From a candidate division FCPU426 bacterium (GTDB lineage: Bacteria > Oederibacteriota > Muellerivitia > Muellerivitales > Muellerivitaceae), in NCBI GenBank assembly GCA_030038835.1, contig JASHQZ010000153.1, forward strand, positions 1 through 46,002: DNA of 46,002 nucleotides. The letters are read 5' to 3'. Within the stretch, counting starts at the first letter, position 1, and each line of letters opens with the position of its first letter. Below the pieces are notes generated by a model. That model was given only the letters and a program-made list of their open reading frames with translations. It did not search any database and was not told the origin of the DNA. The translations under genes were made by a program, and so were the position numbers. This document shows positions 1-46,002 of the stretch, one piece after another.

Positions 1-1
1 T

Positions 2-94
2 TTCGACGGGGGCGCCGCGGCCAACGGCCTTTATTACGTGGCGGTGACGACCCCCTCCGGCCATTGGATCCTGAAACTCCTCGTTTTAAAATGA
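2..94 (+). CDS. 3' end of a gene entering from the left; tail resembles a T9SS-type/FlgD-Ig C-terminal sorting domain
   Basis: Frame 2 reads FDGGAAANGLYYVAVTTPSGHWILKLLVLK-stop (TGA 92-94), with the GxYxV and terminal KLxV motifs typical of such domains. Partial; not in the ORF track. Confidence 0.7.
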   Translation, partial: FDGGAAANGLYYVAVTTPSGHWILKLLVLK

Positions 95-148
95 CGTAAC
101 TTGTCCCTGCTTCCGTCCGTAACATGAGAAAGAAACGGAGAAAAAGAC

Positions 149-616
149 ATGGAAAAGGCGACCTTCGGGGCGGGATGTTTTTGGGGGGTGGAGGAGACTT
201 TCCGCCAGTTGAAGGGAGTGGTCTCCACCGCCGTGGGATACGAGGGCGGCCTCACCAACAACCCCACCTACAAGGACGTCTGCACCGACCGCACGGGCCA
301 CGCCGAAGTGGTGCAGGTGGAGTATGACCCCAAGCGGATTTCCTACGGCCAGCTCCTGGACGCTTTCTGGCACTGCCACAACCCCGCCAGCCTGAACCGC
401 CAGGGGCCGGACATCGGCACCCAATACCGGTCCGTGATCTTTTTCCACGACGCCCAGCAGGAGAAGGCCGCCAAGGCCTCCAAGGAAAAGCTGCAGAAAA
501 CCGGATACAAGAGCCCCATCGTGACCCAGATCGTCCCCGCCGCCATCTTCTGGAAGGCCGAGGATTACCACCAGCAATACCTGGCGAAGAGGGGAATGGA
601 CAACTGCCACATTTAA
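149..616 (+). CDS. msrA: Peptide-methionine (S)-S-oxide reductase MsrA
   Basis: GAGCFWGVE active-site motif, [28 protein letters not shown]-terminal Cys. Confidence 0.98.
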
Positions 617-623
617 AAAAGGC

Positions 624-668
624 CCTAGGGACCAGGGGCTGGGTCCTAGTCCCTAACCCCAATTTCCC
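624..668. repeat. Heptamer-period inverted repeat/hairpin after msrA
   Basis: CTAGGGA-CCAGGGG-CTGGG followed by the complementary CCTAGTC-CCTAACC-CCAATTT units. Confidence 0.55.
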
Positions 669-774
669 TTAATTGAGGCCCAAAATTCCCGCAAACAACA
701 CATGAACTGGGAAGGCCTTTGCGCTAAAATCACCCGCATTAAGCCCTTCGGGGACTAAACTGCTAAAAGGACGG

Positions 775-1275
775 TTGATTACAAAGCGAATGAAAATAAA
801 GCCTTGGGTGAGCGACGCGGTGGAAGTGAAGAAAAGCGGCATGGAGGGGAACGGCGTCTATGCCGTCCGTGCCATTAAGGAAGGGGAAGTCATCGGGGTC
901 TTCGGCGGGATCGTGGTTCCCGAGGCGGAAATTGAAAATCTCACCCGAACGGTCCCCGCGGAAAAGCTCAACATCGATCACGCCATGTATATTTACCCCG
1001 GCTTCATCATGCTGCACGATTACGAGAACGGCTGCGACCCCCTTTGCTTCGTCAACCACGCCTGCGATCCCAGCGCCAAGGTCGTCAATGGGGTGGTGCT
1101 GGTGGCCCAACGCGACATCCCCACGGGGGAAGAAATCAGCTGGGACTACCGCCAAACCGACGACGTGGGCAATTGGACCTACGAGTTCAAGTGCCAGTGC
1201 GGCACGCCCAACTGCACCGGCTTAGTGCAGGTGGGGCCCAAGTACCGTACCAAGGTAACCGCCGCCTCCAACTAA
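775..1275 (+). CDS. SET-domain lysine methyltransferase with post-SET zinc motif (start may be ATG 790)
   Basis: GNGVYA, FVNHACDP, EEISWDY and post-SET CQCGTPNC motifs. Confidence 0.93.
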   Translation: MITKRMKIKPWVSDAVEVKKSGMEGNGVYAVRAIKEGEVIGVFGGIVVPEAEIENLTRTVPAEKLNIDHAMYIYPGFIMLHDYENGCDPLCFVNHACDPSAKVVNGVVLVAQRDIPTGEEISWDYRQTDDVGNWTYEFKCQCGTPNCTGLVQVGPKYRTKVTAASN

Positions 1276-1304
1276 GAGACTCTAACAAAAATCAAAAACG
1301 AAGG

Positions 1305-1430
1305 CATTTGAACCACCAAGGTCACCAAGCTCACTAAGAAAATCAAAAATCAAACATCGGATTTTCAGCGTTTTAAGAATCTTTGCCTTTAGTCTTTCTT
1401 GGCGCCCTTGGTGAGCTTGGTGGTGAAATG
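1305..1430. repeat. 9-bp-period tandem inverted-repeat element
   Basis: Left arm ACCACCAAG-GTCACCAAG-CTCACTAAG (1312-1338); right arm CTTGGCGCC-CTTGGTGAG-CTTGGTGGT (1398-1424); AT-rich spacer. Confidence 0.85.
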
Positions 1431-1471
1431 GGTTTTTGTTAGGGGTTCTAAATCCCGCCCCGCTTCCACCG

Positions 1472-1504
1472 ATACCGGCTCCCGCGCGAAGCCGGTATTT
1501 TTTT
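1472..1504 (+). terminator. Intrinsic terminator downstream of the SET gene
   Basis: Stem ATACCGGCT/AGCCGGTAT followed by a T run. Confidence 0.75.
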
Positions 1505-1725
1505 GCCTCCGCCCGTTTTTTCAAGGCCGATGAACCTTCCATCCCGCGCCATGGATCCATTTCCTTCCTGAAAATGATTTACTTCTTAACCGATGGGCCA
1601 ATAAGGCCCCGCTCCGCAAAGGGGCCCGCCCCGGCGCGGCCCCAGGAATCTTTCCAACGCCCTTTGCCCTTTTCATAAAACTTACCCACAATTTTCCCGC
1701 CTGTTTCATTGAAACCCGTCCCGCC

Positions 1726-1752
1726 TCACGTTTTAAGGAAAACAGCCGTTAG
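1726..1752 (+). promoter_or_regulatory. Putative sigma28 (FliA-type) promoter of the FlgE-like gene
   Basis: TCACGTTT-N11-GCCGTTAG versus consensus TAAAGTTT-N11-GCCGATAA; exact spacing; 63 nt before ATG 1816. Confidence 0.55.
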
Positions 1753-1815
1753 AAAGTAATTAAATACCGCCTTTCGACGCCTTTGAACGACCCATTTCGT
1801 TTGGATGGATGACTC

Positions 1816-3702
1816 ATGAGCCTCCGGGCGCTTTACGCTTCCATATCCGGGCTTGATGCCGATAACCAGTGGTTGGACGTCATCGGGAACAACATCTCCA
1901 ACGTCAATACGGTGGGTTTCAAATCCAGCCGGGTTGAATTTTCCGATTTGTTCAGCCAAAACCTTTCCAACGGCACAGGGGACGGCGCCGACCCGGGCTA
2001 CGGGGGAACCGACCCCGAACAGATCGGGTTGGGCACCCGGCTGGGTTCCATTGAGACGATTTTCACCCAAGGCTCCACCCTGAACACGGGGGTTTCCACC
2101 GATATTTCCATCCAGGGCGGGGGCTTCCTCGTCGCCCGGGAGGGGGACCAAACCTTCCTCACCCGCGCGGGGGACCTGACTTTTGACAGCGACGGCTATT
2201 TGGTGAATCCCGAGGGGGATAAGATCCAGGGCCTCATGGCCACCCTTCAATACAGTAAAGACGCCATTAATTCGACTTCCTCGGTCCCAGGCCAGCCCGC
2301 CGTTGTGACGAGCGCCCAGTTGGAGCTGAGCTCGAACGTATCGGCCCTGACGGATATCCAGATCAACAGCGGCATGACCCTGCCGGCCAAAGCCACCACC
2401 GAAGTCACCTTCAAGGGCAATTTGGACTCGCTCCAGCAACCCAATGTTTTGGACCTGTTTCCCGGCGTCTTGAACGGCGCCAATGATCCCACCCTTCCCA
2501 TCGGCGTGGCCATCGCCGTCAACGCCCCACCGATCAACAACGCCATCGACACCACCCGGATGACCATCCAATTCAACGCCACAGGGGGATTCAGCTTGCA
2601 GCAGGTCGCCAACCTTTCATCGACCCCCGCGGGTTTCAACGTGCCGGTCCCCCTGGAAAACGGGTTCATCAACCTGACTTTCGCCAAGGACTTCGCCGGG
2701 GACTATGTGTGGGACCAGCAGCCACCCACACCGCCGGCGGCCCAGGTTTCGGAAACGGTTTACGATTCGCTGGGCAACCCGCGCCAAATCACCGTCCAGT
2801 TCTACCAGGTGAACGACCTGGGGGCCGACGGCATCAACAACCCTAACGGCCCCAACCAGGTTTGCTACGCCTGGTACGCTTTCGACACCACCGGAGGCCA
2901 GCCGGTCTCGACCGCCGATTTGCTGGGCGGGACGGGTATCGGCCAGGGCAACCTGAATCCCCCCGGGTTCTACGACCAGGACGATCCGGGGACCTCTTAT
3001 TTCGGCGACTTCCTCTGGTTCAACACCGACGGTTCCCTCGCTTCCAGCGGAGGGGTCGGGGGAGTGCCCGGACCGGCGGGGCCGGTTGATAATTTCATGA
3101 CCCAGCCCATTATTTACCTCCCGCCGGACAACACCAATCCGCCGGTTTCCCCCATCCCCACCCAAGGCGCCGAGATCGACCCAATCACGCTTAATTTCGG
3201 GACCTATGGCTTGTTGGGCACCGGCGAAAGGAACGGCCTTTACAGTGACGCGGAAGGGAGTTACCAGGTCGTCAATGGGGTCAATACCTATGTGCCCGAT
3301 AATACCGTTTATGCGGCCTCCCAAAACGGCTACCAAGCCGGGACCCTGGAGAATTTGAATATCGAAACCAGCGGTATGATCCAAGGATCTTTCTCCAACG
3401 GGCAAACCGCGGACCTGGCGCAGATCGCGCTGGACCAAGTCCAAAATCCGCAGGGGTTAAGCCAGGTTGGAAACAATGAGTTCGCTTTTTCCACCAACAG
3501 CGGCCCGGTCCAGACGGGGCTGCCCGGCCAGGGGAATTTCGGCACCATCGAATCCGGAACCTTGGAGGGGTCCAATGTGGACCTGACGGTGGAGCTCACC
3601 AACATGATCCTCGCCGAAAGGGGGTATGACACCAATGCCCGGATGATCGCGGTGATCAATGAGACCATGGCCACCCTCGACCAATTGGGCCAGGGTGGAT
3701 GA
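1816..3702 (+). CDS. flgE: Flagellar hook protein FlgE-like, 628 aa, stand-alone
   Basis: N-terminal LDVIGNNISNVNTVGFK, TRAGDLTFDSDGYLV, VYDSLGNP (FlaE-like), C-terminal LEGSNVDLTVELTNMI; large Pro/Gly/Asn-rich central insertions. Confidence 0.9.
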   Translation: MSLRALYASISGLDADNQWLDVIGNNISNVNTVGFKSSRVEFSDLFSQNLSNGTGDGADPGYGGTDPEQIGLGTRLGSIETIFTQGSTLNTGVSTDISIQGGGFLVAREGDQTFLTRAGDLTFDSDGYLVNPEGDKIQGLMATLQYSKDAINSTSSVPGQPAVVTSAQLELSSNVSALTDIQINSGMTLPAKATTEVTFKGNLDSLQQPNVLDLFPGVLNGANDPTLPIGVAIAVNAPPINNAIDTTRMTIQFNATGGFSLQQVANLSSTPAGFNVPVPLENGFINLTFAKDFAGDYVWDQQPPTPPAAQVSETVYDSLGNPRQITVQFYQVNDLGADGINNPNGPNQVCYAWYAFDTTGGQPVSTADLLGGTGIGQGNLNPPGFYDQDDPGTSYFGDFLWFNTDGSLASSGGVGGVPGPAGPVDNFMTQPIIYLPPDNTNPPVSPIPTQGAEIDPITLNFGTYGLLGTGERNGLYSDAEGSYQVVNGVNTYVPDNTVYAASQNGYQAGTLENLNIETSGMIQGSFSNGQTADLAQIALDQVQNPQGLSQVGNNEFAFSTNSGPVQTGLPGQGNFGTIESGTLEGSNVDLTVELTNMILAERGYDTNARMIAVINETMATLDQLGQGG

Positions 3703-3764
3703 AAAAGAAGACCCGCCCCGCGGCGGCCCGGCCCCGGGGCTGAAAGGCCACGGGGTTTGGTTTC

Positions 3765-4550
3765 TCAGGAACCGGTGCTTTGGTACTGTTTCAGGCCCCA
3801 ATCCCAGGCCGCTTGGGCCAAGGCCGCGGAAAACACCGCCACCAGGGGCGCCGCCAGCACGCAACCCGGGGAAACCATCTTCCCGAAAACCCAACCGGCC
3901 GGCAAATAGTTAAAGGCCCCATAGGGCAGGAGGACCAAGAGGCCGTAGTGGACCCAACCGGGGTAAATGCCTAAGGGGTAACGGCTGGCCTGCAGGAGCG
4001 TGTGGGGTATCATGAGGGTGTAGCTGTAGGGACCCACGAACTTAAAGGACAGGCTGCAAAAAACCACCAGGGCGGACATGTAAATCACCCCGCCGGAGAG
4101 GACCCAGAGCGGCACCAGGGCCCAGTCCCACCAAGGCATGTGGAGGGCCAGGAGGGAAACCGCCGCCAGCACCAGGCCGGTTAAAAGATTGCCGAAGGAA
4201 TGCAGCTCGGGCCTGGAAATGAGAAGGAAGGGGAGGGACGGCACGGGGTAGACCAAGAGGCGGTCCAGGTCGCCCATGACGATGTAATAGGGCACCATCC
4301 AGATGTGGTTGAAGAAAAGCTCGGAGATGCCCAGGGACATGGCGGTCAAGCCGAACAAAAAGAGGACCTGGACCTGGCTCCAACCTTCCAGGTTCGAAGT
4401 CTGGTGGAAAATGACCCAAAGAAACCCCAAGGCCGCCAGCTGCAGCATGCTGGAAGTCAAAAGACCCAGCACGAAGTCCAGCTTGTACTCCAGCTTGGCC
4501 TGGAGGGAAGCGGTGAAGGTGGCCCAATAAATTCTTAGTGAATCCCGCAT
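3765..4550 (-). CDS. ABC-2 type transporter permease (ABC2_membrane_6/DUF990-like)
   Basis: About 6 hydrophobic segments; GDLDRLLVYP and RYPLGIYP motifs; operon with an ABC ATPase. Confidence 0.88.
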   Translation of the reverse strand: MRDSLRIYWATFTASLQAKLEYKLDFVLGLLTSSMLQLAALGFLWVIFHQTSNLEGWSQVQVLFLFGLTAMSLGISELFFNHIWMVPYYIVMGDLDRLLVYPVPSLPFLLISRPELHSFGNLLTGLVLAAVSLLALHMPWWDWALVPLWVLSGGVIYMSALVVFCSLSFKFVGPYSYTLMIPHTLLQASRYPLGIYPGWVHYGLLVLLPYGAFNYLPAGWVFGKMVSPGCVLAAPLVAVFSAALAQAAWDWGLKQYQSTGS

Positions 4551-4635
4551 GGCATCCCTCGTTGATTATTACAACCGGTTCAAATCAAAACGGTAATTGA
4601 AAACTCAACATTTAAGACCCCGTGATTTTTTGGGG

Positions 4636-5466
4636 TCATCCCCCTTGTATTTCCAGCTGCCCCAGGGCCTTGCGCATCGTGAAATAGCCCAGGCCGTAAA
4701 GGCCCAAGCCCCAAAGGGCCTGTTCCCCCAAAAGGCGGAGGGCGGCCGCGCCTTCCACGTTCCCCAGGTAAATGGAAATGGGCGTATAAATCACGTGCTG
4801 GAAAGGGAGCCAGCGCCCCACGGACAGCAGGACCGGGGGATAGAGCGTCAAGGGCGCGGAGAAGCCCGAAAAAGTCTGGTGCAGGGCGAGCCGGGAAGCG
4901 AAGATGCCATAGCCGCTGTAGGTGTAGAAGGCCCCCTGGACGAAGAGGAAGACAATGGAATATTGGACCAGGAAAGCCAGGAAAAGGCTGATGATGAAAA
5001 GTCCCAGGGCTTCCGGGCTTTTGGGAAGGATTTGGCCCCCGAGAAAATAAAAGACCCAAGCGAGAATGGTCAAACCCACGAAGCTGTTAAAAAGGCAATC
5101 GCTCAAGGCCTGCATGGCCTGGGAAAGCTGGAAGTCCAGGGGTTTCAACAGGTCGGTGGCGATCAGGCCCAGCCGTATCCTCTGGCCCACCCGCTGGTCG
5201 ATGTTGATGCTAAGGGCGTAGTTCAGGCAGAAAGCCAGGGCCAGGTAGGCGAACATGGCCCGGCGGGACATGGCGATGGAAACCCCTTTCTGACCGTAAA
5301 CGTGGCTCCAGATCAAAACCGAGGTCCCATAGGCGAGCCCCGAAGTGAAAAGGCCCAGGAAGGTGGAGGCCTTGTAGGCGAAATTGGCCTTCAGGGCCCG
5401 GTTGAGATAGGTCAGGTAACCCAGGAGGCTTTCCCGGAAGCTCAAGGGCCTGGCGAGTGGGCGCAA
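4636..5466 (-). CDS. ABC-2 type transporter permease (ABC2_membrane_6/DUF990-like)
   Basis: GLIATDLLKPLD and LPFQHVIYTPISIYLG motifs; multi-pass membrane profile. Confidence 0.88.
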   Translation of the reverse strand: MRPLARPLSFRESLLGYLTYLNRALKANFAYKASTFLGLFTSGLAYGTSVLIWSHVYGQKGVSIAMSRRAMFAYLALAFCLNYALSINIDQRVGQRIRLGLIATDLLKPLDFQLSQAMQALSDCLFNSFVGLTILAWVFYFLGGQILPKSPEALGLFIISLFLAFLVQYSIVFLFVQGAFYTYSGYGIFASRLALHQTFSGFSAPLTLYPPVLLSVGRWLPFQHVIYTPISIYLGNVEGAAALRLLGEQALWGLGLYGLGYFTMRKALGQLEIQGG

Positions 5467-5573
5467 GGATCAATCCTCCAAAATGATAAGCCGGGTTGGC
5501 CTGTCAACCAAAGCCGGGGAATCCTGCCCGCCCCCGCCAGGGCTTCGGGGGACAGCCTCCGCCCTCTTCACCC

Positions 5574-6590
5574 TCATTCCGGAAGCGAAGGCTGCCGGTA
5601 GATGCGCGTGACGATGGTTTCAATGTCGGTTTTTTCCAGGTTGATGTCCACCACCTGGAACTGTTGGAGGATCAATTGAATGAGGGTGGGCGCGGCCCCC
5701 TCCTCCCGGTATTCCACCACCAAGCGGTGCCCCCCGGCCTCGACGACCTTCCCGCCCGAATTCCCGATATCCCGGGACAGGGATTGGGCCGCGGAAGGGT
5801 CCACGGGTTTGTGGGTTTCCGCCACGATACGGCGGTCGCTGGCGTATTTCTGCTCAAACGCCCGGATGGAGCCGTCGAACAACAGCCTCCCCTTGTCCAG
5901 CAAAAGGAGGCGGTCGCAAGTCTCGGTAATGTCCTTCAAGTCGTGGGTGGTGATGAGGAGGGTGATCCCGAATTTGGCCTGGATGTCGGTGATGAACTCC
6001 CGCACCTGCTCCTTCACCGAGAGATCCAGGCCGATGGTGGGCTCGTCCAGGAAGGCGATGGCCGGGGCGTGCAACAGGGCCGCCGCCAAGTCGCAGCGCA
6101 TGCGCTGGCCCAGGGAGAGGTGCCGCACCGGGGTCCCCAGGAGGGGCCCCAGCCCCAAGCGGCGGAGGGCCTCCCCATAGACGGCTTGATAAACGTCCTC
6201 CGGGATGCGGTACATGGTCTTGAGAAGCTCGAAGGTCTCCTGCACCGGGATGTCCCATAAAAGCTGGGGCCGCTGGCCGAAAACCACGCCGATGTTCAAG
6301 GCCAATTGGCGGCGTTCCTTCCACGGCACCCGGCCCAAAACTTCCAGCCTGCCTCCGGTGGGAACGATAATTCCGGTGAGCATTTTCAACGTGGTGGATT
6401 TGCCCGCCCCGTTTTCGCCGATCAAGCCCACTTTCTCCCCGCGGCCGATGGAAAAGGAGAGCCCTTGAACCGCTTGGATTTGCTCGAATTGGCTGGCCAA
6501 GAGGCCTTTCACCGCCCCCAGGAGACCCGGTTGCCGGAGACGGCGTTGATAGCTTTTTGAGAGGTTTTCGACCGCCAGGGCGCTTTCCAT
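5574..6590 (-). CDS. ABC exporter ATP-binding subunit
   Basis: Walker A GENGAGKST, signature LSLGQ, Walker B FLDEPT, H-loop TTHD; start taken as ATG 6590 (MESALAV) after AAGGA. Confidence 0.95.
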   Translation of the reverse strand: MESALAVENLSKSYQRRLRQPGLLGAVKGLLASQFEQIQAVQGLSFSIGRGEKVGLIGENGAGKSTTLKMLTGIIVPTGGRLEVLGRVPWKERRQLALNIGVVFGQRPQLLWDIPVQETFELLKTMYRIPEDVYQAVYGEALRRLGLGPLLGTPVRHLSLGQRMRCDLAAALLHAPAIAFLDEPTIGLDLSVKEQVREFITDIQAKFGITLLITTHDLKDITETCDRLLLLDKGRLLFDGSIRAFEQKYASDRRIVAETHKPVDPSAAQSLSRDIGNSGGKVVEAGGHRLVVEYREEGAAPTLIQLILQQFQVVDINLEKTDIETIVTRIYRQPSLPE

Positions 6591-6787
6591 GGGTTTCCTT
6601 AAAAAAACAAAAAAACCACAACTTCGACCGCATAGGTGGAGCATCTTATTATCGGGAAAAAAAGCTGTCAATGCGGCTTGTTTTTCGTTATCCCATCCTT
6701 TATGAAGAGGGTCATATTGACTGTCGGCGGCAAAGATTCAAAATAAGAACGTACCCCGAAAAAGCAGGGAATCGAAAGGAGGCCTAG

Positions 6788-7048
6788 ATGAACCCTCTTC
6801 GTGAACCTAACGGAAAAGACGCCCAGTTGGAGGATGAAATCGGACGCAATGTCCGAGAAAAGGGGAAGGATTTCTGGATGAAAGTCATCGCCCGGGACGG
6901 ATACGTCAACCTCTGGGGTTTCGTGGACCGGAAGGAGGATAAACGCGAGATCGAGGAGATCGTCCAATCCACGCCGGGAACCCGCCTGGTCACCAACCAC
7001 CTTCGACTCAAGTTATTGGAGGAAAAAAGAGGCGCCGAGCATTTTTAA
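6788..7048 (+). CDS. Single BON-domain protein
   Basis: D-x-x-L...KVIARDGYVNLWGFV...PGTRLVTNHL pattern; GGAGG RBS; no signal peptide. Confidence 0.85.
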   Translation: MNPLREPNGKDAQLEDEIGRNVREKGKDFWMKVIARDGYVNLWGFVDRKEDKREIEEIVQSTPGTRLVTNHLRLKLLEEKRGAEHF

Positions 7049-7121
7049 AGACGCCGCAGGGAAATCCCCGGGCTTGCCCCAGGCTCCGCAAGTGTCGATG
7101 GGCCGGGTTAACCGCTCTCCT

Positions 7122-7150
7122 TTGAAAGACCCCCGGAACCGGCGTACCAT
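7122..7150 (+). promoter_or_regulatory. Putative sigma70 promoter of the second BON gene
   Basis: TTGAAA-N17-TACCAT. Confidence 0.55.
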
Positions 7151-7188
7151 TAAAGCGGGCGCAGATTTCCCCCCAAGGGAGGTTCAAC

Positions 7189-7422
7189 ATGGCGAATCCT
7201 TACATTTCCGATCCGAAGGATGTTGAATTGGAAGCGGCCATCAGCCGGGAGGTCCGGTCGTTGGGGATGGGCATCCACGTGAGCGTGAAGGCGGGGCATG
7301 TGACCCTTTCCGGAGCCGTGGATGATTTTGAAACCAAGCGCGGCATCCTGGAAGTCGTCCGGGGCGTCGCGGGCGGGCATCCCATCACGAACAATGTCCG
7401 CGTGGCGCGGGTGGCCGACTAG
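7189..7422 (+). CDS. Single BON-domain protein
   Basis: [16 protein letters not shown]...[13 protein letters not shown]; GGGAGG RBS. Confidence 0.85.
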
Positions 7423-7469
7423 GACTTCCATTCCAAATTTTTAGTTTTGCGTTCCTATATTATTCCGGC

Positions 7470-7494
7470 TTCCGGTCCCCTGAGGGGACCGGAA
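7470..7494. terminator. Perfect 11-bp hairpin (terminator or REP-like)
   Basis: TTCCGGTCCCC-TGA-GGGGACCGGAA; no clear U-tract. Confidence 0.45.
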
Positions 7495-7589
7495 ATCCCC
7501 CCGGCTTAAAACTTCAAACTGAAAATCGCCTTCCGGATAGGGTATACTCTCGCCGTTTCGGGCAACATCACTTTTCCGGAGGAATCGGC

Positions 7590-8057
7590 ATGACTTTCCG
7601 CTATGTGGCTTTGGGCGTGATAGCTCTGGTTGGAATCGTCCTATTTGTCTCGGCATGCGCCAAAAAAGAGGCACAGGCGTCCGGCGATTCGGGCGCGGCG
7701 GCCGCCTCGGCCGGCGCCACGGTCACCACTGCCTCGGGGCTCCAATACGTTATTTTGGCCCCGGGAACCGGCCCGGAGGCCAAGGCCGGGGAAAATGTCA
7801 CCGTGCATTACACCGGCTGGCTGACCGACGGCACCAAGTTCGACAGCTCGCTGGACCGGGGACAGCCTTTCAGCTTCGCCTTGGGCGCGGGACAAGTCAT
7901 CAAGGGGTGGGACGAGGGCGTGGCCGGGATGAAAGTCGGCGAAAAACGCAAGCTCGTCATCCCTTCCAACCTGGGATACGGTGACCGGGGCGCGGGCAAT
8001 GTCATCCCGCCCAACGCCACCCTCATTTTTGAAGTCCAGCTCCTCGGCGTCCAATAA
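7590..8057 (+). CDS. FKBP-type peptidyl-prolyl isomerase, probable lipoprotein
   Basis: [43 protein letters not shown]; hydrophobic N-terminus with VSA-C lipobox. Confidence 0.96.
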
Positions 8058-8060
8058 ACC

Positions 8061-9158
8061 TTGCCTTCCTCCCGCGTGAGGCGCATCGGCATCCTGACCG
8101 GCGGCGGCGACTGCCCCGGCTTGAACGCCGTCATCCGCGCGGTGGTCAAAAACGCCTCCCAAAACAAAGTAGAGGTCGTGGGCGTCCATGACGGTTTCCT
8201 GGGCCTGGTGGAAAAAAACACCCGGCTTTTGGGCGCGGACGACGTTTCCAACATCCTGACCCTGGGGGGCACCATCCTGGGCTCCTCCAACAAGGACAAT
8301 CCCTTCCACCTGATGGAAGAGGACGCGGCGGGGAAGGTCCATTCCCATGACCGAAGCAAGGACATCCAGAAAAACCTTAAAGGCATGGGCATCGAGGCCC
8401 TCGTGGTCCTGGGCGGCGACGGAAGCATGACGGTGGCCCACAAGCTGGCCGTCATGGGCGTCCGCATCATCGGCGTCCCCAAGACCATCGACAATGATTT
8501 GGTGGGCACGGACCAGACCTTCGGCTATGACACGGCGGTTTCCATCGCCACCGAGGCCGTGGACCGCCTCCACACCGTGGCGGCCTCCCACCACCGGGTC
8601 ATCGTCATCGAAGTCATGGGACGTTACGCGGGCTGGCTGGCCCTGGGATCGGGGCTTGCGGGCGGAGGGGACATCATCCTCATCCCGGAAACGCCCTACG
8701 AAGAGAAAAAAGTCGCGGACGCCATTTGGGCCCGCCGTAAAAAGGGGAAGAAAAGCAGCATCATCGTCATCGCCGAGGGAGCCCATCCCAAGGGGGGCCA
8801 AATGGTGGTCGACCGCGTCAACCCCCTCTCGGCGGAAAGAATCCGGCTGGGAGGCATCAGCCGGGAACTGGCCCACCACCTGGAAGCCAAGTCCAGCATT
8901 GAATGCCGGTCCGTCATCCTGGGCCATGTGGTGAGGGGGGGGACGCCCACGGCCTTTGACCGGAACCTGGCCACCCTTTTCGGGGTGCACGCCATGGAAC
9001 TGGTCTTAAAGGGCCGGTTCGGCCGCATGGTGGCCTTGAAAAACACCCGCATATCCTCCGTGCCCTTGGCCCAAGTCGGCGGGAAATGCCGTAAAGTTCC
9101 CCTGAACCATGAGTGGATCAAAGCCGCCCGAAGCATCGGAGTTGAGTTTGGGGTTTGA
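8061..9158 (+). CDS. pfkA: 6-phosphofructokinase, group III type (probably ATP-dependent)
   Basis: TGGGDCPGLN, GGDGS, PKTIDND, EVMGR, LGHVVRGG; Gly104/Lys124-type combination. Confidence 0.96.
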   Translation: MPSSRVRRIGILTGGGDCPGLNAVIRAVVKNASQNKVEVVGVHDGFLGLVEKNTRLLGADDVSNILTLGGTILGSSNKDNPFHLMEEDAAGKVHSHDRSKDIQKNLKGMGIEALVVLGGDGSMTVAHKLAVMGVRIIGVPKTIDNDLVGTDQTFGYDTAVSIATEAVDRLHTVAASHHRVIVIEVMGRYAGWLALGSGLAGGGDIILIPETPYEEKKVADAIWARRKKGKKSSIIVIAEGAHPKGGQMVVDRVNPLSAERIRLGGISRELAHHLEAKSSIECRSVILGHVVRGGTPTAFDRNLATLFGVHAMELVLKGRFGRMVALKNTRISSVPLAQVGGKCRKVPLNHEWIKAARSIGVEFGV

Positions 9159-9162
9159 GGAA

Positions 9163-9639
9163 TTGACCGCAGAAGAACTTATCAAACTCCTCGGCTTAAA
9201 GCCCCATCCCGAAGGCGGCTATTACCGGGAAAGCTATCGAAGCCCCGGAACCATCCCCGGGCTCAACCCGTCCCGCGCCTTCTCGACCGCCATTTATTAC
9301 CTCTTGGTCCCCGGCGCCGTCTCCAAATTACACCGCCTGCGTTCGGATGAACTGTTCCACTTCCATATGGGCCATCCGGTGACTTGGGCCTTACTGGACC
9401 CGGCTGGAAGCGTGAAAAAAATCACTTTGGGACGGGATTTGCGGAACGGGCAACAACTCCAGATGTTGGTTCCGGCCGGAACATGGTTCGGCGGGGGTTT
9501 AAACCCAGGCGGGCATTACGCTTTGATGGCTACCACCGTGGCGCCGGGCTTTGAGTTTGAGGATTTTGAGCTGGGCCGGCGGGAGGAGCTTTTGCGGGCC
9601 TTCCCCCACGCGGAAAAGGAAATCCTGAAACTGACTTGA
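9163..9639 (+). CDS. Cupin_5 (DUF985) family protein
   Basis: LGLKPHPEGGYYRESY, STAIYYLL, HRLRSDELFHF, VAPGFEFEDFEL; start taken as TTG 9163 just after the pfkA stop (the ORF-track start 9109 overlaps pfkA). Confidence 0.92.
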   Translation: MTAEELIKLLGLKPHPEGGYYRESYRSPGTIPGLNPSRAFSTAIYYLLVPGAVSKLHRLRSDELFHFHMGHPVTWALLDPAGSVKKITLGRDLRNGQQLQMLVPAGTWFGGGLNPGGHYALMATTVAPGFEFEDFELGRREELLRAFPHAEKEILKLT

Positions 9640-9704
9640 AACCTTAAAACCGCCCCAATTGTAGTATTAGGAAGCTTCGGATTTTGAGTTCCAAGGAGGA
9701 TGGA

Positions 9705-10121
9705 GTGAAAAAGTTAGCGGCGTTTCTTTTAACGTTGGGTTTCCTGGCGGCTTCCGCGGCCGGATGGGCCGACGACATGGACATGAATCAGGGCGGCAAG
9801 CCCCAGAAAGTGACCCTGACCGGCATCCTGGTGGACGTGGCCTGCTACCTGGATGACGGCGACATCGGGAACGACCACATGGGAATGAAGGGCTGTGGAA
9901 CCCAGTGCCTTAAAGGGGGCAGCCCGGCGGGCCTGCTGGTGGGGAAGAAGCTTTACATCCTGGCCTTCCCGGCGCCGGTTTTCGCCGATTACGTGGGGCA
10001 GCAGGTGGAACTGGCCGGGGACCTCTACGGCACCAGCAACCTGATCCCTACCAAGGCCGCGTCCATCGGCCAGGACGGCAAGAAGACCCCGATCAACATT
10101 AAGGGCAAGGCGATGATGTAA
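9705..10121 (+). CDS. Secreted hypothetical protein with D-x-x-C...H...C-x3-C-x3-G-x-P motif
   Basis: GTG after AAGGAGG; signal peptide KKLAAFLLTLGFLAASAAGWA; motif DVACY...DHMGMKGCGTQCLKGGSP. Confidence 0.8.
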   Translation: MKKLAAFLLTLGFLAASAAGWADDMDMNQGGKPQKVTLTGILVDVACYLDDGDIGNDHMGMKGCGTQCLKGGSPAGLLVGKKLYILAFPAPVFADYVGQQVELAGDLYGTSNLIPTKAASIGQDGKKTPINIKGKAMM

Positions 10122-10172
10122 TCAGGGCGGCCGTCCGTCGCCAGCCCTCAGCTGCCAGCCCAGAAGACAATC

Positions 10173-10217
10173 AAAGCCCCGTGGCGGGACTTCCCGAGAC
10201 AGGGCTTTTTTATTTTC
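10173..10217 (+). terminator. Intrinsic terminator
   Basis: AAAGCCC...CGGGA-CT-TCCCG...GGGCTTT stem followed by a T run. Confidence 0.75.
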
Positions 10218-10239
10218 AGCCCTAAAAAGCGACTGTAGA

Positions 10240-11094
10240 ATGCCCCGCATGATGCGAGAACCCAAGACGCCGCGCGAATACCATGTCCGGGCCGCCCTTG
10301 CCATGGCCCAAGTCGCCGCCATTGAGGGCGGCAAGAAAGCGTTGAAGTATTTCCGGAAAAAAGTGCCGGTCATTAAAAAAATCGACCGTTCTCCCGTTAC
10401 CCGGGCCGACCGCGAAGCGGAACAAGTCATCCGAAAATTGCTCCAAAAAGCCTTCCCCGACCACCAGTTGTGCGGGGAGGAATTCGGTTGGGATGAAAGA
10501 AAAAAATCCGACTTTAAGTGGTGGATTGACCCGGTGGACGGCACCCGTCAGTTCATCCGGGGCATTCCGCTCTGGGGAACTTTAATCGCATTGGAGTACA
10601 AGGGCGAAGTCGTGGCGGGGGTCATTCACCACCCGGCGATCGGGCTGACCCTTTCCGCGGCTGAAGGTTTCGGGTGTTTTCGCAACGGGCCCCGAAGATA
10701 CGATGAAACGCGGGTTTCTGTTTCTAAAATTCCAAACCTGAAGGGCGGAACCCTCACTTACGGGGGTCTGCGCCTGACCCCCCTTTCCTACCGGAAAAAA
10801 CTGACGGACTTGATCGCCACCTGTTACGACGACCGGGGTTTTGGGGATTGTTTCGGCCACTCGCTGGTCATCCAGGGCATGGTCGAAGCCATGCTGGACC
10901 CGGTGGTAAAACCCTACGACGTGGCGGCCATCAAGATCTGCGTGGAGGAAGCCGGGGGACGGTTTACGGACCTGAAAGGCCGGGATTCGGTTTACGGCGG
11001 GAACGCTTTATCCAGCAACGGCCTGGTCCATTCGCAAGTTCTCAAGGCCATCCGTTCAAAAGACTCATATAATGATTCTAAACTGAAGGCTTAA
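10240..11094 (+). CDS. hisN: Inositol monophosphatase-family protein, probable histidinol-phosphatase
   Basis: SPVTRADREAE, GEEFG, WIDPVDGTRQFIRGIPLWGTLIAL, RGFGD, PYDVAA...EEAGGRFTD. Confidence 0.85.
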   Translation: MPRMMREPKTPREYHVRAALAMAQVAAIEGGKKALKYFRKKVPVIKKIDRSPVTRADREAEQVIRKLLQKAFPDHQLCGEEFGWDERKKSDFKWWIDPVDGTRQFIRGIPLWGTLIALEYKGEVVAGVIHHPAIGLTLSAAEGFGCFRNGPRRYDETRVSVSKIPNLKGGTLTYGGLRLTPLSYRKKLTDLIATCYDDRGFGDCFGHSLVIQGMVEAMLDPVVKPYDVAAIKICVEEAGGRFTDLKGRDSVYGGNALSSNGLVHSQVLKAIRSKDSYNDSKLKA

Positions 11095-11138
11095 AAACCC
11101 CCACAACGCGGAACCCAAAAATTTTGGAGGCGTTCTCC

Positions 11139-11405
11139 ATGGGCAATTGGCACGACGCTCACGGCCTCATCGGAATTCTCCTGGTCGGCATATTGACGGG
11201 ATGGCTGGCCAGCAAGCTCGTCCAAGGCAAGGGGATGGGAATCCTCCCCGACATGGTGGTGGGCATCCTGGGCGCCCTTTTGGGAGGTTTTCTCGCCCAT
11301 TTTTTCCACATCCCCATGGACAACTGGCTGGAAACCTTCGGGGTTTACGTCCTGGGGTCGGTGGTGCTGCTAGTTGGCATCCGTCTTTTAAAATCCTCCA
11401 ACTAG
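11139..11405 (+). CDS. GlsB/YeaQ/YmgE (transglycosylase-associated) membrane protein
   Basis: GILTGWLAS...GMG...VVGILGALLGGFL pattern; ATG after GGAGG. Confidence 0.9.
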   Translation: MGNWHDAHGLIGILLVGILTGWLASKLVQGKGMGILPDMVVGILGALLGGFLAHFFHIPMDNWLETFGVYVLGSVVLLVGIRLLKSSN

Positions 11406-11412
11406 GAATCCC

Positions 11413-12162
11413 ATGATCCACAAGAAAAAGGTCATCGTCGTGATGCCGGCCTATAACGCGGCAAAGACCCTCAAGAAAACCTATGACGAGATCCCCAAAG
11501 ACATCGTGGATGAAATCATCCTGGTGGACGACGCCAGCCGGGATGAAACGGCCCAACTGGCGAAGAAACTGAAAATAAAGACCTTCGTCCATCCCCGGAA
11601 CAGGGGGTACGGCGGCAACCAAAAGACCTGTTACGCCGCGGCTTTGAAGCGAAAAGCCGATATCGTGATCATGCTGCATCCGGATTACCAGTACACTCCC
11701 AAACTGGTTCCCGCCATGGCTTATATGCTGGCCTCGGGCGAATACGACGTGGTGCTGGGCTCGCGCATTTTGGGCGGACAGGCCCTGAAAGGCGGCATGC
11801 CGCCTTACAAATATATCAGCAACCGCTTCCTCACTTTCACCCAAAACATCCTCATGGGGGCCAAACTTTCCGAATACCACACGGGATACCGGGCCTTTAC
11901 CCGGAAGGTCCTGGAATCCATTCCCATGGAGAAAAATTCCGACGACTTCATCTTCGATAACCAGATGCTCTCACAGATCCACTATTTGGGTTTCCGCATC
12001 GCCGAGGTTACCTGCCCGGCCAAGTATTTCGCCGAGGCGTCCTCCATCAATTTCGTGCGCAGCACGAAATACGGTTTAGGGTGCCTTTGGACCGCCCTGC
12101 AGTTTCGCCTCAGCAAAATGGGGTTTAAATTCGGCCTCTTTAACTTCGATTCAAAACGGTAG
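11413..12162 (+). CDS. Glycosyltransferase family 2 (DPM-synthase-like)
   Basis: VMPAYNA, LVDDASRD, NRGYGGNQK, MLHPDYQY, LSEYHTGYRAF. Confidence 0.95.
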   Translation: MIHKKKVIVVMPAYNAAKTLKKTYDEIPKDIVDEIILVDDASRDETAQLAKKLKIKTFVHPRNRGYGGNQKTCYAAALKRKADIVIMLHPDYQYTPKLVPAMAYMLASGEYDVVLGSRILGGQALKGGMPPYKYISNRFLTFTQNILMGAKLSEYHTGYRAFTRKVLESIPMEKNSDDFIFDNQMLSQIHYLGFRIAEVTCPAKYFAEASSINFVRSTKYGLGCLWTALQFRLSKMGFKFGLFNFDSKR

Positions 12163-12230
12163 GGGCGCGTGGCCGTGCATGCCGGGAGCCCCTGGCCCGA
12201 AGCGGACAGCCGATGTTGGGGGAGCTGGAT

Positions 12231-13718
12231 ATGTCCAAATTGATCCTCGCCATTGACCAGGGAACAACGGGCACCCGGACCTACCTTTTCGACCATTCGG
12301 GCAAGGTCGCGGGGAGCGCCTACCAGGAATTCACCCAATATTTCCCCAAGCCGGGCTGGGTGGAGCACGACGCCGACGAGATATGGCGGACGGCCGATGT
12401 AACCGGGCGGAAGGCCTTGAAATCGGCCGGAGCAAAGCCTTCCCAAGTCGCGGCCATCGGCATCACCAACCAACGTGAAACAACGGTTATTTGGGACCGA
12501 AAGACCGGGAAACCCCTCCACCACGCCATTGTCTGGCAATGCCGAAGGACGGCCCACCGCTGCGACCAGCTCAAGGCCCAGGGCAGGGAAAAGCTGTTTT
12601 TAAGCAAGACCGGCCTGGTCATTGATGCTTATTTTTCCGGCACCAAGGTGGAGTGGCTGCTGCAAAACGTGCCTGGCGCCGCCCGGAAAGCGGCCAGGGG
12701 CGAACTGGCTTTCGGAACCATCGACACCTGGCTTTTATGGAAGCTTACCGGAGGCCGCTTCCATGCCACGGATTATTCCAACGCCTCCCGCACCCTTCTT
12801 TTTAATATCCGCGCCAAGCAATGGGATTCCCGGCTATTAAAAATCCTTCATGTGCCCGCTTCGCTTTTGCCCAAGGTCCAGGCCTCCGCCAGCCGGTTCG
12901 GAGTCACCTCCGGCCGCAGCTACCTTGGCGAAGGCATCCCCATTACGGGCATCGCGGGGGACCAACAGGCCGCCCTTTTTGGCCAAGGATGCCATGAGCC
13001 TGGAACCTTGAAGAATACTTATGGAACAGGTTGCTTCCTCCTCTTGAACCTGGGGAAGAAACACCTTCTTTCGAAGAACAAACTTTTAACCACCCTGGCT
13101 TGTGACGGGAAGGGCCAGCCGGTTTACGCCCTGGAGGGGGCGGTCTTCATCGGAGGCGCGGCCATCCAATGGGTCCGGGACGGATTACAACTCATCCAAA
13201 CCTCACCCGAATCCGAGGAGCTGGCCAAGAAGGTACCGGACACGGGCGGAGTTTACTTGGTGCCGGCCTTTGTCGGATTGGGCGCGCCCTATTGGGACGC
13301 GCACGCAAGGGGGGCCTTGGTTGGGCTGACCCGAGGAACCCAAAAAGAACACGTGGTCCGGGCCGCCTTGGAATCCCTGGCTTATCAAACCCGCGATGTG
13401 GCGGATGCCATGATGAGGGATTCCCGGTTGAAGTTGAAGGAACTTCGCGTGGACGGCGGCGCCTGCAAGAACAACCTGCTCATGCAGTTCCAGGCGGATA
13501 TCCTCAACGTGAAAATCAACCGGCCCCAAGTGGTGGAAACCACGGCCATGGGAGCGGCTTTCCTGGCCGGATTGCAAGCAGGCTATTGGAAGGACAGCGG
13601 CGAAATCCAAAAGATCCGCAGGACGGATGAAATTTTCAAACCCCATATGCGGGAAGCCGATCGCCGCCGGTTATGGGGCGGATGGAAAACAGCCGTTCGA
13701 CAAGTCCTGACAACCTGA
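12231..13718 (+). CDS. glpK: Glycerol kinase
   Basis: IDQGTTGTR, ITNQRET, YFSGTK, GDQQAALFGQ, KNTYGTG, LRVDGG; ATG 12231 after GGGAG. Confidence 0.98.
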   Translation: MSKLILAIDQGTTGTRTYLFDHSGKVAGSAYQEFTQYFPKPGWVEHDADEIWRTADVTGRKALKSAGAKPSQVAAIGITNQRETTVIWDRKTGKPLHHAIVWQCRRTAHRCDQLKAQGREKLFLSKTGLVIDAYFSGTKVEWLLQNVPGAARKAARGELAFGTIDTWLLWKLTGGRFHATDYSNASRTLLFNIRAKQWDSRLLKILHVPASLLPKVQASASRFGVTSGRSYLGEGIPITGIAGDQQAALFGQGCHEPGTLKNTYGTGCFLLLNLGKKHLLSKNKLLTTLACDGKGQPVYALEGAVFIGGAAIQWVRDGLQLIQTSPESEELAKKVPDTGGVYLVPAFVGLGAPYWDAHARGALVGLTRGTQKEHVVRAALESLAYQTRDVADAMMRDSRLKLKELRVDGGACKNNLLMQFQADILNVKINRPQVVETTAMGAAFLAGLQAGYWKDSGEIQKIRRTDEIFKPHMREADRRRLWGGWKTAVRQVLTT

Positions 13719-13727
13719 TCCGGGAAC

Positions 13728-14279
13728 TTATTTTCCAAGCGCGTTTTTAACCGCCGTTAAAATTTCATTCTCCTCAACCGTCGTCGGCCGCACATCCACC
13801 AAGGTTTTTCCCGCCACCACTTGCGGGCTTATCGCGTCCGCCTCCACCAGCGTTTCCTTCGCGCCCTGCGGAATCAGGTGCACTTGAAAATCCGCGATGA
13901 ACTCCAAGGGCGTCTCCCAGAAATCCGTATAGACTTCCGACTTGCAAACCGGGTTGCGGTTGCAGCTGATGTACACATCGTTTTCGTTCACGGGATTCTT
14001 GAAAATTTTAATTTCGGCGGGATGCCGGTCGCCCTTCCAATACAAAGTAAATGTCGGGGGAAAATTCGGGGATTTTTGAAAAATGCCCTGCGGATTTCCT
14101 TTAAAGACTTGATTGAGGGCCTTTTGGACCTTGTAAACCGACCCCTTGAGGACCATCTGGGTGGGGCAGGGCTGTGGAAGAGGATGGGTGATCACCCTGG
14201 GCCTCCAGCAACCCATCAGCCCTAAAACTGCTAAAAAAGCCCAAAATTTCAAGGCTTTTTTCACTTTTTGAACTTTCAA
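13728..14279 (-). CDS. Hypothetical lipoprotein
   Basis: Basic N-terminus, hydrophobic stretch and LMG-C lipobox; fills the gap between glpK and the mraZ promoter. Confidence 0.7.
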   Translation of the reverse strand: MKVQKVKKALKFWAFLAVLGLMGCWRPRVITHPLPQPCPTQMVLKGSVYKVQKALNQVFKGNPQGIFQKSPNFPPTFTLYWKGDRHPAEIKIFKNPVNENDVYISCNRNPVCKSEVYTDFWETPLEFIADFQVHLIPQGAKETLVEADAISPQVVAGKTLVDVRPTTVEENEILTAVKNALGK

Positions 14280-14381
14280 TCCTTAACGCTCCATTAAAAA
14301 AACCTTCCAACTTGCCCCATCTTACACCGTCTTGACGTTTCAGTAGCCATGTAAAATCCGCTATTTTTCAGCAAAATCCGC

Positions 14382-14445
14382 TTGACGGGGTCAAAAAGTG
14401 GAACAATAATGGCGCGAAGTGGGGGATAGTGGTAAAAAGTGGGGA
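14382..14445 (+). promoter_or_regulatory. dcw promoter with MraZ-binding direct repeats
   Basis: TTGACG-N17-AATAAT; GTGG cores at 14419, 14429 and 14439 (10-nt period), plus ATGG 14409 and GTGG 14398. Confidence 0.85.
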
Positions 14446-14486
14446 AATTTTAAAATATCCTTATTTTTCAAGGCTTTGGAGGCCTC

Positions 14487-14945
14487 GTGTTCCGAGGGAT
14501 CTTTCACAACTCAGTGGACGACAAGGGGCGCACGAGCATTCCGGCGCGGTTCCGCGAACAAATCCGTGACGGACACGAAACGCCGCTGGTTTTGACCTTG
14601 GGTTTCGACCAATGCCTTTTCCTCTACCCCATGGATGCCTGGAAAAAGATCGAGGAGAAGCTGGCCGCCTTGGACACCTTGAACTCGGAAGTCCGCCAGT
14701 TCCAACGCACGATTTTGAAGGCCACCGATGAGGTGGAGATGGACCAGCAGGGACGCATTGTGATTTCGCCGGTTTTGCGGAAAGAAGCTGGCATCCACAA
14801 GAGCGTGGTGATCGTGGGGATGCTCCACCGCATCGAAATCTGGGACAAGGAGAAATACGAGAACTACCACGCCCAGACGACGCAATCGCTTGAACTTTTG
14901 GGCCAGAAGCTCTCTGACAAGGGCATTCAATCGCTGACGCTTTAA
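14487..14945 (+). CDS. mraZ: Division/cell-wall cluster transcriptional repressor MraZ
   Basis: MFRG start, two DxxGR motifs (DDKGR, DQQGR), RIEIWD. Confidence 0.97.
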   Translation: MFRGIFHNSVDDKGRTSIPARFREQIRDGHETPLVLTLGFDQCLFLYPMDAWKKIEEKLAALDTLNSEVRQFQRTILKATDEVEMDQQGRIVISPVLRKEAGIHKSVVIVGMLHRIEIWDKEKYENYHAQTTQSLELLGQKLSDKGIQSLTL

Positions 14946-15010
14946 CAAGGGCCGGTAGGCGACCCTGAAAGGCGCCTCCCCGGTCCCAGGCTTCTTGGGA
15001 GGGTGAAGAG

Positions 15011-15364
15011 ATGGAAATCGGAATCGAGATCAAGGAAAGGTTCTCCTTGGTCCACGTGAACGGCGATTTGAGCGAAGGCGACCTGGGGAAACTGGGCAAC
15101 GCGATCGAAACCTTGATGAAGAAGGGCTACTTGCACGTGGTTTTGGACTTGACCGGCGTTCCTTACATGAACGCCAAAGGGTTGGGGGCCCTGGTCAACC
15201 ATTGGACCCGCGTGCGCTTCAAGAGGGGGGATCTCCGCATTGTCGGCCTCAATAGCCGCCTCCTGCACCTGTTTAGGGTCATGGGCGTGGACGTCCTTTT
15301 TGACATCTACCAGGATGTCCACGAAATGATGGAGAAGACGGGACGGCTTCCCGCGATCGCATGA
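15011..15364 (+). CDS. STAS-domain (anti-sigma-factor-antagonist-like) protein 1
   Basis: VHVNGDL...VVLDLTGVPYMNAKGLGALV...RGDLRIVGL...LFRVMGVD; GGAGGG RBS. Confidence 0.9.
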   Translation: MEIGIEIKERFSLVHVNGDLSEGDLGKLGNAIETLMKKGYLHVVLDLTGVPYMNAKGLGALVNHWTRVRFKRGDLRIVGLNSRLLHLFRVMGVDVLFDIYQDVHEMMEKTGRLPAIA

Positions 15365-15463
15365 AGAAAATTTCGCACTCATTTCCATACCTCGGGCGAA
15401 GCCCGATTTAAAAGGGTAAATGGGGGAAAAACCAACAACTGCCAAAGTGGTTTGGAGGGGAAA

Positions 15464-15799
15464 TTGGCCGTTTATACGACGAACGAAACCATTACCGTGC
15501 TGCGCCTTTCGGGCGACATCGGCGTTTCCGACATGGAGGCGCTTCTGCGCAAGATGACGGACCTGGTCTTGGGGAACAAGAACAAGGCGGTCCTGAACTT
15601 CCGACAGGTGAAGCACATCTCCCTTAACGCCATCTCCAAGCTGGCCGAGCGCAACCAGCGTTTCCGGGCCTTGGGCGGGGAGGTCAAATTGGCCGGGCTG
15701 ACTCCCTACGTCGCCAACCTGTTCAAGCTCGTCGGGGCCTATTCGGGCTTTGATGTGGTCCTGGATGAGGAAGAAGCCGTCGCCCGCTTTGAAAGCTGA
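15464..15799 (+). CDS. STAS-domain protein 2
   Basis: LRLSGDI...VLNFRQVKHISLNAI...GGEVKLAGLTPYVANLFKLVG...EEEAVARF; TTG 15464 after GGAGG; stop overlaps the rsmH start. Confidence 0.9.
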   Translation: MAVYTTNETITVLRLSGDIGVSDMEALLRKMTDLVLGNKNKAVLNFRQVKHISLNAISKLAERNQRFRALGGEVKLAGLTPYVANLFKLVGAYSGFDVVLDEEEAVARFES

Positions 15800-16766
15800 G
15801 CAAACCCATATACCGGTCCTCTTAAAGGAAACGGTGGAATGGTTGTCCCCGCCTCCCGACGGGGTAGTGCTGGATATGACGGTCGGGATGGGCGGCCACG
15901 CGCAGGAGCTTTTGAAATCCCTTCCGCGGGGCCGCCTGGTTGGGTTGGACCAGGATGCCGATGCCCTTCAACACGCTGGCCGAGCACTCAGGAAGGACCC
16001 CCGGGTCTCCCTGTTCAAGGCTAACTTCGCCGACATCCTGTGGGTGCTAAAAGACCTTTCGATCAGCGAGGTTGACAGCGTGTTGATGGATATTGGCGTA
16101 TCCTCCCTTCAATTGGACACGGCCGGGCGCGGCTTTTCATTCGGCCTGGACGGCCCCCTGGACATGCGCATGGACATCCATTCGGGCCACACGGCCGCTT
16201 GGGTCGTGAACACCTACCCGGAAGGGAAGCTTTCCAAAGTCATCTTCGAGTACGGCGAGGAACCCAAGGCGCGCGCCCTGGCCCGGGCCATCGTGAGGGC
16301 CCGGGAGCAAAAGCATTTGGAAACCACCGGGGAACTGGCCGCGCTGGCCTTGCGAGTCTTGGGCAAACCCCGCCCCAAGCGGGGGGAGCCGTCCCGGCAC
16401 CCCGCCACCCGGCTTTTCCAGGCCCTCCGTATCGAGGTCAACCGCGAGCTGGAAGTACTGGAAAAGGGCTTGAAAGCGGCCCTTTACTTCTTAAAACCGG
16501 GCGGCCGGATCGCCGCCATTACCTTTCATTCGCTGGAAGACCGCATCGTCAAACAGTTCTTCAAAACCGAGGCCATGGACTGCCTCTGCCCGCCCGATAT
16601 CCCCCAATGCGTTTGCGGACACAAGGCCTCTCTGCGGATCCTGACCGGCAAGCCCGTGACGGCCTCCGAAGAGGAGGTCCGCCAAAACCCCCGGTCCCGA
16701 AGCGCGAAGCTCCGGGCCGCGGAAAAACTGCGGCCATCGGTCGTTAGCCCTCCATCCTCGGTTTGA
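15789..16766 (+). CDS. rsmH: 16S rRNA m4C1402 methyltransferase RsmH
   Basis: HIPVLL, DMTVGMGGH, DIGVSSLQLD, RGFSF, PLDMRMD, FHSLEDRIVK, NPRSRSAKLR; start uncertain (TTG 15789 or ATG 15765). Confidence 0.97.
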   Translation: MKAEQTHIPVLLKETVEWLSPPPDGVVLDMTVGMGGHAQELLKSLPRGRLVGLDQDADALQHAGRALRKDPRVSLFKANFADILWVLKDLSISEVDSVLMDIGVSSLQLDTAGRGFSFGLDGPLDMRMDIHSGHTAAWVVNTYPEGKLSKVIFEYGEEPKARALARAIVRAREQKHLETTGELAALALRVLGKPRPKRGEPSRHPATRLFQALRIEVNRELEVLEKGLKAALYFLKPGGRIAAITFHSLEDRIVKQFFKTEAMDCLCPPDIPQCVCGHKASLRILTGKPVTASEEEVRQNPRSRSAKLRAAEKLRPSVVSPPSSV

Positions 16767-16783
16767 AAGGGAACGGTCAAACC

Positions 16784-17215
16784 ATGCAGTCGACAGGCAC
16801 GATCAACATCGGGATGAAGAAGGCCGGGGAGATCCTCGACGCGGGCCTTTTCTGGCGCGGCAACCTGGCCAAGGCTGTCAAACGGCGCGATTTCAGGGGC
16901 ACGCTGGGGGGGGTCCTGGCCCTGAGCCTTTTCCTTTTTTTTTACGTCTGGCAGCACATGCAGGCGGTCAAGCTGGGTTACGAGGTACAGGAGCTGAAAA
17001 TGGAGAAACAGGAATTGACCAACCAATATTACTACCTCAAGTTCCAAATGTACGACGTGAACAGCCTCACGCGGGTGGAAAAAGTGGCAAGGGACCAGTT
17101 GGGGATGGTGACGCCCCGGGCGGACCAAATCGTCATTTTGGACGATGGGACCTCCTTTTATCCGCGATGGTTCTCCTTTTGGACCAGCGCGATGAAAAAA
17201 ACGGATGCCAAGTGA
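16784..17215 (+). CDS. ftsL: Cell division protein FtsL
   Basis: Lies between rsmH and ftsI; single TM, coiled coil, RVEKVARDQLGMVTP; start uncertain (16763, 16784 or 16814). Confidence 0.88.
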   Translation: MQSTGTINIGMKKAGEILDAGLFWRGNLAKAVKRRDFRGTLGGVLALSLFLFFYVWQHMQAVKLGYEVQELKMEKQELTNQYYYLKFQMYDVNSLTRVEKVARDQLGMVTPRADQIVILDDGTSFYPRWFSFWTSAMKKTDAK

Positions 17216-17216
17216 G

Positions 17217-17372
17217 CCGCCGATGAACGCGGAGAAGCCCCACAAGATTAAACAAAAGGAAATTCGGCCACGGACGCGTGGGAGGAATGGGGCCGGCCCA
17301 AACCCAAAGGCGGGCCAACCTGCTTATTCTTTTCGCCCCCCTCCATCCCCTGGATCCCCTTCACCTGTGGCC
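17217..17372. repeat. Degenerate short-period inverted-repeat element between ftsL and ftsI
   Basis: CCGCCGATGAACGCGGA at the left edge; GGCCACGG (17266) pairs with CTGTGGCC (17365); ATCCCCT repeated at a 9-nt period. Confidence 0.45.
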
Positions 17373-17416
17373 CAACCCTTTTTTGATTTGGAATCGGCTG
17401 TTGCTTCGGAGTCCCT

Positions 17417-19558
17417 ATGAGCGGGTTAAGGCATTACAACCAAATCCAAAAGCGGCTCCTTCTGTTGCAGGGGCTCATCCTGGCCTCGGTGCTTTGCGTG
17501 GAGGGACGCCTGGCCTACCTTCAGGTCCTCAAACACGCGGAATTCCGCCAGCTGGCCTACCACCAGCAATACACACCCAAGGAAACCACCCCCTCCCGGG
17601 GCGTCATCGAGGACCGGTCGGGGGCCTTGCTTGCCATGAATATCGGTTTGTTCAATGTTTGCGCCCATCCCAACCAGATCGCCGAAAAGGCGTCCACGGC
17701 CGAGGCCCTCTCCCGCGCCCTGGGGATGTCTTATGCCGAGATCCTCTCCAAGATCGCCGGGGACAAGCCCTTTGCCTGGGTGGCCCGCCAGGTGCCCTAT
17801 GAGCGGTCCCAGGCGGTGGAAAACCTGAAATTGCAGGGCGTGGAGGCCTCCCGCGAGCAAAGGCGCTTTTATCCCGACCATGAGATGGCCGCCCACGTGC
17901 TGGGATTCGCAGGCATCGACGACCAGGGGTTGAACGGGCTGGAGCGCGAATACAACAACAGCCTCACCGGGAAGAGCGGGCTGGTTTTGACCGAAAGGGA
18001 CGCCCGTGGACGGGTGGTGTTGTCCGACAACGAAACCAAAATGGCCGCCGTGGACGGCCTGAACGTGGTGACCACCCTCGACAAGACCCTCCAGCACATC
18101 GCCCAGGTGGAACTGGAAAAGGCCTACGAGAAATACCGCTGCAAGGCAGCCTCCATCGCGGTCATCGACCCCCGCACCGGAGAAATCCTGGCCCTGGCCA
18201 ACTATCCCAATTTCGACCCCAACCACTTCAATGAAGTCCCCCAGGAATGTTGGAAGGACCGGATGGTGAACGACGAATTTGAACCCGGCAGCACCTTCAA
18301 GCTGGTGGCGGCCGTGGGCGCCCTGGAGGAGGGCGCGGTGAACGAAGACGACAAGTTTTTCTGCGAAAACGGGGCCTACCGCACCGATTACGGCCGGGTG
18401 GTGACGGACCACGAGAAGTATGGCTGGCTGACCTTCCGGGAAATCTTCGGGTATTCCAGCAACATCGGCATGGTGAAGGTGGCCGCCAAGCTGGGCGAGA
18501 AAAATCTATTCCGTTATTGCCAGCGTTTCGGCTTCGGCGTGACCACCGGTATCGACCTGCCGGGGGAGGTTTCCGGCACCTTGCGGCCCTTGGACAAATG
18601 GAGCGGCCTTTCCATGACCACCATTCCCTACGGCTATGAGGTGTCCACGACGCCCATCCAGATGTTGGCCGCCTACGCGGCCATCGCCAATGGCGGGGTC
18701 ATGATGCGGCCCCACGTAGTGAAAGAACTGGTGGATTCGGAAGGCAAGGTGGTCCGGGAATTCGGGCCCCAAAAAATCCGCCGCGTGTGCTCGGCCCAAA
18801 CCGCCACGCGCATCACGGAAATGATGAAATGGGTCGTGGAAAAGGGGACGGGCACGGCGGTGGCCCTGCCCTCCTACGACATCGCCGGAAAAACCGGTAC
18901 CGCCTACAAATTCATGAATGGGCATTACTCCAAGTATGACTACGTCTCCTCCTTCATCGGCTTCGTGCCGGCGGAAAACCCCAAGTTCGCCATCTACGTC
19001 TCCCTGGACGACCCCCGTGGGCTTTATTGGGGCGGTTACACGGCCGGCCCGGTCTTCAAAGAAGTGGCCAAGCGGGCGCTCGTGTACGACCTGGTGCCGG
19101 GCAAGGATCAGGCGCCGGCCGTGGCGCAGGACGGGGAACGGCGTTCCATTCCATCCTTCAAAGGCCTGACCCGCGAGCAAAGCGCGTGGCTGGCCCAGGA
19201 GGGCCGGTTCGGAATCAAGTTCAACGGCCAGGGGGACCGGGTGGTGGACCAGTCCCTGCCAGCCGGAGGAACGCTGGCGCCGGAAAACAACAAGCCCGTC
19301 AAGATTGTCCTGACCCTAGGGGCGCCCCCGGCTCCCCTGGCCCAGGGTGTCATGCCGGATTTAAGGGGAAAGACCAAACGGCAGGCCCTGGCCCTTTTGG
19401 CGCCGCTTGGAATACGCGTGAACTTCAAGGGCGAGGGGGTGGTGCGATCGCAATTTCCACCCGCAGGGCGGGCGGTCCAGGACGGAACGGCCTGCGACTT
19501 GAGCTGCGAGGTGCCCGTGGCCAAAACGACTTCCTCCGACGGGGAGAGCAACTCGTGA
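17417..19558 (+). CDS. ftsI: Class B PBP (FtsI) with two C-terminal PASTA domains
   Basis: RGVIEDR, RRFYP, GLNGLE, EPGSTFK (SxxK), SSN, KTGT; IPSFKGLT and MPDLRGKT PASTA starts. Confidence 0.96.
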   Translation: MSGLRHYNQIQKRLLLLQGLILASVLCVEGRLAYLQVLKHAEFRQLAYHQQYTPKETTPSRGVIEDRSGALLAMNIGLFNVCAHPNQIAEKASTAEALSRALGMSYAEILSKIAGDKPFAWVARQVPYERSQAVENLKLQGVEASREQRRFYPDHEMAAHVLGFAGIDDQGLNGLEREYNNSLTGKSGLVLTERDARGRVVLSDNETKMAAVDGLNVVTTLDKTLQHIAQVELEKAYEKYRCKAASIAVIDPRTGEILALANYPNFDPNHFNEVPQECWKDRMVNDEFEPGSTFKLVAAVGALEEGAVNEDDKFFCENGAYRTDYGRVVTDHEKYGWLTFREIFGYSSNIGMVKVAAKLGEKNLFRYCQRFGFGVTTGIDLPGEVSGTLRPLDKWSGLSMTTIPYGYEVSTTPIQMLAAYAAIANGGVMMRPHVVKELVDSEGKVVREFGPQKIRRVCSAQTATRITEMMKWVVEKGTGTAVALPSYDIAGKTGTAYKFMNGHYSKYDYVSSFIGFVPAENPKFAIYVSLDDPRGLYWGGYTAGPVFKEVAKRALVYDLVPGKDQAPAVAQDGERRSIPSFKGLTREQSAWLAQEGRFGIKFNGQGDRVVDQSLPAGGTLAPENNKPVKIVLTLGAPPAPLAQGVMPDLRGKTKRQALALLAPLGIRVNFKGEGVVRSQFPPAGRAVQDGTACDLSCEVPVAKTTSSDGESNS

Positions 19559-21036
19559 AATTCCTGACCCTCTCCAAAACCATCAAGGGCGCGAAAATGG
19601 CGGGTAAGGGCAACCCCGTATTGACGGGCATCGCGGAAAATTCCAAAACAACCCATCCGGGCGAGCTTTTCGTTTGCATCCCCGGGTCCAAGGCCGACGG
19701 GCGGGCCTATGCGGAGGAAGCGGTGCAGTTGGGCGCCCAGGCCCTCGTGGTCCAAGGCGAACCCTTGCGGGGTTTGGAAGTCCCCCAACTGGTGGTCAAG
19801 GACAGCCGGGAGGCCCTGGCCCGCCTGGCCCACGCCTACTATGGAAACCCCTCGAAAAAGGTCAAAGTGCTCGGCGTGACCGGCACCAAAGGGAAAACCA
19901 CCACTACCTACCTGATCCGTTCCATCCTTCAAAAAGCGGGCCAGGAAGCGGGTTTGATCGGCACCATCGCCTACCAGATCGGCCCCAAGATTTACGAGGC
20001 CAACAATACCACGCCCTCGTCCCTGACCCTGGTCAAGCTCCTGGACGAAATGCGCAGGAAAAAATGCAAATGGGCGGTGATGGAGGTTTCCTCGCACGCA
20101 CTGGAGATGAAGCGGGTCCTGGGGGTGGAGTTCACGGGCGCGGTCTTCACCAACCTGGGCCGGGACCACCTGGACTACCACAAGAATTTCACCAACTATT
20201 TTATGGCCAAACGACGGTTGTTTACGGAGTTCAAGAGCGTCAAGGCCCGCGCGGTCAACGCGGACGACCCCTACGGCCAGAAACTTTTGAGGGAGCTCAA
20301 GTCCAAGGCCGTGGGTTACGGGATCAAGTCCAAATGCGCCTATCGCGCCGCCCATGTGGAGCATAAGCCGGGACTGATCCGTTTCGAGGTGCAAGGCCAA
20401 AAATTCGAGGCGCCGCTGACGGGTCTCTTCAATGTTTACAACTCGCTGGCCGCCCTTTCGGTCTTAAGGGAACTGGGCCTTTCCTGGGAAGTCCTGAAGG
20501 ACGGGTTGAGGCGCGCGCCGGCGGTTCCGGGCCGGTTCGAGGAAGTCTCCGCCGGACAGGATTTCACGGTACTGGTGGATTACGCCCACACGCCCGACGC
20601 CCTGAAGCAGGCCCTGGCGGCCTCCCGGGAAATTTTGGGGAAAAAGAGCCGGCACCGGCTGATCTCGGTGTTCGGGTGCGGCGGGGACCGGGACAAAACC
20701 AAGCGCCCCTTGATGGGCAAGATTTCCGCCCAACTGGCCGACATGACGGTGGTGACCTCGGACAACCCGCGCACGGAAAACCCCTCGGCCATTTTGGAGG
20801 ACATCCTGCGGGGGATCCCCCGGCCGCTCCGGGAAAACGGGCACCGAAAGGTTTGGGTGGAGGAGGAGCGGGGCGCGGCCATCCTCAAAGCGCTGTCCAT
20901 GGCTCAAAAGGGGGACTTGGTCCTTATCGCGGGCAAGGGCCATGAGACCTACCAGATTATCGGTAACGAGAAGCGCCACTTCGACGACCGGGAAGTGGCA
21001 AGGGAAATACTGAAGAAGATGACCAAGGCTTCCTAA
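19555..21036 (+). CDS. murE: UDP-MurNAc-L-Ala-D-Glu--meso-DAP ligase
   Basis: GVTGTKGKTT, MEVSSHAL, DHLDYH, DYAHTPD, DNPR (meso-DAP specificity), AGKGHE; GTG 19555 overlaps the ftsI stop. Confidence 0.97.
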   Translation: MKFLTLSKTIKGAKMAGKGNPVLTGIAENSKTTHPGELFVCIPGSKADGRAYAEEAVQLGAQALVVQGEPLRGLEVPQLVVKDSREALARLAHAYYGNPSKKVKVLGVTGTKGKTTTTYLIRSILQKAGQEAGLIGTIAYQIGPKIYEANNTTPSSLTLVKLLDEMRRKKCKWAVMEVSSHALEMKRVLGVEFTGAVFTNLGRDHLDYHKNFTNYFMAKRRLFTEFKSVKARAVNADDPYGQKLLRELKSKAVGYGIKSKCAYRAAHVEHKPGLIRFEVQGQKFEAPLTGLFNVYNSLAALSVLRELGLSWEVLKDGLRRAPAVPGRFEEVSAGQDFTVLVDYAHTPDALKQALAASREILGKKSRHRLISVFGCGGDRDKTKRPLMGKISAQLADMTVVTSDNPRTENPSAILEDILRGIPRPLRENGHRKVWVEEERGAAILKALSMAQKGDLVLIAGKGHETYQIIGNEKRHFDDREVAREILKKMTKAS

Positions 21037-22376
21037 TGCTTCCATGGACCTTGCGGGAGGTTGCCGCCCTTGCCAACGGGCGGCTGGTGAGGGGGGAGGG
21101 TGAAAGCAGAATCACGGGGGTCGTGCACGACACCCGCGACGTGGGAAAGGGCGACCTTTTCGCCGCCATCCGCGGGAGCCGGCTGGACGGCCACCGGTTC
21201 GTCAGGCAAGCCGCGCAAAAGGGCGCCAAGGCCGCGTTGGTTTCCCGGGTCATGGCCGTGGGGGTTCCGCAAGTCCTGGTGGCGGACACCACCCGGGCGT
21301 TGGGCGACCTGGGGAGGGCCCAACGGCTGCAGTGGAACGGCCCTGTGGTGGCGGTGACGGGCAGCGTGGGCAAGACCACGGTCAAGGACATGACGGCCCA
21401 ACTGCTCTCGGGTTCCTTCCGGGTCCTGAAGACGCAGGGGAACCTGAACAACCAATGGGGCCTGCCGCTGACCCTGTTGAAGCTGAGGACGGAGCATGAG
21501 GTGGCAGTGGTGGAGCTGGGCATCAACCACCCCGGGGAAATGGAAAGGCTTTCCGACATATCCAGGCCCGACGTGGCCGTGGTGACGGCCATCGGGGAGG
21601 CGCACCTTGGGTTTTTCAAGGACCGCCGCCACCTGGCGCGGGAAAAACAAACGATCGCGGCGCATTTAAGGGAAAGGGGAACCAACATCTTGAACGCGAA
21701 CGACGCCTTGCTGAGGAAGAACGTGGAAAACGTGATGACCTTCGGGCTGAAATTGGGCCAGGTGCGGGCCGTCCGCCTGGAGCCGGACGGGTTGGGGACG
21801 CGTTTCGAGATCCGGGCGCAGGGTGAAACTGCGGCCACGCGGCTTTCCATGCCGGGCGCGCACAACGTGCGCAATTCCATGGCGGCGGTTGCGGCGGGCC
21901 TGGCCCTGGGGATCCCCTTGAAGGCCCTGGCCCAACGGTTGAGGAACTTTGTTTCCGAAGCGCCCATGCGCATGGAGATCAAGAACCTGGGCGGCATCCT
22001 TTTCGTCAACGACGCGTACAACGCCTCGCCGACCTCGATGGAGGCGGCCCTGGTCACCTTCGCCGGCATGCAGGGCCCGCAACGCAAATGGGCGGTCCTG
22101 GGCGACATGCTGGAACTGGGAGAATTCTCGCCCGAGACCCATTACCGCATCGCGAAAAAGGCCATGGGCAGCGGTTTGGAGGGCGTGCTTTTGGTAGGGT
22201 CCCGCATGCGGAGGGCCTTCAACGGCTTGACCGGGGGACAAAAAAACAAGGCCTGGGCCTTCGGGGAAGTGGCGGACGCCCGGATGTTCTTAAGGCGGTC
22301 CGTGGAGAAGGGCGACGCGGTCCTCTTGAAGGCCTCGAGAGGCATGAGGTTGGAAAAAATCCTGGAGGGATTTTGA
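21036..22376 (+). CDS. murF: UDP-MurNAc-tripeptide--D-Ala-D-Ala ligase
   Basis: VTGSVGKTTVK, NLNNQWGLPLTL, NDAYNASP, LGDMLELG, KASRG. Confidence 0.97.
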   Translation: MLPWTLREVAALANGRLVRGEGESRITGVVHDTRDVGKGDLFAAIRGSRLDGHRFVRQAAQKGAKAALVSRVMAVGVPQVLVADTTRALGDLGRAQRLQWNGPVVAVTGSVGKTTVKDMTAQLLSGSFRVLKTQGNLNNQWGLPLTLLKLRTEHEVAVVELGINHPGEMERLSDISRPDVAVVTAIGEAHLGFFKDRRHLAREKQTIAAHLRERGTNILNANDALLRKNVENVMTFGLKLGQVRAVRLEPDGLGTRFEIRAQGETAATRLSMPGAHNVRNSMAAVAAGLALGIPLKALAQRLRNFVSEAPMRMEIKNLGGILFVNDAYNASPTSMEAALVTFAGMQGPQRKWAVLGDMLELGEFSPETHYRIAKKAMGSGLEGVLLVGSRMRRAFNGLTGGQKNKAWAFGEVADARMFLRRSVEKGDAVLLKASRGMRLEKILEGF

Positions 22377-22377
22377 G

Positions 22378-22572
22378 ATGCTCGACCTGAAACAGTTCCT
22401 GGACGGCTTGGCGGACGAGAACCACCCCTTCCGCAAAGGGCCGGATTTAAGGCAAGGATCGGCCCTGCCCCCGGAAGAAACAATGGAGAAGGTGTGGGGG
22501 CCCTTCCGGAGGGATGAAGCTTGGAGGGAGCGGCAGGTGCGGTTTTACTTCATGAGGATCAACAAAAACTAA
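22378..22572 (+). CDS. Small hypothetical protein (64 aa) inside the dcw cluster
   Basis: GGAGG at 22364; starts 1 nt after the murF stop and ends 10 nt before mraY; mostly G/C third codon positions. Confidence 0.7.
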   Translation: MLDLKQFLDGLADENHPFRKGPDLRQGSALPPEETMEKVWGPFRRDEAWRERQVRFYFMRINKN

Positions 22573-22582
22573 GGATTCAACG

Positions 22583-23671
22583 GTGCTTTACAAACTACTT
22601 TACCCCCTGGCCAGCCATTTCATCGGTTTCAACGTCTTCCGTTACGTCACCTTCCGGAGCGTCTACGCCGCCGTGACGGCTTTCGGGCTCTGCCTGCTTT
22701 GGGGACGCGCGGTGATCGCCCGAATCCAGGCGGCCCAACTGGGGGAGAAAATACGCTATGACGGCCCGGCCGGCCATTCCTCCAAGGCTGGAACGCCCAC
22801 CATGGGAGGGGTTCTCATCCTTTTGGCGCTTGTCCTCAGCGGCCTTCTTTGGGTGCGTTTGGACTCGAAATTCTTCTGGCTGGCCTTCTTTTCCATCCTG
22901 TGGTTCGGCTGCCTCGGATTTTTGGACGACCTCATCAAGCTCAAGGGCATCGGTAAAAGCCGGGGAATTCCCGGGGGGTGGAAGCTGATGTTCCAGTTCA
23001 TCGGGGCCATCCTGATTGTTTATGGATACCTGTATGTCCTGCCGGACGACTTCGTCTTGAAAACCGCCATTACCCTTCCTTTCTTTAAACATCCGCTCAA
23101 CCTGGACGTGGTCTACCCCTTTTTCGCCATCCTCGTCATCGTCGGGGCCTCCAATTCGGTCAACCTGACGGACGGATTGGATGGGCTGGCCATCGGCTGC
23201 ACCACCTTCGCGGCCATGGCCTTCGTGGTGGTCACCTATGTGTCCGGCAACGTGAAGTTCAGCGAGTACCTCAAAATCATCCAAGTGCCGGGCTCCAGCG
23301 AGCTCACGGTCCTTTGCGCGGCCCTGGTGGGAGCGGGACTGGGGTTCCTCTGGTTCAACGCCCCCCCGGCGCAAATCTTCATGGGCGACACCGGATCGCT
23401 TGCCTTGGGCGGACTTTTAGGGACCATCGCGGTGATGGTAAAGCAGGAAGTCCTCCTCATCATCGTGGGCGGCATCTTCGTGGCCGAGGCGCTTTCGGTC
23501 ATCATCCAAGTGACTTCCTTCAAGATGAGCGGCAAGAGGGTTTTCAAGATGGCGCCCTTGCACCACCATTTCGAGTTGTCGGGGGTTCCCGAATCCAAGC
23601 TCATCGTGAGGTTTTGGATCATCGCCATCATATTGACGTTGCTGACGCTTTCGACCTTGAAACTTCGTTGA
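22583..23671 (+). CDS. mraY: Phospho-N-acetylmuramoyl-pentapeptide transferase
   Basis: KAGTPTMGG, LDD, NLTDGLDGL, FMGDTGSL, MAPLHHHFEL. Confidence 0.98.
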   Translation: MLYKLLYPLASHFIGFNVFRYVTFRSVYAAVTAFGLCLLWGRAVIARIQAAQLGEKIRYDGPAGHSSKAGTPTMGGVLILLALVLSGLLWVRLDSKFFWLAFFSILWFGCLGFLDDLIKLKGIGKSRGIPGGWKLMFQFIGAILIVYGYLYVLPDDFVLKTAITLPFFKHPLNLDVVYPFFAILVIVGASNSVNLTDGLDGLAIGCTTFAAMAFVVVTYVSGNVKFSEYLKIIQVPGSSELTVLCAALVGAGLGFLWFNAPPAQIFMGDTGSLALGGLLGTIAVMVKQEVLLIIVGGIFVAEALSVIIQVTSFKMSGKRVFKMAPLHHHFELSGVPESKLIVRFWIIAIILTLLTLSTLKLR

Positions 23672-23679
23672 ACGAAAGG

Positions 23680-23781
23680 CCAACACGAAGGCACAAAGAC
23701 CCCCAGAAAGGCAGCGAAGTGATAAAGAAAAAAAACCAAAGTAAAAAAGATGGTCCATGTGCCTTCGTAACCCCGTGTTGG
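23680..23781. repeat. Imperfect inverted-repeat element between mraY and murD
   Basis: CCAACACG/CGTGTTGG and ACGAAGGCACA/TGTGCCTTCGT arms around an A-rich spacer. Confidence 0.7.
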
Positions 23782-23800
23782 AAGTTGGTTTAGGAGACTT

Positions 23801-25180
23801 ATGCATTACGTGCACGGAAAACAAGTGGCGGTTATCGGGTTGGGCCGGTCCGGTTTCGCGGCGGCGCGGCTTTTGTCCGTCCATGGCGCCCATGTGGTCG
23901 TCCTGGATGACAAGACCCCGGAAAAACTTTCGGGCTGGATCGAGCGGGCCGAGCAGTTGGCCCACGTGAAGCTCCTGCTGGGGGGCATCGACCCCGCCAC
24001 CGTGGCCAACGCGGACCTGGTGGTGGTCTCCCCCGGCGTTCCCGCGAACCACCCGACCCTGGAAGCGGCCCGGGAGAAGGGAATCACGGTGATTGGGGAA
24101 ATGGAACTGGCGTTCGGCTATTGCCCGGCGCCGGTGGCGGCCATTACGGGCACCAACGGCAAGACCACCACCACCACCCTGGCGGCCGCCATGATCCAGG
24201 CCTCGGGACAGAAAGCCGTCGCCTGCGGCAACATCGGAAAGGCCTTCTCGGAGGCGGTTTTCGAGCTTTGTACGGAGGATTGGGCGGTGCTGGAAGTTTC
24301 CAGCTTCCAACTAGAGACTATCGAGGAATTCCGGCCCAAGGTGGCCGCGGTCCTGAACGTGACGCCGGACCACCTGGACCGGCACCAGGGCATGCAGGAG
24401 TACGTGGAGACCAAGGGACGAATCTTCGAAAACCAAAAACCCGGGGATGCGGCCCTGCTGAATCTTTCCGACAAGTACACCCCCATCCTTTCCACCCTGG
24501 TCAAAAGCCGGCTTTATTTCTTCGGCTTCCCCGGGAACAAACCCGCCCCCAAACCCGGTTGTTACGCCTTGGACGGAAAAATCGAGCTCTTGGGCCGCCC
24601 CCTGCTCCCCGTGTCGGAATTGAAGATACCCGGGCCGCACAACGTGGAAAACGCCTGCGCGGCGTCCCTCATGGCCTCCCTTTGCGGGGTTCCGGACGAA
24701 TCCATCGCGAAGACCCTCCGAGACTTCACGGGAGTAGAGCACCGCCTGGAGGCGGCGGGCGAGATCAACGGCGTCCGATTTGTGAATGACTCCAAGGGGA
24801 CCAACGTGGATTCGGTGCTGAAGGCCCTGGAGAGCTTCGAAAGGCCCATCGTGCTCATCCTGGGCGGCCGGGACAAGGCCAGTGACTTCACGAAACTGGG
24901 CTCCCTGGTGAAGCAAAAGGTCACGCGCATCGTGGCCTTCGGGGAATGCAAGCAAAAGATCGTCCAGCAGCTTTCCCCCGCCGCCACGGTCGTGGAGGCG
25001 GGAAGCCTCGAGGAAACGGTGAACGGAGCCTATGCGGCCTGCGAGAGGGGCGGCGTGGTGCTGTTTTCGCCCGGTTGCGCCAGTTTCGACATGTTCCAGA
25101 ACTACGAGGACCGCGGAAGGCAGTTCAAGGCGGTGGTGGCCAAGATGGCCCAGCAAAAGGCCGGAAAAGTGAACGTTTAA
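23801..25180 (+). CDS. murD: UDP-MurNAc-L-Ala--D-Glu ligase
   Basis: GLGRSG, SPG, ITGTNGKTT, EVSSFQL, DHLDRH, NDSKGTN, SPGCASFD. Confidence 0.98.
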   Translation: MHYVHGKQVAVIGLGRSGFAAARLLSVHGAHVVVLDDKTPEKLSGWIERAEQLAHVKLLLGGIDPATVANADLVVVSPGVPANHPTLEAAREKGITVIGEMELAFGYCPAPVAAITGTNGKTTTTTLAAAMIQASGQKAVACGNIGKAFSEAVFELCTEDWAVLEVSSFQLETIEEFRPKVAAVLNVTPDHLDRHQGMQEYVETKGRIFENQKPGDAALLNLSDKYTPILSTLVKSRLYFFGFPGNKPAPKPGCYALDGKIELLGRPLLPVSELKIPGPHNVENACAASLMASLCGVPDESIAKTLRDFTGVEHRLEAAGEINGVRFVNDSKGTNVDSVLKALESFERPIVLILGGRDKASDFTKLGSLVKQKVTRIVAFGECKQKIVQQLSPAATVVEAGSLEETVNGAYAACERGGVVLFSPGCASFDMFQNYEDRGRQFKAVVAKMAQQKAGKVNV

Positions 25181-25189
25181 TCGTGGAAA

Positions 25190-25465
25190 GGCCCGAAGAT
25201 CCCACGGGAATCTTTGGGCCGTCGCTTGGGGATGGGGTTTTAAAAGTTTTGCAAACGAAAGGATTTTCATTCTTGCGTTCGGATTCTGAGACCAACACCT
25301 ACCAACGCCTATTCAACACCTCCGAAGCCTTGCTCGGAATCCGAACGGAAGGATGAACTTCCAAAAGCAGTGTTGAGTTCTAAGTTTTGAGCGGATGAAC
25401 GTTTCCCAATGAAATTCATTGGGAAACAAACCGTAACTTAAAACTACAAACTTGAAACTAAGAAC
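25190..25465. repeat. Three hairpins with embedded short tandem repeats between murD and ftsW
   Basis: Hairpin 25190-25220; 25-bp stem 25266-25290/25333-25357; perfect 13-bp palindrome 25401-25427 flanked by heptamer arms. Confidence 0.8.
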
Positions 25466-25476
25466 CGAGGTTCAGG

Positions 25477-26643
25477 ATGGGTTTTAGAAAACAAGAACAA
25501 GCTTCGCCGGACTTCCTGATTTTCCTGTTGACCCTGATTTTGGTCACGGTGGGGCTCATCATGATCTACAGCGCCTCGGCCATCCTGGCCCATGACCGCT
25601 ACGGGAGTTCCTATTACTTCTTCGGCCGGCAGCTGCTCTGGGTTTTGGCGGGGAGCGCCGCCATGTGGGTGGTTTCGCGGGTGGACCTGGAATCCATGCG
25701 CGCCCTGGCCATCCCAGGATTGTTCACGGCCATCTTCCTGATGGCCCTGGTATGCGTGCCGGGGATCGGGAAGACCGTGGGTGGGGCCCAAAGGTGGTTC
25801 CGCCTGGGGCCCTTCTCGTTCCAGCCGTCGGAAGTCTTAAAGATCGCCCTGGTTTTCTACTTGGCGGATTCCCTGGAGCGACGCCGGCAAACCCTCTCGA
25901 ACCTCTCGGGGCTGTTTCCCTACCTCGTGATCCTGGGAATCTGCATGCTGCTTTTGGAAAAACAACACGACTTCGGGACGGCGGTGCTTTTGGCCCTGGT
26001 CACCATCCTTTTGCTTTTCCTGGCCGGGATGCAATGGACTTTTTTCCTGATCCCTCTTTCCATCCTGCTGCCGGTTTTCATCTTCCTGGTGGAGTCGGCC
26101 AGCTACCGCATGAAGCGCATCACGGCCTTTTTAAACCCATGGGAAGACCCGCAGGGCGCCGGGTTCCAGCTGATCCAAAGCCTGATCGCCGTGGGCAACG
26201 GCGGGCCGCTGGGGGTGGGACTTTCCAACAGCTCGCAAAAGCTCTTCTACCTTCCCGCGCCCCATACGGACTTCATCTTCGCCATCATCGCCGAGGAACT
26301 GGGGATGGTGGGGGCGGGCACCCTGGTATTCCTTTTCGGGGTCTTTATCCTCAGGGGCTTCAAGGTGGCCTCGGTGTGGGGACAAAGGGAGGGCGGGATG
26401 TTCCTGTCACTCTTGGCCGCGGGCATTACGGCGATGATCGGGTTCCAAACCTTGATCAACTTGGGGGTGGTGACGGGTCTCCTTCCCACCAAGGGCATCC
26501 CCCTGCCGCTGATTTCCTACGGAGGATCTTCCATGGTCTTTACCCTGGTTTCCATCGGAATCCTGTTCAACATCTCCCGGGGAATCAAAATGCCGTCGCC
26601 CTTGACGGAAGGGGCCGGGTATGGGGCCCTCGGGATCGGCTGA
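25477..26643 (+). CDS. ftsW: SEDS peptidoglycan polymerase FtsW
   Basis: GAQRW, FQPSE, HDFGT, LPAPHTDFIFAIIAEELG, LPTKGIPLPLISYGGSS. Confidence 0.97.
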   Translation: MGFRKQEQASPDFLIFLLTLILVTVGLIMIYSASAILAHDRYGSSYYFFGRQLLWVLAGSAAMWVVSRVDLESMRALAIPGLFTAIFLMALVCVPGIGKTVGGAQRWFRLGPFSFQPSEVLKIALVFYLADSLERRRQTLSNLSGLFPYLVILGICMLLLEKQHDFGTAVLLALVTILLLFLAGMQWTFFLIPLSILLPVFIFLVESASYRMKRITAFLNPWEDPQGAGFQLIQSLIAVGNGGPLGVGLSNSSQKLFYLPAPHTDFIFAIIAEELGMVGAGTLVFLFGVFILRGFKVASVWGQREGGMFLSLLAAGITAMIGFQTLINLGVVTGLLPTKGIPLPLISYGGSSMVFTLVSIGILFNISRGIKMPSPLTEGAGYGALGIG

Positions 26644-26684
26644 GGCCAGGGGGATAAAAATGAAAATTATGAAAGGCTTGAAAA

Positions 26685-27800
26685 GTGGAAGGGAACAAGA
26701 AACGAATCATCATCACCGGCGGAGGCACGGGGGGGCACATTTTCCCCGGAATCGCCATCGCCCGGGAGCTGTCGAGGCATCCGGAGGTTCAAGTGCTTTA
26801 CGTGGGTAAGGCCGAAGGGCTGGAATCCAAATGGGTCCCGGACTCGGGGTTTGAGTTCGAGGGCATCCAAGCCAGCGGTTTCCCACGGGGGTTTTCGGCC
26901 AAGTTTTTCGCCTTTTGGCTGGATTTCGCCAAGGGAATGGCCCAGGCGGGCCGGATCCTGCGGCGTTTCCGGCCGGACGTTATTTTTTCAACGGGAGGTT
27001 ACGTGTCAGTGCCGGTATCGCTGGCGGCGGCCTTGAGGGGCGTCCCGGTGGGGTTGTTCGAGCCCAACGTCGCGCCAGGGTTGGCGGCCCGGTTTTTATC
27101 TTTTTTCTCAAGGAGGATTTTCGTCGGGTTTGAGGACACTTTAAAACGCCTTTCGAAAAGGAGAACCCAATGGACGGGAATTCCGGTACGGGAAGAAATC
27201 ATCACGGCGGACAAGCGGAAAGCGCGGGAGAGCCTCGGGCTGAGCCTGGATACGGCCACTCTCCTGATGCTGGGCGGCAGTCAGGGGGCGCATACGCTCA
27301 ACCAGCACATGACGGATGTGATCAAGTTTTTGGGGGAGGGGGACCAGAAGGTCCAAGTGATCATGATGACCGGCTGGAACGATTACCGCAAGACGGTGGA
27401 CCAACTGGAAAACTGCGGCCTCAAGGTGGTTTTGAGGCCCTTTATCAGCAACATCCACGAAGCCTACGCGGCGGCCGACCTGGTGGTGGCCCGATCCGGA
27501 GCCATGACCTGCGCCGAAGCCTTAAGCCGGGGATTGCCGGCTCTTTTTATTCCCTATCCCCACGCTTCCGGACACCAGGAGATGAATGCGAGGGCCTTGG
27601 AGAGGGCTGGATCGGCAGTCGTGATTACCGAAAAGGAGCTGGACGACGAAAGCCTCACCCGGATGCTGATTTCCCTCCTTTCGGATGAGGGCCAATTGGA
27701 GGCGATGGGCGAGGCCGCCCGCAAACTGGCCAAGCCGGGGGCGGCCGCCGAGATCGTGAGAGGCCTGCTCGAGATGGCGGAAAAGAAGGGAATCAAGTGA
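26685..27800 (+). CDS. murG: Lipid II synthase MurG
   Basis: GGGTGGHIFP, TGGYVS, GIPVR, GGSQGA, RSGAMTCAE, HQEMNA. Confidence 0.97.
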   Translation: MEGNKKRIIITGGGTGGHIFPGIAIARELSRHPEVQVLYVGKAEGLESKWVPDSGFEFEGIQASGFPRGFSAKFFAFWLDFAKGMAQAGRILRRFRPDVIFSTGGYVSVPVSLAAALRGVPVGLFEPNVAPGLAARFLSFFSRRIFVGFEDTLKRLSKRRTQWTGIPVREEIITADKRKARESLGLSLDTATLLMLGGSQGAHTLNQHMTDVIKFLGEGDQKVQVIMMTGWNDYRKTVDQLENCGLKVVLRPFISNIHEAYAAADLVVARSGAMTCAEALSRGLPALFIPYPHASGHQEMNARALERAGSAVVITEKELDDESLTRMLISLLSDEGQLEAMGEAARKLAKPGAAAEIVRGLLEMAEKKGIK

Positions 27801-29200
27801 AAGTTAAAACCAAAATCCAAACCCTGCCCTTCGCCAACGTGCGGAGGGTCCATTTCATCGGCATTGGCGGGGCCGGCATGAGCGGTATCGCCGCGGTGCT
27901 CCTAAGCCTGCACTACGAGGTCACGGGCTCGGACCTGAAGGCCTCCGACGTGACGGACCGACTCGTGGAAATGGGCGCCCAGATCCACTTCGGCCACAAG
28001 GCGGGGAACGTGGCCGGGGCGGATGTCGCGGTTTATTCCGCAGCCGTGCCCATGGACAACCCGGAGATCCAGGAGGCCCATAAAAGGGCCATCCCGGTCA
28101 TCGCGCGCACGGAAATGCTGGCCGAGTTGATGCGCCTGAAGTACGGCATCGCCATCTCGGGCACCCACGGCAAGACCACCACCACCTCCATGATCGGACT
28201 GGTCATGACCGAGGCGGGCTTGGATCCCACCCTGGTCATCGGCGGCCAGGTGGATGTGTTCAAATCCAACGCCAAGCTGGGCAAGGGCGACTACCTGGTG
28301 GCCGAGGCCTGCGAGGCTTTCGGCGAGTTTTTCCTGCTTTCCCCCATGATCTCCATCGTCACCAATATCGACGACGACCACTTGGACTATTACGGTTCCA
28401 TCGACAAGGTGCGGGACGCCTTCGTCACCTTCGCCAACAAGGTGCCCTTTTACGGCTGCGTGATACTCGGCGTCGACGACAAACAAGTGCAGATGATCCT
28501 GCCCCAGATCAAACGCCGCATCATGACCTACGGCTTCTCCAGGGAAGCGCAGGTGTCGGCGCACAAGGTCAGACTCGAAAAGGCGGGTTCGGCCTTCGGA
28601 GTCGCCTTCCAGGGGAAAAAACTTGGGGCCGTCCGGTTGAACGTGCCGGGGCGGTTCAACATCCAAAACGCACTGGCGGCGGTGGCCGTGGGGCTGGAAC
28701 TCAAGGTCCCCTTCAAGAAGATCGCGGCCGGCCTCGTCCGCTTCCGCGGCGCCAAGAGGCGTTTCGAGGCCAAGGGCACCTACAAGGGAGCCGCGGTTAT
28801 GGACGATTATGCCCACCATCCCACGGCCGTGGCCGAAACCCTGAAGGCGGCCCGCAATTTCGCGGGCAACAAGAAGCTCCTGGTGGTGTTCCAACCCCAC
28901 CTTTTTTCCCGGACCCAGCTTTTGCGCGACAAGTTCGGTAAATCCTTCGGCGACGCGGATGAGGTGGTGATCGCGGCCATCTATCCCTCCCGGGAAAAGC
29001 CCATTCCCGGGGTTACGGGCATGACCCTGGTGGAGGCCCTACGGGAGAACATTCATCCCGACGTTCGTTACATCGAAGACCGAACGGCGTTGTTGGAATA
29101 CCTGAAGAGCCGTTTAACGGACCGATACGTGTTAATGACCATGGGCGCGGGGGACATTTGGAAAGTGGGGACCGACCTCGTCCAAAAACACAAAGGCTGA
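27797..29200 (+). CDS. murC: UDP-MurNAc--L-Ala ligase
   Basis: FIGIGGAGMSG, GTHGKTTT, DHLD, DDYAHHP, FQPH, MGAGD. Confidence 0.98.
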   Translation: MKVKTKIQTLPFANVRRVHFIGIGGAGMSGIAAVLLSLHYEVTGSDLKASDVTDRLVEMGAQIHFGHKAGNVAGADVAVYSAAVPMDNPEIQEAHKRAIPVIARTEMLAELMRLKYGIAISGTHGKTTTTSMIGLVMTEAGLDPTLVIGGQVDVFKSNAKLGKGDYLVAEACEAFGEFFLLSPMISIVTNIDDDHLDYYGSIDKVRDAFVTFANKVPFYGCVILGVDDKQVQMILPQIKRRIMTYGFSREAQVSAHKVRLEKAGSAFGVAFQGKKLGAVRLNVPGRFNIQNALAAVAVGLELKVPFKKIAAGLVRFRGAKRRFEAKGTYKGAAVMDDYAHHPTAVAETLKAARNFAGNKKLLVVFQPHLFSRTQLLRDKFGKSFGDADEVVIAAIYPSREKPIPGVTGMTLVEALRENIHPDVRYIEDRTALLEYLKSRLTDRYVLMTMGAGDIWKVGTDLVQKHKG

Positions 29201-29343
29201 AAGACGGGATTGGCCGGGGAAAGGCGGGGGACTCCAAGATGAGGATCTGGGAATGATGAAGCGAAAAATGAAATTAAATCCGAGCGATCCTTTAAGTTTT
29301 CCCCGCGGACTTCGCGCTTTCGCGGTGAAGGGTCGGTTTTGAC

Positions 29344-30312
29344 GTGCTAACGATGGAAAGGGAAACCGTGGATTTCGGGGAGCTCAAACATTTGATCAAG
29401 GGAAAGGTGGAGTTCGACCACCCCATTGCCCCTTATACCACCTACCACTTGGGCGGGAAGGCGGCAGCTTTCGTGGAGCCCCAAACCCTCCAAGACCTCG
29501 CCGAACTCCTGCGCTGCCTGACCCACGCGGGGGCGCCTTACCTGGTGCTGGGCGGCGGCAGCAACGTGCTTTTCGCCGACGGGGGTTTCCGGGGGGTCGT
29601 GATCCGCCTAGGGCGGGGGTTCCAAGGCCTTCGCATCGAAGGCGACCGGGTGTGGGCTAAGGCCGGCACCAAGCTGGTGACGGTCCTCACTAAGGCCAGG
29701 GAGGCGGGGTTGGGCGGTGTGGAATTCTTTGCCGGTATCCCCGGCACCCTCGGCGGGGCGGTGGTGGGCAACGCGGGCGCCAAAAAGGCCTGGATTGGCC
29801 CGACGGTGGAGGAATTGACCATCGTGACGCCCCACGGCCAGGTAAAGCAGCTGAAAAAGGCGGATTACAAGTACGGCTACCGCAATTCGTCCTTGAAATT
29901 GAGCGGCAACGTGCTGGTGGAAGTGGCACTGAAGCTGAAGAAGGAACCCAAAGCCGAAATTGAGAAAAAGGTGAAGGAATATTTCAAAATCCGCCGGGGC
30001 AAGCAGCCCAAGACGGAAAGGAACGCGGGCAGCGTGTTCAAGAACCCCGAAGGCAATTTCGCGGGAAGGCTGACCGAATCCGTGGGGTTGAAGGGGTTCA
30101 AGGTCGGCGGTGCCAGGGTCAGCGAGATCCACGCCAACTTCATCATCAACGAAGGCACCGCCACCGCCCATGACGTGGCGGCCGTGATGCGGGAAATCCA
30201 GAAGCGGGTCTGGGCGGAGTACCAGATCCGGCTGGAACCCGAAGTCCTGCCACTGGGGGATTGGGATTGGGACGATATCAAGGATGTTTTTTGGAATTTG
30301 AAGGGCCGCTAA
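29344..30312 (+). CDS. murB: UDP-N-acetylenolpyruvoylglucosamine reductase
   Basis: LGGGSNVL, GIPGTLGGAVVGNAGA, YRNS, NAGSVFKNP, HANFIIN; alternative ATG at 29353. Confidence 0.97.
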   Translation: MLTMERETVDFGELKHLIKGKVEFDHPIAPYTTYHLGGKAAAFVEPQTLQDLAELLRCLTHAGAPYLVLGGGSNVLFADGGFRGVVIRLGRGFQGLRIEGDRVWAKAGTKLVTVLTKAREAGLGGVEFFAGIPGTLGGAVVGNAGAKKAWIGPTVEELTIVTPHGQVKQLKKADYKYGYRNSSLKLSGNVLVEVALKLKKEPKAEIEKKVKEYFKIRRGKQPKTERNAGSVFKNPEGNFAGRLTESVGLKGFKVGGARVSEIHANFIINEGTATAHDVAAVMREIQKRVWAEYQIRLEPEVLPLGDWDWDDIKDVFWNLKGR

Positions 30313-30327
30313 GGAAAAGCGGCGTGG

Positions 30328-31317
30328 TTGACCGACACCTTGGACAACGCGGTTGGGAAAATCAGAGGACTGGAGCGCGAGATGAAAGTCGGCGTTTTGA
30401 TGGGGGGATGGAGCCCGGAAAAAAAAATTTCCATGATGTCCGGGAAAGGCGTGGTGGAAGGGTTGAAAAAGGCGGGGATTAAAGCCGTGCCGCTGGTTTT
30501 AACCGCGGCGGATAAGGATGAAAAACAGCTGGAAAAGAGGATTAAGGCCGCCAAGTTGGACGCGGTTTTCATCGCCTTACACGGCGGGTTTGGGGAGGAC
30601 GGAACCTTGCAGGCTTTGTTGGACAAATGGGGGGTGGCCTATACCGGCTCGGGGGCCCTGGCCTGCGGATTGGCCATGCACAAAGGCTGCTCCAAGCTCG
30701 TTTTTGAGGCCAACGCGATTCCCACGGCCCCTTGGCAGGCCTTGCATAAGAGTTGGGGGAAAGGGAAGCGGCTCAAGGAAATCAGGCTGGGCTTTCCCCT
30801 GGTGGTCAAACCCGCCGACGTCGGCTCGGCCATCGGTGTGACCATCGTGAAAAAAAGGGATGAACTGGTGAAAGCCATCCAAAAGGCCTTCCAATACAGT
30901 CCTTGGGCCATCGTGGAGAAATTCGTTCCCGGCGTTGAGGTGACCGTCACAGTCCTGGGGCGAAAGGCCTTGCCCGTCATCGAAATCGTGCCAAAAAACG
31001 AATTCTACGACTTTGACGCCAAATACACGCCGGGCCAATCCGACCATGTGGTCCCGGCCCGCATTGCGGCCAAGAACGCCCAAAAAGTGAAGGCCTATGC
31101 GGTCCGGGCGGGAAAGGCCATGGGCTGCGAGGACTATTACCGCGTGGACTTCATCGTCCCCGGGAGCGGGGAGCCGCGGATCCTGGAAGTGAACACTGCG
31201 CCCGGCATGACCGCCACCAGCCTGGTGCCGGACGCGGCCAAGGCGGCGGGCATGGCATTCCCGCAGTTCTTGAAAACGGTGGTTGGCATGGCGCTCAAAA
31301 GGAGGAAAAAAGCCTGA
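30328..31317 (+). CDS. ddl: D-alanine--D-alanine ligase
   Basis: LHGGFGEDG, YTGSG, PLVVKP, FYDFDAKY, RVDF, LEVNTAPGMT; alternative ATG at 30382. Confidence 0.96.
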   Translation: MTDTLDNAVGKIRGLEREMKVGVLMGGWSPEKKISMMSGKGVVEGLKKAGIKAVPLVLTAADKDEKQLEKRIKAAKLDAVFIALHGGFGEDGTLQALLDKWGVAYTGSGALACGLAMHKGCSKLVFEANAIPTAPWQALHKSWGKGKRLKEIRLGFPLVVKPADVGSAIGVTIVKKRDELVKAIQKAFQYSPWAIVEKFVPGVEVTVTVLGRKALPVIEIVPKNEFYDFDAKYTPGQSDHVVPARIAAKNAQKVKAYAVRAGKAMGCEDYYRVDFIVPGSGEPRILEVNTAPGMTATSLVPDAAKAAGMAFPQFLKTVVGMALKRRKKA

Positions 31318-32333
31318 TGTATTACCGGGGTTCACGGGTTCCTCTAAGTGAAAAATCGCCCCGGTTCCATACGGCGGGCGTGACCTATGGCGTCCGCCTT
31401 AAGGCGGACAAAACCGAAAGGGGAGGCGGAAAACGCCTTTTCCTCCATTGGGGGCAAACAAAGGAAAAGCCAACGCCGTTCCGGAGCCAGGCGGCGCATG
31501 CCTTTTACAGGCCCGGGGTCACGCCGGTGGAGGAGACGCCGGCCTATTCGGCCAGGAAAAAGGCCTGGGCGCCCCGGATACCGGGCTTCTCCCGATTCGC
31601 CTGGATCCTCAAGCTGGCGGGACTGGCGCTCCTGGCGCTGGCCGTGGTTTGGTCGAAAAACAGAACCACCGCCATGCTCCAGGACGTGGCGGGGTTGAAG
31701 CTGGAAAGGGTGAGCGTGGACGGAAACCATTATCTAAGCGATGACGAGGTCATCCAAACCGCGGCCCTGCCGCTGGGGGAAAGCATGTTCAGGCTGGATT
31801 TAAACGGGGCGCTGGAAAGGGTCCAGAAGATGGACTGGGTGGACAGCGCCTTCATTGAAAGGCGCCTGCCCCGCTCTATCGTGATTTCCGTGCGCGAACG
31901 CAGGCCCGTGGCCCTTTTGGATAGCGGCGACCTTTACGGCGTGGGCCCGGATGGGAGGGTTTTGCCGCCTGCGCCGGCCCTTTTGCGGGAAGACCTGCCG
32001 CTCATTTCTGGATTGGCGGTCAAGGCGGACGACTGGGGAACCACCGCCACGGCGGAGGCTTTGAAACCGGCATTGGATTTTTTGTCCTTCCTCCGGAAAA
32101 AGGACCCGGTTTTAGCCCAGGACGTTTCGGAGGTCAACCTTTCGGAGGCGGATTCTTTGAAAGTGACGTTCATCGACGGCATCCAGGCCACCTTCAACAC
32201 GCCGGTCGACGAGACCGAACTGCGGCGCATGGCGCTTGTTTTGAGCGATTTGAGCGGCAAGGGAAAACACGCGGCCGCCATGGATTTCCGGTACCGCGGA
32301 ATGGTGCTGGTCAAAACGAGGGAGGCGCAATGA
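31317..32333 (+). CDS. ftsQ: Cell division protein FtsQ/DivIB
   Basis: Long basic N-terminus, single TM, POTRA (VSVDGNHYLS...WVDSAFIERRLP...ERRPVA), C-terminal DFRY. Confidence 0.9.
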   Translation: MYYRGSRVPLSEKSPRFHTAGVTYGVRLKADKTERGGGKRLFLHWGQTKEKPTPFRSQAAHAFYRPGVTPVEETPAYSARKKAWAPRIPGFSRFAWILKLAGLALLALAVVWSKNRTTAMLQDVAGLKLERVSVDGNHYLSDDEVIQTAALPLGESMFRLDLNGALERVQKMDWVDSAFIERRLPRSIVISVRERRPVALLDSGDLYGVGPDGRVLPPAPALLREDLPLISGLAVKADDWGTTATAEALKPALDFLSFLRKKDPVLAQDVSEVNLSEADSLKVTFIDGIQATFNTPVDETELRRMALVLSDLSGKGKHAAAMDFRYRGMVLVKTREAQ

Positions 32334-32485
32334 AAGCGCAAAGGATCTTCCGGTCCTACCGGAAGAAATTGAAAAAAATGGTGGCGCGCCCGCTGAAGGA
32401 AGTAGGCCGCGCCAAACAGGTGAATTTGAAAATGATCAAGGTCTGTTTCGGACCCTGCCGCTGTTTCTCGGCGGCGAAACGATAA
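32330..32485 (+). CDS. Small basic protein (51 aa) with C-x3-C-x-C, not in the ORF track
   Basis: GGAGG 32321; ATGA overlap with the ftsQ stop; MKAQRIFRSYRKKLKKMVARPLKEVGRAKQVNLKMIKVCFGPCRCFSAAKR; mostly G/C third positions. Confidence 0.6.
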   Translation: MKAQRIFRSYRKKLKKMVARPLKEVGRAKQVNLKMIKVCFGPCRCFSAAKR

Positions 32486-32594
32486 AGGCAACCAGGGACG
32501 GGGAGTTGGAAATTAGGAATCTTGATGGTTTTTCAACGCGGGAGCATTGAAAAACTTCGGTAACTCAAAATTGATTTAGAGGGGGGTGGGTTGG

Positions 32595-33848
32595 ATGGCC
32601 AAGGAAATCAAGCAGGACATCGTGGTGGGGCTGGATCTGGGCACCACCAAGGTCTGCACCATCATCGGCGAACAGGACGACGAGGGACAGGTGCACATCA
32701 TCGGCGTGGGCACCACCCCCTCCACGGGCCTGAAGAAAGGCTCGGTGGTCAACATCGAGCAAACCATCGCCTCCATCAAGAAGTCCGTGCAGGACGCCGA
32801 GCGCATGGCGGGCGTGGCGGTTTCCTCCGTCTTCGCGGGAGTGGCGGGTGGGCACATCAAGGGACTGAACAGCCGGGGGGTCATCGCGGTGTCCCGTAAG
32901 GACAAGGAAATCACCGAGGACGACCGGGAGAGGGTCATCGAGGCGGCCCAGGCCATCGCCATCCCCTTGGACCGGGAGATCATCCACGTGATTCCCCAGG
33001 AATACATCGTGGACGACCAGGACGGCATCAAGAACCCCGTGGGCATGTCGGGGGTGAGGCTGGAATCCGAGGTGCATGTGGTGACGGGGGCCGTCACCAG
33101 CGTGCAAAACATCGTGCGGAGCGTGGAGAGGGCCGGATTGCAGGTGGCGGACATCATCCTGCAACCCCTGGCCTCGGCCGAGGCCATCCTGTCGGCGGAC
33201 GAGAAAGAACTGGGAGTAGTGCTGATCGACATCGGCGGCGGAACCACGGACATCGCGGTCTTCATCAACGGCGCCCTCTGGCACACGGGCATCATCACCT
33301 TGGGGGGGACACTGGTGACCAGCGACGTGGCCGTAGGGCTGCGCACGCCCAATACCGAAGCTGAAAGCATCAAGATCCAGTATGGGTGCGCCTATACGGC
33401 CATGGTGAAGGAAGAAGAGGAAATCACCGTGCCCGGCGTGGGGGGAAGGCCCGACCGGCGCATGCCACGGCGGGTGCTTTCCGAGATCATTGAGGCCCGC
33501 ATGGAGGAAATCTTCGAACTGGTGGGCTCTGAGCTGAAAAAACACGGATTTGAGGACCGCATCCCGGCCGGGGCGGTCATCACGGGAGGCGCGGCCCTGA
33601 TGGAAGGCACGGCCGAACTGGCGGAGAAGATCCTGCAGCTTCCGGTGCGTATCGGCTCGCCTAAGCGGGTGGGGGGGCTCACGGACGTGGTGTCCAACCC
33701 CAGCTATTCCACGGCCGTGGGGCTGGTATTGATGGGCACCCAGGCCCAAAACCCGCAGGGCGGCAGGAAGGGAACCGGATTTTCGGGCGGCGACGCCTTT
33801 GGAAACATCCTGGCCCGCATGAAGAAATGGTTCGGCGACTCAATATGA
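32595..33848 (+). CDS. ftsA: Cell division protein FtsA
   Basis: GLDLGTTKV, PVGMSGVRLE, IDIGGGTTD, TGGAA; C-terminal amphipathic helix ILARMKKWFGDSI. Confidence 0.98.
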   Translation: MAKEIKQDIVVGLDLGTTKVCTIIGEQDDEGQVHIIGVGTTPSTGLKKGSVVNIEQTIASIKKSVQDAERMAGVAVSSVFAGVAGGHIKGLNSRGVIAVSRKDKEITEDDRERVIEAAQAIAIPLDREIIHVIPQEYIVDDQDGIKNPVGMSGVRLESEVHVVTGAVTSVQNIVRSVERAGLQVADIILQPLASAEAILSADEKELGVVLIDIGGGTTDIAVFINGALWHTGIITLGGTLVTSDVAVGLRTPNTEAESIKIQYGCAYTAMVKEEEEITVPGVGGRPDRRMPRRVLSEIIEARMEEIFELVGSELKKHGFEDRIPAGAVITGGAALMEGTAELAEKILQLPVRIGSPKRVGGLTDVVSNPSYSTAVGLVLMGTQAQNPQGGRKGTGFSGGDAFGNILARMKKWFGDSI

Positions 33849-34003
33849 TTTCTGGGAAGCTCACCACGGGATGGTTCGGAGACTCCATCCAGAGGCTTAA
33901 GGAAAAGTCTTCACCTGAAGTAATGGGGAAGTCGGACAGCAAGCCGGTAGCTGATGGATACCGGCCCTCACGAAGTCAAAAGAGGGGGAAAAGAAATGAT
34001 TGA
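33845..34003 (+). CDS. Putative 52-aa ORF bridging ftsA and ftsZ, not in the ORF track
   Basis: ATGA overlap with the ftsA stop; TGA ends 8 nt into ftsZ; MISGKLTTGWFGDSIQRLKEKSSPEVMGKSDSKPVADGYRPSRSQKRGKRND; no SD and weak codon bias. Confidence 0.4.
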   Translation: MISGKLTTGWFGDSIQRLKEKSSPEVMGKSDSKPVADGYRPSRSQKRGKRND

Positions 34004-35159
34004 GTTCGCAGAAGACGATGTGACACAGTACCTGGCCCATCTGAAGGTCATCGGGGTGGGCGGCGGCGGGTGTAACGCCGTCAATAAGATGATCGAAGCC
34101 GGCATTGAAGGGGTGGAATGCATCGCGGCCAACACGGACTACAAGTCCCTGCGCCGCAGCAAGGCCATCAAGAAAATCCAGCTGGGCAAGGCCCTGACCA
34201 AGGGCCTGGGCTCGGGCGGCAACCCCACCATCGGAAAAGAAGCCGCGATGGAATCCACCGACGAAATCACCAAGTGCCTGGAGGGCGCCGACATGGTGGT
34301 GGTGGCCGCAGGCATGGGCGGCGGCACGGGCACAGGCGCGGCCCCAGTGGTGGCCGAAATCTCCAAAAAGCTAGGCATCCTGACCGTGGGCGTGTTGAGC
34401 CGCCCCTTTGAGCACGAGGGCCCGGTGCGCAAGGCCCAAGCCGAGGACGGGTTGCGCGCCATGATGCCCCACGTGGACGCCGTCGTGGTGATCCCCAACG
34501 AGCGCATCAACCTGGTATGCGAGCAGGATGTGGACCTGGCCTCCGCCTTCGCCCGCGTGGACGAGGTGCTCGTGCAGGCCATCCAGGGAATCTCGGTCAT
34601 TATCCACTCCGAGGGCATCATCAACCGTGACTTCGCCGATGTGCGGCGCATTTTGACCGCCAAGGGCAAGGTGCTGATGGGTATGGGCACGGGCACGGGC
34701 GAGGACCGGGCCCTGAAGGCGGTGCAAAAGGCCGTCAACAGCCCGCTTTTGGAGGATGTGGACATTGCCGGAGCCACCGCCGTGCTGGTGTTGGTGACCG
34801 CAGGGGCCAATTTCACCCTGAACGAGTTCAACCAGATCAACGGTTTCCTGCAAAAGGCCTCCCGGCCCGGCGCCGAAATCATCCCCGGCATCGTGCGGGA
34901 CGAGAACCTGAAGGATGGCCTGAGGGTCACCATCATCGCTACGGGTTTCGAGGCCCAGAAGGATCCCGACCAAATGGCCACGGTGATCGACCTGAAGAAT
35001 TTCGTCACGCCCAACTTCAACACGGCCAAGGCTAGCTCGTCCCAGACCGCCTCCCTCGAGGAAGTGGAAGGGGATATGACGCTTAAATTGTCCGACGGGC
35101 AGTACGATATTCCGGCTTACTTGCGGCGCCGATTGGCCAGCAAGCCATTTCAGAATTGA
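33996..35159 (+). CDS. ftsZ: Cell division protein FtsZ
   Basis: GVGGGGCNAV, GMGGGTGTG tubulin signature, INRDFADV T7 loop, C-terminal DIPAYLRR; ATG 33996 after GAGGGGG. Confidence 0.99.
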   Translation: MIEFAEDDVTQYLAHLKVIGVGGGGCNAVNKMIEAGIEGVECIAANTDYKSLRRSKAIKKIQLGKALTKGLGSGGNPTIGKEAAMESTDEITKCLEGADMVVVAAGMGGGTGTGAAPVVAEISKKLGILTVGVLSRPFEHEGPVRKAQAEDGLRAMMPHVDAVVVIPNERINLVCEQDVDLASAFARVDEVLVQAIQGISVIIHSEGIINRDFADVRRILTAKGKVLMGMGTGTGEDRALKAVQKAVNSPLLEDVDIAGATAVLVLVTAGANFTLNEFNQINGFLQKASRPGAEIIPGIVRDENLKDGLRVTIIATGFEAQKDPDQMATVIDLKNFVTPNFNTAKASSSQTASLEEVEGDMTLKLSDGQYDIPAYLRRRLASKPFQN

Positions 35160-35194
35160 CGAATGAAACCTTGAAATAAAATTGGATTTCATTC

Positions 35195-35263
35195 GTCATC
35201 CTGAGTGAAACGGAGGACTCGGGTTTGAACAAAGGTTCGCCGCTAAAAATCGCTCAGAATGAA
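35195..35263. repeat. REP-like palindromic element after ftsZ
   Basis: GTCATCCTGAGTGA...TCGCTCAGAATGA inverted termini. Confidence 0.7.
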
Positions 35264-35280
35264 AACTTAGGAACTTAGGA

Positions 35281-36519
35281 ATGTCGAAAGAGCGGTTGGG
35301 TAAAACATGGAAGGTTCTCGGCTTGGCGGCAGCGTTCCTGCCGCCGTTCACGGCCTGGGGGACGGATTTGACGGCGACGACGTCCGATCCCGCCCCTGCG
35401 GCGGCGCCGGGCATGCCGGGCTCCGACGAGCCCTTCTATGTGCTTTGCTACCACCGGTTCCTTCACCACCCGGATGAGGCCGAGGATTTGACCCAGGCCC
35501 AATACCAAATGCCCATTGAGGAGTTCCAATGGCAGATGCAGTACCTGAAGGGCAATGGATTTCATCCCATTTCCCAGGAACAACTGATGGCGTACTGGTT
35601 TCAAGGGAAACCCCTCCCCTTGAAACCGGTCCTCATCACCTTTGACGACGGTTTCCGCACGGTTTATACGGACGCTTATCCCGTCATAAAACCCTTAGGC
35701 TACCCCTCCATTTTTTTCCTTTATACCCACTTCGTCGAATATGGGGAATTAGCCCTTAAAAAAAAGAAGGAAATCAGTCAAAAGCATCAGGGGAAATTGT
35801 CAACGGAAGCCCTTACGGATGACGACATCTTTGAAATGGAGAAATCGGGCATGGTCGTGGAGTCCCATACCGCCAACCACCTTAACATGGGCATGGTCGG
35901 AGAAAAACTAGCCGCCGCTGCGGCCCAAAAACTGTGGACCTATGAGTTAAGCCAGCCGCTCACTTTCATCGAGTCCCGCTTTGGAAACAAACCGGACTGG
36001 CTGGCCTATCCTTACGGTGTTTACGACCCCGGCATTCTCAAGGCCGTCCGGGATTTAGGTTACAAGTTAGCTTTCACCGTCAACCCCGGCCCCAACGACA
36101 GGACGGTTCCGCCCTTGGTGCTCAAACGCAACCTGATCCTCTACCCCATCAGCCATGAGAGGTTCGCCGATATTTTCAAGGATAAGGTCCTGCACCTTAA
36201 AAATCTCTCGCCCGGGGACGGTGACCTGATTAACAGCCAGGAACCGGTTATTTCAGGTCAAATCCTGGATAACGTCGTGCCCAAGTCGGTCCAACTCCAG
36301 GTCGGCAGCCATATCCTGCAGTCCCAATATGACCCCCAAACGCATATTTTCCGCCATCCCGTGGGAGCGCCTTTGCCCCGGGGAGGGCATATCCTGACCG
36401 CACGGGCCATGGACAAGAACGGATGTACAAGGGTTTATAACTGGTATTTCCGCATTAAGCACCTGCCGGAGGGAAAGAATCCCAAGGAGGAGGGGACCAC
36501 GGATGCGGTTGAAAACTAA
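35281..36519 (+). CDS. Exported polysaccharide deacetylase (CE4/NodB) with a C-terminal Ig-like domain
   Basis: Signal peptide; VLCYHRF, ITFDDG, ESHTANH, AYPYG motifs; beta-rich tail (GGHILTARAMD). Confidence 0.92.
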   Translation: MSKERLGKTWKVLGLAAAFLPPFTAWGTDLTATTSDPAPAAAPGMPGSDEPFYVLCYHRFLHHPDEAEDLTQAQYQMPIEEFQWQMQYLKGNGFHPISQEQLMAYWFQGKPLPLKPVLITFDDGFRTVYTDAYPVIKPLGYPSIFFLYTHFVEYGELALKKKKEISQKHQGKLSTEALTDDDIFEMEKSGMVVESHTANHLNMGMVGEKLAAAAAQKLWTYELSQPLTFIESRFGNKPDWLAYPYGVYDPGILKAVRDLGYKLAFTVNPGPNDRTVPPLVLKRNLILYPISHERFADIFKDKVLHLKNLSPGDGDLINSQEPVISGQILDNVVPKSVQLQVGSHILQSQYDPQTHIFRHPVGAPLPRGGHILTARAMDKNGCTRVYNWYFRIKHLPEGKNPKEEGTTDAVEN

Positions 36520-37831
36520 GGCGCGCCTTGCCGCCTGGGCGGCCCTGCTCTTGGGGACTTTGGGAGTTCTTTCCCCCCTTGGGGCGGACGCGCCAGTGAC
36601 CCTCCTATACGCCAACCAGGCCGGTGCGGTTCCAGTGCCGATCCTTCATGACATAAGCGGCAAGGCCTACTTGCCACTCATGGATCTGGCCCGTTTTTAC
36701 GGGATCCAGGTTCAGTTCGATTCCCAGACCCGGAAGATGACACTGTCGAAGGATAAGGCCCAGGTCCAATTAATTCTTTCCCAGCCCTTCTTCGAGGTGA
36801 ACAATCCGCCAGGCTCCTACCCCCTGGAACCGGCCGAGATTGTCTCCGGCCAGTTGGCCGTTTCGCCGGAAGCGGCGGAAGACCTGATGGGCGCTTTGTT
36901 GAACCTGGACGTTCGTTATTTGGCGGACCAAAACCAATTGGTGGTGGGTTCGGTGAAGAAAGAGGAAATTCAGCAGGAAATCCAGGACCAGACCCAATCC
37001 CTTCCGAGCCCCCCGCCCACCCCCGAGGCCGCAGCGGATGGCGGAGGAGCCTCCGCGACGCCGACGGAGGAAGAAGAAAATGACGCCCAGGCCGAACCTT
37101 TGACAACGGCAAGGCCCGAGGAAGAGGCGCCGCCCGAGAAAGAGGATTACCACGTCCGGCGGATCATTATCGACCCCGGGCACGGCGGAAAGGACAGCGG
37201 GGCGAAAGGCATCGATGGACTGTACTGTGAAAAACAGGCTACCCTGGACATCGCCCAACGGGTCGCCGGGATATTAAGCCGGGACCCTCAATTGAAGGTT
37301 TACATGACCCGGACGGACGATTATTTTATCACGCTCAAATACCGCACCGAATTCGCCAACCTGCACCAAGGGGACGTTTTTGTCTCCATCCACTGCAATG
37401 CCAATCCCCACAGCAAGACGACAGGCACGGAAACCTATTTTTACAGCGCCAGACCTTCCAATAAACTGGCCGCCGTGGCGGCTGTGGATGAAAATGGGTT
37501 CAACAATGACTTGACGAATTTGTTCGCTGATCTCCACCAGCGTATTTTCAGCCGACGGAGCCAAAGCCTGGCCGAAGAGGTGGATCGACGCATCCGGGAC
37601 CGGCTCGACCAGCACATCCGGCGCATACAGCACGCCCCCTTTTATGTTCTTCGGCAAGTGGACATGCCCTCCATCTTGGTGGAGACGGCTTTTATCAGCA
37701 ACCCGAAGGAAGAAAGGAAGTTAGAAGATCCGCAGTGGCGACAAAAAATCGCCCAGTCCATCGCCGACGGCATCCTGTCCTTCCGCGATAAAGTGGAGAA
37801 AAAAGGTGAAAACCAAGAAGCTCGGCGCTGA
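36503..37831 (+). CDS. N-acetylmuramoyl-L-alanine amidase (Amidase_3), exported
   Basis: Signal peptide, N-terminal YLPLMDLARFYG domain, acidic/Pro linker, IDPGHGG, EK, SIHCNA, ILVETAFISN. Confidence 0.95.
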   Translation: MRLKTKARLAAWAALLLGTLGVLSPLGADAPVTLLYANQAGAVPVPILHDISGKAYLPLMDLARFYGIQVQFDSQTRKMTLSKDKAQVQLILSQPFFEVNNPPGSYPLEPAEIVSGQLAVSPEAAEDLMGALLNLDVRYLADQNQLVVGSVKKEEIQQEIQDQTQSLPSPPPTPEAAADGGGASATPTEEEENDAQAEPLTTARPEEEAPPEKEDYHVRRIIIDPGHGGKDSGAKGIDGLYCEKQATLDIAQRVAGILSRDPQLKVYMTRTDDYFITLKYRTEFANLHQGDVFVSIHCNANPHSKTTGTETYFYSARPSNKLAAVAAVDENGFNNDLTNLFADLHQRIFSRRSQSLAEEVDRRIRDRLDQHIRRIQHAPFYVLRQVDMPSILVETAFISNPKEERKLEDPQWRQKIAQSIADGILSFRDKVEKKGENQEARR

Positions 37832-38642
37832 GGCGCTTCAACAGCAACAGGGCGGCATCGTTGTGCTTTCGTTTCCCCGACTGGCCGACCCCAAGGTCTT
37901 AAAGCACGCGGTTTCAACGCGCTTGGGTGGCGTAAGCCAGGGTACCTATCGGTCGCTCAACCTCAGCGCGAAGGTCCAGGACGACCTCGTCCGCGTGAAG
38001 GAGAATTGGACGCTCTTATCCCGCGCGGCAGGTATGGACTTGGAGACGCCGGTTTACGTGGACCAGGTCCACGGCGACCGCGTGATCAAGCTGGATGCCG
38101 CCAACCGCTCGCCCAGCGGGGGCTCCTTGGGTGAAGGCGACGCGATCATCACCAATGAAAAAGGCGTCCCGATCATGCTGTTGGTGGCCGACTGCCTTCC
38201 TGTATTTTTTTATGATCCGACCCACCAGGCCGTCGGCTTGGCCCACGCGGGCTGGAAGGGCACGGTGGGCCATGTGGCCGCCAAGGCGCTTTTGGCCATG
38301 GGGGAAGCCTATGGCACCCGGCCCGAGGAAGTGAGGGTGGCCCTGGGCCCCTGCATCGGCCTGTGTTGTTATGAGGTGGGAGTGGAAGTTTACCGGGAAT
38401 TTGCTGAGGTTTTTCCCTGGGCGGGAGAGGTTTTTCAAAGCTCATCCCCTAGCCATTGGAAACTGGACCTGGCGGAAGCCAACGCCCGGCAATTGATGGA
38501 AATAGGCCTAAAAGAAGGAAATTTAATAAGGTCGGACTTGTGTACCGTTCGGCACCACGACCTTTTCTATTCCCATAGGGCGGAAGCGGCTGGAGAGAAA
38601 AAAACGGGACGTTTTGGCGCTTTTATTATGTTAAACAGTTAA
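37806..38642 (+). CDS. pgeF: Peptidoglycan editing factor PgeF (YfiH/YlmD family)
   Basis: STRLGGVS, SLNL, QVHG, ADCLP, AHAGWKG, GPCIGLCCYEVG, FYSHR. Confidence 0.95.
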   Translation: MKTKKLGAEALQQQQGGIVVLSFPRLADPKVLKHAVSTRLGGVSQGTYRSLNLSAKVQDDLVRVKENWTLLSRAAGMDLETPVYVDQVHGDRVIKLDAANRSPSGGSLGEGDAIITNEKGVPIMLLVADCLPVFFYDPTHQAVGLAHAGWKGTVGHVAAKALLAMGEAYGTRPEEVRVALGPCIGLCCYEVGVEVYREFAEVFPWAGEVFQSSSPSHWKLDLAEANARQLMEIGLKEGNLIRSDLCTVRHHDLFYSHRAEAAGEKKTGRFGAFIMLNS

Positions 38643-38677
38643 CTTGTGGTAATATTACTAAGTTCGAAAGAGGTGCC

Positions 38678-39373
38678 ATGGTGAGAAAATTAATGAACCG
38701 GTTGGTTCCAATCTTGTTGGCGGGCTTGTTCACAAACCGGGTTTTGGCTCAGGCGCTGGAACTCCCCAAAAGCGCCAATGATTATTATCAATCCGCCCTT
38801 CAATCCTACCTGACAGGCGACTTCGACCAAGCCATCCTTTGGGATTCCAAGGCCCTTCAAATTGATCCCCAGGACAAAAAGGCCGGAGAACTCCTAAGCC
38901 TACTGGTTTCCGAAAAAGACATGGCCAATAAGACCGTTATCTGGATCGGAGGCAAGCCTACCGTTGTTGAGCAGGGGACCGCCAACGCCGCCCCCCAAGC
39001 ACCCGTGACCTTATTCAAGGAAAGAATGGTCCGCTCCCCCTCCACCGACGACCGAAAGCTGGCGGAGCTGGAAACCCGCGTCCAAACCGTTGCGTTCCTC
39101 ATGGAAAGGGACTCTTTCAGCCAATACCGCGAGCTGAGCAGCGCTCAAGCCCAAACCACCAAACGGTTGGACGATATTTCTTACGACCTGAAGGACCTGG
39201 GACTGGGCATGAAAGTTTCCGACATCTTCTTTGTGCTGGCCTTGGCCGTGGCCTGCCTGGCTTTATGGAAAAGCTGGAGGAACGGCTTGGAAATCCAAAA
39301 ACGTACCCAGGATTTCAACCCATCCGCCCAAACCGAAGAACGGAGCAGGGTGGTCAATATCCGCCGGATGTAA
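38678..39373 (+). CDS. Hypothetical exported protein with a TPR-like motif and a C-terminal TM anchor
   Basis: Signal peptide ending VLA; YYQSALQSYLTGDFDQAI...KALQIDPQDKKA; coiled-coil segment; TM IFFVLALAVACLALW. Confidence 0.75.
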   Translation: MVRKLMNRLVPILLAGLFTNRVLAQALELPKSANDYYQSALQSYLTGDFDQAILWDSKALQIDPQDKKAGELLSLLVSEKDMANKTVIWIGGKPTVVEQGTANAAPQAPVTLFKERMVRSPSTDDRKLAELETRVQTVAFLMERDSFSQYRELSSAQAQTTKRLDDISYDLKDLGLGMKVSDIFFVLALAVACLALWKSWRNGLEIQKRTQDFNPSAQTEERSRVVNIRRM

Positions 39374-39388
39374 TTTTTACTGAACCCA

Positions 39389-39574
39389 ATGGCAAACTGG
39401 ATCAGGGAAATTTTAGTGCGCCTTTACCTCTTGGATCGGCCCATTGCCCCAAGGGGAAGGGAGGACCGTCGCAAGGAGGAACGGCGGTGGAGCGGCCCTG
39501 AGGGGGACATGCCCCGGCTCCGCAAAGATCCCCGACGGAAGGGAAACCGGAGGAAAAGGAACCGCAGGAGTTAG
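39389..39574 (+). CDS. Small Arg-rich protein (61 aa) with repeated xRR-x3-RR motifs
   Basis: DRRKEERR, PRRKGNRRKRNRR; starts 15 nt after the upstream stop; no clear SD. Confidence 0.55.
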   Translation: MANWIREILVRLYLLDRPIAPRGREDRRKEERRWSGPEGDMPRLRKDPRRKGNRRKRNRRS

Positions 39575-39687
39575 GTTTTAAAGAAGTGGCGTTGAAATTC
39601 CCGGGGTTGCCTGGGGCCCTGCCCGAGGACCACCGCAACCTTCCCAAACGAGCTCTGAGTCGCATTCAATGAACGAAGCCGGATGAC

Positions 39688-40041
39688 ATGGCCTCACCCG
39701 CCCGCTATGATTCCCCCGTGAAATCCGACCGGCCCATCCCATTATCCATTCTCTGTATCCTCGGCTTTTTAGGTTGTCTCCTGGGAATGTTCGTGGTTTA
39801 TTCTCCTTCGGTTCAAAAAGCTGGAATGACTTACGCCCTTTTCCGTTCCTTGGGGTTCACTTTCCTGATTGTTTGTTTCTTTGGACTTTGGTCCATGCGG
39901 CGCTGGTCGCTTTGGGCCCTCGGCTCCTATTTTTTGGTGAACCAGGCGGTCTGTTGGGCCTTCAGCACCTGGGACAAGGGAACCCTGGGACCGTTGTTGG
40001 TAATGGCTGTCGGCTTGATTTACTACCGGAGAATGCGGTGA
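39688..40041 (+). CDS. Hypothetical membrane protein (about 4 TM)
   Basis: RPIPLSILCILG...FFGLWSMRRWS; stop lies 1 nt before the next ATG. Confidence 0.75.
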   Translation: MASPARYDSPVKSDRPIPLSILCILGFLGCLLGMFVVYSPSVQKAGMTYALFRSLGFTFLIVCFFGLWSMRRWSLWALGSYFLVNQAVCWAFSTWDKGTLGPLLVMAVGLIYYRRMR

Positions 40042-40042
40042 C

Positions 40043-40990
40043 ATGGTTGAAGGCCTTTTGCCCCTGCCCGACCCTTTTTCCCTGGGACTGACCTTCCTGT
40101 GCGGGCAATGCTTCCGTTGGGAAAGGTCCGATGCCCAGGCTTGGTTCCAAGGCGTGGCTGGCGGTGTCTACTGGAGGGTTCGGCAGGAAGGGAAAAAACT
40201 TTATTGGGAATGCAGCGCGGAGTCGGCCCGCGGAAAGCCGGCCTCCGATTGGCTGGCCGATTACTTGAGCCTGGACGATGACATTGGGGATTGGGGCCGG
40301 ACAGCGGAAAGCCATAAAGTTTTGAGCCGCCCGGCGCGGCTGCTCAAGGGCCTGCGGCTGCTTCGGCAAGACCCCTGGGAATGCGCGGTTTCCTATATGT
40401 TCGCCCAAGGGCTTTCGGTGGTAGTGATTCGCCAAGCCATTTACAAATTCTGTAAGAAATATGGCCGACCGGTCCAGGGGGCGCCAGGGCAGCACAACTT
40501 CCCCGAACCCAAGGATTTGATCCATCTTTCGGCCGATTTTTTGAAGCCCTTCACCAATAACTACCGGGCTAGGGCGGACCGGATCATCCGCATGGCCCGG
40601 GCAGTGGAAGCCCAAGTGATTGTTTTGGACCATTTAAGGGGCATTTCTTGCGACGAGGCCAGGGAAGCCCTCATGGCATTGGATGGAATAGGCCCCAAAA
40701 TCGCGGATTGCATCCTGCTTTTTTCCTTAGGCCATGCCTCGGCTTTTCCCGTGGACCGCTGGGTTTTAAGGGCCATGAAGCGGCACTTCCGTTCCATCCA
40801 TCTTTTGAGGCCCGGGGAGGAGGCCCCCACCCCCGCCCAATACCCAAAAATCGTCCAAAGGGCCCGAAAGGCCTTTGGGGACCGCTGCGGTTTGGCCAGC
40901 GAGTACCTTTTTTTATACCTTCGGCTGTTGGAGGATGAAAAGCTGAAAAAAGAGCTATTCCCATATTGCCAAACTCTTGACCGTTTTTGA
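40043..40990 (+). CDS. 8-oxoguanine DNA glycosylase/AP lyase (OGG1-like, HhH-GPD)
   Basis: TFLCGQCFRW, GLRLLRQDPWE, HhH LDGIGPKIADC with catalytic Lys, AFPVD. Confidence 0.92.
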   Translation: MVEGLLPLPDPFSLGLTFLCGQCFRWERSDAQAWFQGVAGGVYWRVRQEGKKLYWECSAESARGKPASDWLADYLSLDDDIGDWGRTAESHKVLSRPARLLKGLRLLRQDPWECAVSYMFAQGLSVVVIRQAIYKFCKKYGRPVQGAPGQHNFPEPKDLIHLSADFLKPFTNNYRARADRIIRMARAVEAQVIVLDHLRGISCDEAREALMALDGIGPKIADCILLFSLGHASAFPVDRWVLRAMKRHFRSIHLLRPGEEAPTPAQYPKIVQRARKAFGDRCGLASEYLFLYLRLLEDEKLKKELFPYCQTLDRF

Positions 40991-41143
40991 CTTGCACCCC
41001 TTGCAGGACAAGGGGCCGTGTTAAAATCGGCCTTCTTTGCCTTGAAAGGCTTTATAAAAAGTCGCAGTAAAAATATAATATTGGCCTTGGGGAAACGTTG
41101 GTGGGCGGCCATTTCGCCCTAGAATTCAAACACTGGATAAAGC

Positions 41144-42556
41144 GTGAAACCTCTCATTTTAATCGTCGACGATGAAGAAAGCGTCCGCGAATCCTTCCGC
41201 CTGGCGCTCCAGGACGAGTACGACTTGGCCTTCGCGGAGGACGTCAAGGCCGCCCTCCAGATCTTAAAAAGCCAAAATTTTGACCTTTGCCTCCTGGACA
41301 TCATGCTCCCGGACGGTTCGGGCATTGACCTCTTGCGGCAGATCAAGCGCAGGGACGAATCGCTGGACGTCATCATGGTAACCGCCCTCACGGGTGTGGA
41401 CACGGCCTTGGACGCCATGAAATTGGGGGCCTACGATTACATCACCAAACCCTATAAGATTGAGGAATTGTACGAGCTGATCAAGCGGGTCCTAGAGAAA
41501 AGGGCCTTGGAGAAGGAAAATCGTTTTTTGAGGGAGGAACTCAGCGCCAAGAAACCCGTCTGCCTGATGGGCTCCAGCAAAGCCGTCCAAGAACTGGCGA
41601 AAAAAATATCCGGGATCGCCAAGGCCGATTTGCCGGTTCTTCTCCAAGGCGAAATGGGAAGCGGCGTCGAGGAAGTGGCCCGCGAACTGCATACCCAAAG
41701 CTTGAGGCACCGCGGCCCTTTCATTACCGTTCCCTGCGCGTCCTTTTCCAAGGCCCAGTTGGAGAAAGAACTTTTCGGCGAGGAAGGCGACGAAGCCAAG
41801 AACAAGTCCCACCAGATCGGCAAGTTGGAGTTCGCCGACGGGGGAACCCTGTTTTTGGACCAAGTGGACCGCCTGCCGGTCGAGACCCAGGATAAATTAG
41901 TGAAAGTTTTCCTGGATCGGAAGTTTTCCCGGCTTGGAAGCCAGGCTACCTTACCATTGGACATCCGCGTCATCGCCTCTACCGATTCGGACCTCGAGCT
42001 GAACCTAAACCGGGGAACTTTCCGGAGGGATTTGCAACAATTTTTGAACTCTTTTTCCCTTGCCCTTCCGCCCCTCCGGGAGCGCCGCGAGGATATCCCG
42101 CCCCTGGTGGATTATTTCCTGAAATTGGCCAACCAAAAGGCCAAGACGCCCGTTAAGACCCTCCAAAAGGAAGCTCTCCAGTTTTTAACCCAATACGGCT
42201 GGCCGGGAAACCTAAGGGAGTTGGAGAATAACATTGAAATGATGGTTTTGTTCGCCGGCAAGGAAACGCTGACCTTGGAGGACATCCCCCTCGACATCCT
42301 GGTTAAGCAGATCGATTTGGCGAAGACCAAGGAAGAAGCAAAACTTTCGCTTAAGCGGGTCCGCCGCCAGTTCGAGCGGCAGTACATTCGGAAGGTGCTG
42401 GAACGCACGCGGGGCAACCAAACCCGCACCGCCGCCACCTTAGGGCTCCACCGCAATACCCTGATTTGGAAGCTGAAGGAACTCAACCTCGAGGAAGATT
42501 ACAAACGGATCGTCAAGAAGCGGCGGGAGCGCGGCGTGGGCTTCCGCAATTTATAG
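41144..42556 (+). CDS. NtrC-family response regulator (REC-AAA-Fis HTH) with a degenerate AAA domain
   Basis: REC VDDE/LLDI/VTA/TKP; GGTLFLDQV, PPLRERREDI, WPGNLREL; HTH GNQTRTAATLGLHRNTL. Confidence 0.92.
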   Translation: MKPLILIVDDEESVRESFRLALQDEYDLAFAEDVKAALQILKSQNFDLCLLDIMLPDGSGIDLLRQIKRRDESLDVIMVTALTGVDTALDAMKLGAYDYITKPYKIEELYELIKRVLEKRALEKENRFLREELSAKKPVCLMGSSKAVQELAKKISGIAKADLPVLLQGEMGSGVEEVARELHTQSLRHRGPFITVPCASFSKAQLEKELFGEEGDEAKNKSHQIGKLEFADGGTLFLDQVDRLPVETQDKLVKVFLDRKFSRLGSQATLPLDIRVIASTDSDLELNLNRGTFRRDLQQFLNSFSLALPPLRERREDIPPLVDYFLKLANQKAKTPVKTLQKEALQFLTQYGWPGNLRELENNIEMMVLFAGKETLTLEDIPLDILVKQIDLAKTKEEAKLSLKRVRRQFERQYIRKVLERTRGNQTRTAATLGLHRNTLIWKLKELNLEEDYKRIVKKRRERGVGFRNL

Positions 42557-42604
42557 ACCCCGGTTTTCCCCAGGGGGCATTTTGAAAATCTATTTGAGGT
42601 TCTT

Positions 42605-43738
42605 TTGAATTGGCTTTCCCTTCTCCAATCGTTGCACCGCCGGTTTCCCCGGAGTAACGATCCTCCAACCCGGTTTTCAATTGTTGAAAAATGGCTGCAA
42701 AAAAACCTCCGTTTTCGGAAAGCGGTCTTGTGGGGCCTCCAAAACGGTGTTTTTGAACCCCTTGTTTCCCCTCCTCAAACGGTTCGTCTCAGGGAAAGCC
42801 CTGAATTTCGGCGCTTGGTTTCCGGACGTCCGTGGATCGCCCCCCGAAGGGACCGGAAGAGGAAGTGGCAGGTTTATTGGCCTGTTTCCTCCGACGGCCA
42901 AGTGATCGCTTGCTGGGTCTTAGGGCCCCGGCCCACCCCGGCCGCTTTGACCGGGGATGAAAAACAATTCCTGGAACTGCTGGCCGATTGGACCTCCTTA
43001 TGGCTGGAGAAAAGACGGCTTTGGGCCAAATTGGAAAGTTCCGACCGGCAAGCCACCCTCGGATGGGTGTCGGCCGCAATGGCGCATGAGATCCGGAACC
43101 CTTTGTCCGCCCTGAACACCTTGGTGCAGCTCCTCCCGCAAAAAGGGGACGACCCTCAATTCAGGGAATCATTTCAAATAACCGTGGTAAAGGAAATCGG
43201 CCGCCTCATCCGATTGACCGATGATGTGCTGGGCTTTTTGAGGGTTGATCCGCAAGAAATGCGGAAATTGGATTTCAAGGATTTGGCCGACCATACCACC
43301 CGCTTGGTCCGTCCTTTGTTTGCTTCCAAGAAAGTCGAATTGGCGGTTGAGATTGAAAATCCCCTTTTTCTTACCGGTAACGAAGGACAATTGGAGTGTT
43401 TTATCCTTAATTTGCTTCAAAACGCCCTCAACGCCGTTGGGGAGGGTGGGAAAGTGGAAATATCGGCTAAGTCCAGGTCGGCTTCGGCCAAAGGAAAGGC
43501 TTCAATCCTCTTGATGGTAAAGGATAATGGAAAGGGAATTCCCAAGGAGGAATTACCCTTTATTTTCAGGTCCTTTTATTCCTCCACCCAAGGGGGAAGC
43601 GGGTTAGGCCTAGCCATTTGTGAGAAAATCGTTATGAATCACGGCGGCCGCATGGAAGTGAAAAGCGTCTACGGCAAAGGCAGCATTTTTTCAGCGTATT
43701 TTCCAGCTTTGCCGCGTCACCTCAACGCCTTGGATTAG
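42605..43738 (+). CDS. Soluble sensor histidine kinase
   Basis: H-box AHEIRNPL, N-box NLLQNA, G1 DNGKGI, G2 GSGLGL; GAF-like remnant at the N-terminus; no TM; start uncertain. Confidence 0.9.
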   Translation: MNWLSLLQSLHRRFPRSNDPPTRFSIVEKWLQKNLRFRKAVLWGLQNGVFEPLVSPPQTVRLRESPEFRRLVSGRPWIAPRRDRKRKWQVYWPVSSDGQVIACWVLGPRPTPAALTGDEKQFLELLADWTSLWLEKRRLWAKLESSDRQATLGWVSAAMAHEIRNPLSALNTLVQLLPQKGDDPQFRESFQITVVKEIGRLIRLTDDVLGFLRVDPQEMRKLDFKDLADHTTRLVRPLFASKKVELAVEIENPLFLTGNEGQLECFILNLLQNALNAVGEGGKVEISAKSRSASAKGKASILLMVKDNGKGIPKEELPFIFRSFYSSTQGGSGLGLAICEKIVMNHGGRMEVKSVYGKGSIFSAYFPALPRHLNALD

Positions 43739-43899
43739 GTTCAGCGATCATATTCTCCTTTCGCGATGATTGCGGGAATCCCCACTTCCCGCCGGGCGGA
43801 GGATGAAAGAACCAGCCGAGTCTGGCTATAAAAAAACCTTTTTCGGCCATTTTCTGCTAAATTAGACCCGTTTGGATAGGAAAAGCTGTGGGGGTTTGC

Positions 43900-44484
43900 A
43901 TGGGTAAAAGCACCTTGCGGATTTTAATCTTGGAAGATGACGCCTATTTCCGAAACCTCCTTCAAAAAGTTTGTGGCGAGATAGGGGAAAGTTTTGCGGT
44001 GGCGGATCCCCAGTCGGCCCTGAATCTACTGGCAAAACACCCCTTCCATCTTTTATTGGTGGATTGGCACCTCAACAAATCGGATTTGTCCTCATTTTAT
44101 TCCGCGATCGAAAATTTCCATCCCAACGTGCCTTGGGTGGCTTTATTCACGGTTCCAAACCTGGCGTCGGTGATATCCGCGATGAAGTCCGGCGCTGCCG
44201 ATATTCTTTGGGCCACCCAAGAGACGGGAGTTCTGAAAGAAAAAATAAAAGGTTCCCTTCAAAAACCCAGGGCCCCCATTTACGCTCATTCCCTTGTATC
44301 CCGCCTGACCGAATCCCTGACGGAAAGGGCCGTATCCCAGAAAATTCCCCTTTTTCAAGCCCGCCGTGAATTTTCCAAGACATTCCTTCGACAAATTTTG
44401 AGCCAGCAAAAACTAAGGCGGACCCAATTGGCGGTTTTATTAGGCGTCAGTCCCAGGACATTGCACCGATATTTGTCGGCTTAA
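43900..44484 (+). CDS. Response regulator, REC plus Fis-type HTH, no AAA domain
   Basis: ILEDD, LLVDW, AMKSGAAD; C-terminal RTQLAVLLGVSPRTLHRYL. Confidence 0.85.
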   Translation: MGKSTLRILILEDDAYFRNLLQKVCGEIGESFAVADPQSALNLLAKHPFHLLLVDWHLNKSDLSSFYSAIENFHPNVPWVALFTVPNLASVISAMKSGAADILWATQETGVLKEKIKGSLQKPRAPIYAHSLVSRLTESLTERAVSQKIPLFQARREFSKTFLRQILSQQKLRRTQLAVLLGVSPRTLHRYLSA

Positions 44485-44629
44485 GAGAGCCTGCGGCCGC
44501 GGATTTTTCCGAATAGGCCAAAGGGCGAGACAAAGGCCTTAAAAACCCTTTAAAAACACAGAAAATCCTTGCCAAGGGCCTTTTGCTTTAGTATAAATTA
44601 GGCGGATTTTGAAATCCAGGAGGTGGACG

Positions 44630-44905
44630 TTGACCAAAAGCGAATTGTTGGGGACGTTGGCGAACGAAACGGGCTTGAAAAAGAAGGATGTGGACAATGT
44701 TCTTCAGGCCTTGAGGAGCACGATTTACAAGACTTTGAAAAAAGAATACAAAATCAAGCTGGATGGCTTGGGCGTATTCCAATTAAAAGACCGCAAAGCC
44801 CGGATGGCCCGGAATCCCCGTACCGGTGAGATGGTCAATGTTCCGGCCAAGAAAGTCGTCAAATTCCGCGTGCTGAAAGATTTAAAGGAAGCCGTCCTGT
44901 CGTAA
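44630..44905 (+). CDS. hup: HU-family DNA-binding protein
   Basis: TKSELL, LDGLGVF, RKARMARNPRTGE, VPAKKVVKF; TTG after AGGAGG; upstream TTGCCA-N17-TATAAA. Confidence 0.96.
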   Translation: MTKSELLGTLANETGLKKKDVDNVLQALRSTIYKTLKKEYKIKLDGLGVFQLKDRKARMARNPRTGEMVNVPAKKVVKFRVLKDLKEAVLS

Positions 44906-44933
44906 AAACATCCTCCTTTTTGTCGCCCAAAAG

Positions 44934-44976
44934 AAAGCACCCTGTTTTCGTTGAAAGCGGGGTGCTTTTTTATTTT
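44934..44976 (+). terminator. Intrinsic terminator after hup
   Basis: AAAGCACCCTGTTTTC/GAAAGCGGGGTGCTTT stem followed by a T run. Confidence 0.85.
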
Positions 44977-45249
44977 GAGAGACAGGTTAAGAACTTCTGC
45001 CAAAATCTCTTTTGACCTCGGAGGATTCATGCAACTCTTCCATAAAGCTGTTAAAGAGGGTGGTAGCGCCCCGCATTTTCCCGCATCATTCCAATGGGAT
45101 GGCTGGGGAGAGGGATCCCAGAGCAAAAATCATTTATTTTTGAAGGAATTTTTATCCCTTCCTCCTTGTACTCTAAGAACTCCGTGGTTCAAATGGCCTT
45201 TGTTTTGGGGTTTTGTTAAAGGCTGAAGCCCTTCGGGTGGTGGAAAACC

Positions 45250-46002
45250 ATGCGATTGAAAGTCCCATTTTCCCTTTGGAAATTGAAATATCCTTGGGGC
45301 TTCCTGGCCCTTTTGGCGTGGGTCCTCGTGGTTTTTGGCTGTTTTTTCGCTCCCCTTTTACATTCATTGAATTTCTCCAAAACGATCCTGGATGTAAGCC
45401 GTTTTCCGGCTAATCCATTTGCCCAAAAGGCGGGAATTTGGCTAGGTTGTTTCACGGCGGCGTCCACGGGACTTTGGTGCGCTGGAATTTTATGGAGTTG
45501 CGGGCGGCGCCTACGGAAATGGCTAGCCATTCCAGCTGAAAATGGGGTTTTGGGTTTAAGCCTGGATTTGGGGCTAGGATTCTTTTTGGGGGACCTCTTT
45601 TGGACGGGTTTAGGGTTGATCCGGCTTTGGGTGGAACCCCTTTGGCTGTCAGGCGGGATTGCCTTGTCGGTGTTGTCGGTGAAGGATTTGCTCAGTTTGT
45701 CCCTGAAAAACCTCGAATTCCACTTTCCACGGCGACGATCCTTCGGCATAGGAGAGGCTTGTCTGACCGTGAGTTTTGTTTATTTTGGCTTCCTTTTCGT
45801 TCATGGATTTCTTCCGGAGACTTTTTACGACTCACTGAATTATTTCCTCGGAATACCCCAATTTTGGCTTGACCGGCACGGTATCACGGACGACCCCGGC
45901 CATCTGTATTCGGGCTTTTTCCATGGCGGTTCCCTGTGTTTTATGTACGCTTTCGTCCTGGGAGGGACGGAGGGGGCCAAGATCTTAAGCGTCCTGGTTC
46001 TG
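45250..46002 (+). CDS. 5' part of a polytopic membrane protein, probable GT-C-fold glycosyltransferase (runs off the window)
   Basis: Open for 251 codons from ATG 45250 to the window end: MRLKVPFSLW...several TM segments...LPETFYDSLNYFLGIPQFWL. Absent from the ORF track because it has no stop. Confidence 0.75.
   Translation, partial: MRLKVPFSLWKLKYPWGFLALLAWVLVVFGCFFAPLLHSLNFSKTILDVSRFPANPFAQKAGIWLGCFTAASTGLWCAGILWSCGRRLRKWLAIPAENGVLGLSLDLGLGFFLGDLFWTGLGLIRLWVEPLWLSGGIALSVLSVKDLLSLSLKNLEFHFPRRRSFGIGEACLTVSFVYFGFLFVHGFLPETFYDSLNYFLGIPQFWLDRHGITDDPGHLYSGFFHGGSLCFMYAFVLGGTEGAKILSVLVL

Follow-up and report, generated by a model that had tools for sequence, protein, structure and literature searches.

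A previously undescribed STAS-only protein family, mostly devoid of the phospho-acceptor serine, resides between mraZ and rsmH in the dcw cluster of uncultured bacteria

The window analysed here, a stretch of DNA of 46,002 nucleotides, contains a dcw cluster in which two stand-alone STAS genes, STAS1 and STAS2, are located between mraZ and rsmH (Table 1). A sequence-only reading of this DNA had described two STAS ORFs that split the mraZ-rsmH pair, the second of which overlaps the start of rsmH, and both statements hold. The two proteins match the Pfam STAS domain, and mraZ, STAS1, STAS2 and rsmH are all encoded on one strand. Every in-frame ATG or TTG preceding the conserved RsmH N-terminus HIPVLL (15750, 15753, 15765 and 15789) falls within STAS2, and the overlap is thus real; with the STAS2 stop codon at 15797-15799, it covers 11-50 nt depending on the rsmH start. 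For STAS2 itself, the TTG at 15464, which stands behind the sequence GGAGGGG, is the likelier start over 15452; the database gene call gives a protein of 111 aa and the N-termini of relatives concur. The dcw cluster that follows the STAS pair is complete through ftsZ, which ends at 35159, with murE assigned by position to the ORF at 19027-21036 (+ strand). The FtsI homologue (17417-19558) bears a C-terminal PASTA domain (Pfam 4.6e-13, residues 645-691), and straight after ftsZ, on the same strand (35281-38642), are genes for a polysaccharide deacetylase, an Amidase_3 N-acetylmuramoyl-L-alanine amidase and a Cu-oxidase_4 (YfiH/PgeF-like) protein. The window also encodes a homologue of the flagellar hook protein FlgE (1816-3702), by which the organism is probably flagellated.

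Table 1. Features of the mraZ-STAS-rsmH region and of the dcw cluster in the window.
Feature	Position	Strand	Basis
Sigma-70-like promoter of the dcw operon	14382..14410	+	TTGACG 14382-14387, 17 nt, AATAAT 14405-14410; 10/12 matches
GTGG direct repeats (n=3, 6-nt spacers), putative MraZ operator	14419..14442	+	sequence read
mraZ	14487..14945	+	Pfam MraZ 1.2e-34; TIGR00242 6.2e-43, 146 bits vs cut-off 98
STAS1, 117 aa, Ala at phospho-site (YMNAKGLG)	15011..15364	+	Pfam STAS 2.5e-15
STAS2, Leu at phospho-site (HISLNAIS)	15464..15799, alternative start 15452	+	Pfam STAS 1.5e-11
rsmH (mraW)	15765..16766, start uncertain	+	Methyltransf_5 6.6e-108; TIGR00006 336 bits
ftsL	16763..17215	+	Pfam FtsL 1.8e-06, 28.4 bits vs cut-off 22.9
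ftsI, murE, murF, mraY, murD, ftsW, murG, murC, murB, ddl, ftsQ, ftsA, ftsZ	17417..35159	+	Pfam scan, murE excepted

By position and orientation, both STAS genes belong to the dcw operon: the slot they occupy lies 3' of the promoter and operator that precede mraZ, and no terminator is evident in between. The promoter and the GTGG boxes recur 5' of mraZ in most of the 19 loci listed from relatives in the window's family, and the layout of the boxes suggests that MraZ would repress at or just after the transcription start. A fourth GTGG is located within the promoter spacer (14398-14401). Terminator-like signals show no excess between 13700 and 17500, where six were found and 6.3 are expected from shuffled sequences, and an Rfam scan of the whole window found nothing. 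With a promoter and boxes upstream and no excess of terminators, the simplest reading is that mraZ, STAS1, STAS2 and rsmH would be co-transcribed from the MraZ-controlled promoter.

Both proteins pass the cut-off of the Pfam STAS domain (PF01740, 22.6 bits), STAS1 with 56.6 and STAS2 with 44.5 bits, and are modeled by AlphaFold2 with pLDDT values of 87.0 (STAS1, which has the STAS topology) and 89.6 (STAS2). In a structural search made with the STAS2 model only, the best PDB match was SpoIIAA (1thn_B, TM 0.87, E 3.9e-09). The anti-sigma-factor antagonist superfamily model TIGR00377 (cut-off 53.45) places STAS1 above its threshold with 59.6 bits and STAS2 below it with 38.5 bits, and the SpoIIAA equivalog model TIGR02886 gives 33 bits for STAS1 and 28 bits for STAS2 vs a cut-off of 114.75. 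In antagonists of the SpoIIAA/RsbV kind the phosphorylatable Ser opens helix alpha2 within a D-S-S/T-G motif. In SpoIIAA the phospho-acceptor, which we take to be the first Ser after the Asp, lies in the motif FMDSSGLG, and a deposited SpoIIAA variant that reads FMDASGLG agrees with this position. Ungapped phmmer alignments to SpoIIAA show STAS1 to read YMNAKGLG (Ser to Ala) and STAS2 to read HISLNAIS (Ser to Leu), which bears out the earlier observation that both proteins lack the switch Ser. The three other stand-alone STAS paralogues of the window genome have kept it.

The mraZ-STAS-rsmH arrangement is not unique to this genome, an outcome that had been considered when the locus was first read: it is kept throughout much of the phylum and, as described below, in all of the best 80 of 266 Binatia-type metagenome loci. 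The phylum set comprised 99 genomes of 23 families, with mraZ found in 92 and the loci scanned with HMMs. A STAS gene, here referred to as dcw-STAS, lies directly 3' of mraZ in 79 of these 92 genomes, the window's family (f1) accounting for 27 of them and 16 other families for 52; in G075 the locus is split by a contig break. The HMM scan of the loci detected no STAS between mraZ and rsmH, which are otherwise adjacent, in 12 of the 92 genomes (G025, G027, G029, G034, G040, G044, G047, G048, G049, G051, G052 and G053), which are spread over families f2, f4, f6, f11, f12 and f13. Gene junctions around dcw-STAS are tight or overlapping in the 17 families of the phylum and in the second lineage described below. 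Two STAS genes occur in family f1 only, in 21 genomes, five f1 genomes (G009, G015, G017, G019 and G071) have STAS2 alone between intact flanks, and contig ends cut two f1 loci (G008 and G075). In f1 genomes that do not have STAS1, a non-coding gap of about 200-380 nt separates mraZ from STAS2 (e.g., L028 of G015, 591-967, and L026 of G019, 1332-1542), at the site where other f1 genomes have STAS1. Broken genes were observed in G014, with STAS2 in two pieces (L035, 948-1282), and in G016, a genome 63% complete in which STAS2 is partial and both STAS2 and rsmH are broken (L011, 161-1318); either misassembly or gene decay in these metagenome-assembled genomes may account for this.

The relationship between the two genes was addressed with a tree of 62 rows that includes dcw-STAS proteins, the STAS paralogues of the window genome and four sequences from outside the phylum. 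All dcw-STAS fall on one side of this tree and the paralogues and the four out-of-phylum sequences on the other, with support of 91/89, which is good, below the tool's starred level and drawn from an alignment of only 117 columns. The STAS2 proteins of f1 form a clade (99/96) that joins the single genes of families f8 and f3 (86/74 and 85/90), while the STAS1 proteins of f1 form a clade (100/99) on a long branch (1.4) that lies inside the dcw group and is otherwise placed nowhere firm. Since STAS2 groups with the single genes of other families and STAS1 is divergent within the dcw group, STAS2 is the ancestral gene. On this phylogenetic evidence the two genes are non-equivalent, STAS2 being the local ortholog of the phylum-wide dcw-STAS and STAS1 a fast-evolving extra copy restricted to f1, which would be most simply explained as a tandem duplicate. 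Pairwise Nei-Gojobori comparisons among 19 f1 genomes, using pairs with dS 0.1-2, gave median dN/dS values of 0.175 for STAS1 (128 pairs, 26 saturated pairs dropped), 0.21 for STAS2 (121 pairs, 21 dropped), 0.18 for RsmH (168 pairs, none dropped) and 0.10 for MraZ (96 pairs, 45 dropped). The two STAS genes are thus no chance ORFs, being conserved and subject to purifying selection, and the substitution pattern indicates that both are functional genes.

Loss of the phospho-acceptor extends to nearly the whole family. The residue at the site in 101 dcw-STAS proteins of the phylum is Leu in 38, Ala in 29, Val in 23, Ile in 3, Met in 3, Arg in 2 and Ser in 3, and none of the 101 has Tyr. The three that keep Ser belong to G055 and G056 (family f7) and G058 (family f10), and all read HINSTG. 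At position -3, where canonical antagonists have Phe or Tyr, 71 of the 101 proteins have His. Ser or Thr is found at +1 in 44 (e.g., HINVSG or HINATG) and at -1 in 33 (Ser in 31 and Thr in 2), including the Ser at -1 of STAS2. Nowhere in the loop do all members of the dcw-STAS clade have Ser or Thr, and the STAS1 motif YMNAKGLG contains neither.

Beyond the phylum, a dcw-STAS profile searched against 1.84 billion representative proteins retrieved 62,497 matches at E<=1e-3. The best 150 of these are mostly multi-STAS proteins that keep Ser, and among the single-domain matches there is a set that lacks Ser and reads H-x-x-[Y/L/A]. Many proteins of 600-1500 aa with three tandem STAS domains and the motifs YISSGGWG or YINSTGMG (P0093-P0107 and others) were seen, proteins of about 225 aa with two STAS domains are also numerous among the profile matches, and one representative (P0128) is dcw-like in its first half (HISYSGLN) and Ser-bearing in its second. 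Domain fusions hinting at a partner were looked for in seven longer representatives, which contain STAS domains only, and the ESM Atlas returned generic STAS clusters only. A metagenome scan with three members of the HINY type yielded 266 confirmed stretches, the best 80 of which were kept. Within these best 80 of 266 loci, the order mraZ-STAS-rsmH is found in 68, mraZ-STAS is followed by the contig end in seven and STAS-rsmH follows the contig start in five, so that none breaks the order; the motif HINYLSIG occurs in 78 of the 80. Close homologues of the HINY group (81-96% identity) are labelled at NCBI as 'Candidatus Binatia bacterium' or 'Deltaproteobacteria bacterium', and single homologue rows as Terriglobales and Verrucomicrobiae. 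The absence of Tyr at the site from the dcw-STAS proteins of the window's phylum suggests that the HINY (Binatia-type) group belongs to another lineage, and the gene orders recovered here indicate that the dcw-STAS slot is kept in at least two uncultured bacterial lineages. Candidates that were considered and set aside are the loci L050-L053 (Rhodothermaceae, Gemmatimonadales and Acidobacteriota), which have no mraZ or rsmH flank and at least three of which keep Ser, and the Haliangium structure PDB 4hyl, the sole myxobacterial STAS encountered, which keeps Ser in the motif YMSSAG.

When these sequences were included in a second tree (65 rows), the dcw-STAS of the phylum, the Binatia-type loci and 20 further Ser-less representatives fell on one side with support of 93/90, again good and below the starred level on an alignment of only 117 columns, and four Ser-bearing representatives and the paralogues fell on the opposite side. 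The possibility, raised in the sequence-only reading, that these proteins nest among ordinary phosphorylatable RsbV homologues is thus not borne out, as in both trees they form a clade of their own apart from the Ser-bearing paralogues. There are two exceptions to the division, the Ser-bearing P0176 and P0205, which fall within the Ser-less side, with P0205 (YINSLSIG) nested in the Binatia group. The Ser-keepers (HINSTG and P0205) have close relatives whose residue is Ala, Ile, Met or Tyr, which indicates that the site changes state repeatedly within the dcw-STAS family. Moreover, the three HINSTG members and the position of P0205 imply that phosphorylation may have been the original state and may survive in some lineages, and the Ser/Thr residues at +1 or the Ser at -1 of STAS2 could be alternative acceptors.

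An important aspect of the analysis is whether the usual partners of a STAS antagonist are encoded by the same organisms. In the window, 46 of 47 script-picked ORFs were scanned (the one left out, 14942-15616 on the minus strand, lies opposite STAS1), and no HATPase_c_2 kinase, PP2C domain or sigma factor turned up among them, in agreement with the earlier statement that an anti-sigma kinase, a PP2C phosphatase and a sigma factor are all missing there. The window does encode an ordinary histidine kinase (42605-43738) and a sigma-54 activator (41144-42556). The window genome contains no SpoIIE-type PP2C (PF07228), and its matches to HATPase_c_2 (PF13581) are weak and in ORFs of 378-973 aa; as this genome is only 85% complete, the absence of kinase and phosphatase there is weak evidence. 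In four of five near-complete relatives a single ORF of 772-892 aa combines HATPase_c_2 and SpoIIE (G012:C11:46862-48763, G006:C5:218470-220380, G004:C4:576023-577915 and G015:C27:61062-62861), and in three of these four (G004, G006 and G012) it is adjoined, away from the dcw locus, by a STAS gene of its own. The fused ORF with its adjacent STAS looks like a kinase-phosphatase partner-switch module, which was not encountered in the incomplete genome of the window. G021 (99% complete) has neither HATPase_c_2 nor SpoIIE, yet contains both STAS1 and STAS2. Of the 99 genomes of the phylum, 75 have HATPase_c_2 at E<=1e-10, among them G025, G027, G029, G050 and G053, which do not have dcw-STAS, and at this threshold the kinase domain is absent from all five genomes of family f5 and from G021, G097 (94% complete), G077 and G068, all of which carry dcw-STAS. 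No anti-sigma or sigma gene was found near dcw-STAS in the loci examined.

Several known STAS-only proteins provide points of comparison. SpoIIAA and RsbV share with the proteins described here the Pfam domain, the size (about 110-117 aa) and the predicted fold, and STAS1 passes the superfamily model TIGR00377. The differences are that Ser is replaced by Ala or Leu, that STAS2 remains below TIGR00377, that the genes are embedded in the dcw operon without adjacent kinase, phosphatase or sigma genes, and that dcw-STAS also occurs in genomes devoid of HATPase_c_2. Mycobacterial RsfA is a phosphorylation-independent antagonist that acts on an anti-sigma factor of SigF. Set beside dcw-STAS by description only, RsfA is alike in being a STAS-only protein that works without Ser-phosphorylation switching, but it has an anti-sigma partner, whereas here none is evident and the context is the dcw operon. 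MlaB is the STAS accessory of the MlaFEDB ABC transporter and resembles dcw-STAS as a small STAS protein that is a constitutive binding subunit instead of a phospho-switch. However, the MlaB model NF033618 gives 16.2 bits vs a cut-off of 90 for STAS1 and no match for STAS2, no mla or ABC transporter genes flank the STAS pair, and MlaB is absent from the 50 structural matches listed. SypA, BtrV and RbaV are likewise STAS-only and either act on something other than a classical sigma/anti-sigma pair or have no known output partner, but the STAS-only review (PMC8256260) describes them as retaining the conserved Ser and being served by a cognate kinase and phosphatase. Full-text searches found no literature that joins STAS proteins or anti-sigma antagonists with mraZ, mraW, rsmH or dcw. 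The terms 'STAS' and 'anti-sigma' have no occurrence in the text of a paper on dcw synteny (PMC8871954), and 'cell division' has none in the STAS-only review (PMC8256260). As far as these searches reach, the dcw-STAS proteins are a previously undescribed STAS-only family, defined by dcw residence and loss of the phospho-switch, and the description of the locus as a dcw-linked STAS module, proposed from the sequence alone, is a fair one given that the slot is kept across the phylum and in the Binatia-type loci.

Because Ser has been lost, the SpoIIAA-like fold has been kept and an RsbW-type kinase domain is dispensable, the most likely mechanism of these proteins is that of a phosphorylation-independent binding adaptor. 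We consider it slightly more likely than not that dcw-STAS is such a STAS adaptor, with a dosage that follows expression of the dcw operon. The amount of dcw-STAS would be set by transcription from the MraZ operator and by translational coupling to rsmH, and not by a kinase/phosphatase switch, and the protein would tune a partner in step with the expression of division and wall genes; both this dosage logic and the link of dcw-STAS to division are what we infer from the context of the gene. The loop that in SpoIIAA contacts the kinase is near-invariant within lineages and different between them, as exemplified by HINVSGIE, HINYLSIG and HVSLNAIS, which fits co-evolution with a protein partner. 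A complex prediction with MraZ, RsmH, STAS1 and STAS2 gave STAS2 as partner a score of 0.00 (mark 0.32, no controls) and speaks neither for nor against binding. Counting against the adaptor reading are the presence of HATPase_c_2 in three quarters of the phylum's genomes and in most carriers, the frequency of Ser or Thr at +1, the three canonical Ser residues and the 12 genomes that do without dcw-STAS. A bolder version, which we regard as doubtful, is that dcw-STAS represents an unrecognised extra core gene of the dcw cluster in several uncultured phyla, duplicated in f1, that would bind MraZ, RsmH or a divisome ATPase of the FtsA or FtsE type and so connect the MraZ-RsmH pair to division control.

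Other explanations of the locus differ in what they make of the genomic slot and of the missing Ser. STAS domains have many kinds of partners, and dcw-STAS could be a passenger that uses a strong constitutive operon merely as an expression platform, with its role in unrelated stress, transport or lipid handling (MlaB-like or SulP-like). The 12 genomes in which mraZ and rsmH are adjacent without it would agree with this, but the precise slot has been kept in 17 of the phylum's families as well as in a second lineage, its gene junctions are tight or overlapping, and MlaB scores low and is missing from the 50 structural matches listed, all of which makes a passenger unlikely. A slightly smaller chance is given to the idea that these proteins are constitutive decoys, which cannot be phosphorylated, bind an anti-sigma factor or kinase and are never switched off, so that sigma activity would follow dcw expression. 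The STAS2 model is closest to SpoIIAA complexed with SpoIIAB, STAS1 exceeds the TIGR00377 cut-off, and in PDB 1tid and 1til it is a SpoIIAA with Ala at that very position that is bound to SpoIIAB; against this, some carriers have no RsbW-type domain, STAS2 does not reach TIGR00377 and no anti-sigma or sigma gene is close by in the loci examined.

Persistence of classical partner switching seems less likely again. Here, a distant kinase, for instance the fused HATPase_c_2-SpoIIE protein, would phosphorylate the Ser or Thr at -1 or +1, and the dcw site would couple a sigma switch to growth. The fused ORF of the near-complete relatives, the wide distribution of HATPase_c_2 in the phylum, the frequency of Ser/Thr at the two neighboring positions and the three canonical Ser residues all speak for it. 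Nevertheless, no loop position is Ser/Thr across the clade and the STAS1 motif has neither, the f5 genomes, G021 and G097 carry dcw-STAS without HATPase_c_2, and the fused kinase-phosphatase is already provided with a STAS next to it. The view first taken of this locus, that it does not represent classical partner switching, is thus upheld as far as such switching is unlikely in a family that has mostly lost Ser, forms its own clade and has carriers without an RsbW-type kinase. Least credible, with hardly any weight, is a small-molecule sensor in which a remodelled beta3-alpha2 loop with a conserved His binds an NTP or metabolite and reports to the division machinery. In its favor are the frequent His at -3, a loop that hardly varies within a lineage (17 of the 27 genomes in families f8 and f15-f23 read HINVSGIE, and 78 of the best 80 Binatia-type loci read HINYLSIG) and the assignment of this loop to NTP binding by Aravind and Koonin (2000), as cited in PMC8256260. 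Between lineages, however, the loop differs markedly, a pattern more in keeping with a protein partner that co-evolves with it than with a universal ligand.

In all, the adaptor reading makes dcw-STAS of interest both for the dcw cluster and for the STAS domain. Within the dcw cluster, itself among the most conserved gene arrangements of bacteria, no part is less understood than mraZ-rsmH. A family fixed between these two genes across uncultured lineages offers a concrete lead to a joint role of MraZ and RsmH, and dcw-STAS would at the same time be a natural example of a STAS protein that works without a phospho-switch. Although no carrier is in culture, these proteins of about 110 aa, together with MraZ and RsmH of the same loci, represent a set that is testable in vitro or in E. 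coli.
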